From the IMG/VR virus record IMGVR_UViG_3300027770_000025, positions 62,001-126,000 of that record: a DNA stretch of 64,000 nucleotides; one strand, written 5' to 3'. Both the position numbers and the translations under genes were made by a program. Shown here one piece after another: positions 1-64,000 of the stretch; the first letter of the stretch is position 1, and every line of letters starts with the position of its first letter. The notes under the pieces are model-generated. The model was given only the letters and a program-made list of their open reading frames with translations. It was not told the DNA's origin and searched no databases.

Positions 1-2
1 GT

Positions 3-1445
3 AGGCAGGTTGCTGACAGATACCACTGTGTTCCATGTGGTATCAGGAAAATCTGATTTCATCTCGATGTTACCTTCTCTAATTAAAACTGAGCCTTTGT
101 CCAGGTTATCATAGATATAAGCTTCTACTATTTTAAAATCCCTAGATCCTTGTATATTCATCAAATAATCCTCGTAATCTTCCTCTTTAGATATCCGAGG
201 CATGATCTTCATGAAATGATCTATCTCGCAAAAGAAATAATGGAAAGAAGCATCTTTAGGATAATTTGATTCATTTAGATAGAATAAACCTTTCTTATCG
301 TTCTTTATTACCGTTTCGGGTATCTGAGAAATCCAGAGCATAGAATTTTCTCCGTATAAGTCATCGGTCTCAAATCTTTGAAAATGCGTGTATCCAATGT
401 TCTTAGCTATATCTAGGACATTGAACAGGTTTACTAAAACTGATAGACCGTGTTTTTGAAGACCCGATTTTAAATTATGAACCGTGAAGTTACCTTTATC
501 CGACCAAAAGTCGACATCTTTCACATCCGGATAATCTTTCTTGAATAGCTGGTTACGGCTATCATAGAAATGATAATCCACCATATCTATGATTTCTTTC
601 TTTATCGAAGTATTTGATACAAGAAAAACGTCCTGCCCATTTGATTTCAATCTATTGATGCATTCTATAAGATTAGATTCTACTTTAGCATCATGAACAA
701 AGCAATCTATTATAGAGATTGTTTTTGTATTTCTTAGGGTCTCTCTCTTTTCTATAATACCAATAGCCTTTACATTATTGTCATTCTTTTCCTCCTCAGA
801 TCTAAGAGAAAACATTCCATGCTCACTGTGTCTATATACGCCGCAATTCCAATTATCACATCTTATTTTACCGCGAAGTGAAATCTCATAGTTAAATGCC
901 CAATCAAGATAAGGAAAATCCCTTATCCATTCTTTTAAAATATTCGGAAAGTTTCTAAAAGTTCTACCGAAGCTGACTATATTAGAATCGAGCAGATCCT
1001 GTGTATTAACCTCATCTTTTTTTGGAAATTTATTATGTCCGGGTTCTGTTGGATCAAATGTCCCGTCGGGCATAAGGCTCACGTATCCAGTAGAGTGCAT
1101 AACATAATCAGGATTACTCTCGAGAAAATCTATTTGCATTTGGAGCTTGTCTGAATTATTTAGATAATCGTCACCGTCTAATATAGTTGCATACTTACCT
1201 TTAGAATTTTCGAGAAGATATTTAATGTTCCCGAACGCTCCTAGATTTTCTGAGCTTTCAAATATAATAACCCTTGGGTCATTTGAGAATTCTTCCCTGA
1301 GTAATCTATTTGTACCATCCCCTGAATGATCATCTCTTATAAGGATCTCGAAGTCGAAATTAGTATTCTGTGACGTGACAGATTTTACACATTCGACTAT
1401 ATAGTTTTCAAAATTATATGATGGTATTATTACGCTTAATATCAT
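3..1445 (-). CDS. Glycosyltransferase family 2 protein with additional C-terminal domain(s); runs off the left window edge
   Basis: Not in ORF track (open end). Manual translation from ATG 1445: MILSVIIPSYNFENYIVECVKSVTSQNTNFDFEILIRDDHSGDGT, a classic GT2 N-terminus. Confidence 0.85.
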   Translation of the reverse strand, partial: MILSVIIPSYNFENYIVECVKSVTSQNTNFDFEILIRDDHSGDGTNRLLREEFSNDPRVIIFESSENLGAFGNIKYLLENSKGKYATILDGDDYLNNSDKLQMQIDFLESNPDYVMHSTGYVSLMPDGTFDPTEPGHNKFPKKDEVNTQDLLDSNIVSFGRTFRNFPNILKEWIRDFPYLDWAFNYEISLRGKIRCDNWNCGVYRHSEHGMFSLRSEEEKNDNNVKAIGIIEKRETLRNTKTISIIDCFVHDAKVESNLIECINRLKSNGQDVFLVSNTSIKKEIIDMVDYHFYDSRNQLFKKDYPDVKDVDFWSDKGNFTVHNLKSGLQKHGLSVLVNLFNVLDIAKNIGYTHFQRFETDDLYGENSMLWISQIPETVIKNDKKGLFYLNESNYPKDASFHYFFCEIDHFMKIMPRISKEEDYEDYLMNIQGSRDFKIVEAYIYDNLDKGSVLIREGNIEMKSDFPDTTWNTVVSVSNLP

Positions 1446-1453
1446 TATAGTGA

Positions 1454-2764
1454 TTAATTCTTATATGAGATGGGATCAAAATAATGTTCATACCATTGGG
1501 TAACTGGAGTATTGTAATAGCTAATCCATCTATGTGCTCCCATACCTAGCCACATTTCAGCAACTGTTCTGTTATCTGGATTTTCTATATTCAATTTTAC
1601 TAATGATGGTAAACTGTTTATATGTTTTGTATTTGACCACCAGAAATTTCCTGAAAAATAATTTTTGAAGTGATAATCAAGAAACATAAAAGACTCTACG
1701 TATAGACATCCGCATACATCACCTTTACTATTAATCAGATCTATTACTGGGGATTTCCATCTTTCTATATTAAAATAGTTCATGCAATCTCTCCAAGAAT
1801 CTATGTATACATTTTCTCCTCTTGACGATCCCTTTGTGTGAAAGTATAAAACAGATCCATTAGGATTTAATCTGCAATAATTTTGAAGATTTATCAGTGT
1901 ATTGAATTCTGCATTATTAACTGAATATCTAACTATTTCTATTTTTATATCAGGGTCATATTTTTTTAAAAGGGACTTAAATGTTTCATAATCTAAGTCT
2001 TTTTGGGAGTACACCCCATAAAAAATCTTATCGGCCCTTTTATAAAGACCAGACTCTTGAATTTTCACGATCTGATCTTCAACGATGCTTTCCCAATGAT
2101 TATCTAAAAAATTATGAGAGAATATAGCCACCCTGCTGTTTCTTAATAATCCTATTCCACCCCACACATCGTATCTCTGGTCCTTGAGAATCCTGTGGAA
2201 TTCGTTATCTCTATTAAAGCTATTGTCCCTCTCATTAGCTATAAATTCAAACCTTTTAGTATATGTTTCCGCTAGTTCGTTCCAAAATTTACTTACAAAT
2301 ATGTTATACCCCTCAGTTTCTTTACTCTGTATGATATCATGGAATGCTAGATATCCATCATCCGATAAGAATTGTTTGTATTTTTCGTAATCGTTCTTAA
2401 CCCCTTCGTATGAGTGATCCCCGTCAATAAAAATAAGATCAAACTTTATATCCAAAGATTTTATCAAGTTAACCGTGTCATTGGAGGTTGAATCCGAAAT
2501 TATGTAGTTATAGCTGGGAAAGCTCTCGCGTATTTTATCAAAATTAGGATGATGTTTGATATCAAGAGATATTACGTTTTCGTAGATATGACACAGTCCA
2601 AAAGAAGTTCCCCCGTAATTAGATCCTATCTCTAGCGCATATTTTCTATTATCACTTGAAGCCAGAAGATCTAGAAGGCCTTTAAATTCTTCTGGCTTTT
2701 GTTCTATGTTAAATGCCAAGCATTTTTCCCAAATTTTATTGAAGTTATATTCCATATTTTTCAT
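1454..2764 (-). CDS. Class I SAM-dependent methyltransferase (Methyltransf_24-like) fused to a glycosyltransferase-like C-terminal domain
   Basis: LEIGSNYGGT and DLIFIDGDHSYEGVKND...FHD motifs; C-terminal YFHTKG...FSGNFWW. Confidence 0.75.
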   Translation of the reverse strand: MKNMEYNFNKIWEKCLAFNIEQKPEEFKGLLDLLASSDNRKYALEIGSNYGGTSFGLCHIYENVISLDIKHHPNFDKIRESFPSYNYIISDSTSNDTVNLIKSLDIKFDLIFIDGDHSYEGVKNDYEKYKQFLSDDGYLAFHDIIQSKETEGYNIFVSKFWNELAETYTKRFEFIANERDNSFNRDNEFHRILKDQRYDVWGGIGLLRNSRVAIFSHNFLDNHWESIVEDQIVKIQESGLYKRADKIFYGVYSQKDLDYETFKSLLKKYDPDIKIEIVRYSVNNAEFNTLINLQNYCRLNPNGSVLYFHTKGSSRGENVYIDSWRDCMNYFNIERWKSPVIDLINSKGDVCGCLYVESFMFLDYHFKNYFSGNFWWSNTKHINSLPSLVKLNIENPDNRTVAEMWLGMGAHRWISYYNTPVTQWYEHYFDPISYKN

Positions 2765-2767
2765 TTT

Positions 2768-3562
2768 TTATTCGCAATCGTTTAAATTATATGCACTTGT
2801 CGAAGAGTCAAATCCAAGATTCACTATATGAAATCTTTTATGAAATAGACTCTTATATTTTTTTGACCATCTGATAGCGAACTCTAATTCTGTTCTCATG
2901 TTATCTCTATCGTAAGTCGTAGAGAATTCTCCTATACTTAAGAATCTTTCCCCGTGATGTGTTCCGGGTCTTAATGTAAAACTCGGCCAGTTTATATAGG
3001 TCATCCAGATGTCAGGTATTATCTGTTGTATTGCTGAAGATTCGTCCATAAAAAGGTTACAATTAAGAGGCTGATTCTCGTCATAATACCATTCCCAATA
3101 TTCACCTATTTCTTTAGGTTTTATGTGTTCAGGAAATTTCTTAAATGACTGTGCAAATCCAGCATATCCATATTCTGTATATTTTTCTAATAGATTTATA
3201 TTTTCTGAGATCCTAAAGAAGTCGACAAATAGATAGTCATCCTCCAGGAGGAAGAAATAATCGGTATTTGTATCTATTAGTTTTTCCCTCAAATTGTTTA
3301 GAATCCTTGCATGCCTATATGTGTCATTAAATGAGCCTTTATAAAAATGAGTTATTATTCTATTTTGATTTGGAAATAATTCAGATAATAGTATTTCCAT
3401 CTTTATCTTATCTTCTTCCGTTGATGAATCATCAAAGAATATAACGTTGTCTATAATTTCCATATCTTCACAAAAAACGGTAAATGCTTTAAGTACCCTA
3501 CTTAAAAGATGCAGTCTCTTACAAGATGTTATTGCTAATGATATTTTTTTACCTGTGTACAT
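2768..3562 (-). CDS. GT-A fold glycosyltransferase
   Basis: ITSCKR start, FFDDSS, FLLEDD motifs; cluster context. Confidence 0.7.
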   Translation of the reverse strand: MYTGKKISLAITSCKRLHLLSRVLKAFTVFCEDMEIIDNVIFFDDSSTEEDKIKMEILLSELFPNQNRIITHFYKGSFNDTYRHARILNNLREKLIDTNTDYFFLLEDDYLFVDFFRISENINLLEKYTEYGYAGFAQSFKKFPEHIKPKEIGEYWEWYYDENQPLNCNLFMDESSAIQQIIPDIWMTYINWPSFTLRPGTHHGERFLSIGEFSTTYDRDNMRTELEFAIRWSKKYKSLFHKRFHIVNLGFDSSTSAYNLNDCE

Positions 3563-4146
3563 TACGATATCTTTTTAATTGGATTTCCAGCATAGGTTCC
3601 GCTTGAAGTAATACTTTTAATTATCCCAGTATTTAGCCCTATTACTACATCATCGCATATTCTGATCTTCTCTCTAACTGAAGAATTTGTTCCTATGTAA
3701 ACCCTATCGCCTACATCAACGTTACCTGAAATTATAGCTCCTGGCATTAAAGAGAAGAAGCTACCTATATTACAATCATGTCCTATATGATTTCCCCTGT
3801 TCATAATGAGATGGTTTCCTATTTTAATGTCACATGTTAATATACAATTAGCCCCGATGAAATATCCATCGCCCAATTCACATTCCCCCATTATTCGTGA
3901 GGTTGGATGTGCATAGGAAAAATATCTAGTATTGGACGGAAGTCTAGATGCTATTTCAGATCTTGAGTTTGATTCACCAACAGCAATCATAACTTCGAAA
4001 TCACCAGGGGAGAATTCACTTAGTGGAAGAACCATAGGATCTGTTGGGGTGTAATATTTATCATCCACGAATCTTGTCATGATTTCTTCCATCTGAGCCA
4101 TCACTTCTCTTGCATGACCCCCATTTCCTATTAGAGCTCTTTTCAT
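3562..4146 (-). CDS. PglD/NeuD-type sugar acetyltransferase (hexapeptide repeat)
   Basis: IGNGGHAREV N-terminus, IGHDC, hexapeptide repeats, GNP C-terminus. Confidence 0.9.
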   Translation of the reverse strand: MKRALIGNGGHAREVMAQMEEIMTRFVDDKYYTPTDPMVLPLSEFSPGDFEVMIAVGESNSRSEIASRLPSNTRYFSYAHPTSRIMGECELGDGYFIGANCILTCDIKIGNHLIMNRGNHIGHDCNIGSFFSLMPGAIISGNVDVGDRVYIGTNSSVREKIRICDDVVIGLNTGIIKSITSSGTYAGNPIKKIS

Positions 4147-4775
4147 TTAGTTTTATAAATATCAAATTTACTCAAATCTGGGTACGGTAATTCCAAATCA
4201 TCCTGGTGCTTCTTTGTGCCGTCCATATTATAGAATTGTCCCATTAAAAGCATTCCCCTAGTAGCAAGTTCAGGCATCATATAAAAATTCCACCCCAGCA
4301 TATCAAAATAGTCATCATGATATGAGCATTCTCTTCTTCCACTATATCTTGCCCTTTTGAACCAGAGATACGCATCATGGGAATCAGTAAGTATTGCTCC
4401 GCCTTTACTAAGCTTAAAATGCTTATATGGACCAGTAAAAGAAATGCACATATGGGTATCTGGAATATACATGTCTGCAGTAAATCTTAGTGCAGAATCC
4501 CATACCTTACTTGGAAAAAGCTGATAAGCTCCTTTAATGGTCTTACCCTCTACAGGTTCGAATTCTACGTGTGCTCCTGCATGGATGATCTCGCACGGTA
4601 CGGACGGGTACGTCCTCGCGGGTATCTTTATAACCTCGCCTTTTACTTTTTCGTACATCAGAGCAAGAAACAAAGCATTGCTTTGATTGTCCACCGTTAC
4701 CACGTATGGAGCTCCTGTATAATCGGATAGGGCTTTCTCAAAGTCTTCCGTTATTTTATATACACCTGTTGCCAT
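4143..4775 (-). CDS. Short DegT/DnrJ/EryC1/StrS-family PLP aminotransferase
   Basis: FEKALSDYTGAPYVVTV, DSA, SFTGPYKH..GG, GWNFYM. Confidence 0.85.
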   Translation of the reverse strand: MATGVYKITEDFEKALSDYTGAPYVVTVDNQSNALFLALMYEKVKGEVIKIPARTYPSVPCEIIHAGAHVEFEPVEGKTIKGAYQLFPSKVWDSALRFTADMYIPDTHMCISFTGPYKHFKLSKGGAILTDSHDAYLWFKRARYSGRRECSYHDDYFDMLGWNFYMMPELATRGMLLMGQFYNMDGTKKHQDDLELPYPDLSKFDIYKTK

Positions 4776-4826
4776 TAAATAATGTTTAATTATTCTACTG
4801 CAACAAATGTTTTTTATTTCGTCTTG

Positions 4827-5453
4827 TTATTCGGATATTTCGAAAAACTTATCCTGGATAACCTCCACCTTATTCTTAAGGTTTTTCAGTCTGGAGATCT
4901 CTGATGGATTACCCGATGTATCTATGATTTTCCCGATATGATCGAGTAGCAGATAGCATAAACTTGCTAATTGTGATGTGAATTTACCATGCTCAGTGTA
5001 GTATGGAGCGTATGTGTCTTTGTTCTTTAGGTCTATTAAGTCAACTAAAAAATCTTCTAGATAAGATACAGTTTTTTCTGGGTTTCCTATAAAGATCTCT
5101 TCTCCAGTATCTTCATCCTCTTCAACTGATGCTTTTAAGATTTGATCCATTTCTGATATCATTCTTTCTAGCTCTGATTTGGCATCTATCATATTCCTTG
5201 ACATTTTTAATGCCTCCTCTTTATTGATCTTTGTGAGTGCGTCATAGGGAACAGATACGACTGAAGCCGGCCCGTTTATTAACTGAACCTTTGCCATACC
5301 ATTAGACAATGATAAGAATTTTGCTGGGCCTCTATATGATGTTACCCAATCGCCTTCCACGATATTAGGATCTGAATCGTCATGAAATTCAGATTCCGGA
5401 TCCTCCATAAATTTATCAAGATCGAAATCTTCGAAAAGTTTTACGTGCTTCAA
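4827..5453 (-). CDS. Hypothetical protein with capsid-targeting-like (CTS-like) N-terminal tag
   Basis: Starts MKHVKLFEDF. Confidence 0.7.
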   Translation of the reverse strand: MKHVKLFEDFDLDKFMEDPESEFHDDSDPNIVEGDWVTSYRGPAKFLSLSNGMAKVQLINGPASVVSVPYDALTKINKEEALKMSRNMIDAKSELERMISEMDQILKASVEEDEDTGEEIFIGNPEKTVSYLEDFLVDLIDLKNKDTYAPYYTEHGKFTSQLASLCYLLLDHIGKIIDTSGNPSEISRLKNLKNKVEVIQDKFFEISE

Positions 5454-5455
5454 AA

Positions 5456-5674
5456 TTACTTTTTGAATTCTTTCTTAGCTTCAGCGAAATCCTCTTCAGA
5501 TAGCTTCCAACCCTTTTTAACCTTTGAAAGATAAACCTGAGCACCCTTAAGAGTCGGTACTTTAGCCTCCTCGAAATATTGTTTAAGGTCTTTGTAAATT
5601 GCAGGACTGATCCCCTCTTTTTCTGTTATCTTTCCTTCTAATAGGAAGGTTTGGTATGATTTAATGTTTTCCAT
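5456..5674 (-). CDS. Small CTS-like-tagged hypothetical protein
   Basis: MENIKSYQTFLLE. Confidence 0.7.
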   Translation of the reverse strand: MENIKSYQTFLLEGKITEKEGISPAIYKDLKQYFEEAKVPTLKGAQVYLSKVKKGWKLSEEDFAEAKKEFKK

Positions 5675-5691
5675 TTGTTTGCTTAATTTAA

Positions 5692-5979
5692 TTATATATC
5701 TCTAATCTTCTCAACTATTACTGAAAGATCCCCTGTCCCTTTTATTAATCTGTGCCAGGTTCCCTTTGGTATTCTAATTGTTGATTTGATTTGTACTGGT
5801 AGCTTGTTATCAATCTGTAATTGCCAATCTGTTTCATGTACCCGATGCACTAATCTATCCTCTTCGTCCCAGTGCCACTTAAATTCTTCAGAACCACTAT
5901 ACTCAGAAAATTTCCTGATTACTGTTTCAGTTCTCCCTGAAGATACTAATGTCTCCTGGTATGGGTGGGATTTTACCAT
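5692..5979 (-). CDS. Cupin-like small phage protein
   Basis: WHWD...IPKGTWHRLIKG. Confidence 0.65.
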   Translation of the reverse strand: MVKSHPYQETLVSSGRTETVIRKFSEYSGSEEFKWHWDEEDRLVHRVHETDWQLQIDNKLPVQIKSTIRIPKGTWHRLIKGTGDLSVIVEKIRDI

Positions 5980-6560
5980 GGGTTGCTTGATTTTATGTTT
6001 AGTAGTTTTCTATATCTAGCAACGTTGCAAGACCACCATTTTGCTTTCCATCTCGGGCCTGGATTATCGCATTGCATTCTTTTCTGGAATGATCTGGCTT
6101 TTTTTGGATCATTGTTATTCACTCTCATGCCAGGTTGACCAAACCCGACCTTTACGACTTTGCCCCTATCATTCTTAGCGTATACAGCAAATTTTCTAGG
6201 ACCCCCTGGTGTTCTGAATGGCTTATTCAGATCCACCTTTCTGCCTTGGTATTCTGCCTCGTCTATCTCTTCATCACCTAGATAAAATGGAACATCTAAA
6301 AGAACTTCTTCCCCTTCATAAATTCCAGTTCTCCCCGCATCAGTACTTATCAGAATTAGATCATCTTCATCAAGATCTATTGATCCTGATTCCCAAAGTG
6401 TTCTAGCTTCATTTATTAATGCTAGCCAAGCATCAGACTCTATTCTATAAACGCTTTCCATTAACGGTAAACCGTTATCTATGTGGTACCTTAAACCTTC
6501 GCTTAGATTAGTGTTTATTTGGCTGTGTGTGATCGATTCAAACGTTTGTATATACTTCAC
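5973..6560 (-). CDS. Conserved large-phage protein, CTS-like tag, basic C-terminal domain
   Basis: MKYIQTFES; EAEYQGRKV..KPFRTPGGPRKFAVY..KVGFG..RSFQKRMQCD. Confidence 0.7.
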   Translation of the reverse strand: MKYIQTFESITHSQINTNLSEGLRYHIDNGLPLMESVYRIESDAWLALINEARTLWESGSIDLDEDDLILISTDAGRTGIYEGEEVLLDVPFYLGDEEIDEAEYQGRKVDLNKPFRTPGGPRKFAVYAKNDRGKVVKVGFGQPGMRVNNNDPKKARSFQKRMQCDNPGPRWKAKWWSCNVARYRKLLNIKSSNPW

Positions 6561-6693
6561 AGGGTATTTGTTTATTTGTTAGTAGCGAGCTTTAATAGCT
6601 GCTTATTATATATCAGAAACATTTGTCTAATCCGGATAAATTTTTTTTAGCCGTAACATAGTCCTATATTTGCACTTATAAAAGATAAAAAAC

Positions 6694-7173
6694 ATGGAAG
6701 AAGCAGTTAATTATTATTTGCACAGAATCAACACTGAGAAGAAAACAGGTTATATGTTTGGATTTATGCCGTTTCCCGCAGGGTCACCTGTGATGTTTAC
6801 CCTCGTGAATGTTGTTCTGTTTGCTCTTATCGGGATATACTTCAAAGCTCCTTTGTTAATGCTTCCACCCCTATTAACTATCGCATGGGAGCACTACATT
6901 ATATCATATCAAAGAAACATACTATTTGATGATTGTATGGCAAGCGAAGCTCTTATGCAGAACGAATTTAAAACCAAAGGTGCAGATCCTAATTTTCCAT
7001 TAGATCCTTTATACGTAACAAAAAGCGATCGTGAAGAAATATTCGATGAGTGTGAGGAATGGGTGGTAAGGGGTAGCTTAGTTGATAAACTAAAAAGCCA
7101 CCAAGCATTTATTTTAATACTGGTGGCTTCTTATATAGTAGCTTACTTCCTATTGAAGAATCTCGTTATTTAA
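6694..7173 (+). CDS. Membrane protein under an early-type promoter
   Basis: Hydrophobic segments; upstream ttttttttagccg...tatatttg. Confidence 0.65.
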   Translation: MEEAVNYYLHRINTEKKTGYMFGFMPFPAGSPVMFTLVNVVLFALIGIYFKAPLLMLPPLLTIAWEHYIISYQRNILFDDCMASEALMQNEFKTKGADPNFPLDPLYVTKSDREEIFDECEEWVVRGSLVDKLKSHQAFILILVASYIVAYFLLKNLVI

Positions 7174-7999
7174 TTCCTTTCTCTTTTAGGAATTTTTGAT
7201 ATGCTAATTTAACTTTTTCTACTGTTACGTTAAGATCTCTAGAAAGCCTAGAGATTGCAGCTTTTTGGGCTTTAGCTGTATCGTTTTTATAAATAGCTAC
7301 TGCCTTTAATGAGTTGATCAGCGAGTGAACCTTTTCGCCTAATCTAATTTGGTTAATCTTTTGCTCGAATCTTCTAGCAGCTGCTCTGGGACCTTCTGAA
7401 GCTGCAGCGTCTCTGTTCTTAGTGAACATAGTATTATCCTGGATAGCCTCACTAGCAAGTGCAGCAATTTCTCTAGGAGTTCTAGAGTTGAATTCGTTAA
7501 AGGCTTTAATTATTTTAGGGTAGATAGCTTCACCTGAAGTTTCACCCTCGCCACTAATTAGATTTCTGAATTTTTTAACAGTTCTTCGAACTGTCTCAGC
7601 AGAATCTAATCCAATTGCATCAGCAAATGCGGGACCTGTAATATTAAATACACCTTCTTTATCAATCTCTCCGAAATCTTTTATACCATCTATCATGATG
7701 GTGTATGTTCCGTAGTGGTTATCCTTAACCTTACCTAATGCTCTTAGATATAGAGCAGCCAATTGAGGTTTGCCCATGATCTGAAAATCTCTAGCAAGTG
7801 CAGCCTTTTCACCACTGGTTAATTCAGCATCATCATCTCCCCAATCATCTTCATCATCATCTTCATAAAGATCGCTTTCGAATACTGAGCTTAGATCTTC
7901 TTCCTGGTCGGCTTTCCAATCTTCATATATTGAGTCTGCGATTTCCATATCAGTTTGGTAATCCTCAGAGTATTGTTCAAATAGTTTAATGTTTTTCAT
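7166..7999 (-). CDS. CTS-like-tagged acidic hypothetical protein (start revised to 7999)
   Basis: MKNIKLFEQY; GATATATA ~25 nt upstream on minus strand. Confidence 0.7.
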   Translation of the reverse strand: MKNIKLFEQYSEDYQTDMEIADSIYEDWKADQEEDLSSVFESDLYEDDDEDDWGDDDAELTSGEKAALARDFQIMGKPQLAALYLRALGKVKDNHYGTYTIMIDGIKDFGEIDKEGVFNITGPAFADAIGLDSAETVRRTVKKFRNLISGEGETSGEAIYPKIIKAFNEFNSRTPREIAALASEAIQDNTMFTKNRDAAASEGPRAAARRFEQKINQIRLGEKVHSLINSLKAVAIYKNDTAKAQKAAISRLSRDLNVTVEKVKLAYQKFLKEKGIK

Positions 8000-8151
8000 G
8001 TGTGTTTTTTTATTTATCCCATATATATCTTTACACAGTCCCATATATTTACACATGATTTTTTTTCTAAGGACCTTGGTAATCAGTTATTTATGGCATG
8101 TTTATTGAAGTCATTAATGTTAACCTGGGGTAAATTAATAAAAAATTTGAT

Positions 8152-8188
8152 TTTTATTTTTTTTACCCGTGAAATGTTCATAACTTTG
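8152..8188 (+). promoter_or_regulatory. Early-type promoter of the sigma gene
   Basis: T-tract-ACCCG-N11-TAACTTTG; the last part matches the Bacteroidota -7 box TAnnTTTG. Confidence 0.6.
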
Positions 8189-8284
8189 TGGAATAACATA
8201 AAGATATGAATATTAACAATTTAAAACAAAAATTACAGAAACCCACCACATTGGTGTTAGTAAGTTATTAAGAAGGAGGACAAA

Positions 8285-9199
8285 ATGAGACAATTCAAAA
8301 TTACTGAGAGAATTACACCCAGGTCATCTAAATCGATCGCAGCTTACTATACAGAGGTTGAGAGGTATCCTATTATTACACCTCAGGAAGAGGTTGAACT
8401 AGCTAGGAGGATTCAAGAAGGTGATAAGGTAGCAAGGGATAAGCTGGCAACTGCCAATCTCAGATTTGTTATATCTGTTGCTAAGATGTATGGGGGAACT
8501 GGAGATCCTGAAATGTTTAATGATTTGATTTCTGCTGGAAATGTAGGTCTGATAGAGGCCGCAGAGAAATTTGACCCTTCAAGGGGTTTCAAATTTATAT
8601 CATTTGCTGTTTGGCATATTCGTAAGGAAATGCTTAAATACCTAGGTGATAATACCAGAATGGTTAGGATACCCCAAAATAAAACAAACGAGATCCGTGC
8701 TATAATGGAGGTCACGAATACTCTAACAATGAAATTGGGGAGAGAAGCCACAATAGAGGAAGTTATGGAGTATGTGGAGGATACTGGTGATATAAGGGTT
8801 AAGTCTTTATCAATTGACAGAGCAAATATCATGAGTGTAATGAATGCCGACAGAAAACCTGCTTCTCTAGATGCTCCGTTTAAGAATGACGGAAGTAACG
8901 ACAGCACAATGCACGATGTAATTGCAAGTGATCTAAGTAGTGCTGATAGCTTCAGTGTTGCAGAAAACATGGAAAAGATGACAAAGATGCTTACTGCTAC
9001 ACTAAGCCCAATAGCAAAAACCATAGTGTTAAGACGCCACGGAATTGGAGGTGGTTTTGAAGAAAGCTATGGTAGTATTGGACATGACTTAGGAATGTCA
9101 TCAGAAAGAATTCGCCAAATCTATATGAAATCACTTAAGATTATGGGCATCAGAGTTAGAAAATTAAAGTTACAGGGTGATGACATCTTCACTGATTAA
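8285..9199 (+). CDS. rpoD: Sigma-70 family factor, Bacteroidota primary-sigma-like (RpoD/SigA)
   Basis: MRQFKITERIT N-terminus typical of Bacteroidota sigma-A; NLRFVISVAK, GNVGLIEAAEKFDPSRGFKFISFAVW, ERIRQI. Confidence 0.9.
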   Translation: MRQFKITERITPRSSKSIAAYYTEVERYPIITPQEEVELARRIQEGDKVARDKLATANLRFVISVAKMYGGTGDPEMFNDLISAGNVGLIEAAEKFDPSRGFKFISFAVWHIRKEMLKYLGDNTRMVRIPQNKTNEIRAIMEVTNTLTMKLGREATIEEVMEYVEDTGDIRVKSLSIDRANIMSVMNADRKPASLDAPFKNDGSNDSTMHDVIASDLSSADSFSVAENMEKMTKMLTATLSPIAKTIVLRRHGIGGGFEESYGSIGHDLGMSSERIRQIYMKSLKIMGIRVRKLKLQGDDIFTD

Positions 9200-9217
9200 T
9201 AACAAAATAAATCACAT

Positions 9218-9248
9218 AAAAAAGGCCTAAGAAATTAGGCCTTTTTTT
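9218..9248. terminator. Bidirectional intrinsic terminator
   Basis: aaaaaaggcctaa-gaaa-ttaggccttttttt between convergent genes. Confidence 0.85.
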
Positions 9249-9249
9249 A

Positions 9250-9570
9250 TTAGTCGTTGTTTCTAAATTTATGGGGAAATATCATACGCAGTTCATGTCC
9301 CATTGGGATATCTTTCTTTCTCATTCCAAACACCTTCTCTTCAGGACAGCATGATTTGCCGTCCATCTTGAATCCGTTATTACAACACCATGTCTCAATA
9401 GATCGCGTGTACTGCTGTCCAACAGAGTAAGGAAAGCTAACACCTGAATCGTTTACTAAGTCCTTTATACGGCCACCTAATACGGTAAACGTGATGGCTC
9501 TGTTTTGTCTTGAAGACAGTACAACTTCTCGCCCATCGTTATAAGCTTCAAATAGTTCTAGATTTTCCAT
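9250..9570 (-). CDS. CTS-like-tagged hypothetical protein
   Basis: MENLELFEAY; GATATATA upstream. Confidence 0.7.
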   Translation of the reverse strand: MENLELFEAYNDGREVVLSSRQNRAITFTVLGGRIKDLVNDSGVSFPYSVGQQYTRSIETWCCNNGFKMDGKSCCPEEKVFGMRKKDIPMGHELRMIFPHKFRNND

Positions 9571-9685
9571 AACTTATATATCTTTACCTGCTCCAGTAAG
9601 CATCACCCCAGTTATTGGATGTCCACCAATTCTCCCTGAGTGCAAATCCATGATCTGCTAGAGTGGGAAATGAGTTCCAGTAAAA

Positions 9686-10270
9686 TTAAAATTGGTTTTT
9701 GATCCGGTTAACCTTGAGAACAGCATCAAGCTTCTTCTTGTCCCAGTTAAGCAACCTGATGATACTATCATACATCTCCTGGTCGTCCTCGTACATCAGA
9801 AGTTTCTCGGGATCTTTCTCGATGGATCTGGCTAGGTACTTGATGTTAAAACTATTGTTCACGCTGCCCATCATGATCTCTTTTGGATTAGCAAAGAGCT
9901 TCTCAAGCATGTCAGACACCTTATAACAGTTTTCGTTGGACTCAGAATGGTAGCCATCGGCTCCCGATTTAATGCTGAATCCATGCCAGAATTGGTAATC
10001 AGCCTCTCCAATCTCCATGGCGTTGAACACGTGGGTCATTAGATCATCAACATCCTTAAACTCTGTTGGCTCATCCTCGTCATCGTCACCGAATCCTAGA
10101 TCCTCATTAACAGCCTGGGCAAAATCGTAAAACGTGTCGTAAATGCCGGCCAACGTGTAACTCATTGCCAAGTCCCTACTGCCTGCAGTGAGGCTGATCA
10201 CAAATCCCATCGGGCCGCTTTCTGCGCTCTCGTTCAGCAGATAGCTTTCATATTGAGTTAAGTTGTTCAT
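9686..10270 (-). CDS. CTS-like-tagged hypothetical protein
   Basis: MNNLTQYESYLLNE. Confidence 0.7.
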   Translation of the reverse strand: MNNLTQYESYLLNESAESGPMGFVISLTAGSRDLAMSYTLAGIYDTFYDFAQAVNEDLGFGDDDEDEPTEFKDVDDLMTHVFNAMEIGEADYQFWHGFSIKSGADGYHSESNENCYKVSDMLEKLFANPKEIMMGSVNNSFNIKYLARSIEKDPEKLLMYEDDQEMYDSIIRLLNWDKKKLDAVLKVNRIKNQF

Positions 10271-10716
10271 TATTCTCCTGTGGCCTTTCTGATTAGTAGC
10301 TCGCCTAGAACTTCGATCTCTCCAACCAGCTCCTGGAAGGGGACCTGCTCTATGTTCATTGAGCTCTTTGTTGCGTTGTATAGCTCATTAAGCTTGCCCT
10401 TATATTCGTTCTCGATCTGAGCAAAATCAAGTTCACCCTCAACACCCTGTGTGTAGTAGGGCAGCTTCACCTTGAAGTGATGGTAGGTGAGGAGTGCGTC
10501 TCCGCCCTTCTCTTTGGCACCCTGAGCTATCTTCGTGGCTCCAGCCAGCCTATTACTAGAGAACATCTCTAACGACTCTTGGGCTTCGAGCTCTTCGGCA
10601 ATCGGCACGCAGTTGGGCACGGTCTTGCCTTTCTTTGTTTTTGTGCCAATCTGTTTGTATCCGCTCCAGCATGGTGTGCTCTCATGCAGTTGCTCATATG
10701 TCTTTATCACCTTCAT
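10270..10716 (-). CDS. CTS-like-tagged protein with CWxGY..G.K.K.GK.VPNCVP phage motif
   Basis: MKVIKTYEQLHE; PCWSGYKQIGTKTKKGKTVPNCVP. Confidence 0.7.
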   Translation of the reverse strand: MKVIKTYEQLHESTPCWSGYKQIGTKTKKGKTVPNCVPIAEELEAQESLEMFSSNRLAGATKIAQGAKEKGGDALLTYHHFKVKLPYYTQGVEGELDFAQIENEYKGKLNELYNATKSSMNIEQVPFQELVGEIEVLGELLIRKATGE

Positions 10717-10945
10717 GTTCTTATATATCCTTGTCTTCTCTTTGTTCTTCGCCTAGTCTAAAGCGCGGGTCGGGGTCCCCTTGATTTCCCCTGCATCCCC
10801 CTTAAGTTCTGGCTCGGGTCCAAAAGTGCGGTCCAGGTCTTCACCGATTAAAAAACTTGGGGGGTGATGCTCTGGGCGCTCTTTGAAATCCCGCGCAGAT
10901 ATATAGATAACAGGGTAACCCATTTAAAACTAAGTAACACACAGT

Positions 10946-11686
10946 ATGCCAATACCAACATCAGATATCGCAATTGGAGACATAGCTGCAACATTAATAC
11001 CATCTTCAACCGACGTAAGTTTATACAATTTATATGACCACGCCTCAACAACATCAGGTATAAATGGTGGCTCTTCGGGTTATGCTGGTAACTTTCATAA
11101 CTTGGCTATGGGTGTGAGTTCACCAGATTATTTTGCAAATAAGATATGGGGACAATGGCATTACGGGAGCGATTTGCCCGTCGGAAACTGGGGAAATTAT
11201 AACTATGACGCGAATGTGGTACTTGATTGGGACATCTCGATGGCCGCCAACTTTAAACCCGCCGATTTATTTGCATGTGATATCTACCTTACCGATGCCT
11301 ACAATGGCGGGGCTGGCAACGTGCTATACCTTGTTGCAAATATCTCTTTGGGTGCAGGCCAAAGCAGCGTGGTGACAGATTTTGACACGAGCATACCTGC
11401 TTTTAGCACTTTTCAGACCTCGGGATACATGACCACGGGATACTACATATATGTAGTCCTCAGTTCAAATATAACGGGGTCGAATTGTATTGTCAGGGTT
11501 ATCTCAGGAGGATTTGGTGATACTGATGGGGTGGGACCAGATACAACCAGAACACGTTATAGTAATCAGATAAATGTTGGTATGAGTAATACGTTTAATG
11601 GGATTATCATCTCTGGTTCTACCGTTAGTGCGCAAATAGCCTACAACAAGAGAACATACTTTACGATTGAAGTAAAGCTGAGCTAG
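10946..11686 (+). CDS. Probable virion/structural beta-rich protein
   Basis: G/S/T/N-rich composition; GATATATA at 10898. Confidence 0.55.
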   Translation: MPIPTSDIAIGDIAATLIPSSTDVSLYNLYDHASTTSGINGGSSGYAGNFHNLAMGVSSPDYFANKIWGQWHYGSDLPVGNWGNYNYDANVVLDWDISMAANFKPADLFACDIYLTDAYNGGAGNVLYLVANISLGAGQSSVVTDFDTSIPAFSTFQTSGYMTTGYYIYVVLSSNITGSNCIVRVISGGFGDTDGVGPDTTRTRYSNQINVGMSNTFNGIIISGSTVSAQIAYNKRTYFTIEVKLS

Positions 11687-11773
11687 CCGATGTGGGTTAA
11701 CCTTGTCATGTTAGTGACGGAACACATCTGGTCATCCTAAGTAGGCAAACATCATTCAAGTCATTATAGCCGT

Positions 11774-11823
11774 TGTAGACATTTTGTAGACATTTTGTAG
11801 ACATTTTGTAGACATTGTAGACA
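11774..11823. repeat. Tandem TGTAGACA(TTT) repeat, 5 copies, mostly 11-bp period
   Basis: tgtagacattt x3, then tgtagacat, tgtagaca. Confidence 0.95.
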
Positions 11824-11828
11824 AACAC

Positions 11829-11885
11829 ATACCATTATAACCATATTAGCCAAACCTATACCATTATAACCATATTAACCAAACC
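11829..11885. repeat. 29-bp tandem duplication
   Basis: ataccattataaccatatta(g/a)ccaaacc twice. Confidence 0.9.
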
Positions 11886-12279
11886 CTCAGGTGATTTTGC
11901 TAGGCGGTTTGGCTACCCACCAGATACCTCATATGCGAGGCCCCCTCAAAAGGACCCCTGTGAGGGACCCCTAAATGGTACTCTTTGGTCCCTCCCCTAA
12001 TGTATGGGTCCCCTAGCTTGGCGATCCCAGCCCCTATAACTACCCCTATACGTGAGGGGGCTTTACCCTATATACAGGACCCCCTTTTTTAACCCCCCTC
12101 CACACCCTGGAGGGGCCCTCGTTTCTAGGAAGCCACTAAGTTTAAAAAAATATAGCTAAGTAGGAGTGGGAACGTTGACCACGGTTTCACCATAGCTTGC
12201 TAGCTTTTTCCAAAAGGTTTAGCCCACAAAAAAAGCCTAGTGTCCTAGGCTTCTGTGGGGTGTCAGTAAATTGTGTTTG

Positions 12280-12417
12280 CTAAAACTCGAAACTTGCGGT
12301 CCCGACGTAGTTGCCTACGATAACATTAAAAATTGAAATTAGGATTCCGCCGAATGCGATTATCCCTAGACCGATAGCCCAAACTTTAAAAGTGATTTCT
12401 ACTGCTGATGATTTCAT
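12280..12417 (-). CDS. 45-aa single-TM early peptide
   Basis: Manual translation MKSSAVEITFKVWAIGLGIIAFGGILISIFNVIVGNYVGTASFEF; own promoter and terminator. Confidence 0.65.
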   Translation of the reverse strand: MKSSAVEITFKVWAIGLGIIAFGGILISIFNVIVGNYVGTASFEF

Positions 12418-12492
12418 ATGAATTAGTTTTAATTGGTTATAAAGTAAATGTAAGACATCTAGTCCAGGATAAAAAATATTACTGGTTCTTTT

Positions 12493-12669
12493 TTAGAAAA
12501 TAAATTTTATCAACTCCCAGCACCCTATGATCACAGCTAAAGGAACGATGCCTATCTCTAGACCTCTGGCCTTTGAGTAGTTAAAATGAAGAGGGTTTGC
12601 TATCAGTGCCTTTAATACACTGTATAGTAGGAAGAACGGAAATACGATAATCTGAAGTAGTTCTCTCAT
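12493..12669 (-). CDS. 58-aa membrane peptide
   Basis: Manual translation MRELLQIIVFPFFLLY...; own early promoter. Confidence 0.6.
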   Translation of the reverse strand: MRELLQIIVFPFFLLYSVLKALIANPLHFNYSKARGLEIGIVPLAVIIGCWELIKFIF

Positions 12670-12777
12670 GTGTATATGTTTTAATTGGTTAGCACAAATA
12701 TAAAGGGTTATATCGGGATAAAAAAATAAAGCTCTTGGTATTCTGTGGCCGGCGGTTCCTGATGCTGCTCACGTTGT

Positions 12778-12951
12778 CTACTCGTTGCTATCTAGCTGCT
12801 CAATTAGCATTTCTGCAAGGTGACCTATCCATCTGCCTATCTGCCAACATCCAATAATTACAAGAAGTGAATCTGGCAATATGATGATTAAGGATAGCGT
12901 TACACATATCGCAATTATCATGATGGGAATAGTGTGTTTAATAAGCTTCAT
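12778..12951 (-). CDS. Small membrane protein (start revised)
   Basis: MKLIKHTIPIMIIAICVTL... Confidence 0.55.
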   Translation of the reverse strand: MKLIKHTIPIMIIAICVTLSLIIILPDSLLVIIGCWQIGRWIGHLAEMLIEQLDSNE

Positions 12952-13270
12952 AGTTAATGGATTTAAGTTGTTATTTATATAAGGGTTGTTGTCAATTGTT
13001 TCTGTCCGCGGAAAATGCTGCGAAGTTGCTGCGAAGTTGCTGCGAAGTTGCTGTAAAGAGTGGGAACGTTGACAACGGTCTACCCAGCTGCATGCTATTG
13101 CTTTTCCCATCTTTTTCCGGAATTTTTAGTGGGGGTTTTACAGCTGTGCTCTATGGTCGTACCGAGGGCAACGTTCCCGCAGCAGCTTAGAGTTTTTGCT
13201 TGGCGAATTCTTTGACCAATAAAAAAGGCCTCGTGTGAGGCCCCTTCGGTGATTTCGTGAAATGTGTGGG

Positions 13271-13444
13271 TTAGTACCCGTTTCCATCTTCCCACTCTTC
13301 ATCTTGAAGCGGGTGGTGGAACGCTGGTCCTTGTGGGAAGCCATTACCAGAAGCCTGGTGTGCGATTGCGGGTTGGGGTTTGTTGCCCATTTGGTTTGCC
13401 CAAAAAGATTTTGGAGTTACTGGGGAAAATTGGTGGTTTTTCAT
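13271..13444 (-). CDS. Small early protein (start revised)
   Basis: MKNHQFSP...; early promoter upstream, terminator downstream. Confidence 0.6.
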   Translation of the reverse strand: MKNHQFSPVTPKSFWANQMGNKPQPAIAHQASGNGFPQGPAFHHPLQDEEWEDGNGY

Positions 13445-13503
13445 ATGACGATTTATTAGTTGGTTACATAGCAAATATAAGAATTCCAGTTCAGGATAAA
13501 AAA

Positions 13504-13722
13504 TTAAAACCTATTTTTTTCATTTAGTCCGCTAACCTTTTTGCCCTCTGGCAGGATCGTCGATAGCATAAACATTGCTGCCAACATAAAGCTTAAGAAA
13601 CAAAATGCCATCTCGTTGAGAACGCCGGCAAAGTGAATGTAGGTTTGGATATCCCCTGTTGCAGTGAACACCCCGATTAGCATGCAAGCTAAGAATCCTA
13701 AAACGTTTAATAGATTTTTCAT
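13504..13722 (-). CDS. Small two-TM early protein
   Basis: Two hydrophobic segments; promoter upstream. Confidence 0.65.
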   Translation of the reverse strand: MKNLLNVLGFLACMLIGVFTATGDIQTYIHFAGVLNEMAFCFLSFMLAAMFMLSTILPEGKKVSGLNEKNRF

Positions 13723-13797
13723 GTGTATATGGTTTAGTTGGTTATAGCATAAAAGTAAACAATCCCGCCGCGGGAAAAAAATAAACCTGAGATTTTT

Positions 13798-13959
13798 TTA
13801 AATCTCAGGTTCAAGTAAATCCCAGGCAGTTTCTCCGGTCGGGATATTGTTTTTAAGAATTGTGTAATTCGGGTCCATGCCGGAATCCATGACGTCATTA
13901 AGCAACTCATCAAGGGTTGAAAATGATTTTGTGTAGTAATCGCAGTCTAATGTGTACAT
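13798..13959 (-). CDS. 53-aa acidic early protein
   Basis: Manual translation MYTLDCDYYTKSFSTLDELL...; promoter at ~13983. Confidence 0.65.
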   Translation of the reverse strand: MYTLDCDYYTKSFSTLDELLNDVMDSGMDPNYTILKNNIPTGETAWDLLEPEI

Positions 13960-14575
13960 AAGAAAGTGTTTAATTGGTTATCTAAATATAAGACATCTGA
14001 TTGGGATAAAAAAATAAATTTTAATAAAATTATAAATAAACTTTTCTGGAGTAATACAGGTTAAGAATCTAAAACCTGTTAACAGTCGCTGTACCGCTGT
14101 CAACGTTCCTTAGACTTTTTCCAGATGCTTCCAGATGCTTCCAGATTGTTCCAGGATAATAATCCGGATACATGCGCTGGAACGTTGACAGCGGTTTAAA
14201 TACGGAAAAGAATCTGAAAACAGTAGGTGGTTTCCCAGAGAATTCCTGGATTTTTCCAAGCATCTATGGATTTATGGAGTGGGAACGTTGACGACGGATA
14301 TAGACATGGTACAAATTCAAAAAACCCCTGAGGATTTTCCCTGTTTTTCCGCGGATACACAGGCTATAGATTGTGGTCGACGTTCCCGCTCATTTCTATC
14401 AGGATCTTTCGTGGTTTAATATAGGATGTTCATGTGGTTTAACGTATGGGTTTCTGATGTATCCATGAAATATCCAGATGTTTTCAGATGTATCCAGGGT
14501 GTATTCAGATGTTTTCAGTCGCGGGAACGTTGACGACGGTTTAAGCAACAGACAGCAACAGACAGCAACAGTAGT

Positions 14576-14719
14576 TTATTGCTTGTTCTTTCTAATGATG
14601 GGGGTGATTATTCGGTCTAGTATTTCGAAAGATACTATCACCATTCCTAATATAGCTGCTGCTATCATGCTTATAAAGCCCACTGCTAACACCAAAGGTA
14701 ATCTTATTAGTCTTTTCAT
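14576..14719 (-). CDS. 47-aa single-TM peptide
   Basis: Manual translation MKRLIRLPLVLAVGFISMIAAAILGMVIVSF... Confidence 0.45.
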   Translation of the reverse strand: MKRLIRLPLVLAVGFISMIAAAILGMVIVSFEILDRIITPIIRKNKQ

Positions 14720-14885
14720 ATCTTCTTTTTCTTTTTCTTATACGAAGCTTACATGGCTTCTTCTTATCTACCATCTCCGTGGCCGGCTTTCCTGAGTTGA
14801 GATTCGGAAAATATTTAGCAGGTTCTATAACTTCTTTCTCACATGAAATAAAAAAGAGTGGTATAAGTAACAGTAATTTATTCAT
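14592..14885 (-). CDS. Possible small lipoprotein
   Basis: MNKLLLLIPLFFISC signal/lipobox-like; overlaps the previous ORF. Confidence 0.4.
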   Translation of the reverse strand: MNKLLLLIPLFFISCEKEVIEPAKYFPNLNSGKPATEMVDKKKPCKLRIRKRKRRYEKTNKITFGVSSGLYKHDSSSYIRNGDSIFRNTRPNNHPHH

Positions 14886-15100
14886 ATATGTATTTATCAG
14901 ATTTATTAAAACTCCTAAAACCCTCCGCGTGCGGGAGTATGTTAGCACCATACTATGTGCAGGAAGTTATGCATTTTTCCACGCATCTTCGGGACGGGAA
15001 CGTTGACAACGGTCTTCGGATTCGTACTAGATAAAAACTCGGGACAACAAAAAAGCAGACCGAAGTCTGCTTTTTATTAAATTACTTTAAAATAATGTTA

Positions 15101-15427
15101 CTAAGAATATTCATCACACTCCCTTAAAAATTCAATATCCATTTCATCAATATCACCTATTGATATTTCATCATATTCTCTGTTTATAAATTTCTTTCCC
15201 TCTATTAAACACTCTGTTATAATCTCCACATTTAAAATAGCTCCTATTAAACTCTCAAACCCCATTCCTGAATCTAGACTTCCGTCTGATAAAGCCTTCT
15301 CTGCCAACTCTCTAATATCGGGCATAGAGTCGCCAGTAATCTTAATGGTTGGGTAAGCTCCTCTTCCGCCTCCCCATAAATTTCCTAGTAAAAATCCTTC
15401 GGCGTGATAACTAATTTTCTTTTCCAT
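15101..15427 (-). CDS. Early hypothetical protein
   Basis: ORF with own promoter and GCAGAC/GTCTGC terminator. Confidence 0.75.
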   Translation of the reverse strand: MEKKISYHAEGFLLGNLWGGGRGAYPTIKITGDSMPDIRELAEKALSDGSLDSGMGFESLIGAILNVEIITECLIEGKKFINREYDEISIGDIDEMDIEFLRECDEYS

Positions 15428-15760
15428 GTTTGTTTAGCTTTAGTTGGTTATGATGCAAATATAAGAAACTAGATAGAGATAAAAAAATAAAATGTGAAAA
15501 TAATTTAATTCTTAATGACCACACAAACAGATGTTGGAGATCGGGGAACGTTGACAACGGTTTTACCCCAACTCTATCTGGAAACTCCCTTCTTCTTTTT
15601 TCTCCAGATAATCCTCTTTTTCCCAGAGTGTTTTCCACCCGGTCTAGGAGCGGGAACGTTGACAACGGTTTTACCCTGAGATGTGGATTACTTTAGTAAA
15701 AATTTGTCCACAAAAAAAGCAGACCGAAGTCTGCTTTCTTATTGACTATGAATCAACAGC

Positions 15761-16264
15761 CTATCCTTGTTTAAAGAATAGGTCGTCGACTTTGATTTGT
15801 GTGCTAGCTAAAACATGTTGAAGACAATCAGGACCGAAGCCGGTGTTAATTGATTCTGGGTGTGTTAGCGGTAATGCACACCGGAAGCATTTTCCTTCGT
15901 GCAATAATGATACCTTCTTATCCCTTAGGATCTGTGGATTCTCTAGCGCATTCATAATGAATTTCATAACCTGACCAAGTTGACTTTCGCTTGGAACGTT
16001 GCGGTGTAGTTTGCAAATCATACTGTCTTTGAAAATTGTACCTGCAAAAACGTAACCAGTTTGGCGATCGCCTAATAGGCTAACGAACACGTAGAAAATT
16101 GGAAGCTTAATCTTACGGTCGTTCTTGTCCGTGAGTTGCTTAACCTTTACGGTCATGTGAGTTTCTTTTTCTGTGTTGCGGAACGTGAGTACTGCACGAC
16201 CTGCAAAGAAAAGAGTTGGTAATGCGAGCGGGTTAACATTTGAACGGATAATTGGCTTTCTCAT
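15761..16264 (-). CDS. DUF6011-like Zn-finger protein
   Basis: CFRCALPLTHPESINTGFGPDC. Confidence 0.75.
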   Translation of the reverse strand: MRKPIIRSNVNPLALPTLFFAGRAVLTFRNTEKETHMTVKVKQLTDKNDRKIKLPIFYVFVSLLGDRQTGYVFAGTIFKDSMICKLHRNVPSESQLGQVMKFIMNALENPQILRDKKVSLLHEGKCFRCALPLTHPESINTGFGPDCLQHVLASTQIKVDDLFFKQG

Positions 16265-16693
16265 GGTGTATGTGTTTTAATTGGTTAATGCAAATATAAG
16301 ACCTTAACCCGGGATAAAAAAATAAAGCCCAGACTAATCCGGGTTTATTTTTAATCGAATATTTACACCTCAAGTATAAAAAATTGCTTTTTTTTAAACT
16401 TTATAAATCTGCTGGGAATCGTTCAGACCACGGGAACGCTGGTGGTGTTCCCATGCCCCCTTCTTCTTTTTCGGTTTGTATTTGTTGGCATCCTCATTGT
16501 TCAGAAACCACCTTATCCTCTTTCCATCTCACTGTACCGTGCTTATCCTCTATCACCTCATGCTCGTGGTGGGATTCCGTTTTAAAGATTTGTTTATAAT
16601 CTTTAATTTCATAAAGAGATTTTCTGTCTATTATTTTCATTTGATTTCTTTTAAATCCCTCGCGAGCGTGAGTATGTTAGTGACATACTATGT

Positions 16694-16963
16694 TTAGAAT
16701 AAACCTAGTTGGCGTATGCTTCTCTCGCCGAACTCCCTGTTTATCTGTTCTATTGTTTGATGACTCCTTGGATCTTCATCTTCAGAATACCAAACTTCAA
16801 ATGTGGTTTCGCCATTTCCGTATAGACTGCGCCCAGCACCACCACCTACAACGGAAGCGCTGGTTCCGTTTGGTAATTCCAGAAATGCAGATTTACCTCC
16901 TGGAACTACCTGGTGTGGTTTAAACACCAGGTCTTCAAAGGTGAAGATTTTTAGTTCTTGCAT
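16694..16963 (-). CDS. Early hypothetical protein
   Basis: SVVGGG..LYGNGETTFEV. Confidence 0.7.
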   Translation of the reverse strand: MQELKIFTFEDLVFKPHQVVPGGKSAFLELPNGTSASVVGGGAGRSLYGNGETTFEVWYSEDEDPRSHQTIEQINREFGERSIRQLGLF

Positions 16964-17121
16964 AGTATCAATCTTACGTTTTCGTTCTCGATAACATCAA
17001 AGGCTTTTCTTTCCTCTGTGATTTGGGTGTTAATCTTTTTAAGAGCTTCAATCATATTTCGGAATGCTGCTTGCATTTCCAAAAATTCTTTTCTGTTTTC
17101 ATCATTTGATTTCTCTGACAT
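16951..17121 (-). CDS. 56-aa early coiled-coil-like peptide
   Basis: Manual translation MSEKSNDENRKEFLEMQ...; promoter at ~17148. Confidence 0.55.
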   Translation of the reverse strand: MSEKSNDENRKEFLEMQAAFRNMIEALKKINTQITEERKAFDVIENENVRLILCKN

Positions 17122-17197
17122 GGCGTTTGTTTTAATTGGTTACAAAGCAAATATAAGAAACATGATTGAGATAAAAAAATAAAAGAGAGGATATTTT

Positions 17198-17386
17198 CTA
17201 AGCTCTTTCTATATCTAAATCCCCATATCTGTCACGGACTGGTATCCATCCGTAAATCATTCCAACCTCATCTACCCAATCATAAAGACCCATTCTGTCA
17301 TCCTCATGGGCTTTGTTGTTCCACTCGGCTAAGTCCTTTCTGACTAAGCTCCACCACTCATCTTTTGTTGCTGCTGTTACTGTCAT
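17198..17386 (-). CDS. Early hypothetical protein
   Basis: ORF track; follows 17390..17611. Confidence 0.6.
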   Translation of the reverse strand: MTVTAATKDEWWSLVRKDLAEWNNKAHEDDRMGLYDWVDEVGMIYGWIPVRDRYGDLDIERA

Positions 17387-17389
17387 AAT

Positions 17390-17611
17390 TTAGTCCTCCT
17401 CTTCGTTTAGTGGGGCAAACATTTTCCTGCCCATGTTAATAAAGTTATCGTACTCTCTTTCTCCCATTGAAGTCTTTAACTCTTCAACAGCTTCTTTGTG
17501 CTCTTTGATTTTTAATCTGGCTTTGTCCCAGTCGCCAGATGCTGCTGATTCTTTAATTTCCCAGTTGGTATCTAATACCTTTCTGAAGATTGCTGATTGT
17601 TCGTCGGTCAT
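17390..17611 (-). CDS. Early hypothetical protein, paralogue of 34538..34750
   Basis: Shared MTxxQ..F and L..SMG..EY......GR pattern. Confidence 0.7.
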   Translation of the reverse strand: MTDEQSAIFRKVLDTNWEIKESAASGDWDKARLKIKEHKEAVEELKTSMGEREYDNFINMGRKMFAPLNEEED

Positions 17612-17673
17612 GATGTGGTTTATTATTTGGTTAATACAAAGATAAGAAATTGGATCGGGATAAAAAAATAAAA

Positions 17674-17973
17674 CTATAAATCATTTAGAATTTCAAATGA
17701 ACTAATTCGTCTCGAACCAACACCAGTTGCTAGTATTGATTGAATCTCCTTGTCCAAGTCCTCCACCTTTTTAAAATTCCGCGCACCGATAGGGAGGGAA
17801 CGTTGGAGTTGCATGTTGGATATACTGAATCCCGTTCCGCTGGATTGCCAACCACCGTAGTAGTTGTAAGAGAGTGTGTTGTCCTCACGAAGAACAACTG
17901 ATAAAGTTTTTGAGTTTCCCTGTGGTCCGTAAGTCGGATCAAATAGACGGTAAATAATAAGTAGTTTTTTCAT
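17674..17973 (-). CDS. Early hypothetical protein
   Basis: Own promoter. Confidence 0.7.
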   Translation of the reverse strand: MKKLLIIYRLFDPTYGPQGNSKTLSVVLREDNTLSYNYYGGWQSSGTGFSISNMQLQRSLPIGARNFKKVEDLDKEIQSILATGVGSRRISSFEILNDL

Positions 17974-18055
17974 GGTTGGTTATATTTAATTGGTTAATGC
18001 AAATATAAGATTCCCTGTTGGGATAAAAAAATAAAACTGAATAATTTAACTTACC

Positions 18056-18244
18056 CTACCCTCGTCGTTTGATTATTAGTTTTACCTCAGCAACTAATTC
18101 TTTTGATTCTGTCTTAACCGTTAACGGATTCGCTCCGGGACGATGTGTCTTAAAGAATTTAACAATTGCGGGTACGTTTAGCATACCGCCATTAATTAAT
18201 TCTATAATTTCTGCTCTAATTTCTGTGGTTGTCATTGCGTTCAT
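18056..18244 (-). CDS. Early hypothetical protein (start revised)
   Basis: Own promoter at ~18263. Confidence 0.6.
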   Translation of the reverse strand: MNAMTTTEIRAEIIELINGGMLNVPAIVKFFKTHRPGANPLTVKTESKELVAEVKLIIKRRG

Positions 18245-18349
18245 ATTTGTCTTATTAATACTCAAATATAAGATAATAAATCGGAGTAAAAAAATAAATA
18301 CAGATTATTACTGCATGGTGTTTTCTGATGTAGCAGATAGTTCGAAACG

Positions 18350-18777
18350 TTGTCAACGTTCCTGCGCCGCAACCTTGTTTGTCTTATGGGAATTGATATA
18401 TAGATTAATAAAAAATAAAAAAACTAATGAAAAATTTTAATTCTTTCGAAGATTTCAGTAACCAAAAAATAAACGAGGCAGCGGGCGTAGCTCCTTTTTA
18501 TGATAGCGTAAGCCAAATGAATGCTATATTAGCAAGTGATGATATTGCGGGTAAAATGGAAATGATGTTCATTGACAGTATGACCTATGCAGAGGATCTC
18601 ACATGGATTCTTAAAAGTAAAGATCGTCCCAGATTTATTTTAAAGGTAACTTTAATAGCTGAGGGCGGAGGATATGGTGCTAAAAAATATACTGTAGGTA
18701 AAGTAGTAAAAACTATTGCAACACCTTAATTGTATTGTCAACGTTCCTGCGCCGCAACCTTGTTTGTCTTATGGGAA
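18350..18777. mobile_element. Gene cassette bounded by a perfect 43-bp direct repeat
   Basis: ttgtcaacgttcctgcgccgcaaccttgtttgtcttatgggaa at 18350-18392 and 18735-18777. Confidence 0.6.
18427..18729 (+). CDS. CTS-like-tagged late protein inserted in the early region
   Basis: MKNFNSFEDF..INE; GATATATA at 18395; opposite strand to neighbours. Confidence 0.75.
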   Translation: MKNFNSFEDFSNQKINEAAGVAPFYDSVSQMNAILASDDIAGKMEMMFIDSMTYAEDLTWILKSKDRPRFILKVTLIAEGGGYGAKKYTVGKVVKTIATP

Positions 18778-18856
18778 ACCTTGGAGCACAAAAAAAGAGA
18801 CCGAAGTCCCTTTCTCTGTGGGTAACCAAACCCATATCAAACACACATGATAATTT

Positions 18857-19054
18857 TTAATCCTCTATTTCGAATTGGTCTTCTTCGGGAATAACGGAAA
18901 GGGTTCTTCCACTATCCCATTTAACAATGATCTGACCTATTCCGTCTACTTTAACTACTGTACCCATAGCTCCCGGTTCGATTGGTTCAATATCATCCAT
19001 AAGAATCATTTTAATTCTTTTTCCTTCGATGTTTTTGCTGGTCAGGTGTTTCAT
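18857..19054 (-). CDS. DUF4314-like protein
   Basis: MDD..PIEPGAMGTVVKVDGIGQIIVKWDSGRTLSVIPEED. Confidence 0.75.
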   Translation of the reverse strand: MKHLTSKNIEGKRIKMILMDDIEPIEPGAMGTVVKVDGIGQIIVKWDSGRTLSVIPEEDQFEIED

Positions 19055-19121
19055 TGTCTTTTTCTTTTATTGGTTAATACAAAGATAACGTTTATATTCG
19101 GGATAAAAAAATAAAATCCGA

Positions 19122-19517
19122 TTATTCCCAATCATCATCTTCCTCTTCCTCTTCTGCGTAGAAGAAACCCTGAGCTTCGCAGGACTCCGGGTTCGGTAAG
19201 CTATTATACTGAGCTACCACATCGTCCTCTAACTCATGAACAAACTTCGGATAGATTACTCCGGGAGTGTTGTCCCCGCCTGGATTGTTCCTGAATACTA
19301 AATCAATTCCTGCACCTCGGTCTTCAGGTAAACCATTTAGCTCGCATAGGAGATCATAAAAATCCTTTCCACCAAACTCTCCGTAACCTTCATAATCAGG
19401 TTCGGTAAATACCCGTCCGTCCGGTGCAATCATATGCACTGTGAATGTTGGACGAGTTGAACAGTTGTTTGCGATTGACTCATCAGTATCGCACGTTTTC
19501 CAGCTAAAGAATCCCAT
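19122..19517 (-). CDS. Early conserved phage protein
   Basis: MGFFSW...YEGYGEFGGKDFY. Confidence 0.75.
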   Translation of the reverse strand: MGFFSWKTCDTDESIANNCSTRPTFTVHMIAPDGRVFTEPDYEGYGEFGGKDFYDLLCELNGLPEDRGAGIDLVFRNNPGGDNTPGVIYPKFVHELEDDVVAQYNSLPNPESCEAQGFFYAEEEEEDDDWE

Positions 19518-19752
19518 AGTGTTTTAGTTTTAATTGGTTATGGAGTAAAAGTAAGGTATCAGGTCGGGATAAAAAAATAAAAACTGAAAAAATACTCCGC
19601 CGGAGAAAGTAATAAAAACAGATGCTTCTGCTGGAGAAAACAGTATGCAGCCGCGGGAACGTTGACAGCGTTCTTCGGATTCGCAGCTGTGGAAAACCTA
19701 CGGCAACAAAAAAGGCAGACCTAAGCCTGCCTTTCAAAAGATTTTAAATCTT

Positions 19753-20061
19753 TTATTCGTCTAATTCGTTTAGTGCTCCTGCAATTTCATTTACAGCCAG
19801 ATCTGTAGAAAGTGATGAATGTCCGCCAATGTGCCATTCTATTAGTTCATTCTCATCCAATACCCTGTATTCCTTCCAATCATAAACTGTAAATACCTCA
19901 CCCTTCTCAGTCTCCATGACCCATTCGAAGTTTACCTTGTCCTTGCCATCATTCGTTTCAGAAACTGGAAGACCTAATATTTTTCGAAGGTCTGATACTG
20001 ATGCATTGAATACATCCCCATGGAAGCTTGTCCCACTTGGTGACTTTGATGGTTTTTTCAT
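19753..20061 (-). CDS. Early conserved phage protein (start revised)
   Basis: DKVNFEW...FTVYDWKEY...WHIGG. Confidence 0.75.
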   Translation of the reverse strand: MKKPSKSPSGTSFHGDVFNASVSDLRKILGLPVSETNDGKDKVNFEWVMETEKGEVFTVYDWKEYRVLDENELIEWHIGGHSSLSTDLAVNEIAGALNELDE

Positions 20062-20315
20062 AATTGTATAAGTTAGTTGGTTATGATGCAAATATAAGAT
20101 TCCTGGTTGGGATAAAAAAATAAAATGCTAAAATAGTTTTATTTTTCTTTAAGATGTTGAAGCTGTAGATAAAGATGTTACCCACATATAAAAAGATGTA
20201 GAAGTCGCGGGAACGTTGACAGCGTTCTTTGGATTCGCAGCTGTCGAAAACCTATGGCAACAAAAAAGGCCAAACCTAAGTTTGACCTCTTTAACCAATC
20301 AACCAACTTAACCAA

Positions 20316-20615
20316 TTAATATTTTGGCGGTGTAAAGAACACTATAGTTACTCCGCCTTCTCTAAATCCATCAGATACCATTACGCCATCCAACTTACCT
20401 TTATCTTCTCTGTTAATGTTATACCATTTGGAAATATAGCCAACTACGTCTGAATCTGCAAATCCTATTGGCTCTGGTCCACACATAGAACCCACTGTAT
20501 ATCCTAATTCTTTCAGTCTTCTCTCAGCGGAATTGAATGCGCTAAACGTGCCCGCGGGCGGAAAGGTTTCGGTGTGAAGTATTTCTCTTCCTAAATACGT
20601 TTCTCCTTTTTTCAT
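20316..20615 (-). CDS. Early hypothetical protein (start revised)
   Basis: GYTVGSMC..PIG...KW...LDG...FREG. Confidence 0.7.
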   Translation of the reverse strand: MKKGETYLGREILHTETFPPAGTFSAFNSAERRLKELGYTVGSMCGPEPIGFADSDVVGYISKWYNINREDKGKLDGVMVSDGFREGGVTIVFFTPPKY

Positions 20616-20831
20616 GATTGTTTGTTTTAGTTGGTTATAAAGCAAATATAAGATATAGGTTCGGGGTAAAAAAATAAAATACTAAATACCCTTCGCGGGC
20701 GTGAGTATCTTAGCACCATACTATGTGCAGGAGGTTACGGATTTTTCCACGCATCTTCGGGGCGGGAACGTTGACAGCGTTCTTCGGATGCTGCTTGGAT
20801 TAAAAATTAGATGTGGTGAGAAAAATAAATA

Positions 20832-21458
20832 TTATAAATTATTAATGATATCAATAAATATCTTTTTGGTCTCTTCTTTACCTATCTTTTCTTCTATGGA
20901 TTTGATAAAATTTATTACAATAGTCTGTTTGTAAATTTCCTGTTCGTAATCCTCCCATCTCTTAGCCTTTCCATCAGGTTTAGTATCCATAAACACCGTA
21001 GGTGCTTTTCCTGTGCATTTAGTTACAAGAGTCTCAACTTCTTTAATAATCCTGTCTACTTCAGTTTTATTTGTAATCACTATCTTTATATTAGGTAACT
21101 CTGATTGAAATTTATCATAGTCAAAATTTTTAGGAACTCTTACAGATACATGAGTAACACCGCCGCCTCTTCCGGTAAAATCTTTAGAGCCAATTCTAAT
21201 TCTAAGAACATTTTCTGAATCAATAGAAGATAAGTTCTTATTATCCTTTTCTCTATCGTATCTAAAATTATAAAAATCACTAGGATTAGTTATTATAAGT
21301 TTATCAAACGAACTTTCATTATCAGATGATATACTTGGATCGTCTTCTTTTACTTTAACATACCCATCAATAGTTGAATTAACATTAAATTTTAATTCAC
21401 TATATGGTAATTGGTCTTCGTTAATTTTTTCGTAGATAAAATCTTTAAATGTTTTCAT
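20832..21458 (-). CDS. CTS-like-tagged late protein inserted in the early region
   Basis: MKTFKDFIYE (very close to T4 IPIII MKTYQEFIAE); GATATATA upstream; flanked by 49-bp direct repeats. Confidence 0.75.
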   Translation of the reverse strand: MKTFKDFIYEKINEDQLPYSELKFNVNSTIDGYVKVKEDDPSISSDNESSFDKLIITNPSDFYNFRYDREKDNKNLSSIDSENVLRIRIGSKDFTGRGGGVTHVSVRVPKNFDYDKFQSELPNIKIVITNKTEVDRIIKEVETLVTKCTGKAPTVFMDTKPDGKAKRWEDYEQEIYKQTIVINFIKSIEEKIGKEETKKIFIDIINNL

Positions 21459-21603
21459 TTCTATTGTTATTTATATATTTATATATCTTTAGTTTGAGCG
21501 GGAACGTTGACAGCGTTCTTCGAATGCTACTTGGATTAAAACTTAGTCCAACAAAAAAGCCTCTTCCGAAGAAGAGGCTCTTGACCAATTAACCAACTAC
21601 CAA

Positions 21604-21891
21604 TTATAACATTGCTCTCACTTTTGCGAAGTACTTATCAATGTCATTTGCGAACTTAATTGCTCTTGCCTTTGTTTTAGCGTAAGCAAAGAACTCGCAG
21701 AACTCACTATCGAAGTCTATTCCTTTGCAGTTAATTTTTTCTTTGACAAAATCTTCAAAGTCATATGCGCTATCAAACTCTTTAACAGTCATCGCTCTTT
21801 TAGCGTTTCCTGAGATTGACCAATCTTTGAAGCCATCGAGTTTATAGACTTCAAGACCTAATTCTAATTTTAATGCTGTTTCTGATGGCAT
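21604..21891 (-). CDS. Early hypothetical protein
   Basis: AACCAAC leader and terminator. Confidence 0.7.
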   Translation of the reverse strand: MPSETALKLELGLEVYKLDGFKDWSISGNAKRAMTVKEFDSAYDFEDFVKEKINCKGIDFDSEFCEFFAYAKTKARAIKFANDIDKYFAKVRAML

Positions 21892-22094
21892 GTGTGATTG
21901 GGTTTAGTTGGTTGTTAAAACATTTTAATTTTTAATTTTTGTCGAACAGATTCAAAATCTGCACCAGTGACTTCATTCTTACAATCAGAGACTAAATCAC
22001 ATAGTTCATTAAAATCTTTAACTCCTGATTGTTTTGCTAACTTTAGTAACTCTTTGAATCCTTCTGTCATAATTATTTGGGTTGGGTTTAGTTA

Positions 22095-22307
22095 TTAAAG
22101 TTTAACAATTTTTGAATCGGTAACCTGAATGCAACAGATGTTAAGACGTTTAATATCTCTTTTTAAATTATCTATAGATAATTTACCTATTACAAAAGAC
22201 TTTGCCCCCTTTTTATTCTCACACTCTACGTGAAAAATCATTGGTGGGTCTAAACCTCCTATCACCCAATCTGGATCTGTAACTACTACACAAAATAGAT
22301 GTTTCAT
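22095..22307 (-). CDS. Early hypothetical protein
   Basis: Own promoter. Confidence 0.6.
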   Translation of the reverse strand: MKHLFCVVVTDPDWVIGGLDPPMIFHVECENKKGAKSFVIGKLSIDNLKRDIKRLNICCIQVTDSKIVKL

Positions 22308-22369
22308 ATTAATTTGTTTATTTGGTTATATTACAAAGATAAGAAACTACATCGTGATAAAAAAATAAA

Positions 22370-22810
22370 TCAGATCATTTTTGATAATCTGTTTACCCTT
22401 TTAAATACTGAGAATTGCTCCTCTGTAATTCCAAGATCCTTTAAGTAGCTGTCGATTATAGCCAAATCTTTCTGTGGCATTTTTTCGATAACTGCGACGG
22501 CCTGAAGGAACGTTGATCCTGTTCCCATTATGGTAGCTATTGATGTTGATGTCTTTACAGACAGGGCACCGGGAATGTTGATTTTAATTTCACCGGTGTC
22601 ATATTTATAAAAACCCCGCTCTTTGTTCTTTGCATGAACAACGGATAAATTAAATATACGGGCAACGTGACCAATGTGCTTAGATGTGGTACGACTATAT
22701 CTGCCGTGCTCTATTAACTTATCATCTTCGATATGTGCTACGATTGTATCATAACTAATGATTTCATTTCCTCTGCGGAATAAGTTCTCTCTTAATTTTA
22801 ATGTTTCCAT
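22370..22810 (-). CDS. Early conserved phage protein
   Basis: SYDTIVA...YSRTTSKH motif. Confidence 0.7.
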   Translation of the reverse strand: METLKLRENLFRRGNEIISYDTIVAHIEDDKLIEHGRYSRTTSKHIGHVARIFNLSVVHAKNKERGFYKYDTGEIKINIPGALSVKTSTSIATIMGTGSTFLQAVAVIEKMPQKDLAIIDSYLKDLGITEEQFSVFKRVNRLSKMI

Positions 22811-23085
22811 GGTTGGTTTGATTGGTTAATGTAAAGATAAGAATTCAGATTGGGATAAAAAAATAAAAACCTAAAATAATTCTATTTATTTTTCAGCTGT
22901 TAAATCAGACCAAACAGCTGTTGCAGCTTGCGGGAACGTTGACACCGGTTCCGCTCCAGTCTACAGTAAGGTTTGGGAAAGTTTGGAGCATAAAAAAACT
23001 CTCCTTGGGGTAGGAGAGTTTAGTAATCCATTTCTTGGTGGCGGCACCTTTACACGACCGGGATTTCCACTTGTGAGGATCTTTG

Positions 23086-23334
23086 TTAATCAACCCAAAC
23101 TTCTTTTGTTACCGAAATGGAACGCCATGCGCTTTTTTCCAAATCAAAGAAGGTTGTTACTGAACTGGGAGCCGAACCTCCTTTTGGGTGACCTGATACT
23201 GGGATGCGAGATAAATCTCTTGTTCCCATTGCTATTCTAAGTTCTCCACCAACTTTGTGGAAATAGAATTTAACTACGCCTTGACGTAATCTGTCTTTAA
23301 GTTGTTCGTGTGTGATTTTTTTAAGTGATGACAT
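23086..23334 (-). CDS. WYL_2/DUF2693-like SH3-fold protein
   Basis: VKFYFHKVGGELRIAMGT...FFDLEKSAWRS. Confidence 0.75.
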   Translation of the reverse strand: MSSLKKITHEQLKDRLRQGVVKFYFHKVGGELRIAMGTRDLSRIPVSGHPKGGSAPSSVTTFFDLEKSAWRSISVTKEVWVD

Positions 23335-23395
23335 ATGGTTTGTTTTAATTGGTTAATACAAAGATAAGGTATTTATTCGGGATAAAAAAATGTTT

Positions 23396-23845
23396 TTATT
23401 TTTTCTTTGTTATTTCAATTTCTTTTTTTATAACCATCAAGCCAATAAAATCTTCAAAATTATTTTTAATATTAAGTTCTTTTAATATCTTAGAGGAAAA
23501 TTCTTTTGATTCTCCAACAGAAAAAAATAAAGTTTCATCTGTCTCATGAAAAATTGTAATTGGTATTTCGCATCCAAGTTTTCCTAAGTTTTCTTTCCTG
23601 TGCCATTCCTCCTCCTTAATAATTTCTAATGTTTGGATTTCGTCTGTCATTTCTCCTGTTGGTTTAGGATATTGAAACTTACGCGGGGAAGTTATAAAAT
23701 TTTCAATAAAAGAATATGCACTTTCTTTTTCTAAAGGCTTCTGTGAAATTATTAAAAATTTACGAACAGAGTATTTTTCATAAGGTAGATTCCAATTCGT
23801 GATTGTTTCTAATTTAACTACAGTACCAAAAATCTTGTCTTTCAT
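23396..23845 (-). CDS. Early hypothetical protein
   Basis: Own promoter. Confidence 0.65.
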   Translation of the reverse strand: MKDKIFGTVVKLETITNWNLPYEKYSVRKFLIISQKPLEKESAYSFIENFITSPRKFQYPKPTGEMTDEIQTLEIIKEEEWHRKENLGKLGCEIPITIFHETDETLFFSVGESKEFSSKILKELNIKNNFEDFIGLMVIKKEIEITKKK

Positions 23846-24073
23846 TTTTATAGTGTTTAATTGGTTAATGCAAAGATAAGATATTGAACCGGGATAAAAA
23901 AATATTTCTAAAACTTTTTCTCCATCGGGAATTCTGCTGGAGAAACTGGTATCCGAATCCGGGGAACGTTGACAGCGGTTCTACTCTGTGCATATGGTTT
24001 TGCATTTAAGATTTTATGCCCACAAAAAAACCAGACCTAATCAGATCTGGTTCGCATTCGGAATTGGTAAATG

Positions 24074-24268
24074 CTATTTAATAGTTTTCCAACCTATGAT
24101 TTTAATATCCTTTTCTCTTACCCCAATCCATAAGTCAGACTTATTACTCTTACCGTTAATCTTAACCGCTCTCATAGAACTAGAGTAGATAACAACAGTA
24201 TCTTTTGGTACAACTACACCGCTTACCTTAGAGCGTAGTTCTTTTTTAAGTATGACTGCTTGTTCCAT
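24074..24268 (-). CDS. Small early protein (start revised)
   Basis: MEQAVILKKE... Confidence 0.55.
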   Translation of the reverse strand: MEQAVILKKELRSKVSGVVVPKDTVVIYSSSMRAVKINGKSNKSDLWIGVREKDIKIIGWKTIK

Positions 24269-24458
24269 ACCATAAATATAACAATTATATCTACGAAATA
24301 AAAATTTTACTAAGCATTTTTTTGTTAAAGTTTTTAGCCTACGCACGAGGTCCACGCTCCCGCACGTGCTTAGTATGTTAGCATCATACTATGTTTAAAA
24401 GGGCCTACAAAAAAGGCCTACCCTAAGGCAGACCTAATTTACGGAAATGAAGTTTATC

Positions 24459-25553
24459 TTAGAAAGGACTTGGTACGAAGTTAGTCATATCAAAATCCTT
24501 TGTCATCATACGTGATGCTTCTACTTGAAGACGACGACGATCGTAATCAGCTATTCTGAAACCGTTGTCGTGGCTAGCGAAGTGTGTTACCCCGTTAATT
24601 AAATCCCAAACGGATGTACCGGTTTTAGCACCTTTCTTTTGACCGGTGGTAAATGTAATGGTGTCGATGTTTGCCGCATGAAATCTAGCACGTGTAGTGT
24701 GCAATGGCACCCAAGCTTCAAGTTCTTTATTGTCAGCATCAGAGAATGCTTTGAGCGAGTCGTGTGCACTTTCTAATTCGAATAGTGAAGCACGTGTGTT
24801 CATAGCTAATCTTAATCTGTTCTCGAACTCTAGTGGGCGGAAACCGCGGTCGGCTAAAAGATTTAATTGTGCCCAGAATGTTTCCATTGAGCGTCCGTCC
24901 ATTTGACCTAACGATAATGACTCTTCAAATGTTTTACCCATTAACCCGTTTGCACAAACTAATCGATGTAAGAATGGACTTACCATAAAGCCTCCGATAG
25001 GACTGTTGGTGAACGAGATACCTCCGTAAAATTCTTCGTCGGCTAAACCACTAATACCCCAGACATTCTTAGGTGATGATGTGTTTATAACCACGCCACC
25101 ATCATTGTTGACCGAGAAATCGTTTACCTCCAGACCATACTTATTAATGATGCTGGATGAGGTGTCGATGAACGTTTGATTTGAAATTAAATCACGTGGG
25201 TCCTTTTGGACGTTAATAATTTCCCTAGTATCGGGGTTAACCACTAGTGATAACGTTGTGCTACCCTTAGCCTGCACCGCCACCTTTAACCTGTTGATAA
25301 GTTGTTGACGTGCTTTGTCACCGAATGATGTGGTAAACGTTTTGTCAAATCCGACGGGTAAGCCAACCACTTTACAGATACCTTTAAAGGCATCGCGATT
25401 AATTTTAATTTGATGATCCTCCAACTTCAGAGTGGTGTCGTTGATGATTTCAATATCCTTGATGCTGACTTCTTTTCGGATAGGAGTTTTGTTAACTGCT
25501 ATCTTCGCTTTGTCATCGAAGGCTTGTTGTGATAATGTTTCAAATTTTGGCAT
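24459..25553 (-). CDS. DUF932-like protein
   Basis: FTNS...LHRLVCANGL and SVWDLINGVTHFASH motifs. Confidence 0.6.
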   Translation of the reverse strand: MPKFETLSQQAFDDKAKIAVNKTPIRKEVSIKDIEIINDTTLKLEDHQIKINRDAFKGICKVVGLPVGFDKTFTTSFGDKARQQLINRLKVAVQAKGSTTLSLVVNPDTREIINVQKDPRDLISNQTFIDTSSSIINKYGLEVNDFSVNNDGGVVINTSSPKNVWGISGLADEEFYGGISFTNSPIGGFMVSPFLHRLVCANGLMGKTFEESLSLGQMDGRSMETFWAQLNLLADRGFRPLEFENRLRLAMNTRASLFELESAHDSLKAFSDADNKELEAWVPLHTTRARFHAANIDTITFTTGQKKGAKTGTSVWDLINGVTHFASHDNGFRIADYDRRRLQVEASRMMTKDFDMTNFVPSPF

Positions 25554-25626
25554 ATGGCTTTTATTTTTATTTGGTTTCTACAAAGATAAGAATTATGTAC
25601 GGGATAAAAAAATAAAAAGACGGGTT

Positions 25627-26634
25627 TTATAACCCGTCCTCCTCTTCCTCTTTAGCAAAACCAAAGAGAGTGTCAAATGCGTTTCCTTCGCTTTCGATTA
25701 GAGTACGCTCGTGGCTTAAAGCCTCTCTGGCATTCTCATCGTTGCTGAAACGTTTTAAATCATACTCAACATCACCCGTTGCAGATAGAGAATAGAACAT
25801 TCGTTTGTTAACAGGACCACGTCTGTTCTTGTTAAACATCATATACTGGCTGCCTGTTGCTTGATCGTAGCGTAACTCAAGCATACCAGTGGTATTATGC
25901 TTAAGCTTATTAGAACCGACGAAAACGCCTCCTTTTGTAACCTGTTGGATAGCAATAAAGGTTGTGTGGGTTTTAGTATCGTTTCCTGCAAGGTTGTGAG
26001 AGATCATTAGGTCGATCAGCCATTTTTCAGAACCGGTAGAGGTTAGTTTTAGTACCTCCTTAATATCTTCTTGTACCTCGGCAAAAGAGTCAATTAGTAC
26101 TACGTCGTAACCAGGTTTTAAAGCACTCTCAATTACAGTCTTAGGATTGCTGTCGCAATATTCTCCTGTAAATAGAATATCAACCTCGCCGAACTTGGGG
26201 TAACGCTGAACGTATCCATAAAGATCGATCCTTGTCATTTCAGCAGATATGAATAACACCCGATAGCCGTTGGCTGCCAGGTCGGAAAGAATATCTAACG
26301 ACACTGTGGATTTACCCACACCAGGATCGCCGATTAACATGAAGTTACAGGCCTTAGGTATTCCTCCATCGGAGGTGAACACCTGATCTACAGGTTTACC
26401 TGTCTTCATAGGAATGAATAGATCTGGTGAGAAGTATTGCCCACTCATGCGAACCAACTCCAGCGGCTTCTCGATAAATGCCGGTGGTGGTACATTGGCA
26501 CTTACTTGGGAAAGCGGAGGTAGTCCTTGATCTTGTCTTTTTCTAGCAGCAGCTAATCTGACTGCATCTGCGATACGAGCCTTAGCCTCATCGCTCATAG
26601 GTTTTCTTAGTCCTGTTGGTTCTTTGTGTGCCAT
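25627..26634 (-). CDS. RecA-superfamily ATPase, RadA/Sms-like (start revised)
   Basis: GDPGVGKST Walker A, FISAEM, VLIDS Walker B, QVTKGG.FVGSNKLKH, KNRRG. Confidence 0.75.
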   Translation of the reverse strand: MAHKEPTGLRKPMSDEAKARIADAVRLAAARKRQDQGLPPLSQVSANVPPPAFIEKPLELVRMSGQYFSPDLFIPMKTGKPVDQVFTSDGGIPKACNFMLIGDPGVGKSTVSLDILSDLAANGYRVLFISAEMTRIDLYGYVQRYPKFGEVDILFTGEYCDSNPKTVIESALKPGYDVVLIDSFAEVQEDIKEVLKLTSTGSEKWLIDLMISHNLAGNDTKTHTTFIAIQQVTKGGVFVGSNKLKHNTTGMLELRYDQATGSQYMMFNKNRRGPVNKRMFYSLSATGDVEYDLKRFSNDENAREALSHERTLIESEGNAFDTLFGFAKEEEEDGL

Positions 26635-26724
26635 CTTATATTGTTTTGATTGGTTATGGTGCAAGAATAATATTTCTAACCGGGGTAAAAAAATAAATTG
26701 GGGTTAATTTTAAAAATATTTTTA

Positions 26725-26934
26725 TTAACCCATTGTGGAGTAGTTAACCCTGTCCTTATACCTTCTAACCTTACCGTTACCTAGGTAAACATTTAGAACA
26801 CCCCCATTCCATAATGCCATCTGAACCGGTACCCCAACATCAATAGTAATAAAGTTATATTGGTCTTTGTAAACTTTAATGCGGTTGTATTCTATCCGAA
26901 CCACACCGCAATTAATAATTTTTGGATCCCACAT
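26725..26934 (-). CDS. Small early beta-rich protein
   Basis: Own promoter. Confidence 0.65.
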   Translation of the reverse strand: MWDPKIINCGVVRIEYNRIKVYKDQYNFITIDVGVPVQMALWNGGVLNVYLGNGKVRRYKDRVNYSTMG

Positions 26935-27026
26935 AGTTGATTGGTTTTATGTTTATGATGTAAATATAATAGATCCAACCGAGGTAAAAAAATATTTCAG
27001 ATATATAGTTCAATATAATTATTAAT

Positions 27027-27899
27027 ATGGATAAGATAAAAAGTTTTAAAGAGTTTACTCTTAACGAAAAAGGAAGTGCATTAGGTTTTCTAGGTGGTAT
27101 TCTAACTGGGAATATTGACATCTTCGATAAACCAGATCAATGGTCCGGTATAGGATCACCAATAACCGGCGATGGGGATCTGCCCAATTCTAACACCGTG
27201 GCATCTGGTCCAAATACCATAGGAGCATTAGCACCAGGTTCTTATACACCATCAGGAACTTATACAGCAACACCAGGTAATGATGACTTTGCTCTTTATA
27301 TGCAGCACCAACAAGGCATAGCAGGAGCAGCGGGTCTAGTTAAAGCACTTAACGGAACTGGTAATATGCATCCAGAAACAGTTAAAACTAAAAGCGGAAC
27401 TAGATACGCAAACCTAGTTAAGAACGTACCTTCTGATAGACCACAAGTTAAGAGAGATATTATAGCATCATTAGACAAAGGAGACCAAAAAACTGCAGCA
27501 GGACTATTCCTTAATATGTGGAAAGAGAAATGGTTTTCTAAGCAAAAGCAGGCTAAGACCGCTATCAACCTTCCCAAAAATGCTACGGTAAAAGATGCTA
27601 TCACTAAAGCATCTTCCAAATACAGTGTGCCCTTTGATTTTGCTATTACTGTTGCTATTATAGAATCAGGTTTAAATCCAGCTGCACACGGAGCAACATA
27701 CAAAGGTCTATATGCAATGAAACCCAGTAGCAACTACAGCGGATTGGTTACTCCTATGGGAAACAATTGGGCAGATCCCTATGTTAATGCAGAAAATGGT
27801 ATTAAGTTATTAAAAAATAACATTGCTCAATTCAAGAAAAGTTTAGGTAACGATTGGGCTTCTCTTAAAGTTGGAAGTTGGGCAAACAACTTAGCTTAA
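27027..27899 (+). CDS. CTS-like-tagged protein with C-terminal lytic transglycosylase (SLT-like) domain
   Basis: MDKIKSFKEFTLNE; ASSKYSVP..AIIESGLNPAA..GLYAM..DPYVNA. Confidence 0.75.
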   Translation: MDKIKSFKEFTLNEKGSALGFLGGILTGNIDIFDKPDQWSGIGSPITGDGDLPNSNTVASGPNTIGALAPGSYTPSGTYTATPGNDDFALYMQHQQGIAGAAGLVKALNGTGNMHPETVKTKSGTRYANLVKNVPSDRPQVKRDIIASLDKGDQKTAAGLFLNMWKEKWFSKQKQAKTAINLPKNATVKDAITKASSKYSVPFDFAITVAIIESGLNPAAHGATYKGLYAMKPSSNYSGLVTPMGNNWADPYVNAENGIKLLKNNIAQFKKSLGNDWASLKVGSWANNLA

Positions 27900-28046
27900 T
27901 TTTCCACGCAACCACAGAGCAGGAACGTTGACAACGGTTTCACCCACTACATCATACTTTTTCCCAATTATTAAACACAACAAAAAACCCAAGTCCTTTC
28001 GAACTTGGGTCCGGAGTCGAATAGTAAACTCCTTTAACCAACCAAC

Positions 28047-28475
28047 CTATTCAGCTTCTTTTATAAGTATATTTTCTAGTAATTTAGCTTGGCGTACATC
28101 TTCATGCGCATCTACACATAGCCACTCACCTGCTGCAGTGAAGACGTATCCATATTCTTCAACATCGCTATTAATGAAATCCTCCACACTGTCGTGGTCT
28201 CTAATCTCTAAATCCTCTCGACGGTCACGGTGATAAGCTACCACGATACCGTCTGCTGGTGAACCGAAATTATGAGTAACCCCTTCAGGTATTTCTACAT
28301 TTTTATTTAATGAAGAAATTGATCCTAATTTGATTAACGATTCAATTTTCTCTTGTGTTCGGAAATGATCTAATAAGATTCTGCCATTATTAGACGGGTA
28401 GCCGTCCCAGTGACAGTAAATTGAACGTACTTTTCCTGTTTGATCTTCGATTGCGATTCTTGAGCGTGTTGCCAT
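28047..28475 (-). CDS. Early conserved phage protein
   Basis: MATRSRIA...YCHWDGYP motif. Confidence 0.75.
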   Translation of the reverse strand: MATRSRIAIEDQTGKVRSIYCHWDGYPSNNGRILLDHFRTQEKIESLIKLGSISSLNKNVEIPEGVTHNFGSPADGIVVAYHRDRREDLEIRDHDSVEDFINSDVEEYGYVFTAAGEWLCVDAHEDVRQAKLLENILIKEAE

Positions 28476-28547
28476 AGTTATAATTGTTTTAGTTGGTTAG
28501 TGATGCAAATATAAGATACATGTTCGGGATAAAAAAATATTTTCTAA

Positions 28548-28922
28548 TTATTTACTGTAAACTTTATTACCTAAGCTTACCAACTTACCGAATCTCATAC
28601 CATCGGCAACAGAACCTTGAAACATCCAGTTAGGTGTTACCCTTGGGTTATAAGAAACTTTTTCTGAATCGTTCATGACTGTTAAACCCACATGGTCTAT
28701 GATTTCTATCTCATCACACAGTATCCAAGAGCAGACAGTTTTGTTTGCTCCTTTGAATATTTTAAGTGCTGTAGTCTTTTGATTCTTTAACACACATCCA
28801 GTCATTACGAGTTGAACCTCTTCCGGTGAGTGATAGGAGATGCCGCCGTTGGGTCTTTCTATCTTCCACTTCATAAAGTTTTTGCCTGCTCCTAAATTAA
28901 ATCTGACTCTGATGGTTTTCAT
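28548..28922 (-). CDS. Early conserved phage protein (start revised)
   Basis: RVRFNLGAGKNFMKW...YNPR.TPNW. Confidence 0.7.
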   Translation of the reverse strand: MKTIRVRFNLGAGKNFMKWKIERPNGGISYHSPEEVQLVMTGCVLKNQKTTALKIFKGANKTVCSWILCDEIEIIDHVGLTVMNDSEKVSYNPRVTPNWMFQGSVADGMRFGKLVSLGNKVYSK

Positions 28923-28986
28923 ATGGCTGAGGTTTGATTGGTTAACGTAAAGATAAGATACATGACCGGGATAAAAAAATAAATTC

Positions 28987-29382
28987 TTATAATTCTGCAG
29001 TGAATCTACATTCACCATTATCTTCCACACATTTCTTAATTTTGTTTCCTAAGTGAAGCCTTGCATAACTATCCATAATTGTTGAATACTTTGCTTCAGC
29101 AACCCCGAGCTGTTTAGCGAGCACATTAGGATTGTAACCGTTGGATGAACTAAACACCTCATCCAATTTAGACTTAAACTCTCCTAAGTCGGTAATGCAG
29201 GTTTGAATACCTTCGTTGATTGACTCAAGATCTTCTTTATTAAAGAAGTATTCTAATTCGTAAATTTCTCCATCGTCATCTTGCAATTCAATTTCTGAAC
29301 CACCGAAGTTGTTAGCATCGTCCGAGCTTTGTACGCCAAACCAGAATTTACCTTCTATGTCTCCTTGATAGTAACGTCCCAT
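28987..29382 (-). CDS. Early conserved phage protein
   Basis: MGRYYQGDIEGKFWFGVQSSDDA. Confidence 0.75.
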   Translation of the reverse strand: MGRYYQGDIEGKFWFGVQSSDDANNFGGSEIELQDDDGEIYELEYFFNKEDLESINEGIQTCITDLGEFKSKLDEVFSSSNGYNPNVLAKQLGVAEAKYSTIMDSYARLHLGNKIKKCVEDNGECRFTAEL

Positions 29383-29506
29383 TTGATTAATTTTTTAGTT
29401 GGTTAATAATACAAAAATAAGATTCCTAATCGGGATAAAAAAATAAAACACAAAAAAAAATCCTAAGATGTTATCTTAGGACTTTAGAAGTAGTTGTGCT
29501 TAGTAA

Positions 29507-29743
29507 TTAAGCCGTAACTGCTTTACGAGGGTTGGTCATTTTGAATGCTTGGTTAACAATCTTCATGTTAGAATACTTACCAGAAAGTACTTCACTAACT
29601 GTGCTTGAAGCATATCCAGTTTTAGCTGAAATGATTGCTTGGTCTCCTCTACGGATTTTTGAAGCAATAACCATCATTTTTTGTTCGTAGCTCATCTTGC
29701 TAGAACTTTTGGCTTTAGTAGCCACACTCTTAATTTTGTTCAT
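29507..29743 (-). CDS. Small basic HTH DNA-binding protein
   Basis: QAIISAKTGYASSTVSEVLSG. Confidence 0.6.
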   Translation of the reverse strand: MNKIKSVATKAKSSSKMSYEQKMMVIASKIRRGDQAIISAKTGYASSTVSEVLSGKYSNMKIVNQAFKMTNPRKAVTA

Positions 29744-29943
29744 GATAAAAGGTTTTAATTAAATTTACATGTATTATAGCAGGAAAACGTGAAAAAGTTT
29801 CTGATGCTGTCTTTCGGATGATGCCATCAGACGGAACGGTGTCAACGTTCCCGCGGTCTGTCTATGATTTTGGATTTAGTCAAATCCCACAAAAAACCCC
29901 CGGACTTTTGGACCGAGGGCTAATTGCTTTGTAACCAAACAAA

Positions 29944-30216
29944 CTACTTAACCAATTTCTGTGTCTTTAAGTGTGTGTAAACATCTTTAAGTTTTGTGTA
30001 ATCCATGCTTTGGGTTTCATCTAAAAGAGTCTCGATGGCATCTGAACCTAAGTCCATCTCCAATTCGCTCTCTTTCCAATTCTTATCTAACATTAGGTAT
30101 CCAAGACCACAGAGTATGTTAAGATCCGCCGAGCTAATAAATTCATTGAGAGAATCCCTCATTATAATATCGTTTACCAACTTACTCTGATTGTTATGTA
30201 GCTCCTGCGTTTTCAT
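29944..30216 (-). CDS. Hypothetical protein
   Basis: Tightly packed operon. Confidence 0.65.
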   Translation of the reverse strand: MKTQELHNNQSKLVNDIIMRDSLNEFISSADLNILCGLGYLMLDKNWKESELEMDLGSDAIETLLDETQSMDYTKLKDVYTHLKTQKLVK

Positions 30217-30217
30217 C

Positions 30218-30484
30218 TTAGTCTTCCTTAGATGTCTTACCCGAGCCTATTCTCGAATAACTTAAATAAGTTAATATTAGGACTGACCCGATATAACTTT
30301 TAACCGATGTTGTGATTCCGATCCCCATTAACTGTAAACCCCAGATAAGTAACATCGGGATTAATGCAAATGCCACTATGACCAATGCACCTAGGATAAC
30401 TGCTATTGCGATTGTTCCCTTTGAGTTTAACGATCCTTCTGCGATCTTTTTAAATATTTTTGCTAAATTCTTTTTCATATTCAA
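30218..30484 (-). CDS. Small membrane protein
   Basis: Two hydrophobic segments. Confidence 0.65.
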   Translation of the reverse strand: MNMKKNLAKIFKKIAEGSLNSKGTIAIAVILGALVIVAFALIPMLLIWGLQLMGIGITTSVKSYIGSVLILTYLSYSRIGSGKTSKED

Positions 30485-30488
30485 TTTT

Positions 30489-30740
30489 TTAAATTTCCCA
30501 AGGCTGTCTGCCGGAACCGTTGGTCCAGACAGATACGTCGTTAATTAGTATTTCCACGATAGGGCCGTATTGTGCTATTTTGGCCTCTGTGTTCATTCTT
30601 TTAATATAAGCCCCTGGTCTCTTCACTTTATCATAAACGAAAACTTTTCCTCTTTCGTGAATGGCTTTTACTGTGGATCCTCCTGGCTGTAAGCTTAGAG
30701 GGTTAGTTCTGTAGTTGTCGTTTACGTGTAATTCTGACAT
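30489..30740 (-). CDS. Hypothetical protein
   Basis: YRTNPLSLQPGG..YDKVK. Confidence 0.65.
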   Translation of the reverse strand: MSELHVNDNYRTNPLSLQPGGSTVKAIHERGKVFVYDKVKRPGAYIKRMNTEAKIAQYGPIVEILINDVSVWTNGSGRQPWEI

Positions 30741-30748
30741 ATTGTATT

Positions 30749-31084
30749 TTAGCTAAATGGATCTAGATCCGGGTTAGGTATTAATTTCCAGCTCTTCTCC
30801 GCTCCTGGGGATCTGGCTAGCATTATATTAGTGGACTCCTCCTTAAGTTTCACTAGAGCCTCATCATATTTACCATCTTTGATAAGGGTGTTAATATCTT
30901 TACATGCAGGGATAGGTAACTCTACCTGATAGACAACTGCGTGGCGGTGTCTGTTGGCATTTGCTCTTAGTACCATCATGCTTAGTTCTCTAGGATCAAC
31001 TTCGAATCCTTCTATTGCTGCATTGAAAGTAACTGGTCTGAAGCTTTCAATTCCGTGTGCGTCTGCTATTCCGTAGTATTTCAT
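30749..31084 (-). CDS. Conserved phage protein
   Basis: GIADAHGIESF...RANANRHRHAV...IPNP.LDP. Confidence 0.7.
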   Translation of the reverse strand: MKYYGIADAHGIESFRPVTFNAAIEGFEVDPRELSMMVLRANANRHRHAVVYQVELPIPACKDINTLIKDGKYDEALVKLKEESTNIMLARSPGAEKSWKLIPNPDLDPFS

Positions 31085-31213
31085 GGTTTGGTTGTTGGTT
31101 ATATTTACAAAGATAATATATCTTCTCGTGATAAAAAAATAAAACCCAATAAAAAAGGAGGTGCTTTTTAGAACACGCTCCTTAGTTTTGAAAATTGGGC
31201 TATGATCTATATA

Positions 31214-31522
31214 TTACGTGTTCCAATACTTTTTTTTGATTTCTAGCAAATAACTCCAAGGTAGATAATGATAGTAGAGAAAGAATCTCTCATACTCTTC
31301 TGGGGTGGGCTTAGTTAACTCGCCTAAACACCAACTTCTAACTAGATCTTCCCTAAGCTTATCTTTCTCTGTTTTTATGGCTAATAATCTCGTAGCTCTG
31401 GCTAGGAACCTCGCCGACGTTCCACCTCGTCTTCTCGATTCTCTTCGAATGATGACGGTTTTTTTAAGAGTCCGAATCACCCTTAGTAAGGTCCTTATAA
31501 GCTTGTGATCTTTTAAATTCAT
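31214..31522 (-). CDS. Basic hypothetical protein
   Basis: ORF track; operon context. Confidence 0.5.
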   Translation of the reverse strand: MNLKDHKLIRTLLRVIRTLKKTVIIRRESRRRGGTSARFLARATRLLAIKTEKDKLREDLVRSWCLGELTKPTPEEYERFFLYYHYLPWSYLLEIKKKYWNT

Positions 31523-31670
31523 CGATTCTTTTTTGTAATGATGCTAAGCTTATTGAAACCCTATTCTCTAGCACCTTAGCTTTTATTTCAGCGGGATTTA
31601 GGTTTCCCTTTTGTGCTAGATGATCTGATATTATATTAAATATCAGATCTGATTCGTTGTTTTCGTACAT
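31464..31670 (-). CDS. Hypothetical protein
   Basis: Operon context. Confidence 0.55.
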   Translation of the reverse strand: MYENNESDLIFNIISDHLAQKGNLNPAEIKAKVLENRVSISLASLQKRIDEFKRSQAYKDLTKGDSDS

Positions 31671-31682
31671 TGTCTGGTCTGG

Positions 31683-31880
31683 TTATTTTTCTGCCTTCTC
31701 TTCGGTCGTAAGAATACTAATGCTATGCATTAAGATTGTTAATCTGTCCTCCGGGTTAATGTTAGAAGAGTTTAGTGCTTTCTTAAGTGCTATTGCCTGA
31801 AGATAAATTGTTCGAGCAGTCTTTTCAACTTCTTTTCTGTAGTTCTGTAAAAGAGCTTCTGTCTTTGGATCTGTAATCAT
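31683..31880 (-). CDS. Hypothetical protein
   Basis: Operon context. Confidence 0.55.
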   Translation of the reverse strand: MITDPKTEALLQNYRKEVEKTARTIYLQAIALKKALNSSNINPEDRLTILMHSISILTTEEKAEK

Positions 31881-31885
31881 TATAA

Positions 31886-32203
31886 CTATTTCTTTTTATT
31901 TTTATTCGTTTTATTGCACCTGGTCTTGATGCAGACCATATCCTCCTTAGTAACCATAATGATCTTTGGTTTTATCTTAACAGTATCATCGGATTCCCAA
32001 ATCTTAGCGGTAAGGATAGACATGCTATCACCCTTCACCAGATACAATGTATCCATTCGATTTGTGGGTTGTGCAAATTCTGCAAAACTGGGTTCTGGAA
32101 ATTCTCTGTGTCTTCCCGTTGATCGCTGGCCCACAGGACCGCTGGTTGTCTTGCAAGCGGTAAGTGCTAATGCAAAAAATATGATAATGATTTTACTTTT
32201 CAT
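31886..32203 (-). CDS. Small lipoprotein
   Basis: MKSKIIIIFFALALTAC lipobox. Confidence 0.65.
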   Translation of the reverse strand: MKSKIIIIFFALALTACKTTSGPVGQRSTGRHREFPEPSFAEFAQPTNRMDTLYLVKGDSMSILTAKIWESDDTVKIKPKIIMVTKEDMVCIKTRCNKTNKNKKK

Positions 32204-32212
32204 TTTATAACT

Positions 32213-32521
32213 TTATAATAACAGTTCCTTTTGTACACTATTATCAGGGGTGATTTCAAATCCAGGCATATGCTTATCCACAAAAGATTTAATGAATTGG
32301 CATCTTTCATATTCTTCCTTAATGACAAATAGCGCCATCATACGGTTAATAGCCTTTTGTATCTCTTTAGGATTTGTACCATTTATAGCTTCTTGCCCGT
32401 CTGTAATCAACATCTCATAGGCTTCATAGCATCCTGCAACAAACTCTTTCTTGGATCTTTCGACGAGCTGTTTATTAAGCTCGTTGTGAATTCCTTCTTG
32501 ATCGTCTTCTTCTTCAAACAT
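32213..32521 (-). CDS. Hypothetical protein with EEYERC motif
   Basis: Operon context. Confidence 0.65.
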   Translation of the reverse strand: MFEEEDDQEGIHNELNKQLVERSKKEFVAGCYEAYEMLITDGQEAINGTNPKEIQKAINRMMALFVIKEEYERCQFIKSFVDKHMPGFEITPDNSVQKELLL

Positions 32522-32526
32522 GATTA

Positions 32527-32748
32527 CTATTCTTTTATATAAATTGTTTTACTTAATCCCAACTCTTTTACTTCACGATATAAAGTACCCCCTTCTGACA
32601 TCATTTCCATTTCAGAACGAAATTCTTTCGATGTGTCGTTATAAATTTTCTCCCTCATTAACGCACCTCTAGCTGAATAAAGCCTTCTTTTAATCTCCTC
32701 GTGGGAAGCTTTATTATCAGTGGTACATACAAATCTTATCGCTGCCAT
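32527..32748 (-). CDS. Hypothetical protein
   Basis: Operon context. Confidence 0.55.
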   Translation of the reverse strand: MAAIRFVCTTDNKASHEEIKRRLYSARGALMREKIYNDTSKEFRSEMEMMSEGGTLYREVKELGLSKTIYIKE

Positions 32749-32798
32749 ATTTAATTCTCTATATGTATTCTATTACAAAAAATAAAAAAAGTTCTCAA

Positions 32799-33185
32799 TT
32801 ATACCTTATATCTTGTTTTCAAATCCACTCTTTCTTTCTGCGAATTTTTTCTTGTGCTCTTCGCGGGAACGACGGTGGACTGGGACACGTAACTCTTTCT
32901 GGTGTTTCTCGCCTCCTCAAACGTGTCGGCAAACACTCCCATTGTGGTGTTCTCATAGTCACAGTGAGGTGTGTAGGTTTCCATAAACTCGCTCTCCGTG
33001 ATTCTCTTGGTTCCAAGATCCTCGAATTCCCCATGTGATTCTCGATAGTGAGTGACTATTACCCAACCGTCTCCTTGAGAGTGTTTGCTAACTAAAACAT
33101 ATTCGAAGGTGGGAACGTTGGAGTCCATGGCCATGAATCTGGTAGCAAATCTACTTTTTGTGCTGGTCTCTATATACGTTCTCAT
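32799..33185 (-). CDS. Hypothetical protein
   Basis: ORF track. Confidence 0.55.
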   Translation of the reverse strand: MRTYIETSTKSRFATRFMAMDSNVPTFEYVLVSKHSQGDGWVIVTHYRESHGEFEDLGTKRITESEFMETYTPHCDYENTTMGVFADTFEEARNTRKSYVSQSTVVPAKSTRKNSQKERVDLKTRYKV

Positions 33186-33360
33186 TATGCTAACTGTGAG
33201 CTTGTTCTTAATTGGTTTAACCAGCCTTTAAATACTGTGCGCTCACGTGCACTCATATTACGATTAAAGGTTGCGAAGTTGCCTACTGAGTTTCTGAACT
33301 CCTGTACTAGAACTTCTAATGTGCGTGGGGTGTTTTCTGCTTTTTTCATCTTATGTTGGT

Positions 33361-33960
33361 TTAAATGTTTACAATGTTGCCTTCTTCATTAAACTCCGGA
33401 GTAGTCTCTTCAATTCTGAATTCGACGTTTTCGTCAGAGAAGTATTCTTCTACCCCATTTACTATTCTTTTTGCTATTTGTCCTATGTGAGCTTCGAACT
33501 TTTCCGCAGCGTTATTACTAATAGCCTTTAGTGCTTCGTGGCGAGGGTCCTCGCTCATATATGGATTTTCCATTTCGATGATTGTTCTGCCGTCCCAGTC
33601 CATCATACTTACGTATAGATCTTGGAATATTTCCGGGATTCCCAACCAGGTCTTAAACATAGTTTGATTTGTGATCTCTAGCGCATCTGTGATCTGAACT
33701 GTTTCGAAGTAGTCCTCAAACAATATACCCTTTCTGTTATTCTTGAAAACGAATTGATCTCCATTGCGGTCGTAATAATCTTCTCCAAAAAGAGCCACCA
33801 TTTCTGCGTGGGGTGGCTCGAAGAGTGAGCAATCATCAATAGCCCAATCATATGCACTATGTGTTTCATGTTCTTTCATTTCTTCCCTTATCTCTTCTAT
33901 AGCTGTGGCCTTGGCAGATTCGGAAAGTTCTGAATAGTTTAATAACGTTATAGTTCTCAT
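33361..33960 (-). CDS. Acidic early protein; apparent paralogue of 57892..58572 (start revised)
   Basis: YSELSESAKATAIE...SDE.V...EFNEEGN. Confidence 0.7.
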   Translation of the reverse strand: MRTITLLNYSELSESAKATAIEEIREEMKEHETHSAYDWAIDDCSLFEPPHAEMVALFGEDYYDRNGDQFVFKNNRKGILFEDYFETVQITDALEITNQTMFKTWLGIPEIFQDLYVSMMDWDGRTIIEMENPYMSEDPRHEALKAISNNAAEKFEAHIGQIAKRIVNGVEEYFSDENVEFRIEETTPEFNEEGNIVNI

Positions 33961-34029
33961 AGTTGGCTGTTTGTTATAAAGCAAATATAAGATTCCTAAA
34001 TCGGATAAAAAAATAAAATGTAAACTTTT

Positions 34030-34536
34030 TTAAATAATTAAGTCTGTCCCGGTTTCCTCTATCTTTTCTATCCGTGTTGCAATATCTTCTATTCTAGCAT
34101 CATATCCTTTGATAGCATCTTTCTTCTCCTTAACCAAATCATTCATCTCTTGATATCTAGCCTGAATTTTTTCTGCAATCTTAGGATGAAGCCATTTAGT
34201 AGATGCTGTACTATCTCTTATCTCGTTCTGATTTTTCACTGTAAGCTCGACCAACGTGTTTACATTATATGAATAGTAGTATGGCTTTAATCCACGATTA
34301 TACAGATCCAACGTTTCTGCAACACTTAGATCTTTCTTGGATAACAATTTCTCGATGGCCGTTTGTTCGATGACTGTTTGCTCGGTCTCCCAGTTTAGAT
34401 CTGCTAAATCCGTTACTCGTCGGGTAACTATCAAATCGCCTTCCTTGTTCTCACTCATTGAAAATCTCGGATAATCCATATAACTGTAATAAGGGGCTAA
34501 ACCACGAAACAACCCATCTAAATCTTTTTCATCCAT
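34030..34536 (-). CDS. Hypothetical coiled-coil protein
   Basis: ORF track. Confidence 0.65.
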   Translation of the reverse strand: MDEKDLDGLFRGLAPYYSYMDYPRFSMSENKEGDLIVTRRVTDLADLNWETEQTVIEQTAIEKLLSKKDLSVAETLDLYNRGLKPYYYSYNVNTLVELTVKNQNEIRDSTASTKWLHPKIAEKIQARYQEMNDLVKEKKDAIKGYDARIEDIATRIEKIEETGTDLII

Positions 34537-34537
34537 G

Positions 34538-34750
34538 CTATACTTTTTTCTTTATTTTAATACCGTATGCTTCTCTACCTTTAGCTAAAAGTCGTTCGTA
34601 CTCAGCCACCCCCATGGAACGTCGGAGCTTAATTTTCTTTTTTCTTAACTCCTTAACTAGGTTCCATTTTTTAATACCATCCTCCTCTAAGTTAAATTCT
34701 AGATGCAAAATAAGAATCTCGCTAAAAAGACATCTTTGGTTTTCTGTCAT
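34538..34750 (-). CDS. Early protein, paralogue of 17390..17611
   Basis: MTENQ..F...LRRSMGVAEY..GR. Confidence 0.65.
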   Translation of the reverse strand: MTENQRCLFSEILILHLEFNLEEDGIKKWNLVKELRKKKIKLRRSMGVAEYERLLAKGREAYGIKIKKKV

Positions 34751-34979
34751 TTTTTTATTTTTTGTTAAACGCGGTATCCCTTTCTATTATGAATACTATT
34801 ACAAAATTAAGATAAAACCGCGGGTATAAAAAATGTTTCGGATATAAAAAATATTTTTTGTTAAAGTTTTAAACTTTCTTTTATTCGCAAAAAGAAAAAA
34901 GAAAACACGCTTTACAAAAAAACCGCGGGAACGTTGACCGCGGTTTTCGGATTATTGCAATCCTAAGCCTTTAAAGTTC

Positions 34980-35285
34980 TTACTTCATTCTTTCGTAGTA
35001 ATCCTTATCGTTATCCTTATCCTTATAATTATCCAACCTCTTGCATTCTTTAAACTCTTTAAGCTTTTTGATAACCACATCCTGCTCTGGTGTAGATTTA
35101 TCATCCCGATAAAGCCATTGGAAGAAAAGGAACGAGACCAGCACAAAAACGGGTCGGCAAACACCCGGCCATTTAGTGGGATTCATTTCCATAGATGCCA
35201 GAGATATACATCCTCCAGCTAAAAATACCGAGAGAGCCAAGTACCCTAATACCCTCTTTGTTCTTGTTGATATTGTTTCGTTCAT
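34980..35285 (-). CDS. Small membrane protein
   Basis: Two hydrophobic segments. Confidence 0.55.
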   Translation of the reverse strand: MNETISTRTKRVLGYLALSVFLAGGCISLASMEMNPTKWPGVCRPVFVLVSFLFFQWLYRDDKSTPEQDVVIKKLKEFKECKRLDNYKDKDNDKDYYERMK

Positions 35286-35740
35286 AGTTCTGGGTTTAAT
35301 TCATTATATATTATAGAGCTCATCCTGAAAAGAATCCGGGTGTGCGGGAGAGTATGTTAGCATCATACTATGTACCCACCACTTTACCCTTACTCTTCTT
35401 GGGCAACACCGAGCTGTTATCTCATCTTTCTATTTACCAAATTTTATTGCAAGGTAACCAATCCCGATAAACCATGCGGCTACAGATAACCATATAATAA
35501 GGTCCTGTGGTGTTTTCTTAGCTAATTTCATAGTGTAAATATAATAATAGATTACGGGATAAAAAAATAAATCGCCCGCTAGTTAGTATGTTAACATCAT
35601 AGTATGTTTGGGAGGAATTAGGATTTATTGGGAAGATCAGGGTTGGGAACGCGGGCTCGCAAAAAACCCCAGAAATGTTTTTTATCTCCGGGGTTATGAT
35701 TTATATTTGTACTGGTGGGGTTAACTTAACCCTTTTTGAC

Positions 35741-36283
35741 CTAAGCCTCTGGGAAGGCCTTGGATAACAGACTAGCGGATCTTTTATACTCTTCCATATC
35801 AGAGCTGCTAGGGTTATACCTTCTACCCTCTCTAGCCTTACTGTAGCTCACGTATTCCTCTATTAACTTCTCGGCCAACTCTGGGTCTATTCTGAATAAC
35901 CTCACAGTGCCATCCATATCCTCCCAAGCGTCTCTGCCCTCTAGGTACTCATTGTCCTTTAGTAGATATGTGGCGATGGTGGCGTACTCCTCTTCCTCGT
36001 AACCCTCAGCCCTTTCGTTCTCGTCATCCAGGATATAGTAGTACAGGAAGTCTTCATACTCATCCTCGAGATCCATGACATTCAACACCCAGAAGGTGCC
36101 GTCGCTCTTTCTCTTTAGGATACAGTCATCACCTGGGATGCCCAGCACCACGAAATCCCTTTGGGCTTCGGAGTATTCTGTGCCAGCCACAGGATCCGGA
36201 TTATCCGGTTGGTTCCAAGGGGCACTGGGATCGTTGTCCCAATGATCACCTTCGTATAGTTTAAATGATTTTAGATTCTTCAT
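35741..36283 (-). CDS. CTS-like-tagged acidic protein (start revised)
   Basis: MKNLKSFKLYE; DPSAPWNQ; GATATATA upstream. Confidence 0.7.
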   Translation of the reverse strand: MKNLKSFKLYEGDHWDNDPSAPWNQPDNPDPVAGTEYSEAQRDFVVLGIPGDDCILKRKSDGTFWVLNVMDLEDEYEDFLYYYILDDENERAEGYEEEEYATIATYLLKDNEYLEGRDAWEDMDGTVRLFRIDPELAEKLIEEYVSYSKAREGRRYNPSSSDMEEYKRSASLLSKAFPEA

Positions 36284-36878
36284 ACACCTATATATCACCC
36301 TAAGGACCGAGGGCTTTTTCACTCCAGACCTCTAAGGGAACCCGGCCTCCAAATAGATAATCCTAATAAGGTTCCGTCTCCTATAGATAGAGAGAAGGCA
36401 TAGAGTAATCCTAAGAGAACCACATAGAATCATAGGTGTGAGGCGAGGCGAAGGAACCCCAGCCCTAAAGGGTGCATAGGAGGCGGTAAATCGGGGCGGA
36501 GACTTAGGTGCCCAACCGGGGCAAAGGAATCTGGGACACTCTCACCACAAATCCCCACAATTTACCACTTTACACCAGAAATTTCCATATGTTAATAACT
36601 TTGTCAGGACCGTGGGAATCTGAGTCGAGACCGGGCCGGCTGACTGGGAGATCGGGGAAATCTTAGAAATCCCTGATACCCACCCTGGGTGGAAGCTCAG
36701 CCCTCTAGAGGGGTTACTACGAGGGCCTAGGTTTCGCATAGATGTCCAGGTAGTATCTTACTAACATACTATGTTCTGGGCTTCTGTCTTAGGGAATCCT
36801 AGAGATCATAGATATCCCTAGAGTTGGGTTAGACTACGTCCTAGTATCCCTTATAGAATTGGTGTGGGTTGGGGTTGT

Positions 36879-37265
36879 CTATAGCTCTAATCTACTCCAG
36901 GTGCCATCTGAGTTTAGTGACCCAGAGTAAAGGTACTTCTGCTTCCACTCTCTTGGAGATATAAGACTAAGGAACTTTGTGCCATCTCCCTTCTCATATA
37001 GATGATAGCACTCCCCTAATACGGGTTCGAATGATCTGGCTGCCGAGTAGAGTTCTAGATTAAGCACATAGTCTTCTTGTAGTTCCCTTATAAGATGTGC
37101 TATCTCATCTGTTCTCTTCTGTAACGACTTAGTGACCTTGTTTGCCTGTAGTGAGTTAAATGCTGATAGATCTAGTCTCTCTATCTTAGGTGCTGCTACA
37201 TGGTGTGGGTATGGTAGTAGATTAGGTGTTAGTTTAATCCTGTCTGCCTGTGATGGTGTGCTCAT
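36879..37265 (-). CDS. DUF2452-like protein
   Basis: FEPVLGECYHLYEK.DG..FLSLISPREW. Confidence 0.75.
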   Translation of the reverse strand: MSTPSQADRIKLTPNLLPYPHHVAAPKIERLDLSAFNSLQANKVTKSLQKRTDEIAHLIRELQEDYVLNLELYSAARSFEPVLGECYHLYEKGDGTKFLSLISPREWKQKYLYSGSLNSDGTWSRLEL

Positions 37266-37305
37266 GCTCTCTATCTTGATTAAGTGTGATCTATCTATCT
37301 ACTCT

Positions 37306-37397
37306 TATAAGAGACGGAACATTATCTGTATCTATTTGGAGGCCGGGTCCTCTTGAGGTAAAAGGTCGAAAAGGCCCATTTTGAAATGCGATATATA
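37306..37397 (+). repeat. 92-bp late-promoter upstream segment duplicated at 44052-44143
   Basis: tataagagacggaacattatctg.atctatttggag...ttttgaaatgcgatatata in both. Confidence 0.85.
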
Positions 37398-37419
37398 GAT
37401 CATATAAAACGGGAGCAGC

Positions 37420-37667
37420 ATGAGACATATAAAACCATATCAGATATTCGAAGCCAGTGCAGCTGCACTTCAGGAACTTACACAAGAGCAGATCGGGTGG
37501 TTGGATAAATGTGCAGCTGGCAGATGGAAGCTTAATCCACTACAAGACTTATTGATGTGGATGGTGATTTCGATTGCTCGTCCAAAAGTCTAACAGATCT
37601 TAAAGGGATTAAGTTCGGGGATGCGAGTGTGATTTTGGAAACCAGGTCCAGGCGCGTAGGTGACTAG
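37420..37667 (+). pseudogene. Frameshifted, array-less remnant of the LRR family
   Basis: MRHIKPYQIFEASAAALQELTQEQIGWLDKC..W.LNP, then 1-nt frameshift near 37539; LIDVDGDFDC..LTDLKGIKFG continues in another frame; LRR array absent. Confidence 0.8.
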
Positions 37668-37716
37668 GACCACAAAAAAAGCCTGGAGGTCTCCAGGCTG
37701 TAATGATTCTTCTATA

Positions 37717-39426
37717 TTAATAATTTTCTAGTAGTTCTGGTTTTTCTCTCTTTATCTTTCGGATAACCCCTTCCGGATCCGATGAATGTCTCTGCAATAC
37801 TCGTATATCGACGGGTCTTATTAAATCAAGTAACTCCTTATTGGAAACAATTAAATCAACAACCAAATTGTTATACTCTTTATATTTTGGGTTTGAATAT
37901 GTTATAAAAGAAAGATATCCAACTTTTTCTAATATTTTTGGTTTTAGTAATTTGTAAATAAGCGGCTTTGCATCATCTAAAGAATCTATGAGATTATTTA
38001 TCAAGTGAAATGTTAGTTCTTCTGGTTTAAGTGAAGTTATAATGTTTAAAATTCCATTAACTACATCTTTGTTAATCTCTTTTAAAAATTCCTTTTCTTC
38101 GTTTGATACCCTACCAAGATTTAGTCCTTGTGTAGTGTGATTGAGGAGCTTTTTAAAAGCATCTATATTATTGGATTTTGAAATTCTATTAAGCACCTCA
38201 TTTTTTAAATATTCACTTTCTTCTTTAGATAATTCCTTATTATTCCTATTATAAACAATTAGATCGATGATCAAATTAGCATATTCTTTGGATCCTTTAA
38301 AATCATCTAGATCTTTGTATTTTAAAATTATGATTTCTAATTCATTGAAGACAAAATGAAGTCCTCCAGCTGGATCCTTTTTAAAGGCCTCAAATTTCTT
38401 TATTGTAACATCGATATATCTCTTAAGGAGTTTTGAATCCCCCTTAATCGATTCGAACTGTTTTTGACTCAAACCAACGCCAAGGGTGAGATAATCATTT
38501 TTAAGCTCATCAGGTAAATTATAAAATTGAGTGTCACTTAATCTATTATCTAAATTAACATAAACTGATATGTAATATTTTTTCTCCTTAAATGGGAGAT
38601 TCATAAATTCTTCGTCGCTTATGCCTCCTTTGTATTTTTCTATTTTTTCACGCTCCTTTGCGGTTAATGGTTTAGAAGCAAATAGAGATTCTTTCCCCTT
38701 TAGTTCTGGGGCTATTTTTAAAATTTCACTCCATGATACGCGATTGTCCCCATCATTCATTGCAGATGATATCATGTATTTTTTAGCTTCTTCTCCCTCC
38801 TCGTCTTCATTATATAAATCTGGATTATTTAGAACCTGCAGAACAAAAAAATGCCATTTATCACGAAACTCACCATTAAATATGCTTTTACCTAAATTCC
38901 AGAAGGTGAATTCTTTTTTTGTAGCTTCAATTCTTTTGACAAAATAAAAAGAAGGCTCCAGCTCGCTTAGACGATAATTCCAAAACATATTCCCTGAATT
39001 TCTTGCAATACACCATGAGTATGGTTTATCCCCCTTGTACTGTATACAAGCTCTTGGGGAGTCTGCATAGTAGATTTCAACAGCTGCATCCTTGTATATC
39101 GGATCACCCCCGACTTCTATATCTTCAAAATTTGCTGACCCAAAATTTCTTTGTCCCGCAACATAATCAACAATAAGCTCAACCTCCTTGAATGTTTTAT
39201 AATTATCTATATTGAATCTGGATTCGTCAGGAGGAACCCCTAATCCTTCTATTTTAGCGTTTTTGGCTTCCCTGAATTTTTTATCCCTTAGATCTTTAAA
39301 GTCATCAAGATACCTATTGACAGTTTTCTCATCGTATCCCTGACCTATAAATTTAATTTTTTGGGAATTGAAATCCTCGTTTACTCCTCCTAGAATAAAA
39401 GCCTCAAAGATTTTAATATATTTCAT
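37717..39426 (-). CDS. Large CTS-like-tagged protein
   Basis: MKYIKIFEAF..VNE; ACIQY...SWCIAR motif. Confidence 0.75.
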   Translation of the reverse strand: MKYIKIFEAFILGGVNEDFNSQKIKFIGQGYDEKTVNRYLDDFKDLRDKKFREAKNAKIEGLGVPPDESRFNIDNYKTFKEVELIVDYVAGQRNFGSANFEDIEVGGDPIYKDAAVEIYYADSPRACIQYKGDKPYSWCIARNSGNMFWNYRLSELEPSFYFVKRIEATKKEFTFWNLGKSIFNGEFRDKWHFFVLQVLNNPDLYNEDEEGEEAKKYMISSAMNDGDNRVSWSEILKIAPELKGKESLFASKPLTAKEREKIEKYKGGISDEEFMNLPFKEKKYYISVYVNLDNRLSDTQFYNLPDELKNDYLTLGVGLSQKQFESIKGDSKLLKRYIDVTIKKFEAFKKDPAGGLHFVFNELEIIILKYKDLDDFKGSKEYANLIIDLIVYNRNNKELSKEESEYLKNEVLNRISKSNNIDAFKKLLNHTTQGLNLGRVSNEEKEFLKEINKDVVNGILNIITSLKPEELTFHLINNLIDSLDDAKPLIYKLLKPKILEKVGYLSFITYSNPKYKEYNNLVVDLIVSNKELLDLIRPVDIRVLQRHSSDPEGVIRKIKREKPELLENY

Positions 39427-39568
39427 GCTCTATATATCATTCGGAAGATATCGAAAAAATAAAAGACATACTTAAAAATAGAGCTGAAATATTAGCTATA
39501 TTAAGAGGAAGATAAACCATTTACTTAAAAATAAATTAAAGCAGGCAGTAGTCTGCTTTTTTTGTGGA

Positions 39569-40150
39569 CTAAGCTTTGATATTGAAGTACGCTAGATCAG
39601 CAGAGGTTGCTTGATCGATTGGCATCACCTTGGATACCGGTGATCCTGGATGGAAGCTTCTAATAACACCATTTGGATCCTGCTTGTATTCTACTGCCAT
39701 AAGTCCAATAGCAGGTGCTGTGTAGCTGCTGAATGCTAGTGGTTTGCTGGCTTTGTCAGGATTTAGTCTGGTATAGGATGGGTATGCATCTGCGTAGGTT
39801 GCTGGACCCCATTTACCATCTTTGTATATGACCCAAATCTGTTTACCATTTTGTGTCTTGGATAACGATACCTTGTAACCCTTATCTAGTAGATATCCAT
39901 ATGACATCACCGAGTCCTGGTCATCCTGTGGTACGAACATTGATTTGGGATACCATGACTTTAACCCACTATCTTCTCCTCCTGTGTTGGCATGTGATGA
40001 CTTCCATCTCTTAGTCTCTCCTGCATCTGATAACAGATACTTAGATCCTTGTGAGGTCTCGAAGTATGTTGTGATAGGAGATAGAGATGGTGACACCAGC
40101 TTCTTTGTGCTGTTGCTCTCGTATAGATTATATGACTTGATGTGTCTCAT
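39569..40150 (-). CDS. CTS-like-tagged hypothetical protein
   Basis: MRHIKSYNLYE. Confidence 0.75.
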   Translation of the reverse strand: MRHIKSYNLYESNSTKKLVSPSLSPITTYFETSQGSKYLLSDAGETKRWKSSHANTGGEDSGLKSWYPKSMFVPQDDQDSVMSYGYLLDKGYKVSLSKTQNGKQIWVIYKDGKWGPATYADAYPSYTRLNPDKASKPLAFSSYTAPAIGLMAVEYKQDPNGVIRSFHPGSPVSKVMPIDQATSADLAYFNIKA

Positions 40151-40224
40151 GATCTATATATTCCGGTTAATAGTGCGGATATATAAAATATTAAAAACAG
40201 AACAATAAAAAACAGAACAATAAA

Positions 40225-40554
40225 ATGGAAAGAATTATTAAAACTTATGAGAGCTTCTCCTACTCTCCAGAAAACTTGGGAGACGAGATGGACATTATTA
40301 GGTTTGATGCTGGAGATGAGAAGAAGCTATCAGCTTTAGCAAAAGCTTTAGACCACAGCATTGACTTGGTTAATCCTGATTGGGGAAAGAAGTATCTGGA
40401 TAAAGGACCTATCTACGTTATCAACTCCAAATACTATTATCAACCTTCGAATGGCAAATTGGTTTCTGATGGATCGGGTAAAGGAATTCCTTTTGATGTT
40501 CTTGTTGATGAAGTTGGGGATCAGATCTTAACATTGGATTCAGGGGACATTTAA
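40225..40554 (+). CDS. CTS-like-tagged hypothetical protein
   Basis: MERIIKTYESF. Confidence 0.7.
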   Translation: MERIIKTYESFSYSPENLGDEMDIIRFDAGDEKKLSALAKALDHSIDLVNPDWGKKYLDKGPIYVINSKYYYQPSNGKLVSDGSGKGIPFDVLVDEVGDQILTLDSGDI

Positions 40555-40560
40555 TTTTTT

Positions 40561-41400
40561 ATGGCTAGAGTACTTAACTTTGATCAATATGTTTCGTTGA
40601 GCGAGGGAGTGAGAACTGGAACTAGAAAGGTGCCAGTAAAGCACTTCATACTTGATGGTGCTTCTTCAGCAGGTAAAAGTTCTGCGTTGAAGGATCTGAA
40701 TGATTCTTGGTGTGTTTTAGCGGTTGATTCTTTTTATAACGTTATGTTTGAAGAGCTAGGAAATGAGGATTTTGGAAATTCAGACAAACAAACTATCTCT
40801 GAAATATATCCCGGATGTCCATATGGGTACTCCAAACCAGATGATCCCAACTGGGAGAAAGCTGCAAGATGGTACATGGCTCAGGAAGCAATGTACGGGA
40901 AGATCCTGAATGAGGGCTTAAAAGACGCCACTGGAAAAGTGTTCGGAAAGCCAGCTGACAAGGATAAAGTTATCTATGACGATGTGGAGGGAACCATTAT
41001 GGACATGTTTGGTGCCGGGGATAGACCTAAATGGCTGCTGGTTCATGCACCGATCGATCACACAATAGCTAATGTTAGGAGAAGAGGAGATAGACCTTTG
41101 GATGGTGTTCTTAAAAATTCCTACTGCTTTAAGTACATGGCTCTACCAGAACCTGGTGGAATTGATCCGGATATGTCATGGAGTTCTGATGATATTAGGG
41201 CTTTGCTTCCTGGTGAAGAATGGGTAGAAGAATTCTTAACAAAGCTTGGTGTCTCTGATGATGGAAGAAGATATTGGATTTACACTAAACCCCAGCCACA
41301 AGGAAAATATGACGCGATTATTAATACAAGAGACAGTAGAGGAAATCAAAAGTCAATAGAGCAGATTGCAAAAGAGGCCAAAATAAAATTCGATCAATGA
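40561..41400 (+). CDS. P-loop small-molecule kinase (chloramphenicol phosphotransferase-like) with CTS-like tag
   Basis: ILDGASSAGKSS, VDSF, VIYDDV, RRGDR. Confidence 0.65.
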   Translation: MARVLNFDQYVSLSEGVRTGTRKVPVKHFILDGASSAGKSSALKDLNDSWCVLAVDSFYNVMFEELGNEDFGNSDKQTISEIYPGCPYGYSKPDDPNWEKAARWYMAQEAMYGKILNEGLKDATGKVFGKPADKDKVIYDDVEGTIMDMFGAGDRPKWLLVHAPIDHTIANVRRRGDRPLDGVLKNSYCFKYMALPEPGGIDPDMSWSSDDIRALLPGEEWVEEFLTKLGVSDDGRRYWIYTKPQPQGKYDAIINTRDSRGNQKSIEQIAKEAKIKFDQ

Positions 41401-42119
41401 GACACATTAAATTATTTGAATCTTTTATAAATAAAAAAAATCCGACCTATAAAGAACCTGAGTATGAGTTTAAAGAGTTCTATCGTGCATTTAAGAGCTA
41501 TCCAGAACTAAGATCAATCTTACCGTCTGATATAGATCAGGAGATATTTGAAATAAAATCAGATGGATTTGGTGACGAACCTGAATGGCTAGAAAAACAC
41601 GTAGATCCGCCTAGTAAACCGGACGAGATCACAACAGAAGAGCTATTGGAGATTGCTGGTGATGAGGATCCCCGATTTATTCCCCTCATTATTTTCTGTA
41701 AGGAACTATTAGAATCAGGTAAGATGAAAAAAATCAATCTGGAATATATGCGTCAAGGATTAACTTCAAATTTTAAGAATCATGATTGGGCTATATTAAA
41801 AAAAGATCCGAATTATTTAGATAGCTGTGAGACTGAATATAATAAAGCTATTGATGCAGGATTAACTGATAAAATACTTACTACTACTACTGGGCTAGTT
41901 CAACAATATCCAGATATAAATATAGGCCACGCTCAAGTCTGGACTTATCTCGGGCGATCAATAGAGCACTTCAATAAGGTTGAAAAGAGTGGGGGAAAAT
42001 TACCTTGTACCCAGTTCATAGTGTATGAAGGAAATTATTATACTATAGGCGGAAGAAGAAGAATGTTTTGGCACTTTTATAATAATATAGATCCCACCGT
42101 ATGGTTAATGGATATCTAA
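41397..42119 (+). CDS. CTS-like-tagged hypothetical protein
   Basis: MRHIKLFESF. Confidence 0.7.
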   Translation: MRHIKLFESFINKKNPTYKEPEYEFKEFYRAFKSYPELRSILPSDIDQEIFEIKSDGFGDEPEWLEKHVDPPSKPDEITTEELLEIAGDEDPRFIPLIIFCKELLESGKMKKINLEYMRQGLTSNFKNHDWAILKKDPNYLDSCETEYNKAIDAGLTDKILTTTTGLVQQYPDINIGHAQVWTYLGRSIEHFNKVEKSGGKLPCTQFIVYEGNYYTIGGRRRMFWHFYNNIDPTVWLMDI

Positions 42120-42202
42120 ATCCACATTTGGTTATTATAATTTAAAGCAGACTTTGGTCTGCTTTTTTTATGGATATATAGAGCAGATAAAACGGGAGCA
42201 GC

Positions 42203-43081
42203 ATGAAGTACATTAAGCCATATCAGATATTCGAAGCCAGTGCATCAGCATCTGCACCAGCACTTACAGCGGAGCAGATAGAGTGGCTGGATAAATGTGT
42301 ACATGTAAGCTGGACTCTTAATCCACAAACAGGTCTTGTTGATGTGGATGGTGATTTCTATTGTGTAGATGAGGGTCTGACAGATTTTAAAGGGGTTAAG
42401 TTCGGGAAAGTGGGTGGGTATTTCAGTTGTGAGAAAAATGAGCTCACCTCACTGGTGGGAGCACCTAAGACCGTTAACGGTGATTTCTGGTGTCATGACA
42501 ATGAGCTCACCTCACTGGTGGGAGCACCTCAGACCGTTGGTGGGTATTTCGATTGTAGGGGCAATCAGCTCACCACACTGGTGGGAGCACCTCAGACGGT
42601 TGGTGGTTTCGATTGTGAAGGCAATCGTCTTACCTCACTTGATGGAGCACCACAAGAGGTTAAAGGGTATTTCGATTGTAGGGGCAATCAGCTCACCACA
42701 CTGGTGGGAGCACCTCAGAGCGTTGGTGGGGATTTCAATTGTGATAACAATCAGCTCACCACACTGGAGGGAGCACCTCAGACCGTTGGTGTGGATTTCT
42801 ATTGTAATGACAATGAGCTCACCACACTGGAGGGAGCACCTCAGACCGTTAAAGGGAGTTTCAATTGTGAGGGGAATCCAGTCTCTGAAAGCACTTTAAA
42901 AGCCATCTTTGCGCTAATGCGAAAAGGAATGGCTTATCAGCAGGCTCTAGAAAAACGCTGGCCGAAGATGAAAGATGTAGATAGGGTGCTAATGTATAAA
43001 CAAATGACTAATCTACCACCAGAAGAGATGAGAAAGTACAATGCGTTGGCTACCTATGCTAACATAAAGAGCTATTTATAA
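42203..43081 (+). CDS. 22-aa LRR protein 1 (7 GAP repeats), CTS-like tag
   Basis: Repeats xFxCxxNxLTSLxGAPQxVGG. Confidence 0.9.
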   Translation: MKYIKPYQIFEASASASAPALTAEQIEWLDKCVHVSWTLNPQTGLVDVDGDFYCVDEGLTDFKGVKFGKVGGYFSCEKNELTSLVGAPKTVNGDFWCHDNELTSLVGAPQTVGGYFDCRGNQLTTLVGAPQTVGGFDCEGNRLTSLDGAPQEVKGYFDCRGNQLTTLVGAPQSVGGDFNCDNNQLTTLEGAPQTVGVDFYCNDNELTTLEGAPQTVKGSFNCEGNPVSESTLKAIFALMRKGMAYQQALEKRWPKMKDVDRVLMYKQMTNLPPEEMRKYNALATYANIKSYL

Positions 43082-43095
43082 TTCACTATATCTCC

Positions 43096-43407
43096 TTAGA
43101 GTAGTCTTGAAGCTATCCTGTCCATGGCTTGGGCTAGCTCGTGATCCTTATCTGTGACCACATCTCCTGCGTCATGAGTTCTGAGCCAGCACTCCACCTC
43201 CTTATAGATGTTGGTCCATTTGGGATGGTGATCCATTTGGTTGCACACCTCTGCTACTTCGTTCATAAACTCCATGGCAACATTGAAATCTGCAAAAACG
43301 TATTTCTTGTACAGCGAGTTGTCGGCAGTAACCCACCCTTCTGTTTGAGTGATTGGCTTTAGTGTCTCCTGGATCTCAAACCCTCTATATTGCTGCAAGT
43401 GTCTCAT
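43096..43407 (-). CDS. phhB: Pterin-4a-carbinolamine dehydratase
   Basis: F.DF..AMEFMNEVA....QMDHHP.W.N.Y..V...L.THDAG.VT.KD..LA. Confidence 0.9.
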   Translation of the reverse strand: MRHLQQYRGFEIQETLKPITQTEGWVTADNSLYKKYVFADFNVAMEFMNEVAEVCNQMDHHPKWTNIYKEVECWLRTHDAGDVVTDKDHELAQAMDRIASRLL

Positions 43408-43523
43408 ACCGTTTGGGTGTATGTGTAGGTTTTTTTGAAATCAAACTTTAATATATACTAAAAACTAAATAAAAACTTACATATACACCTTGTTATGTGT
43501 TAGTAAAAAATAACTAACTAATT

Positions 43524-44000
43524 ATGAAATACCTAAAATTATTCGAAAATTTTATTTTGAATGAACTGACATCTTATCAACAAGCACCTGTCGAAGTAAA
43601 AGAATTTGCCGAGGGATTAAAATCACATTTAGAAGTAAATGGTTGCAGTGTTTTTGATGTTAAAGGACTATCTTTAGACGATGAAAGAAATCTAGTCTTT
43701 GATGAAAGACCCAAAGGAAAAAATATTATCTTTTCATTGAGTAATGAATTCAGTAACAAATACTTACCTGATGATGATTGTTTGAATGTTTATTACGAAA
43801 AGGGTAACGTTCAAGTAATTTCTTTGATTGTGGATTATTTGAAGGATTTTAATGAAAAAATAGGTAAAGCTACAAATGCTTCTGAAAGAACTGAAGGCTA
43901 TCGAAACGCGATGATAAATGATTATCTTATTTGGGATTTACTTGTCAAAAAAAGTGAAAAGCTTGTGAAGAACTACTCTGTTAAGTTCGTGGGTCGTTAA
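43524..44000 (+). CDS. CTS-like-tagged hypothetical protein
   Basis: MKYLKLFENFILNE. Confidence 0.7.
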   Translation: MKYLKLFENFILNELTSYQQAPVEVKEFAEGLKSHLEVNGCSVFDVKGLSLDDERNLVFDERPKGKNIIFSLSNEFSNKYLPDDDCLNVYYEKGNVQVISLIVDYLKDFNEKIGKATNASERTEGYRNAMINDYLIWDLLVKKSEKLVKNYSVKFVGR

Positions 44001-44173
44001 TTATTTTTTTATTACACATAACACTATATATCCTCTATTAGTTGCTCTATCTATAAGAGACGGAACATTATCTGCATCTATTTGGAGACCGGGCCTGGTT
44101 GTGGTAAAAGGCCGAAAAGGCCAGTTTTGAAATGCGATATATATAATAATTAAAATAATAAGAACAACCCAAT

Positions 44174-44647
44174 ATGAAAAAAGAAAAACTAAACGAATCA
44201 GCAGAAGCAGGTGCTATGTTTATTTCGCTACACCCTGATGACTATCACGGAGCGCCAGAGGTTGACACCGTATTTCCCTCTAGTATTCCTGGGGGGTTTT
44301 CCGGTGATGTGTTTCCGACAATTCCTAGCAAAGAAGAGGTTTTTAATGATTGGTTAGCAGCAGGATATAACGCTTTTGATACGGGCTGGGACGGTGATTT
44401 TGATAACCCGCATGAGGTAGAAGAGGGACAGAAGGAGACTTTTGAACTTTATGGCGATATGCCCCTTTATTATGCGACCTATATGATAGTTATGAATGAT
44501 GAACTAAATCCGCAAGAAATAATTGAGAATATAAATTATGATATACAGGAGGAATCTTATAATGGGAATAAGCTCGATCCTGATGATTTTGTTAAGCTTC
44601 TTAACGGTATACAGGGCATTATTGCTGCATATGTATTAACTAGATAA
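44174..44647 (+). CDS. Acidic late protein
   Basis: MKKEKLNES; GATATATA at 44136. Confidence 0.7.
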   Translation: MKKEKLNESAEAGAMFISLHPDDYHGAPEVDTVFPSSIPGGFSGDVFPTIPSKEEVFNDWLAAGYNAFDTGWDGDFDNPHEVEEGQKETFELYGDMPLYYATYMIVMNDELNPQEIIENINYDIQEESYNGNKLDPDDFVKLLNGIQGIIAAYVLTR

Positions 44648-44667
44648 TTATATAAATCTTAAATTTA

Positions 44668-45486
44668 ATGGAAAAAAAATTAAAATCTTTAGTTTTTAGA
44701 AATAAAACAGGAAGAAGGAGTCCATGGACTTGCAATTTTTATATTGGGTGTTCTAACTCATGCACATACTGCTGCTGTACGTATATTGTTAAACATTCAT
44801 GGTCATCTAGCGTTAAACTCATAAAGCACTTTATCAACGAATCGCATGCATTAGAGATTTTTGAAGAGGAGATAAAAGACAACCTAGCTTCATTACAGGA
44901 AAGGGGAAGACTTTTCTTCTCATTAACAACCGACGCAATGCTTCCCGAGACAAAAGAACTGACGTTTTCCGCTATGAGAATTTGTCATGATAATAATATT
45001 CCCTTTAAGGTTTTAACTAAATGTACAGATTGGGTAAATGGGGAATTCGTAAAAGAATTTGAGAATTCCGGAACAGTATGGGGTTTAGAACCTAAAATGG
45101 AACTTTTTGCTTTTGGCTTCTCCCTTACAGGTCATGATGAAATAGAGATTGGTGCAGGAACGAATGAGGATAGGGTAAAATCCCTTATTAAATTGAAAAA
45201 CCTCGGATTTAGAACGTTTATTAGTTTTGAACCTGTAATAGATTATGAATCCACTTTTTCAATAATGGAAAAATCCTATATGTACTGTGACTTCATGAGA
45301 ATAGGACTAATGAACGGGCCAACACGTGACAAGAATATAGATCGGGTAAAACTTCGTGGCTTCTTTGATCGTGTGAACGCTATGGTTAAATACGTTCCAG
45401 TTTATTGGGGGGATAGCATAATAACATATTTAGAAATAGATAGAGAAAATATGCCACAAAATTGTGTTATTGAAGAGATTTTCTAA
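44668..45486 (+). CDS. Radical SAM protein
   Basis: GCSNSCTYC (CxxxCxxC), LTK, SFEP. Confidence 0.8.
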   Translation: MEKKLKSLVFRNKTGRRSPWTCNFYIGCSNSCTYCCCTYIVKHSWSSSVKLIKHFINESHALEIFEEEIKDNLASLQERGRLFFSLTTDAMLPETKELTFSAMRICHDNNIPFKVLTKCTDWVNGEFVKEFENSGTVWGLEPKMELFAFGFSLTGHDEIEIGAGTNEDRVKSLIKLKNLGFRTFISFEPVIDYESTFSIMEKSYMYCDFMRIGLMNGPTRDKNIDRVKLRGFFDRVNAMVKYVPVYWGDSIITYLEIDRENMPQNCVIEEIF

Positions 45487-45489
45487 ATC

Positions 45490-46035
45490 GTGCATAGGGA
45501 TCTAATATTAGAACACGCAAAGAGATGGAGATCTATTGGGATCGATACTGTTTCTATTAAAGTTGAGGGAGAGCACAGATCAAAGAAGCTATACAGAAAA
45601 ACACTAAAGATAAGTGATGAAATATTGAATTCGCCTGATATGCTTTCCGAAGATTTTAATTTTCTTGGCATCTCACTCAGAAATTCAGGTATTTTTTGTC
45701 TTGATATAGAGGCGATTAATAATTCAGTTGATAATTTCTATTCTCTCCTGGCAGAAAGAGAAATAGATCCCAATTCTTTTTTAATGGAAACGAGCCTAAA
45801 TGGTGGACTTCATGCTTATTTCAGAACGGATGATTTGATAATAGAGAATAAACACTTTAATTTTCTGCATGGAATTCATTTTGATATATTAACCAGATTT
45901 AGAGTATTTACCTCGCCTTCAACCTTTAGCGGTAAGAAGTATGAATGGATAGGTACACATTTTGATCGCATCTCATCATTGAATCAGATTCCGAAATTTC
46001 CAGAAGAACTTCACGATCTTATATGTGATATATAA
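45490..46035 (+). CDS. Bifunctional primase/polymerase (Prim-Pol) N-terminal-like domain
   Basis: FCLDIE, ETSLNGGLHAYF, PS....YEW. Confidence 0.65.
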   Translation: MHRDLILEHAKRWRSIGIDTVSIKVEGEHRSKKLYRKTLKISDEILNSPDMLSEDFNFLGISLRNSGIFCLDIEAINNSVDNFYSLLAEREIDPNSFLMETSLNGGLHAYFRTDDLIIENKHFNFLHGIHFDILTRFRVFTSPSTFSGKKYEWIGTHFDRISSLNQIPKFPEELHDLICDI

Positions 46036-46061
46036 AGATGAAATAAAATACATTTAATTCA

Positions 46062-46304
46062 ATGAAAAATCTGATAAATTTTAAAAAATTTAGCTTAAAT
46101 GAGTCCGATCAAATCGAGAAATCTATTAATAACATTTCAGATTCTGCTCTTGATATTATTATAGATAAATGCGAGAGTGACGCACTTTTAGCTATAAAAG
46201 AAAATGTTCCTTATCTATATCAGGTGCTTTCAAAAAGATCACAATCTAGAGGAATAGACATTGATAAAATGGTTTCAGCAAAAGCTAAAATGAAATGGAT
46301 CTAG
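46062..46304 (+). CDS. Small CTS-like-tagged protein
   Basis: MKNLINFKKFSLNE. Confidence 0.7.
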   Translation: MKNLINFKKFSLNESDQIEKSINNISDSALDIIIDKCESDALLAIKENVPYLYQVLSKRSQSRGIDIDKMVSAKAKMKWI

Positions 46305-46390
46305 AATAGAGCACAAAGTTAATCAAAGCAGACATAAGTCTGCTTTTTTTGTGGTTTTATTTTTTTATCCCGTATAATTGACTTATCTTT

Positions 46391-46960
46391 ATGAAAAATT
46401 TAAAACTCAAAATAATGGAAAAATTAGATGGAATAAAAAAAGAAATGATTGATAGGCTTGGTCAAATATCTCCTATGCTTAGACGTGGAGATGAAAGAAG
46501 TAAAAAAATAGCAGGCATTGCAACACATTTGCATGCTTTGTCCTATATGGAGACAGGGGCAAGAAGAACCCGTTTACTTGAGGAGATATCTGATATCTAC
46601 AATGAAATGCAGGTAAAGTATAATCGTGAAATATACGAAGGATCAGGGGGAAAAATCGGATCAGGTAAAATGGTTGCTGCCACAGAAAAAGATCCAATAC
46701 ATGACATTGCAATAAAGAAAATATCAGGTATTGATGTAAATGGATTTAACACAATACAAATAAATATGGCTTTAATGCAGGACCCTATGTCCAGAATAGT
46801 ATTAGGGCAGTTTTACGGTGACGATAAAGCAGCAGACGAATTCTTTAATTTCGTATACCGATCTTTATGGACTTTGCTTCTTTGTTGCTACAGCAACAAG
46901 AGCTACGCAGAAAAAATAGAAAAGATTGTGTGCAAGTTTCCAGCACCTAGTTTAAACTAG
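46391..46960 (+). CDS. Hypothetical protein under an early-type promoter (true start probably 46415)
   Basis: ttttatttttttatcccg-N10-ttatcttta at 46356-46391. Confidence 0.65.
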   Translation: MKNLKLKIMEKLDGIKKEMIDRLGQISPMLRRGDERSKKIAGIATHLHALSYMETGARRTRLLEEISDIYNEMQVKYNREIYEGSGGKIGSGKMVAATEKDPIHDIAIKKISGIDVNGFNTIQINMALMQDPMSRIVLGQFYGDDKAADEFFNFVYRSLWTLLLCCYSNKSYAEKIEKIVCKFPAPSLN

Positions 46961-47022
46961 ATTTATGGTAATGTTACAAAAAAGCAGGAAATCACCTGCT
47001 TTTTTATGGATATATAATGGAC

Positions 47023-47472
47023 ATGAAGAATCTAAAGACCTATAGAATGTTTGAGAGTGTGATGGAGATGACTCAGTGGCGATTACTACAAACTTTCGAA
47101 GCATTTTCACCTTCTTTTCCAAAAAACAAACACATGAATTCTTTCTTCGGGCGGGAAGAATATAAAATAAAATTATTGACTACTATAGATGGAATTAAAG
47201 TTTATCTAATTAATTCTTCCATCTTAAGTCAAAAATTTCACGTGTGGAACACATATTTAGGTAGTCATCATTATGGTAAAAAAAGTTCTCATATTCCAGA
47301 GGATGAAATTTTTATATCTGATAAAACTCCCGAGAATGAAATTAAAAGAGTAATACTGCATGAGTATGTAGAAAGAGCTATAATGAAAGTTTTAGAAACA
47401 CAATATAATATGTCACCTGAACAAGCATGGGAAATAGCTCATTATTTTGTTAAGAATGATTTAGGTTTATAA
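47023..47472 (+). CDS. CTS-like-tagged protein, possible metal-binding HExxE motif
   Basis: MKNLKTYRMFESVME identical to next gene; ILHEYVE...AH. Confidence 0.7.
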   Translation: MKNLKTYRMFESVMEMTQWRLLQTFEAFSPSFPKNKHMNSFFGREEYKIKLLTTIDGIKVYLINSSILSQKFHVWNTYLGSHHYGKKSSHIPEDEIFISDKTPENEIKRVILHEYVERAIMKVLETQYNMSPEQAWEIAHYFVKNDLGL

Positions 47473-47489
47473 GGTAACCATATAAGAAG

Positions 47490-48548
47490 ATGAAGAATTT
47501 AAAGACCTATAGAATGTTTGAGAGTGTGATGGAGCCGACCCAGGAGCAGATCGGGTGGCTCGACAAATGTGTATATGGAAGCTGGAAGCTTAACACTTCT
47601 ACAGGGCTTGTAGATGTTGATGGGAATTTCAATTGTAACGAACAGGGTCTGACGGATCTTAAAGGTGTTAGATTCGGAGAAGTGAGCGAGGATTTCGATT
47701 GTGAAGACAATCGTCTCACCTCACTTGATGGAGCACCACAAGAGGTTAAAGGGAGTTTCAATTGTAATAGTAATCAGCTCACAAGTCTGGAGGGAGCACC
47801 TCAGGCTGTTAATGGGAGTTTCGATTGCCAGAATAATCAGCTCACAAGTCTGGTGGGAGCACCCCAGAAAGTTGGTGGGGCTTTCAGTTGTTATCGCAAT
47901 CGGCTCACCTCACTCGAGGGAGCACCTCAGACCGTTGGCGGGAGTTTCTATTGTAACGGCAATCAGCTCACAAGTCTTGAGGGAGCACCTCAGAGTGTTG
48001 ATGGTGATTTCGATTGTAGGAGCAATCAGCTCACCACCCTGGTGGGAGCAACTAAGACAGTTGGCAAGCATTTCATTTGTAGTCATAATCAGCTCACAAG
48101 TCTGGTGGGGGCACCTCAGAAAGTTGATGGGGATTTCACTTGTAAGAACAATGCTCTAACCTCACTGGTGGGAGCACCACAGACTGTTAATGAGTTTTTC
48201 AATTGTAGTGAGAATCAGCTCACAAGTCTTGAGGGAGCACCTCAGACCGTTGGTGGAAGTTTCTATTGTATAGATAATCAGCTCACAAGTCTTGAGGGAG
48301 CACCTCAGAAAGTTGGTGGTATTTTCCACTGTGAGGATAATCCAGTTACTGAGAAGACACTTAAAGAAATATTAGATTATATGGGAATGCGTAGATCCTA
48401 TCTAGATGTTGTTAAATCCCGATGGTACCTATTTCCCTTGGAGGATCAGGTGCTGTTATACAGACCTGATTTCGAGTGGATTGGAGCAGAAGAGAGAAGG
48501 AAGTTGGATGCTATGAAAACTTATACCAATATTAAAGGAATGATATAA
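47490..48548 (+). CDS. 22-aa LRR protein 2 (10 repeats), CTS-like tag
   Basis: Repeat pattern as in 42203. Confidence 0.9.
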   Translation: MKNLKTYRMFESVMEPTQEQIGWLDKCVYGSWKLNTSTGLVDVDGNFNCNEQGLTDLKGVRFGEVSEDFDCEDNRLTSLDGAPQEVKGSFNCNSNQLTSLEGAPQAVNGSFDCQNNQLTSLVGAPQKVGGAFSCYRNRLTSLEGAPQTVGGSFYCNGNQLTSLEGAPQSVDGDFDCRSNQLTTLVGATKTVGKHFICSHNQLTSLVGAPQKVDGDFTCKNNALTSLVGAPQTVNEFFNCSENQLTSLEGAPQTVGGSFYCIDNQLTSLEGAPQKVGGIFHCEDNPVTEKTLKEILDYMGMRRSYLDVVKSRWYLFPLEDQVLLYRPDFEWIGAEERRKLDAMKTYTNIKGMI

Positions 48549-48581
48549 TGATATATAAGACAATAAAAAAAACATAATAAA

Positions 48582-49262
48582 ATGAAAAACCTAAAAACGA
48601 TTACTATTTTCCTGTTTGCCACCTTATTAATAGCTGGGTGCTCAGACAGCGTACAAAAAGTGCAAACTGCCCAAGAGAACGAGGCTAAAGCCCTTAAAAT
48701 TCACGAAGGTGCTTTTGCTTTCTGTGGAGCATCTGCTGCAGTGCCTACAGGCAATAAGATCATTATTCAAGGCGTGGAGTTCGATGAAGGATGTGCTATC
48801 TGTCCAGTTCTAACAGGACCTTCCATCTCTAATCTAGACATGTATGGCAGTGGAGGTACTTGGGGAGATTTCGCAGTGGCGTCCAACTTTCAAACACCAG
48901 ACGGAACAGATAAAACAATCTGGAGCCTATTCTGGTACTTTGACACCACTACCACTATTCCTCAGTTCAACCCTGAAAGCAAGAAGTGGGAGTTATCTTC
49001 CCCAGTGAACAGATCATTTACAATTAACCTGGATTCACCAGCAACATCTGAGAGCAACATGTTTGCTATGCCTGGTGTGGTTTTTGATACCACTGAATCT
49101 GGAATTATCTTAGCTAAAGTTTATGGACCACTTAATGAAGCAGCAATTCCTTTGCGTAAAGCAGTAGCTGTTAAGAACGGGGAGACTTCAATAACTGCAG
49201 CAAAAGAAGGATTTCCCTACCCAGTAGGTACCCCAATCCCGACGATGCCAAAGAAAAAGTAA
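48582..49262 (+). CDS. Lipoprotein
   Basis: Signal peptide ending LLIAGC; GATATATA upstream. Confidence 0.75.
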   Translation: MKNLKTITIFLFATLLIAGCSDSVQKVQTAQENEAKALKIHEGAFAFCGASAAVPTGNKIIIQGVEFDEGCAICPVLTGPSISNLDMYGSGGTWGDFAVASNFQTPDGTDKTIWSLFWYFDTTTTIPQFNPESKKWELSSPVNRSFTINLDSPATSESNMFAMPGVVFDTTESGIILAKVYGPLNEAAIPLRKAVAVKNGETSITAAKEGFPYPVGTPIPTMPKKK

Positions 49263-49323
49263 ACACCACCAACATTAAATTAAAGCAGACAATTGTCTGC
49301 TTTTTTTGTGGATATATAAAATC

Positions 49324-50205
49324 ATGAAGCACGTTACCTCATACAACCTATTTGAATCAGAATCAGAACCAATCAGAAAGGTGTTCACCAGAGAGCAGCT
49401 TAGCTGGCTAGATAAATGCACAGAGAACTCCTGGAAATACAATCCATCTACAGGGCTTGTTGATGTGGATGGGGATTTCTATTGTAGCGGCCAGAATCTA
49501 CAAGATTTTAAAGGTGTCAGATTCGGGACAGTTGGAAGGGGTTTCAGTTGTAAGAATAATCAGCTCACCACACTGGAGGGAGCACCTCAGAGTGTTGGTG
49601 GGGATTTCAATTGTTATAATAATCAGCTCACCACACTGGAGGGAGCACCTCAGAGTGTTGGCAATAGTTTCAATTGTGATGACAATCAGCTCACCACACT
49701 AGTGGGAGCACCTCAGAGCGTTGGTGGGGGTTTCAGTTGTAAGAATAATCAGCTCACAAGTCTAATGGGAGCACCTCAGAGTGTTGGTGAGGATTTCGAT
49801 TGTGAGAATAATCAGCTCACGAGTCTTGAGGGAGCACCTCAGGCTGTTAATGGGCGTTTCAGTTGTAGGGATAATGAGCTCACCACACTAGTGGGAGCAC
49901 CTCAGAAAGTTAATGGGGCTTTCAGTTGTGTTGGCAATCAGCTCACGAGTCTGGTGGGAGCACCTCAAACGGTTGGTGAGATTTTCTATTGTGGTGGTAA
50001 TCCAGTCTCTGAATCAACTTTAAAAGTCATCTTTGCGCTAATTCGAAAAGGAATTGCTTATCAGCAGGCTCTAGAACAATACTGGCCGGAGATGGAAGAT
50101 GAAGATAGGGCGTTAATGTATAAACAAATGCCTAATCTACCACCAGAAGAAACAAGAAAATACAAGGCGTTGGCTAACTACAATAACATAAAGGGTTATT
50201 TATAA
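49324..50205 (+). CDS. 22-aa LRR protein 3 (7 repeats), CTS-like tag (start revised)
   Basis: MKHVTSYNLFE; repeats. Confidence 0.9.
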   Translation: MKHVTSYNLFESESEPIRKVFTREQLSWLDKCTENSWKYNPSTGLVDVDGDFYCSGQNLQDFKGVRFGTVGRGFSCKNNQLTTLEGAPQSVGGDFNCYNNQLTTLEGAPQSVGNSFNCDDNQLTTLVGAPQSVGGGFSCKNNQLTSLMGAPQSVGEDFDCENNQLTSLEGAPQAVNGRFSCRDNELTTLVGAPQKVNGAFSCVGNQLTSLVGAPQTVGEIFYCGGNPVSESTLKVIFALIRKGIAYQQALEQYWPEMEDEDRALMYKQMPNLPPEETRKYKALANYNNIKGYL

Positions 50206-50960
50206 TGAAGTACATTAAGCCATATCAGATATTCGAAGCCAATGCGGCAGCACCAGCAGCACTTACTGAGGAGCAGATCGAGTGGTTGGATAAATGTGCT
50301 AATCGAACATGGTCACTAAATCCACAGACTGGACTGGTTGATGTGGATTTGGATTTCAATTGTACCGGACAGGGACTTTCAGATTTTAAAGGAGTTAAGT
50401 TCGGGGTGGTTAATAGAAGTTTCTTTTGTCCCCGCAATTCCCTTACTTCCCTTATAGGAGCACCACAACGGGTTGGCGGGGATTTATATTGTAACGAAAA
50501 TGCACTCACCTCACTTGAGGGAGCACCACAACGGGTTGGAATGAGCTTAAATTGTAACAACAATTCACTCACCTCACTTATGGGAGCACCACGAGAGGTT
50601 GGCGGGAGTTTCTATTGTCACACCAATCTTCTAACCTCATTAGAGGGAGCACCCCAACGGGTTGGTGGGGATTTCACTTGTACTAACAATCTTCTCACCT
50701 CACTTGAGGGAGCACCAAAAAGTGTTTTCAGGGATTTCGGTTGTCATGGCAATCCAGTCTCAGAAAAAACATTAAAGAAGATATATGACAAAATGCAAAA
50801 GGGTACCAGTTATCTGGCTGCTGTGGAGAGTCTTTGGAGCGAGATTCCTCAGGACGATCAGGTTCTGCTTTATGCTGATGATTTCAAATGGGTAAGCCCA
50901 GAGCAGGGTAGAGGACTAGTAGCACTAAGGGCTTATCAGGCTCTAAGAGGCATGCTTTAG
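50205..50960 (+). CDS. 22-aa LRR protein 4 (5 repeats), CTS-like tag
   Basis: MKYIKPYQIFEA; repeats. Confidence 0.9.
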   Translation: MKYIKPYQIFEANAAAPAALTEEQIEWLDKCANRTWSLNPQTGLVDVDLDFNCTGQGLSDFKGVKFGVVNRSFFCPRNSLTSLIGAPQRVGGDLYCNENALTSLEGAPQRVGMSLNCNNNSLTSLMGAPREVGGSFYCHTNLLTSLEGAPQRVGGDFTCTNNLLTSLEGAPKSVFRDFGCHGNPVSEKTLKKIYDKMQKGTSYLAAVESLWSEIPQDDQVLLYADDFKWVSPEQGRGLVALRAYQALRGML

Positions 50961-50975
50961 CGGATATATAGAGTT

Positions 50976-52496
50976 ATGAAAAGAATAAAAAGTTTTAATG
51001 ATTTTATTAATAGTAATGTTAACGAAGGTGTTTTTAGTAAAATAGCTAGGAGCTTTACCGGAGCCGATAGAAAAGAAATAAATGCTCAGGTAAAGCTATT
51101 AAGAGACACTTACGAGGGATTAAATGACGGAGAAAAGAAAGAATTTTCCGATAGACTACAGCAAAAAATAGATAAAAATAATCAAGGAGGCTCGAGCATA
51201 GCTATTAGGTTACGTGAGAAATTTAAAACCATACTCGATTCGGGGGATTGGTATTCAGAACTAGGAAAAATATCTTCGGATGATGCCGAATATCTAATTA
51301 TGTATATTAGCTCTCTCTATCAATACATAATTAGAGAATATGATAATATAAAAGAAGTAGTTCAAAAAAATAAACTAACTAAAGAGTTAGAAAAATATAA
51401 TGAAGATGTCGCTAAATATAACAAAATTTCTTCATTTATAAAAGATGATTTTGAATCAAAAAAAGAAGAGTTTAATAAATTCTTTAGTTGTATCGACGGG
51501 AGTCCTAATTTTAAGAACAGAGACACATATGCTTTTATAGATAAATTTAATGCTTCTGATAGAAACAAAAAAATATTAGAAACAGACATATTTAAGAGAT
51601 TTAAGGCTTATACTATTGAGTTAAATCAGAAATTAAAAAGCTTTGAATGGAACTCGGGAGAATTTGTAAATACCATTGAACTTTATGACAAAGTCCAAAG
51701 TAGATACGAAGAACTCTTCAATAAGTCACAGGGTATGTCTATAAGACCAGATAAACCCAACTTTCAAATTTCGGGATGGGGTATGGACTTATTAACATGG
51801 GCTGAGGAGAATCTGAAAGATAAAACAATATCAGAGATGGCATTGGATATGACAATGAATAATTTGGATTATGCGAATGGAATGAAATGTGTTGAAATAG
51901 GAACCGAAGATACTAAAGTGGCCATAAAAAATGAAGATGGATTAATTGGTGGAAATATTGTTTATTCTGGGCAAAACTTTAATAATCTTAATTTAGAAAA
52001 TGTATCAGACCTTATCAATAAAGAAGGAGGATATAAGGAAAGTGTTTCGGGAAAAGTTATGTATGTAACTAATAATATACCATATGCTTTCTACTATTGC
52101 TATTTGAGATTTGGATTAGATGCTGATAGACCTAGCCCCAATTTATCTAGAAATTTATTTCCAACAGTTTATAAAATAACTCTAAAAAAAGGAACTAAAT
52201 TTTTTCATAAAAGTGATACCTATATAGATCAAGAAGAATATAAATTAGCTAGTATTTGTGGAATGTCTGGTTATCACTCGGGAAATGAAATAGTGAATGG
52301 CCAGAGTATTGAAGTGTCATTAATTACCAGCGATTGTATTGATACAATAGAGGCAATTAAACCAGGAGAGTTAATTTCATATTTAGAAAGTCCAGAATTT
52401 ACTAAAGATAATCAACTTATAAGTGGAGAAAGATATAAAATAGACCAGAACGAAATAAACTGGTATAAGGAATTAGTTTCACGGTATGGGATATGA
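50976..52496 (+). CDS. Large CTS-like-tagged protein; possible C-terminal ADP-ribosyltransferase-like fold
   Basis: MKRIKSFNDF..VNE; VYSG...MYVTNN..YAFYY...VYKITL...E. Confidence 0.55.
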   Translation: MKRIKSFNDFINSNVNEGVFSKIARSFTGADRKEINAQVKLLRDTYEGLNDGEKKEFSDRLQQKIDKNNQGGSSIAIRLREKFKTILDSGDWYSELGKISSDDAEYLIMYISSLYQYIIREYDNIKEVVQKNKLTKELEKYNEDVAKYNKISSFIKDDFESKKEEFNKFFSCIDGSPNFKNRDTYAFIDKFNASDRNKKILETDIFKRFKAYTIELNQKLKSFEWNSGEFVNTIELYDKVQSRYEELFNKSQGMSIRPDKPNFQISGWGMDLLTWAEENLKDKTISEMALDMTMNNLDYANGMKCVEIGTEDTKVAIKNEDGLIGGNIVYSGQNFNNLNLENVSDLINKEGGYKESVSGKVMYVTNNIPYAFYYCYLRFGLDADRPSPNLSRNLFPTVYKITLKKGTKFFHKSDTYIDQEEYKLASICGMSGYHSGNEIVNGQSIEVSLITSDCIDTIEAIKPGELISYLESPEFTKDNQLISGERYKIDQNEINWYKELVSRYGI

Positions 52497-52584
52497 TTTT
52501 AAGAAGATAAAGAATTTAAAGACCTTGACTAACCCAGCTTTGAATTTCAAAAAAATGATATATAGATAAAATCAATAGGCTAGT

Positions 52585-52911
52585 ATGAAACACATAAAAT
52601 TATTTGAAAACTACTTTGAATCTGATAATTCATCACCTGGGTTTATTAACGAATCTTTAGAAAAGAAGATTAGTAACGGTAAAATAACAGCTACGATAAA
52701 AAATAAATTAGGTCTTGAAGTTTCTTCAGGGAATTTTGTTTTGCAAATTGGTAGCGGTACAGGTCTTATTATAAAACATCCGGATTTTGATAAAAATAAA
52801 AAACAAATAAAAATTTCTATGGATGGTCCAGAGGGTTTTCGTGACATGTCAGGTATCCCAAATAAAGGTACCTGGTCAATTAATGGAACATATTTAACCC
52901 TCAAAGAATAA
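52585..52911 (+). CDS. CTS-like-tagged small protein
   Basis: MKHIKLFENY. Confidence 0.7.
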   Translation: MKHIKLFENYFESDNSSPGFINESLEKKISNGKITATIKNKLGLEVSSGNFVLQIGSGTGLIIKHPDFDKNKKQIKISMDGPEGFRDMSGIPNKGTWSINGTYLTLKE

Positions 52912-52956
52912 ATATAATGAATAAATGATCGACCTGCTTTTTTGTGGATATTTGAT

Positions 52957-53412
52957 TTATTTCTCGTCCAGAGGGTAGATGTCTTCGATCCAGCTAGGTA
53001 CTTCATCCAAAACCTCAATCTCATCAGAATACCCATATTTTCTATAATCCTTTAAGGGAAGCACAGAGTACTTTTCTTTTTTATCTTTAGTAAATTGTTT
53101 GTGTGCAAAATCTAGAACCAAATCATCAACCAGTATTGCTATGTGTGCATCTTTAGCCTTTTCTGTTTCTGGAAAGTAAACTATTCTAACAGGTGTTCTG
53201 TTATTTTCACACCATTGATAAAACTCCTGAACATACCAAGCACAGTTTCCTTTCTTCTTATCGAACTCTTTACCAACTCTTAGATCGTAGTTCTTTCCCA
53301 GATCTCTTAGAAATTGATCCGCAATATTTTCCACTCCTGGTTTGCTAACTCTAAAGCTGGTAGGAACCATTTGATTCTCGTAATCATCAAATGTTCTGAT
53401 AAATTTCATCAT
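52957..53412 (-). CDS. CTS-like-tagged protein with putative Cys-His-Asp (papain/transglutaminase-like) triad
   Basis: GNCAWY...AHIAIL...VLDF. Confidence 0.55.
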   Translation of the reverse strand: MMKFIRTFDDYENQMVPTSFRVSKPGVENIADQFLRDLGKNYDLRVGKEFDKKKGNCAWYVQEFYQWCENNRTPVRIVYFPETEKAKDAHIAILVDDLVLDFAHKQFTKDKKEKYSVLPLKDYRKYGYSDEIEVLDEVPSWIEDIYPLDEK

Positions 53413-53450
53413 GCTCTATATATCCCCTCTCTCCTTGAAATATATACATT

Positions 53451-53536
53451 ATCCGGCGGGTTTAACCCCCATTTTAGGACCGGAGTGGTTACGATCACTG
53501 AAAGACGGGAACTCGCTACTCTCGTCTTTCTTTTTT
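53451..53536 (+). ncRNA. Candidate small structured RNA
   Basis: GC-rich intergenic island after ATATATA; three hairpins, the last followed by a T-run. Confidence 0.35.
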
Positions 53537-53565
53537 GGATATATAGATCAAATAAAAGAATACCT

Positions 53566-53916
53566 ATGATGAACATAAAAATGTACGAAAACTTCGTAAA
53601 CGAATCTCCAGAGATGACTAACGTTCCCCAGCTAAGAACTCAAACATCTGATGTTGCCGTGCCTAGTAATGACAATCAGGCAATAACAAGAGAGCAGGAA
53701 GCTATGAGAGCAAGACTTGAATCTGATGTTAAAAGAATGTACCCTAATTTATCAATTAGACACACACAGGACGGACAATCAGGTGTAGCAATAGATAATA
53801 ATGTAATTTACGCTTCGGATCATTACGAGGCTTTTAACGCATTTCTATTTGGCCTTGTAATGGCTAAGATGCAAGAGGGAAGAGGTGGAAACGATAGAAT
53901 GCCAACTAGATATTAA
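53566..53916 (+). CDS. CTS-like-tagged protein (start revised)
   Basis: MMNIKMYENFVNE. Confidence 0.7.
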   Translation: MMNIKMYENFVNESPEMTNVPQLRTQTSDVAVPSNDNQAITREQEAMRARLESDVKRMYPNLSIRHTQDGQSGVAIDNNVIYASDHYEAFNAFLFGLVMAKMQEGRGGNDRMPTRY

Positions 53917-53918
53917 TT

Positions 53919-54758
53919 ATGATAGACGTAAAATACGGATTTGAAATAGAGGATGTAAGGAGGTTCATCGAGAAGCTTACCCCTTGTAAGAAGGTTACTT
54001 TTATCACTACTTCCAGTAGGAGTCCGTATGTTGAGAAGTTTGGGGAAAGTCCAAAATCTTCACAGTTAGCTAGAAATCTGGCAGAAAAGCTAAAGCAAAG
54101 AGATATTAAGGTTGAGGTTATAGATGCTGCTAAATTAAACATACACAACTGTTTAGGCTGCGTTAGTGAACTACATGGTAATAATTGTGGCGTTAAAGAA
54201 TCAGCTATTAAAGACGATATAAAGAATCCGCATGGGCATCTTAGATGCTGGGCATCACATGATTTTGAAGATGATGAGCTTTACAAGATAGCCAACGCAA
54301 TCTATGATAGTCAGGCAGTTGTCTTCTTTGGATCTCAGAGATGGGGAAGTGTTAATGCAATCTACCAGAAGGTTATAGAAAGGCTTGATTGGATGGAGAA
54401 CATGCACAGCACACTCGGGGAGAAAAGCACGATCGATAACATAATGGCAGGTTTAGTTGTGATAGGTCAGAACTGGCAGGTTGATCAGAGTCTAACCACA
54501 CAGAAGAAAGTACTGGAATTCTTCGGATTTCAAGTACCTGATGAGTTATTTATGGGTTGGCAGTATACAAGAGATTCTAATGAGGAATCACCTGAAGCTT
54601 ATCGAGATGCAGTTGATACTTTCGAGGTTGCTTGGAACACGCCACTATTTCATTGGGAGAAGGAGAAAGGAACTGAATTAAGCACTGACGAGAAACCAAA
54701 TGAATCACAAACTTTCAGAACATTCAACGAATTTGTAAACGAGGTAAAGAAAATTTAA
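53919..54758 (+). CDS. Flavodoxin-like NAD(P)H-dependent FMN reductase / iron-sulfur flavoprotein family
   Basis: TSSRS, KS..LA, NIHNCLGC, VFFGSQRWG, ERLD. Confidence 0.75.
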   Translation: MIDVKYGFEIEDVRRFIEKLTPCKKVTFITTSSRSPYVEKFGESPKSSQLARNLAEKLKQRDIKVEVIDAAKLNIHNCLGCVSELHGNNCGVKESAIKDDIKNPHGHLRCWASHDFEDDELYKIANAIYDSQAVVFFGSQRWGSVNAIYQKVIERLDWMENMHSTLGEKSTIDNIMAGLVVIGQNWQVDQSLTTQKKVLEFFGFQVPDELFMGWQYTRDSNEESPEAYRDAVDTFEVAWNTPLFHWEKEKGTELSTDEKPNESQTFRTFNEFVNEVKKI

Positions 54759-54763
54759 TAGCA

Positions 54764-55837
54764 ATGAGAATTTTGCCATATGAACTTTTCGGATCTTATA
54801 GTAAAAGAAATCTTTTATTTGAGGAATTTATTCCTTCAGGAAACGAAAAATGGCCTAGCAACTGGAAAGAAATGCCAGAGTGGAAAACCTTACAGGATCT
54901 AGGATTTATTGAGACAACTACCGATAGGCAGACAAGACTTAACACTATTATGTTGAAAAACACCCTGATAAATTATCTTTATCCTGCTGGAGTAGTTCTT
55001 CAAGCATCAGGATACATCAGGGATAAAGGAGTTGATTCGGGATACATTAGCAATAAATATGACAATCTCTCTGATATGTTAAATTATCTTATTGTGAGAT
55101 ATTCTAAGGAATCAGAAAGGAATTCAGTAAGTGAAAGAACAGGACCTTTAACTCAAGAACAGATAAAGGCTATAAACGTATTCACACAAGCACCATGGAG
55201 GTGGAACACTAAAACAGAATCTGTTGATGTTGACGGTAAGGTTAGAGTAATGGATTCAAATGGTTTAAATAAAGATGTAATCGGAACTTTTAAATTCGGA
55301 AAGGTAAAAGGAGAATTTGAATTACGAGGCAGTCATTTTGATCTTGACACGTTAGAAAATTTTGCACCAGATTATGTCGGAAAGAATGTGATGATGTTTA
55401 GTACAGATCTGAAAGACATGAAAGGATTTCCTTCAATAGTAAAAGGAAGAATATGGATAAGTGGAACGCCAGGTTCTTTAGAAGGTATACCTATGGAAGC
55501 AGAAGAATTATCGACTGATTATTTTATTGCCAGACCCTGGAATATCAAGAATGCTTTAATCATTCTTGATAGAGGGTCAGTAGATGTGGAAGACACAAGA
55601 GCAGGCGTGGAAGCGATTAAAAGACATTGGGACGATAATCCAGATAGAAGTAAAAAAGCTAGTCAGCTGGCTTCAACAGTTTTAAGCGATGATATAATCG
55701 ATGAATATTTTAAAAATAATCCACTTAAGCTATATATTCTTGACCCTTACCCTGAAATTAAAGCCGGTGTTCTAAAAAGAACAGGTATGAAGGATCTTTC
55801 TGGTGTAGGTAAAGGATTACAGGGAGGATGGTTCTAA
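54764..55837 (+). CDS. Tagged protein containing a degenerate copy of the LRR N-cap and diverged repeats
   Basis: LTQEQI...W.WN..T.SVDVDG...FGKVKGEF...LDTLENFAP.YVG..MKGFP..SLEGIP. Confidence 0.7.
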   Translation: MRILPYELFGSYSKRNLLFEEFIPSGNEKWPSNWKEMPEWKTLQDLGFIETTTDRQTRLNTIMLKNTLINYLYPAGVVLQASGYIRDKGVDSGYISNKYDNLSDMLNYLIVRYSKESERNSVSERTGPLTQEQIKAINVFTQAPWRWNTKTESVDVDGKVRVMDSNGLNKDVIGTFKFGKVKGEFELRGSHFDLDTLENFAPDYVGKNVMMFSTDLKDMKGFPSIVKGRIWISGTPGSLEGIPMEAEELSTDYFIARPWNIKNALIILDRGSVDVEDTRAGVEAIKRHWDDNPDRSKKASQLASTVLSDDIIDEYFKNNPLKLYILDPYPEIKAGVLKRTGMKDLSGVGKGLQGGWF

Positions 55838-55854
55838 AATACATAAAAAATACA

Positions 55855-56256
55855 ATGGAGCACATATTAGAGTACGAACAATTTTCAGGGGAATCTTTAA
55901 ATGAAGCAGAAATCATTTATGATGGTGTTAAAATAACATCGGCAAACGACAAAACTGGTAGAGTAATTTTATCTTATGGATTGACAAAGATATTCTATAA
56001 AGTTAAAGCAAAAGTACAAAAGATCGGTATAACATGGTACGATGGACCTATTTCAGTGGTAGCTGCTTGGCAGGACGATAAAAAACAATGTTGGGTTAAG
56101 GATAACACAGGTAAGTTATTTGAGTTAAATCCAGATACATTAAAGATCCTTGCTGCAAAAGCAAAAGCAAAAGCACCGCTAATAGCTTTTACTGGAACTG
56201 GTGAGGTCAAAGGAGTAGAAGGAACATATAACGCTACCTTGACTAAGGTTGCATAA
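55855..56256 (+). CDS. CTS-like-tagged protein (start revised)
   Basis: MEHILEYEQF..LNE. Confidence 0.7.
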   Translation: MEHILEYEQFSGESLNEAEIIYDGVKITSANDKTGRVILSYGLTKIFYKVKAKVQKIGITWYDGPISVVAAWQDDKKQCWVKDNTGKLFELNPDTLKILAAKAKAKAPLIAFTGTGEVKGVEGTYNATLTKVA

Positions 56257-56286
56257 GATATGAAGATATATAAAAAAAACTATACA

Positions 56287-56910
56287 ATGGAACACATTAA
56301 ATTATTTGAAAATTACATATTTGAAGCTGCAAACGCAGAGACACTGGAGTCACCAGGGATTGCTAAGGGTGTAGATACAGAAGAGTATTTAGCTAAAGTT
56401 AGGGGTGAAGAAGCTAAAGATAGAGATAAAAACTCGGAGTATTTTGCAGCTTGTAAACAGTTTGCCACTAGCTTTGTTGGTAAATCAATGAAAATTCCTA
56501 ATTACGGGATGATTCCTAAATCAACTTTTACCATGGAAGGATTTGCAGATTGTTGCTTCTCTATTATGAGCATGGCTAAAGGATCTGGTGTTTGGAATAA
56601 CGCAGTTAGAAAAGAAGAATCTAAGCTGGAGACCGGATATTTCCCTACAGCTTTTGTAGCTGGATATGTTACTAAGGATAAAGGATTTGCTGATATTGAT
56701 TTCAATGCAGATATAAACGGACCTAAGAAAGCCCTTGCTCCTGCTTTATCCGGATATTATTGCTATTTAAACGTCCACAAAAGAATCGGTACAGATATTG
56801 ATTTGAAACCAGCACCTGAGAAATTCTCTATGCAAGAGCTGGTTGCTCTGGATCCACAATGGAAGGTATATTTTCAGGGATTGGTTAATTTAGCAACCAA
56901 ATTTCAATAA
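56287..56910 (+). CDS. CTS-like-tagged protein (start revised)
   Basis: MEHIKLFENYIFE. Confidence 0.7.
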   Translation: MEHIKLFENYIFEAANAETLESPGIAKGVDTEEYLAKVRGEEAKDRDKNSEYFAACKQFATSFVGKSMKIPNYGMIPKSTFTMEGFADCCFSIMSMAKGSGVWNNAVRKEESKLETGYFPTAFVAGYVTKDKGFADIDFNADINGPKKALAPALSGYYCYLNVHKRIGTDIDLKPAPEKFSMQELVALDPQWKVYFQGLVNLATKFQ

Positions 56911-56975
56911 TAAAATTCGTAAACATAAAAAAAGGCCTGAGTAATCAGGCCTTTTTTGTTCCCTGTGATTATCGC

Positions 56976-57389
56976 TTATTCGAAAGTGATAACAATCTTA
57001 GCTCCAGTTTGTTTAGCCAATCTTGATAAACTAGCAAAATCTATAGAGATGTTGGCTTGCTCAATTACCCGGGGCTCGCTAACAGTCTTAATTAACCTGG
57101 TAGGTTTATTAGTTTTGATCATTGGATCTGTACCCCATCTACGATTTTTTGTGGATAATGTTGTCGGAGCAATATTTTTTTGGCCCTTAGAGGAAGTCAA
57201 GCGGCCTTTAACACCCAACGTACTTTTACGTCCCCAAACTGATGCCTTAGTACGACCTAGCGCAACTGCAATCTGATCAGTGGTTGATTTACCTGATGCC
57301 ATTTCTTTCAGAATTGCATCATCTTTTTTTGTCCATGAAGCGTTATTGAACGGAGCTTTCGGATTAACCGTGTTTTTTATGTAAGCCAT
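56976..57389 (-). CDS. HTH/Myb-like DNA-binding protein under an early promoter
   Basis: WTKKDDAILKEM...QIAVALGRTKASVWGR; promoter 57411-57444. Confidence 0.7.
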   Translation of the reverse strand: MAYIKNTVNPKAPFNNASWTKKDDAILKEMASGKSTTDQIAVALGRTKASVWGRKSTLGVKGRLTSSKGQKNIAPTTLSTKNRRWGTDPMIKTNKPTRLIKTVSEPRVIEQANISIDFASLSRLAKQTGAKIVITFE

Positions 57390-57652
57390 ATTTAATTATT
57401 TAAGTTAGGGTAAATATAAGATCATATTACGGGATAAAAAAATTTTAGTGTATATTTTTTAGATATATAGTATTATTTTACATATTAAACTCAATGGAAA
57501 AATTATTACTATTACTATTAATTGCCCCAGCAGTAGTCTGGGGATGGACAGCAACGATATTCTTTATAGCAGACTACATTAAGTCACGTAGGAATTAAAA
57601 AAAGGCGGGAAATAATTTCTCACCTTTCTATTTTATATTCAACCGGATTAAA

Positions 57653-57841
57653 TTACATACTAGAGAAAATCCAATATAAAATAAGACCAATTCCAAAACC
57701 AACTAAGCTTAAAACTGCGTAATAAGCTACGGTTTCGTTATTGAAAACTTGTCTTTTAGATCTCCCCTGGTAAACATCATAATCCCAATTAATGTCGTCA
57801 TTTAATTCGACCACCGGTTTTTTCTTTTGCTTTGCCATCAC
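57653..57841 (-). CDS. Small membrane protein
   Basis: YQGRS motif plus C-terminal TM. Confidence 0.6.
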   Translation of the reverse strand: MMAKQKKKPVVELNDDINWDYDVYQGRSKRQVFNNETVAYYAVLSLVGFGIGLILYWIFSSM

Positions 57842-57891
57842 ATTCAGGTTTTTCTGTTATATTATTATTTGTTGATATTTGTTTCGGCGAT

Positions 57892-58572
57892 CTATAACAT
57901 ATTTCCATCCTCGTCAAAAGTGTGACCCCCTGATCTTAGATCCTCAGCTATTGTTTCGTCTGAAGTTAGCTCATCATGGTATGTTTCAAGACTATTATAA
58001 AGGCCTTTGCTTTTTTCTCTTGCCCAATCCGTAATTATAGGATCTATTCTTTCACACACATCATTAACATCAATCTCTATAATCATACCCAGACCTAGAT
58101 CAAGTTCGATCTCCTCGTCACCGTCAACCTCAACGTTTGCTGAGATCGTGTTGTGGTGATAGTAGTTTCTATCATTTCTTTGTATAGTGATGTAGATATT
58201 TTCTGCAATTGAAGCTAAAGCCGTATCAAATTTTCTTGGTGTCTTATCACCTAGACCTACTGATGCTGGTGTTATTCCAAGCTCTTTTAGAAATAATTCA
58301 TTGTCTTTCACTTTTCCTGTAAAAGAAGCACCGTCACCTTGTGAATAGAATCCAGAGAACTGGCAATCAATATCGGCCATACCAATCGCTTCCATTTCTT
58401 CAGTGAATCCCTCTATGATAGGCTCCCACCAATCGTATGATTCTATGTTATAATCTCTATTTCTATCTATGGCATTCTTCTTAGCCTCCGGAGATAGTTC
58501 ATCGAATGTATACGATTTCTCGTCTTCTGATTCAGACAGATTGGAAAATTGAGAGTATTTAAGTATCTTCAT
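57892..58572 (-). CDS. CTS-like-tagged acidic protein; apparent paralogue of 33361..33960
   Basis: MKILKYSQF..LSE; YTFDELSPEAK; FSGFYSQGDGASF; FDEDGN. Confidence 0.75.
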   Translation of the reverse strand: MKILKYSQFSNLSESEDEKSYTFDELSPEAKKNAIDRNRDYNIESYDWWEPIIEGFTEEMEAIGMADIDCQFSGFYSQGDGASFTGKVKDNELFLKELGITPASVGLGDKTPRKFDTALASIAENIYITIQRNDRNYYHHNTISANVEVDGDEEIELDLGLGMIIEIDVNDVCERIDPIITDWAREKSKGLYNSLETYHDELTSDETIAEDLRSGGHTFDEDGNML

Positions 58573-58688
58573 AACCCTATATATCGAATAAAAGCTCGTT
58601 TAAAAGCTTTTAGCGAGCTTGTTTATCTTTTTAATATCTTCATTAGATAAACGGTAATAAGCTTCGCTAAGCTTATTTAAACTGGAGG

Positions 58689-58766
58689 TGGTGGTCCCTA
58701 CAGGGCTCGAACCTGTGACCCTCTGATTATGAGTCAGACGCTACTAACCAACTGAGCTAAGGGACC
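58689..58766 (-). tRNA. tRNA with CAT anticodon, likely tRNA-Ile2 (lysidine type); elongator Met not excluded
   Basis: GGTCCCT acceptor stem, TAGCTCAGTTGG D-arm, tctga-CT-CAT-AA-tcaga anticodon arm, GGTTCGAGCC T-arm, encoded CCA. Confidence 0.9.
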
Positions 58767-58950
58767 TTTGTTATTAATTATACTCAAATATAAGAAACCG
58801 TTTCTGTTTAAAAAAACTTTTTTCACAAAAAAGAAAACTTTTTTCCAATATATAGTGTTGGATAACTCGAATCCCACGAATTTTTTCCACTAAGGAGCTA
58901 AAACGTGAAAATATTTTCCACTATGGACGATTCAAATAGTAAAACAACTA

Positions 58951-59157
58951 ATGAAATTAAAGAGACTAAAAACAATAGCGCTCATACTGGCAACGTTTTT
59001 CAATCCCTTGGGATTCGATGCACTATTTGCGATAGTTACAAAGTGGACGGGTTCGTATTTAATCACAGACATCTTATTCTATATGGCTTCTGCTTCCTTC
59101 TTTGCACTATATTTCTTTCTTGGAAAAATTGAAAGGGAAAAAGAATTAGAAAAATAA
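58951..59157 (+). CDS. Small membrane protein
   Basis: FFNPLGFDALF; hydrophobic. Confidence 0.65.
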   Translation: MKLKRLKTIALILATFFNPLGFDALFAIVTKWTGSYLITDILFYMASASFFALYFFLGKIEREKELEK

Positions 59158-59161
59158 GATT

Positions 59162-59347
59162 CTAATCTATATCTCCGCTTAGCAGAAAAAATAAGCAATC
59201 TTTCAAATACTCATCTTCGAGTTCATCGAAAACTTCTCTGGGTGCCTTATTGGCTACCAATTCAAATACTTTATGTACAGCTTCTTCACCATATGTTTCT
59301 GAAGCCTCTGCCACTGTCCGTGCCTTTATTACTGTTGTTTTTATCAT
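59162..59347 (-). CDS. Small hypothetical protein
   Basis: ORF track. Confidence 0.5.
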   Translation of the reverse strand: MIKTTVIKARTVAEASETYGEEAVHKVFELVANKAPREVFDELEDEYLKDCLFFLLSGDID

Positions 59348-59386
59348 TTTTATCTAAATATTATTTATTAGAGATATATAACTACG

Positions 59387-59962
59387 ATGAAAAATCTTAA
59401 GCCATTTGCCATATTCGAGGCTTCTTCATATAGTTACACAATCGACGATGTAAAAAGGTTGCCGTTATTTGGGCTATTAGAAAAACTTGGTTTTTATGAT
59501 TCAACTACCGATAGAATATGGAAAAATAGTAATATGAGAATTTATAACGATCTTCTTTATATGAATGAACCTTCTGAATGTATAACTATCTATGGCAATG
59601 GTCCGGTTAGAAAAACTATTAAAGGTATGTTTGGTACCGGTGCACCCCATATACTAAAGAACTTCAATTCTAATATCTCTTCATTAACAGACTGGAATAT
59701 TAGATTTGCTTATCTCGTTAATTGGGCTAGAAAAAGATATGCTAAACAGGGATTAGCTTTTGATCTATCTAAAATTCCTAATATAGAAAGTTATTTAGAA
59801 TCTATCTATAAAGAAGATATTCCAATCTTTATGGGCATTTACAAAGATTTAGATCAAAGATCTAAAGAATTGTTTCTGAAAAAAATAGGGAAGACCGAGG
59901 ATGATCTAAATAAATTGGTTGCTCTTTATAATAAAGCCACTAACATTATGAAATGGACTTAA
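59387..59962 (+). CDS. CTS-like-tagged hypothetical protein
   Basis: MKNLKPFAIFE; GATATATA at ~59373. Confidence 0.7.
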   Translation: MKNLKPFAIFEASSYSYTIDDVKRLPLFGLLEKLGFYDSTTDRIWKNSNMRIYNDLLYMNEPSECITIYGNGPVRKTIKGMFGTGAPHILKNFNSNISSLTDWNIRFAYLVNWARKRYAKQGLAFDLSKIPNIESYLESIYKEDIPIFMGIYKDLDQRSKELFLKKIGKTEDDLNKLVALYNKATNIMKWT

Positions 59963-60384
59963 TCCATTCTTCTTAGGTCCCTTTCTACGTCTCTCTCCTT
60001 AATAGATTCCCTTTTGTCATAAAGCTTTTTACCTTTAGCTAAAGCTATTTCCATTTTTAGCCTATTCCTTTCGTCTACAAATATCTTAACCGGGATTATG
60101 GTTAACCCTTTGTCTAGTGAGGAGCTTAGTTTTTTTAACTCTTTCTTTCTGAGGAGAAGCTTCTTATCTCTAAGTGCTTCGTGCTGAAAGGATCCAGGAC
60201 CAGGAGTTATTCCCAGTCCTTTCACCCAAAGTTCCCCTTTATCGAAAATGCAATATGTGTCAACCATAGAAGCCTTACCGTCTTTGATCGCCTTTACCTC
60301 GGTGCCAAATAGGCATATCCCTGCGATATAGGTGTCGATGAAAGTGTATTCGAATCTGGCCTTACGATTAACTATCGATTTCAT
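59959..60384 (-). CDS. smpB: SsrA-binding protein SmpB
   Basis: NRKARFEY...AGI.L.GTEVKAI...KLLL...GLTIIP...AKGKKLYDKRE. Confidence 0.95.
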   Translation of the reverse strand: MKSIVNRKARFEYTFIDTYIAGICLFGTEVKAIKDGKASMVDTYCIFDKGELWVKGLGITPGPGSFQHEALRDKKLLLRKKELKKLSSSLDKGLTIIPVKIFVDERNRLKMEIALAKGKKLYDKRESIKERDVERDLRRMD

Positions 60385-60394
60385 TATTTTTGTT

Positions 60395-61246
60395 TTAATC
60401 CGCTGAAACTGCTCTTCCTATTTGTGATTCCCAATCTTTATCGGTTCTAACTTCTCTGTTCTTTTCTATTGAAGCATTTAGAATCTTTGTTGAAATTCCC
60501 ATTTGTTTAGCAACATATTGTAAAGCTGCAATATCCTTAGGAAAACAATGTCCGCCGTATCCCAGATCACCATCAGGACCAGGAACACCCCAATGGGAAT
60601 TACCCAACCTTTCGTCATAACGAGCATATTCGATTACTTTATCGTAATCAATATTAAGCTCCTGACAGATCTGATACATCTCATTAGCAAAAGAAACCTT
60701 AGTAGCTAGAAAAGTATTCGTAACGTACTTAATCATCTCCGCAATAGTCGAGCTGGTTTTAATTACAGGAACTTTGGGAAAAGCTTTAGAGAATATTTGT
60801 TTAACCTTCGTTGTTCCTGGTCTTTCACCTCCGATGATGATTCTATTTTGATTTTTGTAATCATCGTTAGCATTAGCCTCTGTTAAAAATTCTGGATTGA
60901 ATACTATATCAATGTTATCGAATTTTTTATCAAACATCTCTGTTGTTCCTGGTGGAATTGTCGATTTGATAATAACTATATAACCTTCTTTTCCGTGCTC
61001 ATCTACACAATCAGAGATCTCGTTTAAAGCTGAAGATATGATCGAAAGATCACACTCCCCGGTTTTTCTCATTGGGGTAGGTACACATAAGAAAGTGACC
61101 TCAGTGTTTCTTACTACTCCAGATATACCTATAGCATTACTAAATTTCTTTGGATCTTTATCGAAAGCAAATACGTCGAAGTAATTTTTCATTCCTTCGT
61201 ATACTGCGCTTCCAACAAACCCCTGCCCGATAATTCCTATATTCAT
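60395..61246 (-). CDS. UDP-glucose/GDP-mannose dehydrogenase family protein
   Basis: GIIGQGFVG, CVPTP, KSTIPPG, NPEFL, KY..NTFLA.K, GGHCFPKD. Confidence 0.9.
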   Translation of the reverse strand: MNIGIIGQGFVGSAVYEGMKNYFDVFAFDKDPKKFSNAIGISGVVRNTEVTFLCVPTPMRKTGECDLSIISSALNEISDCVDEHGKEGYIVIIKSTIPPGTTEMFDKKFDNIDIVFNPEFLTEANANDDYKNQNRIIIGGERPGTTKVKQIFSKAFPKVPVIKTSSTIAEMIKYVTNTFLATKVSFANEMYQICQELNIDYDKVIEYARYDERLGNSHWGVPGPDGDLGYGGHCFPKDIAALQYVAKQMGISTKILNASIEKNREVRTDKDWESQIGRAVSAD

Positions 61247-61252
61247 ATTAGC

Positions 61253-61936
61253 CTATTTTTTCTTTGGATCTTTTTTAGTAACAACCTCATCAATGATACC
61301 GTACTTAACAGCTGCTTCTGCACTTAACCAGAAATCTCTAGTTGCATCCTTCATTACTTGTTCTGGTTTTTTCCCACAGTAACCGCCGAGAAGATCGAAA
61401 AGAATTTTATTACACTCTTCCCATTCTTGCATGTCGATTTTAGCGTCCTGAATGTTTCCTCTGAAACCACCACTCGATTGGTGTAGCATCACCTTACTAA
61501 ATCTCAATGAGCTACGCTTTCCTTTTGCTCCAGCTCCAAGTAAAACAGATCCCATTGAAGCTGCCATCCCTGTGTTAACTGTTCTGATATCTGCAGAGAT
61601 GTATTCCATTACATCGACCATAGATAAACCAGACTTAACTGATCCACCTGGTGAATCGATGTGCATAGTGATATCTCTGTTATCCACAGAATCCAGATAC
61701 ATTAGCTGTGCCTGAACCACCGTTGACATGTTATCATTAACTTCACCAGCAACCCAAAGAATACGATCACGCATTAAACGTGAGAAGATATCCATTTGGG
61801 TTACCCTCATTTCTCTTTCCTCTAAAATATAAGGTGTCATTGATGCTTGGATTTGCTTATCGAAATAATCTAATTTCAATGAAGAAATGTTATGTTCGCT
61901 TCTAGCGTACTTTTCAAATTCTGATTTTTGGTTCAT
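61253..61936 (-). CDS. clpP: ATP-dependent Clp protease proteolytic subunit
   Basis: DIFSRL, DSPGGSV, GMAASMG, MLHQ, RDFW. Confidence 0.95.
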   Translation of the reverse strand: MNQKSEFEKYARSEHNISSLKLDYFDKQIQASMTPYILEEREMRVTQMDIFSRLMRDRILWVAGEVNDNMSTVVQAQLMYLDSVDNRDITMHIDSPGGSVKSGLSMVDVMEYISADIRTVNTGMAASMGSVLLGAGAKGKRSSLRFSKVMLHQSSGGFRGNIQDAKIDMQEWEECNKILFDLLGGYCGKKPEQVMKDATRDFWLSAEAAVKYGIIDEVVTKKDPKKK

Positions 61937-61945
61937 ATTCTATTT

Positions 61946-62281
61946 TTAATTGTTTTCTTTTTTTAACTCATCCCACACCACTTTTGTTTCATAAAAGCAT
62001 GTGAGTTTAATTCCGCCTTCAACAAATTCCATTGCTTCGACTATAAGTCCTTCCCATTCTGTCTCATAGTAACCCATATCAGCTCCTGGTTGATTTTCAT
62101 GTTCGACTGTGGTGTAAGGTCCTCCCGGAGGATCAAACATTATAAGCTTATTGTCATCGGTGACTGAAGTCCGATAAAAATCTGCAGAGTATCCTGACAT
62201 TATAAATTCGGTCAGGGATATTCTTTCAACTACTATCTTATCTGAATGGCGATTTATATAAATTGATTCTTTAATATTCAT
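61946..62281 (-). CDS. Hypothetical protein
   Basis: FDPPGGPY motif. Confidence 0.65.
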   Translation of the reverse strand: MNIKESIYINRHSDKIVVERISLTEFIMSGYSADFYRTSVTDDNKLIMFDPPGGPYTTVEHENQPGADMGYYETEWEGLIVEAMEFVEGGIKLTCFYETKVVWDELKKENN

Positions 62282-62416
62282 ATTCTACTTGGATATTTAT
62301 ATTTTTAGATTATAGACGCAAACTTAATTAATAATCCCGGTATATAAAAATAAATTATTGGTTTATCCCGGATCCTTTATCATAAAATAGTGTATAACCC
62401 CTATAAATTAATTAAA

Positions 62417-63001
62417 ATGAAGGAGAATCAGGAGTCACGTTTAATCTCGATAATAGGTGCACCGAGTTCAGGTAAGTCCACGCTTGCAACATCTATACAT
62501 CACGGATTAAAGATATCAAAAAGAAATTCTGTGTTTGTTGGGGAAGCAGCAACGGACTATATTGCAGAGTGGGGGATACCAAATACACCCACCGATCAAA
62601 TCATCATATTCTATAAGCAACTCGGTAGGGAAAGAATGTATGTTGGATCTAAAGAGTTTATCATCTGTGATTCTAGCTCTATTCTAAACTACTTCTATTT
62701 CAGATCTTTATTTAGCCCTGTTTTAAGCTTAAAGGATATAGCAACAATAAATCATTTACAGAAGGAAATTCTAAAGTCCTTAAGTCAGTGGCATAAAATA
62801 TATTATGTCCCGCCGTTTCTTGATGAAGAAGATCAGAACGATGGTATAAGATACCATAACAAAGAGCAGATAATTAAATTGGATTTGATAATAAAGAATT
62901 ATCTTGAACTTGAAAGAATTCCGTATATCGATCTTTCATCAATACCAATGGAAGAAAGAGATAAATGGATTTTGAATGATCTTACTAAACCACGTAAGTA
63001 A
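62417..63001 (+). CDS. NadR/AAA_28-like P-loop kinase (start revised)
   Basis: IIGAPSSGKST, E.A, IICDS, DGIR. Confidence 0.75.
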   Translation: MKENQESRLISIIGAPSSGKSTLATSIHHGLKISKRNSVFVGEAATDYIAEWGIPNTPTDQIIIFYKQLGRERMYVGSKEFIICDSSSILNYFYFRSLFSPVLSLKDIATINHLQKEILKSLSQWHKIYYVPPFLDEEDQNDGIRYHNKEQIIKLDLIIKNYLELERIPYIDLSSIPMEERDKWILNDLTKPRK

Positions 63002-63445
63002 TTAGAAAACTGGTATAATAGCCCAAGGTTCTGCAGGGAGCCAATATTGTGCATCATCTATAACCTTTTGCATTTGCTGTACATTTATAGTATTTCTCCA
63101 GTTAGGAGTTTTATTTTTATTTAACCCTATATTAAACCCTGTCATACCAACCCATTTTTTGAGATACTCTTTTGTTGGCATAACTTTTTTATAAGATAAT
63201 TTTCCATCCTTATATCCCATAATATAAATCTCTTCATACAAATTAGTCATATAAACAGGTATCCCTGGCTTATTTCCGACCTTCATTCTGGATAATTCCT
63301 GAACATATTTAACCGGCATAAGAAAAACATAGCTTTTATCTTCTCTATCTTTCTGAGGATTACCCTTAATAAAAACCCATCCTCCCTGTGTCCATGGTAG
63401 GGTGCCTTCATTTAGCCAGATTTGATATTCTAGTAAGTTTTCCAC
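63002..63445 (-). CDS. CTS-like-tagged hypothetical protein
   Basis: ENLLEYQIWLNE; GATATATA-like motif upstream. Confidence 0.65.
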   Translation of the reverse strand: MENLLEYQIWLNEGTLPWTQGGWVFIKGNPQKDREDKSYVFLMPVKYVQELSRMKVGNKPGIPVYMTNLYEEIYIMGYKDGKLSYKKVMPTKEYLKKWVGMTGFNIGLNKNKTPNWRNTINVQQMQKVIDDAQYWLPAEPWAIIPVF

Positions 63446-63514
63446 ACCTTATATATCAAATCTATAAGATATATATAATGTAAAAAAAAACAGATATATA
63501 AAAATAAATACAAA

Positions 63515-63985
63515 ATGGAAAACATATTAGAATTTGAAACGTTTAATCCTCAAGCTACAGGATCTGCTCCAGCAGGAGTTGAAGTAGCACCTCCGGTTTT
63601 TGGTAATATAGATTTTACCATGTCGGGAGTATCTGATGATGCTATGAAGCTTATTGCAGGACTTATGGCTCAATCGGTATTAGCATCAGGTGAAGCTGAA
63701 AGAATAGCTAGAATGGCAGATACAGACCCAGCTTCGGCAGCGTCTTATCTACAAAAGAAGGTGGAAGGGATCTTAATTGGAGTTCCGGGATTAGCTCCTA
63801 CATTTATTCAGTCTATGAAATCTCAATCTTCAAATATTTCTAAGATTATGGTTCAAACAATTCCAGGATTACTTGGTAGCTTAACAGATAAAGATATTGA
63901 AGCAAACGAATTAAAACCAGATACATCTAAAGCATCTTTCCTAAGTAAACTTAGCGGATTTTTTGCTGACAATCAGGGAGCATAA
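63515..63985 (+). CDS. CTS-like-tagged hypothetical protein
   Basis: MENILEFETF; GATATATA at ~63493. Confidence 0.7.
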   Translation: MENILEFETFNPQATGSAPAGVEVAPPVFGNIDFTMSGVSDDAMKLIAGLMAQSVLASGEAERIARMADTDPASAASYLQKKVEGILIGVPGLAPTFIQSMKSQSSNISKIMVQTIPGLLGSLTDKDIEANELKPDTSKASFLSKLSGFFADNQGA

Positions 63986-64000
63986 TCACTATGAGGTCTA

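What the first reader, a model, noticed from the sequence alone, without database searches (positions are those of the whole stretch)
19652..21546. Two more repeat-bounded cassettes with slightly decayed repeats
19652-19716 versus 20206-20270 (62/65 identical) bracket gene 19753..20061. 20762-20810 versus 21498-21546 (46/49) bracket the AT-rich tagged late gene 20832..21458. In both pairs the similarity begins right at GCGGGAACGTTGAC, pointing to the element's left edge as the crossover or duplication boundary. Mismatch counts of 0, 3 and 3 give a rough insertion chronology.
Basis: seen in the sequence. Interest (0 to 1): 0.7.

Follow-up and report, generated by a model that had tools for sequence, protein, structure and literature searches.

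The report
Shuffled gene cassettes in jumbo phage
In a 349-kb freshwater phage genome, small single-gene units come and go between strains by recombination at short conserved control sequences between the genes; this resembles gene shuffling already described in T4-like phages, but adds a conserved 25-base box of unknown function.

Summary
Both repeat pairs are real: 62/65 and 46/49 identical. They are copies of a module that follows the genes of a 23-kb array of small single-gene units: intrinsic terminator, about 35-45 nt, then a core box (GGGAACGTTGAC on the + strand). The box occurs 22 times and only inside this array of the 348,582-bp metagenomic phage genome.

The genes between the repeats are unrelated, so these are cassettes and not tandem gene duplicates.

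Other lake samples carry natural alleles without them:
- One contig lacks the 208-aa gene, with the junction inside the 49-nt repeat.
- Two contigs lack the 102-aa gene, but that junction is in the promoter box, not at the box edge.
- Two contigs lack a third cassette, with the junction inside the core box.

The GGG edge of the box is therefore a recurrent breakpoint, but so are the promoter box and the 5' leader. No integrase, resolvase or HUH transposase was found. A RecA/UvsX-like gene is present.

The mismatch chronology fails. The first pair predates a strain split, and the core is the most conserved sequence in the array.

More distant relatives carry a 17-bp palindrome at the same position after their terminators.

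Best reading: PeSL-like recombination at shared regulatory modules. The function of the core box remains unknown.

The parts
12169..34938 (.). Array of small single-gene cassettes, mostly on the - strand, that holds all 22 copies of the core box
19652..19716 (+). Post-gene module copy after the 102-aa gene: core box, spacer and the A-run of the terminator
19708..19731 (-). Intrinsic terminator of the 102-aa gene (hairpin plus T-run)
19753..20061 (-). 102-aa gene. It belongs to a large viral family of unknown function (1101 hits). It is absent between the 99-aa and 131-aa genes in L122 and L123.
20062..20137 (-). Promoter and leader of the 102-aa gene (promoter box 20109-20120, a TAnnTTTG-type -7 box, an AACCAA leader). 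This is the crossover site of the natural 543-bp indel.
20206..20270 (+). Post-gene module copy after the 99-aa gene (62/65 identical to 19652-19716)
20316..20615 (-). 99-aa gene, with no detectable relation to the 102-aa gene
20675..20761 (-). Spacer shared with 14907-14996 (83% over 131 nt). It contains a second conserved 23-nt box at 20702-20724.
   Evidence: (D18)
20762..20810 (+). 49-nt repeat downstream of the 208-aa gene (core box plus the gene's own downstream flank)
20832..21458 (-). 208-aa AT-rich gene of unknown function. It is present or absent depending on the lake sample. Homologues (75-90% identity) sit in other neighbourhoods in related phages.
21459..21497 (-). Late-type promoter (GATATATAA and two TATAAATA) directly upstream of the 208-aa gene
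21498..21546 (+). 49-nt repeat upstream of the 208-aa gene (46/49). The allele lacking the gene keeps one chimeric copy, joining 20793 to 21530.
21553..21579 (-). Intrinsic terminator of the 95-aa gene (21604..21891)
18350..18777 (.). Third cassette: 43-nt perfect repeats (18350-18392 and 18735-18777) bracket the inverted 100-aa gene 18427..18729
14997..15663 (.). Cassette holding the 108-aa gene, bounded by box copies at 14997 and 15653. It is absent in L121 and L123, with the junction inside the core box.

Best explanation
The repeats are copies of a conserved intergenic module that separates single-gene cassettes in a highly variable region of a freshwater jumbo phage. From its promoter type the host is probably a member of the Bacteroidota. 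Read in the direction of the genes, each unit is: promoter box plus TAnnTTTG-type -7 box, AACCAA leader, gene, intrinsic terminator, about 35-45 nt of spacer, then the core box (GTCAACGTTCCCGC). Unrelated genes share these 17-65-nt modules, so homologous recombination between modules deletes, inserts and reorders cassettes. Each cassette keeps its own promoter and terminator. The phage's own RecA/UvsX-type machinery is the likely agent. This is how the PeSL cassettes of T4-like phages work. Shown here: the anatomy, the restriction of the box to the array, the natural alleles lacking a cassette, and junctions located in the repeats. Inferred: the recombination pathway, the direction of each event, and promoter and terminator activity. 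The core box itself is under strong constraint, is tied to terminators, and is a full palindrome in more distant relatives. My best guess, at about 0.4, is that it binds a phage protein that blocks or insulates read-through transcription between cassettes, in the manner of a stoperator. Its use as a crossover point would then be a by-product.
For: Repeat identities are. The box is over-represented and confined to the array. The enclosed genes are unrelated: BLASTP finds no alignment, and a profile built from 121 family members finds no paralogue in the window. L122 and L123 lack the 102-aa gene, with the switch of sequence type inside TTTTATTTTTTTATCCC. L121 and L123 lack the 108-aa cassette, with the switch inside the core box. 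A 333-nt contig from run X11 joins 20793 to 21530, skipping 736 nt, with 104 nt on the shorter side. Summed contig depth over the 208-aa gene is about 4.5 in X8 and X9 against 45-300 in the flanks, and equal to the flanks in X3. Contigs from other strains join cassettes in a different order, with joints in the post-gene module. Eight indels have ends at a promoter box, a leader or the core box. The 208-aa gene carries its downstream box with it in L152 and L155, where its neighbours differ. No tyrosine recombinase, serine recombinase or HUH transposase was found. A RecA-family ORF scores 53 bits. The box lies 34-48 nt after a terminator T-run in 13 of 22 copies here, and 26-46 nt after one in about 24 of 30 sites in relatives. 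Between strains the core mismatches at 1.4%, coding sequence at 3.4% and the flanks at 5.7-8.5%. PeSL features are taken from PMC2839356.
Against: The variants come from short metagenome contigs and Logan contigs. Summed contig depth is a poor measure of allele frequency. No circular intermediates, recombination rates or transcripts could be observed. The direction of each event (gain or loss) is unresolved: X11 and L156 show two different arrangements without the 208-aa gene. The function of the box is untested and no cognate DNA-binding protein was found (no HTH_3 or ParB_N hit). In this phage the box does not form a hairpin better than shuffled controls do (mean z -0.27).
Confidence: 0.7

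Rival explanations
1. The core box is a dedicated site for site-specific cassette recombination, like an integron attC site. Cassettes would be cut out and inserted at a fixed point at the GGG edge by a phage recombinase.
For: Four independent breakpoints fall directly after ...GTCAACGTTCCCGC. The box sits at the downstream end of each cassette and is a palindrome in relatives. The 208-aa gene travels with its downstream box.
Against: Pfam models find no tyrosine recombinase, serine recombinase or HUH enzyme in the genome. Other indels end in the promoter box or the leader, each sharing 17-23 nt of identity, as homology-driven exchange predicts. The third pair breaks at the opposite edge of the box. 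The cassettes carry their own promoters, unlike integron cassettes.
Confidence: 0.1
2. The repeats reflect only a shared regulatory function plus local gene conversion. They play no part in cassette gain or loss, and the indels are ordinary deletions.
For: The core is more conserved than coding sequence. Copies within one genome are as alike as the corresponding copies in another strain. Adjacent post-gene modules are also near-identical in L156. Median similarity of adjacent copies equals that of non-adjacent copies.
Against: The junctions of at least five independent indels lie inside shared modules. The same genes are found next to different neighbours, with joints in the post-gene module.
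Confidence: 0.12
3. A whole gene unit was duplicated in tandem and the coding parts then diverged. The 554-556-bp spacing of three successive boxes suggests this.
For: Box copies at 19656, 20210 and 20765 are 554 and 555 nt apart. The promoters and post-gene modules of neighbouring units are similar.
Against: BLASTP finds no alignment between the 102-aa and 99-aa proteins even at E <= 100. A 121-member profile of the 102-aa family scores only its own ORF in the window. Strains lacking just one unit exist.
Confidence: 0.04
4. The box is the end of a selfish miniature transposable element (MITE-like or REP/REPIN-like) that has spread through the array.
For: There are 22 copies in intergenic DNA. 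Two inverted doublets exist (13063/13177 and 14282/14386, about 105 nt apart). Five copies cluster in the gene-poor stretch 14040-14590.
Against: Only about 25 nt are shared by all copies and no target-site duplications are seen. There is no Y1 transposase. The spacing to terminators is fixed and the position is the same in relatives of 72-78% protein identity. Strong between-strain constraint fits a function for the phage.
Confidence: 0.04

Closest known systems
PeSL (promoter-early stem-loop) mobile regulatory cassettes of T4-type phages (Arbiol et al. 2010, PMC2839356; Comeau et al. 2014, PMC4122927)
   Same: Repeated promoter and terminator modules are concentrated in a variable region full of small genes of unknown function. 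Indels between close relatives end in the modules. Each gene keeps its own promoter and terminator. A phage recombinase is available.
   Different: The phage lineage is different and the promoter is of the Bacteroidota TAnnTTTG type, not sigma-70. Terminator and promoter are separate, about 100-150 nt apart, rather than interleaved. An extra, strongly conserved box is tied to the terminator. Mini-circles have not been shown.
Stoperators of Cluster A mycobacteriophages (PMC6550527, PMC9283540)
   Same: There are 20-30 short dispersed sites in intergenic DNA, mostly in one orientation relative to transcription, and the consensus is specific to each lineage and drifts between relatives.
   Different: Those phages are temperate and have a known repressor. 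Here no integrase or repressor was found. Binding and blocking of transcription are untested. The sites here are confined to one array and sit at a fixed distance after terminators.
Integron gene cassettes with attC sites
   Same: An array of single-gene cassettes, each ending in an imperfect palindrome, with cassette presence varying between strains.
   Different: There is no IntI-type recombinase. The cassettes have their own promoters. The RYYYAAC and GTTRRRY attC core sequences are not matched. Junctions also occur in promoters.
Morons of lambdoid phages
   Same: Self-contained units of promoter, gene and terminator inserted between other genes, often with deviating base composition (the 208-aa gene has 28% GC).
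   Different: Morons are isolated insertions without a shared flanking repeat family.

Membership tests
PeSL-type regulatory cassettes | A repeated intergenic motif that combines an early promoter with a terminator stem-loop | tested here: met
   A promoter box plus -7 box is repeated 19-24 times. Hairpins followed by T-runs fold at -8 to -17 kcal/mol. This rests on sequence only; activity was not tested, and the layout differs because the two elements are separate rather than interleaved.
PeSL-type regulatory cassettes | Motifs concentrated in variable regions rich in genes without known homologues | tested here: met
   All box copies and most promoter boxes lie in window 12-36 kb. Most genes there have no Pfam, PHROG or NCBIfam match.
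PeSL-type regulatory cassettes | Indels between close relatives have their ends in the motifs | tested here: met
PeSL-type regulatory cassettes | Circular cassette molecules carrying one chimeric motif | not testable with these tools
   Only assembled contigs were available. 'Goes back' joints are equally well explained by other gene orders.
PeSL-type regulatory cassettes | T4-type phage using sigma-70 consensus early promoters | tested here: not met
   A sigma-70 consensus scan found no excess (23 sites against 22.2 expected). The promoters are of the TAnnTTTG type. Relationship to T4-type phages was not tested.
Integron / attC | An IntI tyrosine recombinase | tested here: not met
   PF00589 gave no match in the 348-kb genome, while the control genomes were positive.
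Integron / attC | Promoterless cassettes ending in an attC site with the GTTRRRY core | tested here: not met
   Each cassette has its own promoter. The box reads GTTCCCG or GTTGACA, which does not fit the core (read directly from the sequence).
Stoperator system | About 20-30 asymmetric sites oriented with transcription | tested here: inconclusive
   There are 22 copies. Of the copies tied to a terminator, 11 of 14 share one orientation (my count). The relatives' version is nearly symmetric.
Stoperator system | A cognate repressor that binds the sites and stops elongation | not tested
   No candidate was found (no HTH_3 or ParB_N hit). Binding cannot be tested here.
REP/REPIN with RAYT | A Y1 (HUH) transposase and palindromic doublets | tested here: not met
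   PF01797 gave no match. Only two inverted doublets exist and their spacers are not conserved.

The most novel reading that the evidence does not exclude
The terminator-coupled box is GTCAACGTTCCCGC here and the 17-bp palindrome CACCGT-N5-ACGGTG in relatives. It could be the recognition site of an unidentified phage protein. That protein would either insulate neighbouring early cassettes by stopping read-through polymerase, which would make it a stoperator-like system in a jumbo phage where no integrase was found. Or it would actively promote cassette exchange, giving an integron-like system without a known integrase. Site and protein would co-evolve between lineages.
Probability: 0.3. Interest if true: 0.7.

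Novelty: new variant of a known kind. Interest (0 to 1): 0.5.

Why it matters
The result extends module-mediated gene shuffling, so far described in T4-like phages, to an uncultured family of 290-430-kb freshwater phages, and catches it happening within natural populations. It also defines two conserved non-coding boxes that are specific to the cassette array. The first is fixed in position relative to terminators and is more conserved than the genes around it, so it is a concrete target for working out how huge phages organise and regulate their fast-changing accessory genes.

Tried and rejected
- Rfam (E-value mode) over 11.5-36 kb gave only chance-level hits.
- Megablast against GenBank phages found nothing.
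- An exact-pattern scan of IMG/VR for the box gave only single-copy chance hits.
- No Pfam, PHROG or NCBIfam family matched the 95-, 99-, 102- or 208-aa proteins.
- The AlphaFold model of the 208-aa protein was too poor for fold search (pLDDT 46).
- The protein atlas gave only viral proteins labelled hypothetical.
- Sigma-70 reading of the TTGACA inside the box: read by eye, no conserved -10 element follows it, and the scan shows no excess of such promoters.
- Hairpin reading in this phage: folding energies are no better than with the arm shuffled.
- Antisense small RNA reading: I saw no upstream promoter, and the T-tracts on the + strand are weak.
- Short words such as CAGATG and TTTTCC are 8-13-fold enriched beside the box, but a few tandem repeats drive this.
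- The metatranscriptome run X19 gave only short, directionless contigs, so transcript ends could not be read.
- A literature search for this phage group or these motifs found nothing.

Full report
**Context.** The window is positions 62,001-126,000 of a single 348,582-bp contig. The contig comes from a freshwater lake metagenome (JGI 3300027770). Window positions 12-36 kb form a dense array of small genes, almost all on the - strand. Each gene is preceded by a repeated promoter-like module: TTTATTTTTTTATCCCG, about 8 nt, then TCTTATATTTGC, then an AACCAA-rich leader. This module occurs 19-24 times. Most genes are followed by a hairpin plus T-run. From my own knowledge, the TAnnTTTG element and the lack of a Shine-Dalgarno sequence are typical of Bacteroidota, so the host assignment is an inference. 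The phage encodes a sigma-70-family protein at 8285..9199 and a RecA/UvsX-like protein outside the window.

**Observation.** Both repeat pairs are as described: 62/65 and 46/49 identical, and identity ends abruptly just left of GCGGGAACGTTGAC. A third pair (18350-18392 and 18735-18777, 43/43) brackets the inverted gene 18427..18729, but it extends from the other edge of the box. GGAACGTTGAC matches 23 times in the window against 0.48 expected. I count 22 of these as box copies, and all of them lie inside the array; the rest of the genome holds only two 1-mismatch matches.

**Anatomy.** Read in the direction of the genes, a unit is: promoter, leader, gene, terminator, spacer, core box (...CCGTTGTCAACGTTCCCGC). 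The box lies 34-48 nt after a terminator T-run in 13 of 22 copies. Its distance to the next promoter box varies more (58-91 nt), and in some copies there is no promoter box nearby. The box therefore belongs to the downstream end of a cassette.

**The enclosed genes are unrelated.**
- BLASTP finds no alignment between the 102-aa and 99-aa proteins.
- A profile of 121 members of the 102-aa family hits only its own ORF in the window.

The 208-aa gene is AT-rich (28% GC) and has a different promoter type, GATATATAA/TATAAATA. That promoter type is shared with + strand genes at 40-64 kb.

**Natural variants.** Contigs from other samples differ from the window by whole cassettes.
- L122 and L123 lack the 102-aa gene. 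The alignment switches from the '99-to-102' spacer type to the '102-to-131' type inside the promoter box, so the indel runs from promoter box to promoter box (543 bp) and not from box edge to box edge.
- L121 and L123 lack the 108-aa cassette (about 14997-15653). There the switch lies inside the core box.
- For the 208-aa gene, a 333-nt contig of run X11 joins 20793 to 21530. It skips 736 nt and retains one chimeric 49-nt repeat. Summed contig depth over the gene is about 4.5 in X8 and X9 against 45-300 in the flanks, and equal to the flanks in X3. Depth from contigs is only suggestive.
- L156 is a more diverged strain with the same box. It has no 208-aa gene at this site, and its spacer differs from that of the X11 allele. 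At the 99-to-102 spacer it diverges from the window exactly after ...GTCAACGTTCCCGC.
- Further indels end in the promoter box or in a 23-nt shared leader.
- Contig joints place the 99-aa and 102-aa cassettes next to other neighbours.
- Homologues of the 208-aa gene (75-90% identity) sit among different neighbours in related phages. In L152 and L155 they keep a box 25-30 nt after the stop codon.

**Mechanism.** Junctions fall in whichever 17-65-nt module two cassettes share. This fits homology-driven exchange. No tyrosine recombinase, serine recombinase or HUH transposase was detected. This is the logic of PeSL-mediated modular shuffling in T4-type phages.

**Adjacency.** Adjacency matters for three pairs only: 3 of 27 adjacent pairs score high against 1 of 198 non-adjacent pairs (p = 0.006). 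The medians are the same, and the single best pair is non-adjacent (14997 and 20765). The 20765 copy is a mosaic: it resembles 14997 on one side of the box and 21501 on the other.

**Chronology.** The mismatch clock fails. The pair around the 102-aa gene is also present in L156, so it predates that strain split. Copies within one genome differ at 3-4 positions, while the corresponding copies in the two genomes differ at 2 and 6.

Between-strain mismatch rates:

| Region | Mismatch rate |
|---|---|
| Core box | 1.4% |
| Coding sequence | 3.4% |
| Promoters | 4.3% |
| Spacer on the terminator side | 5.7% |
| Flank on the GGG side | 8.5% |

The core is constrained or homogenised rather than decaying.

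**The box in relatives.** Eight related loci from phage contigs of 126-430 kb (array ATPase 72-78% identical) keep the promoter box but lack GGAACGTTGAC. Three of the records searched whole instead carry a cluster of CACCGT-YGNCR-ACGGTG, often extended to GAAACA...TGTTTC. A fourth record (G004) holds only a single site. The reversed-pattern control gave 0-1 hits. About 24 of 30 such sites lie 26-46 nt after a terminator T-run. The window's box aligns with this palindrome over about 21 nt and is an asymmetric derivative of it. In this phage its hairpin potential is no better than with shuffled arms (mean z -0.27), except in the copies of this finding (z about -2).

**Function of the box.** A conserved, lineage-specific, terminator-coupled, near-palindromic site suggests a protein-binding site. 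The nearest functional analogy is the stoperator. No binding protein was identified. The function remains an inference.

**Verdict.** The cassette reading is right, the 'left edge only' boundary is too narrow, and the chronology is unsupported. The system is a new variant of a known kind.

Noticed in passing
window 14934-14956, 16669-16691, 20702-20724, 24370-24392, 35349-35371, 35583-35605, 36750-36772; also L143, L144, L146, L148, L152, L155: A second conserved 23-nt box, ACATA(G/C)TATGnTnnTAA(C/G)ATACT, is often followed by a GC-rich CGCnCGCGAGGG stretch. This genome holds nine matches: eight inside the array region, seven of those on the gene strand and the eighth the near-palindromic site at 36750-36772 read on the other strand, plus one 2-mismatch match far outside (genome position 242,790); the reversed-pattern control gave 1 hit. 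In five of the array copies an ORF of at least 40 aa starts 13-104 nt downstream. The box is conserved across the whole phage family, and RNAalifold finds no consensus fold. It may be another promoter class.
   Followed up: partly
window 20288-20315, 21580-21603, 28020-28045, 29930-29955; L156 in several spacers: Directly after the stop codon of some cassettes, and before the terminator, there are two or three TTGGTT(AA) repeats. These are the reverse complement of the AACCAA leader motif found upstream of the genes (AACCAA occurs 40 times against 10 expected).
   Followed up: partly
window 13020-13060 and 14040-14590: A gene-poor stretch holds five box copies in both orientations plus short tandem repeats (three copies each of about 10-11-nt units). 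Two inverted box doublets lie about 105 nt apart (13063/13177 and 14282/14386).
   Followed up: no
window 34915-34955: One box copy is embedded in a terminator: on the gene strand CCGCGG...CCGCGG forms the stem around the box and is followed by seven T.
   Followed up: no
window 8285-9199 (+): A phage-encoded sigma-70-family factor with regions 1.2, 2, 3 and 4. Its target promoters are unknown.
   Followed up: partly
window 37476-50960 (+): A family of at least five paralogous genes shares conserved N-terminal regions and arrays of 63-nt (21-aa) repeats. One member has a weak LRR_4 match. Several of the + strand genes in this stretch are preceded by GATATATAA.
   Followed up: partly
window 21914-22304 and 23416-23890: The 70-aa plus 51-aa genes, and the 149-aa gene, are absent or replaced in L120, L121 and L122. 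L122 also has an extra 129-aa gene inserted at the promoter box near 22852, with a 69-nt promoter duplication.
   Followed up: partly
window 58689-58766 (-): A tRNA-Met gene (anticodon CAT).
   Followed up: no

What the first reader, a model, noticed from the sequence alone, without database searches (positions are those of the whole stretch)
42203..50960. Candidate new system: capsid-tagged, module-shuffling LRR repertoire resembling variable lymphocyte receptors
Four paralogues have the layout tag + N-cap + 7/10/7/5 repeats of 66 bp + C-cap. Framework DNA is nearly invariant even at synonymous sites (ggagcacc, aatcagctcac), while the x positions of xFxCxxN (predicted concave beta face) are hypervariable. 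By hand count 71 of 74 codons flanking the F end in T while positions 1-2 vary, i.e. change is almost entirely non-synonymous. A distinctive module (42607-42667) recurs at a different array position in another gene (47693-47753, 59/61 nt). Caps are mosaic: 42203 shares its first 37 nt with 50205 but its C-cap with 49324, while 47490 and 50205 share the other C-cap type. Inference: recombination generates diverse injected binders, e.g. against host defence proteins.
Basis: partly seen in the sequence, partly recalled or inferred. Interest (0 to 1): 0.85.

Follow-up and report, generated by a model that had tools for sequence, protein, structure and literature searches.

The report
Tagged LRR binder family in huge phage
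A 349-kb freshwater phage with T4-type head genes carries five complete copies of a leucine-rich-repeat binding protein whose predicted binding face is hypervariable, and each copy starts with a short tag resembling the signal T4 uses to load proteins into its capsid, so they may be an injected binder repertoire, though packaging is not shown.

Summary
Four genes in the window are paralogues: A 42203-43081, B 47490-48548, C 49324-50205 and D 50205-50960. A fifth copy lies elsewhere in the genome, and a broken remnant lies at 37420-37670. All share the layout of an 11-aa tag, an N-cap, 7/10/7/5 units, and a 70-aa helical C-domain. The units are cysteine-ladder LRRs; the best solved match is Listeria InlJ, and the fold resembles the IpaH/SspH1 LRR domains. 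The most variable columns are the canonical concave-face positions. I reproduced the 71/74 NNT count, the 59/61-nt shared module and the mosaic caps, and trees of the N-terminal and C-terminal parts conflict. The genome is a complete 348,582-bp phage with a Gp23-type capsid protein and an S77 prohead protease. The tag (MKYIKPYQIFE|AS) ends in the T4 protease motif L/I-x-E. It heads at least 16-20 otherwise unrelated ORFs, and a late-promoter-like motif precedes it that also precedes the protease and capsid-protein genes. The best reading is a germline multigene family of capsid-targeted cargo, comparable to T4 internal proteins, that diversifies by unit gain and loss, recombination and substitution. 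Packaging and injection are inferred. No VLR-like programmed assembly is seen, and a DGR is excluded.

The parts
42203..43081 (+). LRR paralogue A, 292 aa. It has the tag MKYIKPYQIFE, an Ala/Ser linker, an N-cap, 7 units of 21 aa (unit 3 has 20 aa), and a type-1 helical C-domain.
   Evidence: ORF and unit parsing. AF2 model with pLDDT 90.4 shows a disordered tag, an N-cap helix, the solenoid and a 4-helix C-domain. The profile matches InlJ at E 2.7e-22.
47490..48548 (+). LRR paralogue B, 352 aa, with tag MKNLKTYRMFE, 10 units and a type-2 C-domain.
   Evidence: Pfam LRR_4 scores 31.7 bits, above its cut-off of 27. Its closest relative, L015:7590-8645, also has 10 units.
49324..50205 (+). LRR paralogue C, 293 aa, with tag MKHVTSYNLFE, 7 units and a type-1 C-domain. 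Its stop codon overlaps the ATG of D.
   Evidence: Many homologues start at the same Met. The promoter-like motif lies at 49311-49319.
50205..50960 (+). LRR paralogue D, 251 aa. Its tag is identical in DNA to that of A for 37 nt. It has 5 units and a type-2 C-domain, making it a tag/C-domain mosaic.
   Evidence: The combination of an 'a' tag with a type-2 C-domain is rare in the family, 2 of 69.
37420..37670 (+). Decayed sixth copy. The tag and start of the N-cap are intact, then a frameshift near 37540 and stops follow. It has no array and no C-domain. It keeps the same upstream cassette as A.
42607..42667 (+). Distinctive unit, subtype RLTSLDGAPQEVKG (unit A4 plus the FDC of A3). It recurs at 47693-47753 as the first unit of B. 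The one-codon deletion in A3 lies at its left edge.
   Evidence: 59/61 nt identical. The subtype occurs in 2 units among 144 homologues.
47023..47472 (+). Unrelated 149-aa ORF just upstream of B. It carries the same 15-codon tag (MKNLKTYRMFESVME), 44/45 nt identical to the start of B, then diverges completely.
   Evidence: It has no Pfam family.
42144..42181 (+). Regulatory cassette upstream of A: a terminator-like hairpin AAAGCAGAC-N4-GTCTGCTTT, a T run, then GATATATAG. Similar cassettes lie at 46325-46346 and at 49282-49319 upstream of C.
47009..47017 (+). GATATATAA promoter-like motif 5 nt before the ATG of the 47023 ORF. B follows 17 nt after that ORF and has no motif of its own.
48582..49262 (+). 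Predicted lipoprotein gene of 226 aa (signal peptide plus Cys, LIAGCSDS) lying between B and C. It is not part of the family but is a conserved neighbour.
   Evidence: It has 140 relatives in viral contigs, and few of those loci have LRR genes beside them.

Best explanation
These genes are a germline multigene family of small phage proteins (26-37 kDa after tag removal).

Architecture:
- The proteins consist of a cysteine-ladder LRR solenoid with 21-aa units of the InlJ type and a fold like the IpaH/SspH1 LRR domains.
- The solenoid sits between a conserved N-cap and a conserved 70-aa four-helix C-domain of unknown fold family.
- The concave-face positions x3, x5, x7, x8 and x10 of LxxLxLxxNxL are hypervariable, so each paralogue should bind a different ligand.

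Tag and expression:
- Each protein starts with an 11-residue tag (M-K-x-[IV]-x-x-Y-x-[ILM]-F-E, followed by A or S).
- I read the tag as a capsid-targeting propeptide of the T4 type (T4 CTS: MKTYQEFIAE).
- The genes are probably transcribed from a late-type promoter, (G)ATATATA(A/G).

Proposed pathway:
1. The protein is carried into the prohead core.
2. The S77 prohead protease cuts after [ILM]-[FY]-E and frees it.
3. It is delivered into the host with the DNA.
4. There it binds host proteins; defence proteins are the obvious guess, by analogy with T4 IPI*.

Diversification: diversity arises by ordinary evolutionary processes. These are gain and loss of units, exchange of units and of N- and C-terminal parts by homologous recombination within and between paralogues and co-infecting relatives, and substitutions concentrated at the binding face. 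Conserved framework DNA, tag DNA and hairpin-promoter cassettes could serve as the recombination sites.

Shown: the architecture, the predicted fold, the variability map, recombination, array-length variation, the T4-type head genes, sharing of the tag among unrelated ORFs, and sharing of the promoter-like motif.

Inferred: late transcription, packaging, cleavage, injection and the targets.
For: LRR identity:
- The alignment profile matches InlJ (3bz5) at E 2.7e-22, and IpaH7.8, SspH1 and SlrP next.
- The AF2 model has pLDDT 90.4 and pTM 0.83.
- Foldseek's top hits are the SspH1 and IpaH LRR domains, probability 1.0, TM 0.5-0.6.

Variability map:
- Column entropies peak at the canonical binding positions.
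- The same map holds in 103 units from 25 genes of other viral contigs.
- In the B versus L015_7590 comparison, 9/10 units differ at each of columns 1, 2, 14, 18 and 20, and 0/10 differ at seven of the eleven framework columns (3, 5, 6, 8, 10, 11 and 19).

Selection:
- In the unsaturated pair E versus L100_6001, dN at the hypervariable columns is 0.36, against dS of 0.13-0.29.
- Among the genome's own units, hypervariable dN is 0.86 against framework dS of 0.34.

Recombination and turnover:
- E has 5 units and its relative has 8, behind an N-terminus that is identical over the first 29 residues.
- The A4 and B1 units match at 59/61 nt.
- N-part and C-part trees conflict, with AU p 0.032 and 1.7e-9.
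- Synonymous codon signatures are genome-specific. Codon identity is 0.82 within a gene, 0.74 within a genome and 0.68 between genomes.

Capsid-tag reading:
- The genome has a Gp23 capsid protein and an S77 protease.
- T4 gp21 cuts after L/I-x-E, and T4 CTSs are 10-19 aa, with targeting set by residues 4 and 7 and processing by residues 8 and 10 (PMC9026906). The T4 CTS is MKTYQEFIAE (PMC8442874).
- In this tag, Y7, F10 and E11 are the near-invariant residues.
- The tag is disordered in the model.
- The strict tag pattern occurs at 16 N-termini of 418 ORFs, against about 0.002 expected per protein. Tagged ORFs cluster at 97-134 kb of the genome.
- The protease ORF carries about 17 tandem [LIV]-A-E repeats.
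- The capsid protein starts MKLINEQEIYET and has SLNE|SAG ahead of its Gp23 domain.
- The ATATATA[AG] motif precedes nearly all tagged ORFs and also the protease ORF, which is followed directly by the capsid-protein ORF.
- A 15-codon tag is duplicated at 44/45 nt on a neighbouring unrelated ORF.
- Tagged ORFans recur in related contigs.

The family appears restricted to phages: no relative was found in 185,579 prokaryote genomes.
Against: - No direct evidence exists for packaging, cleavage or injection. No cultured relative with a virion proteome was found; the closest cultured hit, a Vibrio phage, shares only the repeat units and lacks the tag and both caps.
- The protease-tag complex prediction gave no answer.
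- The mature LRR proteins are acidic, pI 4.7-5.3, whereas the T4 IPs are highly basic (PMC8442874).
- Similarity of the tag to the T4 CTS is too short to test statistically.
- Twenty to forty different cargo proteins would be many.
- Positive selection is not firmly shown. With the saturated cap dS of the B/L015 pair as yardstick, hypervariable dN is below dS. The E/L100 excess is borderline and depends on the units being orthologous.
- The near-fixed third-position T at columns 18 and 20 is not explained by this model.
Confidence: 0.5

Rival explanations
1. The LRR family is the same, but the N-terminal motif is not a capsid-targeting signal. The proteins would act where they are made, late in infection in the cytoplasm. 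Alternatively they attach to the outside of the virion through the conserved C-domain and serve as adhesins, decoration proteins or accessory receptor binders, as internalins do for bacteria and Hoc does for T4.
For: - LRRs of this class are typically surface adhesins (InlJ is the best match).
- The proteins are acidic, unlike the T4 IPs.
- The C-domain is conserved across the family, as an anchoring domain would be.
- The promoter-like motif fits any late or structural role.
- Packaging is unproven, and the complex prediction gave no answer.
Against: - The tag is N-terminus-specific and conserved at the amino-acid level with varying codons.
- It ends in the protease motif of a T4-type head and is shared by many unrelated ORFans, exactly as in T-even internal-protein loci (PMC3012670, PMC9026906).
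- The proteins have no signal peptide and no tail-fibre or capsid-decoration domain.
- The C-domain matches no known anchoring fold.
Confidence: 0.3
2. This is a programmed, VLR-like diversification system. Functional genes would be assembled or rewritten during infection from LRR cassettes by a dedicated mechanism.
For: - The LRR modules have variable concave faces.
- A unit is shared between two genes at different array positions.
- The caps are mosaic.
- Short-read contigs break and cross-join inside the arrays.
Against: - All five genes are complete and independently started. No cap-less donor cassettes were found; the own-genome search found only the five genes, one decayed remnant and two weak partial matches.
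- Contigs of the same phage from other lakes and years are collinear with the window over the covered parts of B and C (records 25, 21 and 4).
- The cross-joins have short sides of 25-51 nt and are expected from shared k-mers.
- Tag type and C-domain type are mostly linked across the family, so exchange is occasional.
Confidence: 0.03
3. Hypermutation by a diversity-generating retroelement produces the NNT pattern.
For: An invariant third base with variable first and second bases at binding-site codons resembles AAY-templated DGR variation.
Against: - The complete genome has no reverse transcriptase.
- Many framework adenines are invariant (AAT, CAG, GCA, GGA), so the variation is not adenine-specific.
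- The pattern occurs in every unit of about 30 genes, not in one variable region next to a template.
Confidence: 0.01

Closest known systems
Listeria internalin J (InlJ, PDB 3bz5) cysteine-ladder LRR
   Same: Both have a 21-residue unit with Cys in place of the sixth-position Leu (xFxCxxNxLTxL). It is the best sequence match among solved structures, E 2.7e-22.
   Different: InlJ is a bacterial surface protein with a signal peptide and a cell-wall anchor. The phage proteins have the GAPQxV segment, an N-terminal tag, their own N-cap, and a 70-aa helical C-domain with no structural match. The family was not found in prokaryote genomes.
LRR domains of the type III secreted effectors IpaH, SspH1, SlrP and YopM
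   Same: These are the nearest folds by Foldseek. They are also short-unit LRRs that serve as the target-recognition part of proteins delivered into another cell.
   Different: Those effectors carry a NEL E3-ligase domain or act as scaffolds, and they are delivered by a secretion system into eukaryotic cells. Here there is no catalytic domain, and delivery, if any, would be by phage ejection into a bacterium.
T4 internal proteins (IPI, IPII, IPIII, Alt) and their capsid targeting sequence
   Same: Both have a short N-terminal propeptide shared by otherwise unrelated proteins. It ends in L/I-x-E in a phage with a Gp23-type capsid and an S77 protease. The genes sit in a variable region rich in ORFans (PMC9026906, PMC3012670).
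   Different: The sequence is only loosely alike (MKTYQEFIAE versus MKYIKPYQIFE). The proteins are acidic rather than basic. The number of tagged ORFs, 20 or more, is far larger. Packaging is untested.
Hyperplastic regions and PeSL cassettes of T4-type phages (Arbiol et al. 2010, PMC2839356)
   Same: Small hairpin-plus-promoter cassettes flank ORFans in a highly variable genome region and are plausible recombination sites.
   Different: The promoter-like element here resembles a late-type -10 box, (G)ATATATA(A/G), not a sigma-70 early promoter. Mini-circles and exchange at the cassettes were not tested.
Lamprey and hagfish variable lymphocyte receptors
   Same: Both are LRR solenoids with caps and hypervariable concave-face residues. 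A hagfish VLR appears far down the fold list, rank 35, E 0.11.
   Different: VLRs are assembled somatically from donor cassettes into an incomplete germline gene. Here all genes are complete germline copies, and there is no sign of programmed assembly.

Membership tests
Leucine-rich repeat proteins, bacterial short-unit / InlJ cysteine-ladder class | Tandem units carrying the LxxLxLxxNxL core | tested here: met
   Pfam LRR_4 scores 31.7 bits on B, above its cut-off of 27; the other three genes are below it. The family profile matches InlJ at E 2.7e-22 and IpaH7.8 at 7e-16.
Leucine-rich repeat proteins, bacterial short-unit / InlJ cysteine-ladder class | 21-residue period with Cys at the sixth core position | tested here: met
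   The period is 63 bp / 21 aa. Cys is present in 34/34 units. The HMMER alignment places it on the Cys of InlJ.
Leucine-rich repeat proteins, bacterial short-unit / InlJ cysteine-ladder class | Curved solenoid fold with capping elements | tested here: met
   The AF2 model has pLDDT 90.4 and shows an N-cap helix plus a regular solenoid. Foldseek gives probability 1.0 to the SspH1 and IpaH LRR domains. This is a prediction, not a solved structure.
T4-type capsid-targeted internal (ejected) proteins | The phage builds a T4-type prohead (Gp23 capsid protein, S77 gp21-like protease) | tested here: met
   PF07068 scores 138 bits. PF03420 scores 31-33 bits, above its cut-off.
T4-type capsid-targeted internal (ejected) proteins | An N-terminal propeptide of 10-19 aa ending in the protease motif L/I-x-E and shared by unrelated proteins | tested here: met
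   The 11-aa tags end in I-F-E, M-F-E or L-F-E and are followed by A or S. The strict pattern occurs at 16 N-termini of 418 ORFs, against about 0.002 expected per protein. The motif definition is from PMC9026906.
T4-type capsid-targeted internal (ejected) proteins | Homology of the tag to the T4 CTS | tested here: inconclusive
   MKTYQEFIAE (PMC8442874) and MKYIKPYQIFE share M-K, Y-Q-x-F and a terminal E. The sequences are too short for a statistical test.
T4-type capsid-targeted internal (ejected) proteins | Cleavage by the prohead protease, presence inside the head, ejection into the host | not testable with these tools
   The only attempt, a protease-tag complex prediction, returned 'no answer'.
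VLR-like programmed LRR assembly | An incomplete target gene plus banks of cap-less donor cassettes | tested here: not met
   The own-genome search finds five complete genes, one decayed remnant and two weak partial matches, and no cassette banks.
VLR-like programmed LRR assembly | Many alternative arrays at one locus within a population | tested here: inconclusive
   Short-read contigs from four runs are collinear where they cover B and C, but they fragment inside the arrays. The cross-joins have short sides. Long reads are needed.
Diversity-generating retroelement target | A reverse transcriptase and a template repeat, with variation only at template adenines | tested here: not met
   PF00078 has no match in the complete genome. 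Framework adenines are invariant.

The most novel reading that the evidence does not exclude
A clade of huge freshwater phages, related through its capsid protein to Lak-type megaphages and probably infecting Bacteroidota, uses a T4-like capsid-targeting tag to load dozens of ORFan proteins into the head. Among that cargo is an expanding, recombining repertoire of LRR binders injected with the DNA to neutralise host defence proteins. That would make it a phage counterpart of the LRR effectors of type III secretion systems. On this reading the conserved framework and tag DNA are kept alike because they are the substrate for recombination.
Probability: 0.3. Interest if true: 0.8.

Novelty: new variant of a known kind. 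Interest (0 to 1): 0.6.

Why it matters
More than 4,000 protein clusters in metagenomes belong to this family, all labelled hypothetical. I found no paper describing it. If the tag is a capsid-targeting signal, the cargo of a whole clade of uncultured huge phages could be read straight from sequence. The LRR paralogues would then be a ready-made set of natural binders against bacterial proteins, probably immune proteins. It would also show that internal proteins with a CTS, known from T-even phages, extend to distant T4-type megaphages and have been coupled to a repeat scaffold suited to rapid change of specificity.

Tried and rejected
- A megablast of the whole region against GenBank phages found no match.
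- A PADLOC or anti-defence scan was not run. Pfam and PHROGs give only LRR_4 and unknown-function phrogs.
- A DGR is rejected: the genome has no RT.
- The protease-tag complex prediction gave a score of 0.00, 'no answer', and counts neither for nor against.
- The C-domain alone has no significant match in PDB or AFDB clusters, and the ESM Atlas feature search scored below the useful range.
- Ten tagged or neighbouring ORFs were scanned against Pfam. None matched above its cut-off; there was only a weak P-loop kinase hint at 40561-41400.
- I tried four explanations for the third-position T. Codon bias with next-base context, avoidance of CTTC or CTGT, a DGR, and an overlapping reading frame (open only in A, B and part of C) all fail to explain it.
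- Laying contigs of four metagenome runs confirmed that the phage recurs in lakes from 2017 to 2022. It could not resolve array variation, because short-read contigs break in the repeats.
- The prokaryote genome scan found no relative.
- The conserved lipoprotein neighbour was a poor synteny anchor: of 80 loci fetched, only 3 had LRR genes nearby.

Full report
**What the window is.** The window is bases 62001-126000 of a single 348,582-bp viral contig that CheckV rates complete, with 36% G+C.
- The genome encodes a Gp23-type major capsid protein (PF07068, 138 bits) and a gp21-type S77 prohead protease (PF03420).
- The capsid protein's nearest named relatives are uncultured huge phages and the Prevotella Lak megaphages, at about 44% identity. 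Cyanomyoviruses are more distant.
- The same sequence is held by freshwater and lake metagenomes from 2017 to 2022.
- So this is a huge freshwater phage with a T4-type head. A Bacteroidota host is only an inference from the Lak kinship.

**Checking the observation.** The four ORFs are real paralogues.
- Each has an 11-residue tag, a short Ala/Ser-rich linker, and an N-cap that itself contains two degenerate repeats. Then come 7, 10, 7 and 5 canonical units, and a C-terminal part of about 70 residues.
- The unit is 21 aa, or 63 bp, not 66 bp. Its consensus is xxNxLTSLxGAPQxVxGxFxC.
- A fifth complete copy with 5 units lies at genome 214194-214940 on the minus strand. A decayed copy at window 37420-37670 keeps the tag and the start of the N-cap, then has a frameshift and stops, with no array.
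71 of 74 codons flanking the Phe end in T. 42607-42667 matches 47693-47753 at 59/61 nt. A and D share their first 37 nt, while A groups with C and E in the C-terminal part (84-86% nt) and D groups, loosely, with B.

**Conservation and variability.** Framework columns are invariant in protein and use codons that are rare in this genome. CTC is used in 30/34 units against 5% of Leu codons genome-wide, GGG in 18/23 against 12%, and TTC in 32/32 against 37%.
- The framework is not frozen, however. Nei-Gojobori dS among units is 0.26-0.36.
- The highest entropies fall on columns 1, 2, 18 and 20, followed by 14 and 4.
- Using the HMMER alignment to InlJ, columns 18, 20, 1, 2 and 4 correspond to x3, x5, x7, x8 and x10 of LxxLxLxxNxL. 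Established LRR structural knowledge places these positions on the concave face and ascending loop that contact ligands.
- The same map, and largely the same framework codons, recur in 103 units from 25 genes of eight other viral contigs.

**What the proteins are.**
- Pfam sees LRR_4 above its cut-off only in B, and PHROGs gives only unknown-function families.
- A profile of 28 family members matches Listeria internalin J at E 2.7e-22, then the LRR domains of IpaH7.8, SspH1 and SlrP.
- AlphaFold2 on that alignment gives a confident model (pLDDT 90.4, pTM 0.83). Residues 1-20 are disordered. Then come a capping helix (23-32), a regular solenoid, and four helices at 229-291.
- Foldseek's best PDB matches are the SspH1 and IpaH LRR domains.
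- The C-terminal domain was modelled alone (pLDDT 87). It has no significant match in PDB or AFDB clusters.
- The mature proteins are acidic, pI 4.7-5.3.

**How large the family is.**
- One search returned more than 4,074 clusters at E <= 1e-5 from a capped candidate list, all unnamed. Lengths step by about 21 aa, with 3-9 units among the 120 best hits.
- Nearly all of them begin with the same tag.
- Relatives sit in tandem clusters in other large viral contigs; six in a row lie next to the lipoprotein homologue in L015.
- The closest cultured hit, Vibrio phage VB_VaC_SRILMA, shares only the repeat units, without the tag or caps.
- No relative was found in 185,579 prokaryote genomes.

**How the family diversifies.**
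- Unit number changes over short distances. E and its relative in L100 are identical over the first 29 residues and have dS of 0.13-0.29 in the caps, yet carry 5 versus 8 units.
- Nearest-neighbour units are often in another gene at another array position (A6-E1 92%, A5-C1 90%) or two units away in the same gene (A3-A5 93%).
- The A4/B1 subtype is almost absent from other family members. Its presence at position 4 of A and position 1 of B therefore points to an exchange within this genome. The one-codon deletion in A3 lies exactly at the left edge of the shared tract.
- A tree of tag plus N-cap DNA places B among genes with type-1 C-domains. Holding the type-2 genes together is rejected (AU p 0.032). 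The C-domain data reject the N-part clade (p 1.7e-9, though that group was named after seeing the tree).
- Across 149 family members, tag type and C-domain type are mostly linked, so such exchanges are occasional.
- Synonymous sites carry genome-specific signatures. Column 3 is AAT in 33/33 units here but AAC in 25/35 in contig c1. Column 12 is mostly CCT here and CCA there. Codon identity falls from 0.82 within a gene to 0.74 within a genome and 0.68 between genomes. This is the pattern expected of concerted evolution.
- In the B/L015_7590 pair, synonymous sites of the caps are saturated while framework dS is 0.72. The repeat framework is therefore kept more alike than the rest of the gene.

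**Whether there is positive selection.** The evidence is suggestive, not decisive.
- Among the genome's own units, hypervariable dN (0.86) exceeds framework dS (0.34).
- In the unsaturated E/L100 pair, hypervariable dN (0.36) exceeds dS (0.13-0.29).
- Against this, the B/L015 pair is saturated, unit orthology is uncertain, and NG86 is crude.
- One feature remains unexplained. The third-position T at columns 18 and 20 is retained family-wide (97/103 and 78/103), while other synonymous sites drift. Codon bias with context, tetranucleotide avoidance, a DGR and an overlapping frame do not account for it.

**The tag.**
- T4 internal proteins carry a 10-residue capsid targeting sequence, MKTYQEFIAE (PMC8442874).
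- In T4, targeting depends mainly on residues 4 and 7, and processing on residues 8 and 10. gp21 cuts after L/I-x-E (PMC9026906).
- T-even internal proteins are otherwise unrelated and share only the CTS (PMC3012670).
- Here the tags read MKYIKPYQIFE|AS, MKNLKTYRMFE|SV and MKHVTSYNLFE|SE. Y7, F10 and E11 are nearly invariant across the family, and the codons vary while the residues stay the same.
- A strict pattern finds 16 N-terminal occurrences in 418 ORFs, against about 0.002 expected per protein from internal matches. A looser pattern adds the MKxIKLFExF variant. The tagged ORFs cluster at 97-134 kb of the genome.
- Tagged ORFs have no Pfam family and recur in related contigs.
- The ORF just upstream of B carries the first 15 codons of B at 44/45 nt and is otherwise unrelated.
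- The protease ORF is fused to about 17 tandem 14-aa repeats, each containing [LIV]-A-E. That looks like a self-destructing scaffold with the T4 cleavage motif.
- The capsid protein begins with a tag-like MKLINEQEIYET and has SLNE|SAG ahead of its Gp23 domain.
- A motif (G)ATATATA(A/G) lies 3-25 nt before the ATG of nearly all tagged ORFs. It also precedes the protease ORF, which is followed directly by the capsid-protein ORF, and several very large ORFs. It resembles the T4 late promoter TATAAATA (from my own knowledge of T4), and its closeness to the ATG implies very short leaders.
- Hairpin terminators of one sequence family precede the motif upstream of A and C, and a third lies at 46325 without an adjacent full motif. 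These recall the hairpin-promoter cassettes that mediate shuffling in T4-type hyperplastic regions (PMC2839356).

**Weighing the capsid-tag reading.** All of this fits a capsid-targeting propeptide, but none of it is direct evidence.
- The one in-silico test I could run, a protease-tag complex prediction, returned no answer.
- The acidity of the LRR proteins differs from the T4 IPs.

**Population data.** Contigs from four independent lake runs match the flanking genes at 99% or more.
- Where they cover the arrays they keep the window's unit order: units B1-B4 in X9 (record 25), C3-C7 in X6 (record 21), and the B/C flanks in X2 (record 4).
- The arrays fragment the short-read assemblies and attract many 90-95% contigs from other family members.
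- The cross-joins have short sides and are expected from shared k-mers.
- So there is no sign of rapid rearrangement, though the data cannot exclude it.

**Verdict.**
- The region holds a real and very widespread but undescribed phage family of cysteine-ladder LRR proteins with a hypervariable binding face. The family evolves by unit turnover, recombination and substitution.
- The capsid-tag idea is the most interesting part and is circumstantially well supported by the T4-type head genes, the cleavage motif, sharing of the tag and the common promoter-like motif.
- The VLR analogy and the label 'new system' are not supported. The nearest known kind is the T-even internal-protein/CTS arrangement in a hyperplastic region, here coupled to an LRR scaffold.

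Noticed in passing
outside the window: genome 302345-304309, minus strand (L105:1946-3910:-): The S77 prohead protease is fused to about 17 tandem 14-aa repeats ([SK]EY[LIV]AE[NKS][LV][DN]K.I.Y). Each carries a [LIV]-A-E motif like the T4 gp21 cleavage site. It looks like a protease-scaffold fusion that would be cut to pieces.
   Followed up: partly
whole genome; in the window e.g. 42173-42181, 47009-47017, 48550-48558, 49311-49319, 50963-50971: The motif (G)ATATATA(A/G) lies upstream of 74 ORFs, for 22 of them only 3-6 nt before the ATG. These include the protease ORF, which is followed directly by the capsid-protein ORF, and several very large ORFs. It is probably a late promoter, with near-leaderless transcripts.
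   Followed up: partly
window 35700-60000 (genome 97-134 kb): A cluster of ORFans of 57-569 aa on both strands all begin with the MKxIKxFxxFE-type tag. None has a Pfam family. The same kind of tagged ORFan recurs in related viral contigs.
   Followed up: partly
window 48582-49262 (+): A predicted lipoprotein (MKNLKTITIFLFATLLIAGCSDS...) is conserved at 65-78% identity in at least 140 viral contigs, but rarely sits next to LRR genes. Its function is unknown; superinfection exclusion is a guess.
   Followed up: partly
window 42144-42165, 46325-46346, 49282-49303: Three copies of one terminator-like hairpin, AAAGCAGAC-N4-GTCTGCTTT followed by a T run. The first and third lie directly upstream of a promoter-like motif. 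They may be recombination cassettes like T4 PeSLs.
   Followed up: no
unit columns 18 and 20 of all LRR genes, here and in L015, L095-L104: The third codon position is almost always T while positions 1-2 vary freely, family-wide. Codon bias, sequence context, motif avoidance, a DGR and an overlapping frame do not explain it.
   Followed up: yes
window 44668-45486 (+): A 272-aa ORF carries a CxxxCxxC motif (GCSNSCTYC) near its N-terminus, as radical-SAM enzymes do. I did not search it against any library.
   Followed up: no
window 40193-40225: A perfect 15-bp tandem repeat (AAAAACAGAACAATA, 2.2 copies) lies in the divergent intergenic region between two tagged ORFs, 39569-40150 (-) and 40225-40554 (+).
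   Followed up: no
window 42414-42899 and 47701-48159 (+), 47507-47761 and 50225-50572 (-): Long alternative-frame and antisense ORFs run through the arrays. They arise because a stop-free 63-bp unit is repeated. They are not open in all paralogues and are most likely not genes.
   Followed up: partly
phage records LR756501/LR756503 (735 kb) and PP083314/PP083315 (Vibrio phages): The same 21-aa GAPQ-type LRR unit occurs at 15 places in the largest known uncultured phage genome. It also occurs in a cultured Vibrio jumbo phage protein that lacks the tag and both caps.
   Followed up: partly

What the first reader, a model, noticed from the sequence alone, without database searches (positions are those of the whole stretch)
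47023..52525. Tag capture caught in the act: identical 15-codon leader on two adjacent unrelated genes
47023-47067 and 47490-47534 match at 44/45 nt (MKNLKTYRMFESVME) and then diverge completely. The first gene body is AT-rich and unrelated, as if inserted behind the LRR gene's promoter and tag with duplication of the leader. A third, dead copy (ATG changed to ATA; taagaagataaagaatttaaagacct) lies at 52500-52525 right after gene 50976. This suggests how new cargo is recruited, paralleling the repeat duplication in the early array.
Basis: partly seen in the sequence, partly recalled or inferred. Interest (0 to 1): 0.68.

Follow-up and report, generated by a model that had tools for sequence, protein, structure and literature searches.

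The report
Gene cassette flanked by duplicated protein leader
In a 349-kb freshwater jumbo phage, a small foreign gene sits between two copies of its neighbour's 15-codon N-terminal leader, relatives without the insert exist, and the leader resembles the phage T4 signal that loads proteins into the capsid, so this shows how such phages may swap tagged genes.

Summary
47023-47067 and 47490-47534 match 44/45 nt, and 52500-52525 matches the second copy 25/26 with ATG changed to ATA.

The leader MKNLKTYRMFESVME is native to the LRR family: 84 of the 120 best homologues carry it. Homologues of the 47023 body never carry it. Most are untagged 106-109 aa proteins. The closest one (94% nt) starts with its own leader-type N-terminus, MRLLQTFEAF. 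So the window gene has two leaders in tandem.

A 5-kb metagenome contig has the same terminator, promoter and a single leader running straight into the LRR body. That is the empty site, or a clean excision. Contigs of one lake sample break exactly at the leader ends.

The stub at 52500 is the right edge of a second mobile cassette, the 506-aa gene. In another lineage a live gene starting MINLKTYKKF sits at that position.

About 30-45 ORFs carry such leaders, mostly behind a late-type promoter motif, often ending in [LIV]NE. The capsid protein and the T4-type prohead protease also start with that motif. A T4-like capsid-targeting propeptide is the best reading of the tag, but it is unproven.

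The closest precedent is the T-even internal proteins. I rate this a new variant of a known kind.

The parts
46984..47005 (+). Terminator hairpin (GCAGG-6 nt-CCTGC) with T-run, after the 189-aa gene
   Evidence: Inverted repeat I1, 11-nt arms, 100% complementary. Sequence read. The same sequence precedes the single leader in L028.
47008..47017 (+). GGATATATAA, a late-type promoter motif; the ATG follows 5 nt later
   Evidence: GATATATA[AG] precedes 45 ORFs of at least 60 aa, including the prohead protease ORF, tail sheath and a head-closure-like ORF. In L018 an LRR gene sits directly behind the same motif at the same spacing.
47023..47067 (+). Leader copy 1 (MKNLKTYRMFESVME), now fused to the foreign gene
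   Evidence: 44/45 nt to copy 2. In run X8 a 2960-nt contig ends exactly at 47067.
47068..47472 (+). Foreign cassette ORF with its own ATG and its own leader-type N-terminus (MTQW-RLLQTFEAF), a disordered linker and a folded core of about 103 aa (residues 47-149 of the fusion)
   Evidence: 94.4% nt identity to L012/L013 over 47081-47488, while the neighbouring genes there are only 67-75% identical to other parts of this genome. Homologues and alignment A1. Model core pLDDT about 90. 29.4% GC.
47473..47489 (+). 3' flank carried with the cassette (GGTAACC...ATAAGAA); its end overlaps the short A/G-rich stretch before the LRR start codon
   Evidence: The same flank follows the homologue in L012-L015, in a different genomic context.
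47490..47534 (+). Leader copy 2, on its native LRR gene
   Evidence: The N-terminus is shared by dozens of LRR homologues.
47490..48548 (+). LRR1, 352 aa, with 22-23-residue repeats (NQLTSLEGAPQ.V.G.F.C)
   Evidence: Pfam LRR_4, 31.7 bits against a cut-off of 27. 5823 homologues at E<=1e-10.
49324..50960 (+). LRR2 (49324-50205) and LRR3 (50205-50960), tandem paralogues with diverged leaders of the same type
50976..52496 (+). 506-aa AT-rich gene with its own leader (MKRIKSFNDFINSNVNE): a second mobile cassette
   Evidence: 94.4% nt identity to L023-L026 over exactly 50976-52523. In those phages the flanks match this genome only at 65-71% and at a different place (259-261 kb).
52500..52525 (+). 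Dead leader stub: 7 nt of upstream sequence, ATA in place of ATG, and 16 nt of leader
   Evidence: 25/26 to 47483-47508. Conserved in L016. In L024 the same position holds the live start of a gene beginning MINLKTYKKF with a Pterin_4a domain.

Best explanation
The region is an insertion/excision difference bounded by two direct copies of a coding leader.

Shown. The resident gene is an LRR gene. Its family normally begins with MKNLKTYRMFESVME and sits directly behind a terminator plus a GGATATATAA late-type promoter. A 422-nt cassette (47068-47489) now lies between codon 15 of that leader and the base before the LRR start codon. It holds a small AT-rich gene with its own start codon, its own leader-type N-terminus, and 17 nt of 3' flank. 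The 45-nt leader is therefore present twice. The upstream copy, still behind the promoter, is fused in frame to the newcomer. The downstream copy keeps the LRR gene intact.

Inferred mechanism. The cassette came by recombination with a co-occurring related phage. That lineage carries the same gene at 94% nt identity in a backbone only about 70% identical, and it is found in the same lake samples. The 45-nt repeats can then recombine to remove the cassette cleanly, or to release a circle that could re-enter at any similar leader. This resembles the PeSL mini-circles of T4-type phages. The stub at 52500 marks the same kind of boundary at the right end of a second cassette: that cassette's homology with other lineages runs from its own ATG to nt 19 of the next gene's leader.

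Inferred function of the leader. It is most likely a T4-like capsid-targeting propeptide. It would load the protein into the prohead, be cut off by the T4-type prohead protease at a [LIVM]-x-E site, and leave the protein to be packaged and probably injected.

My confidence is about 0.85 for the structure and history and about 0.5 for the function. The figure given is a compromise.
For: Direction of copying:
- 84 of the 120 best LRR homologues carry the leader (11 of them called from Met9), and 4 carry it exactly.
- None of the 12 homologues of the 47023 body carries it, apart from the 99% identical strain variant.

Empty site:
- L028 has 92 nt matching 46931-47022 (the whole 146-nt alignment is 97% identical), then one leader, then the LRR body.
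- In run X8 contigs break at 47067 and 47505. The per-contig depth figures are 110, 5.7 and 92 for left flank, insert and LRR. These are only a hint.

Foreign origin:
- 94.4% identity over 47081-47488 against 67-75% for backbone genes.
- The donor-type contigs L013 and L015 come from the same samples as L016 and as this genome.

Second cassette.

Plasticity at short homologies: L017 fuses LRR1 to LRR2 and deletes 50209-52913 at the shared sequence TATAATGAA.

Function of the leader:
- Peptidase_S77 prohead protease and gp23-type capsid protein are present.
- [LIV]NE is 3.2-fold enriched at residues 6-25. It occurs in 30 of 414 ORFs, including the capsid protein (MKLINE), the protease (INE-9) and ORFs next to the capsid gene.
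- 24 of 28 strict-motif leaders have [LIVM]xE at residues 8-25, against 136 of 386 other ORFs, p=1.6e-7.
- Leader genes sit behind the motif that also precedes the tail sheath and protease genes.
- The conserved positions use varied synonymous codons, so the constraint is on the protein.
- The T4 CTS is MKTYQEFIAE, with targeting residues 4 and 7 and processing residues 8 and 10 (PMC8442874, PMC9026906). Here the aromatics at positions 7 and 10 have the same spacing and are followed by E.
- One tagged ORF has an SLT lytic transglycosylase domain.
Against: - No proteomic or experimental evidence that any tagged protein is in the virion or is cleaved.
- About 40 tagged genes is many for capsid cargo.
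- The resemblance to the T4 CTS covers about 10 residues and cannot establish homology.
- L028 may be a secondary excision rather than the ancestral state. Its leader combines the copy-1 base at position 10 with the copy-2 base found in L016/L017 at position 36.
- The 12 nt ATGACTCAGTGG between the leader and the part shared with L012 have no identified source, so the true donor is not in hand.
- Depth figures of Logan contigs are per contig and may include relatives.
- The inserted gene did not need a new leader, so the fusion may be a neutral by-product.
Confidence: 0.7

Rival explanations
1. Tandem duplication then body replacement. The LRR gene first duplicated in tandem, as LRR2/LRR3 did. 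The body of the upstream copy was then replaced by the foreign gene. The two leaders are therefore remnants of two LRR genes, not a duplication made at insertion.
For: Three LRR paralogues lie in tandem here. Recombination between LRR paralogues is seen in L017. After the leader the next three codons (x-T-Q) and a Trp codon faintly resemble the LRR sequence; the repeat is 50/54 over 54 nt.
Against: The extension beyond 45 nt is not significant. The empty-site contig L028 and the contig breaks in X8 would then all have to be secondary excisions. No trace of an LRR body or 3' end remains next to the insert.
Confidence: 0.12
2. Gene conversion. Both neighbours always had their own leaders, and a short conversion tract copied the LRR leader over the neighbour's.
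For: The neighbour's family does have leader-type N-termini in some members (P0002, P0007, P0011).
Against: The native leader (RLLQTFEAF) is still present downstream of the captured one, so the LRR leader was added, not substituted. In L016 and L017 the copies differ at 2 sites, so there is no continuing homogenisation. The closest homologue lies in a different genomic context, not next to an LRR gene.
Confidence: 0.04
3. The leader is not a capsid-loading signal. It is either a translation or transcription feature of near-leaderless late mRNAs, or a protein signal for something else, such as a chaperone, another assembly or turnover.
For: Many tagged genes start only 3-5 nt after the promoter motif, so the first codons lie at the very 5' end of the transcript. 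The first codons are A-rich. Cargo status is untested, and about 40 cargo genes would be unusually many.
Against: The conserved positions (aromatic at 7 and 10, E at 8 and 11, [LIV]NE) are kept through varied synonymous codons. Tagged genes also occur 13-30 nt after the motif. The capsid protein, the protease and the capsid-gene neighbours share the [LIV]NE start, which ties the motif to head assembly.
Confidence: 0.3
4. Assembly artefact: the assembler duplicated a short repeat.
For: None beyond the presence of a repeat.
Against: Four independent assemblies share the structure with their own point differences. Single contigs in runs X2 and X6 run from the upstream gene through copy 1 into the insert, and others run from the insert through copy 2.
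Confidence: 0.01

Closest known systems
Internal proteins (Ip1-3 and others) of T-even phages and their capsid targeting sequence
   Same: Unrelated protein bodies share only a 10-19-residue N-terminal leader. The leader directs them into the prohead and is removed by the gp21 prohead protease after L/I-x-E. The genes sit in variable hotspots and differ between related phages (PMC9026906, PMC3012670, PMC12373910, PMC8442874). Here too there is a T4-type protease, a shared leader on unrelated bodies, two aromatics three residues apart followed by a [LIVM]-x-E site, and variable loci.
   Different: The phage is only distantly T4-like: its capsid protein is 43-44% identical to Lak and other Bacteroidota jumbo phages. 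The leader is longer and has a different sequence. There are tens of tagged genes rather than 3-10, including a large LRR family. Packaging and cleavage are untested. The direct repeat of the leader flanking an indel has, to my knowledge, not been described for Ip genes.
PeSL-mediated modular shuffling and PeSL mini-circles in T4-type phages (PMC2839356, PMC4122927)
   Same: Short repeated sequences at gene boundaries serve as exchange points for non-essential ORFs between related phages. Recombination between two direct copies can release a circle that carries the gene. This genome also has composite terminator-promoter units: stem-loop, T-run, GGATATATA.
   Different: The repeat that flanks this indel is coding sequence, the first 15 codons, not the terminator/promoter unit. 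The promoter motif is late-type rather than early sigma-70-like. Circles were not looked for.
SPN3US gp53/gp54: paralogues with identical 15-residue N-termini (PMC5694885)
   Same: Two neighbouring head proteins share an identical 15-residue N-terminus that contains protease motifs, while the rest has diverged. The authors compare this with T4 CTSs.
   Different: Those two proteins are paralogues (34% identity). Here the two bodies are unrelated and one is a recent import.

Membership tests
T4-type capsid targeting sequence / internal-protein system | Phage encodes a gp21-type prohead protease and a gp23-type capsid protein | tested here: met
   Peptidase_S77 at 32.9 and 31.1 bits (cut-off 27) in ORF 302345-304309. 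Gp23 at 138-141 bits in ORF 300589-302319.
T4-type capsid targeting sequence / internal-protein system | A short N-terminal leader shared by otherwise unrelated proteins | tested here: met
   28 ORFs match a strict motif and about 45 a position-specific scoring matrix. Bodies include LRR, an SLT domain, a Pterin_4a-like domain (in L024) and many orphans.
T4-type capsid targeting sequence / internal-protein system | Leader ends at a prohead-protease site (hydrophobic-x-Glu) that structural head proteins also use | tested here: inconclusive
   The sequence pattern is present and enriched: [LIV]NE 3.2-fold at residues 6-25, 24/28 against 136/386, and it also starts the capsid protein and the protease. 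Actual cleavage could not be tested.
T4-type capsid targeting sequence / internal-protein system | Proteins are packaged in the capsid and injected | not testable with these tools
   Needs virion proteomics. The only indirect support is the late-type promoter context.
T4-type capsid targeting sequence / internal-protein system | Sequence homology of the leader to the T4 CTS MKTYQEFIAE | tested here: inconclusive
   MK start, aromatic residues three apart and a following Glu are shared, judged by eye against the sequence printed in PMC8442874. Ten residues are too few for a statistical test.
PeSL cassette shuffling | The indel is bounded by repeated terminator/promoter units | tested here: not met
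   The left side has a terminator plus promoter, but the repeat flanking the indel is the 45-nt coding leader. There is no promoter unit before copy 2.
Transposable element with target-site duplication | Terminal inverted repeats and a transposase or other mobility gene | tested here: not met
   No inverted repeats at the insert ends. The only ORF has no Pfam or PHROG match and only weak fold resemblance to IrrE/PprI-type zincin domains.
Leucine-rich repeat proteins | LRR profile match above the curated cut-off | tested here: met
   LRR_4, 31.7 bits against a cut-off of 27, for 47490-48548. PHROG 21719 and 7816 hits for all three paralogues.

The most novel reading that the evidence does not exclude
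In this group of freshwater jumbo phages the capsid-loading leader also serves as a portable recombination site. Any ORF that begins with a leader and is followed by another leader can be cut out, circularised and dropped in frame behind any other leader. The set of packaged and injected proteins (dozens, including a large LRR arsenal) would then be reshuffled between co-infecting lineages, one gene at a time. The filled and empty forms at 47023-47534, and the cassette edges that fall at or inside leaders, would be live traces of this process.
Probability: 0.3. Interest if true: 0.75.

Novelty: new variant of a known kind. Interest (0 to 1): 0.6.

Why it matters
T-even phages are thought to diversify their injected anti-defence proteins by placing new bodies behind a conserved capsid-targeting leader. 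How a body gets behind a leader has not been seen directly. Here the two states (one leader, or leader-insert-leader) coexist among near-identical genomes. The donor form is also known, and the cassette edges can be read to the base.

If the leader is a loading signal, three things follow:
- It gives a simple sequence rule to list candidate virion cargo in uncultivated jumbo phages of the Lak/PAU-like group. The rule is late promoter motif, MK.[IL]K.[FY]..[FY], then [LIV]NE.
- It points to a large, fast-evolving LRR family as probable cargo.
- It suggests a tag that could be used to load proteins into such capsids.

If the leader is not a loading signal, the finding remains a clean natural example of repeat-bounded cassette exchange between phage lineages.

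Tried and rejected
- Chance and misassembly are rejected.
- Transposon-like insertion is rejected: no terminal inverted repeats and no mobility gene.
- Homology of the two copies beyond nt 45 (x-T-Q and Trp codons) is not significant, with 1610 of 2000 shuffles scoring as high. Since the empty-site contig already has CCG at codon 16, I treat the repeat as 45 nt.
- GenBank phages hold nothing similar to the locus by DNA, or to the 47023 protein by tblastn.
- The 189-aa upstream protein has no relative in IMG/VR by the pattern search.
- An exact-pattern scan of IMG/VR for the leader found nothing beyond the window's own record. The degenerate scan of metagenome contigs was the one that found the empty site.
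- A source for the 12 nt ATGACTCAGTGG between the captured leader and the part shared with L012 was not found in any locus or in the genome.
- The function of the inserted gene was not resolved. There is no Pfam or PHROG match. Foldseek found nothing at E<=0.001. VIA-align's best match is PprI/IrrE at Z 5.9, which is in the noise range. The invariant H-E-x-x-E...H pattern hints at a small zincin-like domain, no more.
- Sigma-70-type promoters are not enriched in the region: 20 found against 22 expected.
- L016 at first seemed to lack LRR3, judging by its gene table. Translation shows the gene is intact there and the gene caller missed it.
- No complex prediction was attempted, because the binding partner of the leader is unknown.
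- The big representative-protein search was not needed.
Full report
**Setting.** The window is bases 62001-126000 of a 348,582-bp IMG/VR virus record with 36% GC. The genome has a gp23-type major capsid protein and a T4-type prohead protease, Peptidase_S77. The capsid protein is closest, at 43-44% aa, to Lak megaphages, an uncultured 462-kb phage, and jumbo phages of Tenacibaculum, Chryseobacterium, Flavobacterium and Sphingomonas. Nothing in GenBank phages resembles the locus itself. The stretch occurs in at least 14 freshwater metagenome runs from at least 11 studies.

**The observation.**
- 47023-47067 and 47490-47534 are identical at 44/45 nt, and the single difference is synonymous.
- These are the only two full copies in the genome.
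- The repeat finder extends the pair to 54 nt at 93%, but the part beyond nt 45 is not significant.
- 52500-52525 matches 47483-47508 at 25/26, with ATG changed to ATA, 3 nt after the stop of the 506-aa gene.
- GC is 29% for the first body, 45% for the LRR gene and 30% for the 506-aa gene.
- The structure recurs in L016 (44-kb contig, 98.5% identical over 16 kb), in L017 (96.7%) and in the contig of P0001.
- In L016 and L017 the second copy has one extra synonymous change, so the copies evolve separately.

**Whose leader is it?** The LRR family is very large: 5823 proteins at E<=1e-10. Of the 120 best hits, 73 start with the leader and 11 more are called from its Met9. Twenty-one have MKNLKTY[RKS]MFES and four have the exact 15 residues. 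Among these proteins the leader is more conserved than the next 11 residues, 55% against 23% pairwise identity. A few homologues carry a basic N-terminus instead, swapped at the same boundary. The leader is therefore native to the LRR gene.

**What is the first gene?** It has 12 homologues.
- Six are 106-109 aa and start just before the conserved core, for example MKPYKKQLLT. They have no leader. In IMG/VR loci L003, L005 and L007 these sit in unrelated contexts.
- Three groups carry N-terminal extensions of the leader type: MRLLQTFEAF (P0002), MQLLSYDEFL (P0007, L006) and MELRKFIKTSIREYLNE (P0011).
- P0002 is the closest. Its DNA (L012-L015) is 94.4% identical to 47081-47488. That span runs from codon 2 of its native leader to 16 nt past the stop.
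- The genes around it in those contigs match this genome only at 67-75%, and at 71-85 kb rather than here.
- In L012 the gene follows an 86-aa tagged gene behind an ATGGATATATAA motif and is not near an LRR gene.
- L013 comes from the same metagenome as L016, and L015 from the same metagenome as this genome, so the two lineages co-occur.

The window protein therefore has the LRR leader, then MTQW, then the native RLLQTFEAF leader, a linker and the core (alignment A1). The model shows a low-confidence helix at residues 4-28, a disordered linker at 29-43 and a well-folded core at 47-149. The core has invariant H82 H83, H90, H113 E114, E117 and H140. Structural matches are only weak, to IrrE/PprI-type domains. 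Its function is open.

**The empty site.** A degenerate scan of metagenome contigs for the 15-residue leader found four contigs.
- Two are this genome and L016.
- L028 (5.1 kb) has 92 nt matching 46931-47022 (the 146-nt alignment that runs on through the leader is 97% identical). These hold the end of the 189-aa gene, the hairpin, the T-run, GGATATATAA and TGGAC. One leader follows, and then directly CCGACCCAGGAGCAG..., the LRR body. Relative to L028 this genome has 467 extra bases: the insert plus one leader copy.
- A distant relative (L018, LRR 50% identical) also has its LRR gene directly behind GATATATAG plus 5 nt.
- L028's leader has the copy-1 base at position 10 and, at position 36, the base that copy 2 has in L016/L017. 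That pattern fits a crossover between the two repeats, so L028 may be an excision product rather than the ancestor. I cannot decide between these.

Laying Logan contigs on 46600-47900 gave more detail.
- In run X8 a 2960-nt contig without any difference ends exactly at 47067. A separate contig covers 47038-47419. The next long one starts at 47505.
- The per-contig depth figures there are 110, 5.7 and 92. Contig depths are crude, so this is only a hint. It is what a population mostly lacking the insert would give.
- In X2 and X6 single contigs run through copy 1 into the insert.
- In an RNA-library run (X16) a 365-nt contig bridges the insert's 3' end and the LRR gene. That fits co-transcription, but DNA carry-over is not excluded.

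**The third copy.** The 506-aa gene has 93% aa / 94.4% nt homologues in four IMG/VR contigs (L023-L026). Their flanks match this genome only at 65-71%, and at 259-261 kb. The high identity spans exactly 50976-52523. It starts at the gene's own ATG and ends 19 nt into the stub. In L024 that position holds a live gene, ATG ATA AAT CTA AAG ACA TAT... = MINLKTYKKFQ..., followed by a Pterin_4a domain at residues 10-88. The stub is therefore the remains of the next gene's leader at the right edge of a second mobile cassette. In sequence it is closer to LRR1's copy 2 (25/26) than to L024 (about 20/26). The lost neighbour in this lineage was probably an LRR1-type gene.

**Other signs of recombination at short homologies.**
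- L017 joins the 5' part of LRR1 to the 3' part of LRR2. It also deletes 50209-52913 at a shared TATAATGAA.
- An LRR paralogue at 37420 is frameshifted.
- In L027 the 23 nt around the LRR start codon also form the 3' end of an upstream HTH-like ORF.

**What the leader may be.**
- A strict motif (M[KRE].[ILVF]..[FY]..[FYWL]) marks 28 of 414 ORFs, and a position-specific scoring matrix marks about 45. Most lie at 67-134 kb, with some at 213-229 kb and beside the capsid gene.
- The motif GATATATA[AG] precedes 45 ORFs of at least 60 aa. Most of these have leader-type starts, often only 3-5 nt after the motif.
- The same motif precedes the protease ORF, the tail sheath gene and a head-closure-like gene, so it looks like the late promoter.
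- [LIV]NE is 3.2-fold enriched at residues 6-25. It occurs in 30 ORFs, including the capsid protein (MKLINE), the protease (MPQLQSINE) and three ORFs next to the capsid gene.
- 24 of 28 strict leaders have [LIVM]xE at residues 8-25, against 136 of 386 other ORFs, p=1.6e-7.
- Conserved positions use mixed synonymous codons.

In T4 the internal proteins share a 10-19-residue CTS, MKTYQEFIAE. Targeting depends mainly on residues 4 and 7 and processing on residues 8 and 10. gp21 cuts after L/I-x-E and itself has LIE-9. The Ips share nothing but the leader and vary between phages (PMC8442874, PMC9026906, PMC3012670, PMC12373910). The present leader has aromatics three residues apart at positions 7 and 10, followed by Glu, and often a [LIV]NE a few residues on. 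I therefore read it as a T4-like capsid-targeting propeptide, with probability about 0.5. No tool here can test packaging or cleavage.

**Mechanism, shown and inferred.**
- Shown: the leader is LRR-native; the insert is foreign and recently exchanged between lineages; forms with and without it exist among near-identical genomes; the insert is bounded by 45-nt direct repeats; a second cassette ends inside a leader.
- Inferred: the insert entered in one of two ways. One is two staggered illegitimate joins, the right one in a short A/G-rich stretch (ATAAGAA) shared by the donor flank and the sequence before the LRR start codon. The other is Campbell-type integration of a circle that already carried a leader.
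- Also inferred: excision occurs by recombination between the repeats, and leaders act as preferred exchange points.
- Unexplained: the 12 nt ATGACTCAGTGG at the left join have no known source.

**Comparison and verdict.** The closest known system is the T-even Ip/CTS system. PeSL shuffling (PMC2839356, PMC4122927) is the closest known exchange mechanism. The identical 15-residue N-termini of SPN3US gp53/gp54 (PMC5694885) are a related observation. The differences here are the distant phage lineage, the number and kinds of tagged genes, and the coding repeat that flanks a natural indel. I rate it a new variant of a known kind, with interest 0.6. The claim that this event recruited new cargo is weakened, because the imported gene already had a leader of its own.

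Noticed in passing
genome-wide; in the window e.g. 47008-47017, 48550-48558, 49311-49319, 50963-50971, 52557-52565: GATATATA[AG] occurs 63 times and precedes 45 ORFs of at least 60 aa, including the protease, tail sheath and a head-closure-like gene. It is probably the late promoter. There are two spacing classes: ATG 3-6 nt after the motif (near-leaderless mRNAs) and 13-30 nt after it.
   Followed up: partly
window 46325-46346 and 49282-49303; also genome 104173 (window 42173): Near-identical stem-loops (AAAGCAGAC-4 nt-GTCTGCTTT) with a T-run. At two of the three sites (49282-49303 and genome 104173) GGATATATA follows directly; after 46325-46346 it does not. Those two are composite terminator-promoter units that recall the PeSLs of T4-type phages.
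   Followed up: partly
L017 (1.66-kb metagenome contig) against window 46989-53394: A natural deletion variant. The LRR1 5' part is fused to the LRR2 3' part, which removes the lipoprotein gene. A second deletion removes 50209-52913 (LRR3, the 506-aa gene, the stub and the 108-aa gene) at the shared sequence TATAATGAA.
   Followed up: yes
L027:3100-3200 (ENA contig NODE_11399, 4 kb): An LRR1-type gene, 97% identical over its first 270 nt. Its start region AAGAAGATGAAGAATTTAAAGAC is also the 3' end of an upstream 52-aa HTH-like ORF (...NFYKWLKEDEEFKDL*). This is either a recombination joint at a 23-nt shared sequence or an assembly chimera.
   Followed up: no
window 37420-37700 (+): An LRR paralogue with a leader (MRHIKPYQIFEAS...LTQEQIGWLDKC) is frameshifted after about codon 40. 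It is probably a pseudogene, and it lies behind a GATATATAG motif.
   Followed up: partly
window 27027-27899 (+): A leader-bearing 290-aa ORF (MDKIKSFKEFTLNE...) has an SLT lytic transglycosylase domain at residues 191-272. Phages often carry this kind of enzyme in the particle.
   Followed up: partly
window about 43100-46100 and 58689-60300: Auxiliary genes close to the locus: Pterin_4a, radical SAM, a weak Prim-Pol hit, tRNA-Met (58689-58766, minus strand), and an SmpB-like ORF seen in the gene table of L016. ARAGORN found no tmRNA in the window.
   Followed up: no
proteins P0035, P0070, P0077 (LRR homologues): Some LRR homologues have a basic N-terminus (MKTKKQNPPKGG) where the leader would be, joined at the same boundary just before LTEEQIEWL. 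The leader therefore behaves as an exchangeable module in the family.
   Followed up: no
L003:6634-8010 (130-kb IMG/VR contig): A different phage group holds the untagged homologue of the 47023 body. There, many ORFs start with another recurrent N-terminus, MIKL.DIL.E, including an LRR-like protein. This may be a second leader type.
   Followed up: no
genome 302345-304309 (minus strand), outside the window: The prohead protease domain (residues 29-144) is the N-terminal part of a 654-aa ORF with a long tail that matches no characterised protein family. It may be a protease-scaffold fusion. The capsid protein has about 96 residues before its gp23 domain.
   Followed up: no
window 47437-47801, run X16: A contig from a metatranscriptome library spans the end of the inserted gene and the start of the LRR gene. 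This is consistent with one transcript, but DNA in the library cannot be excluded.
   Followed up: no
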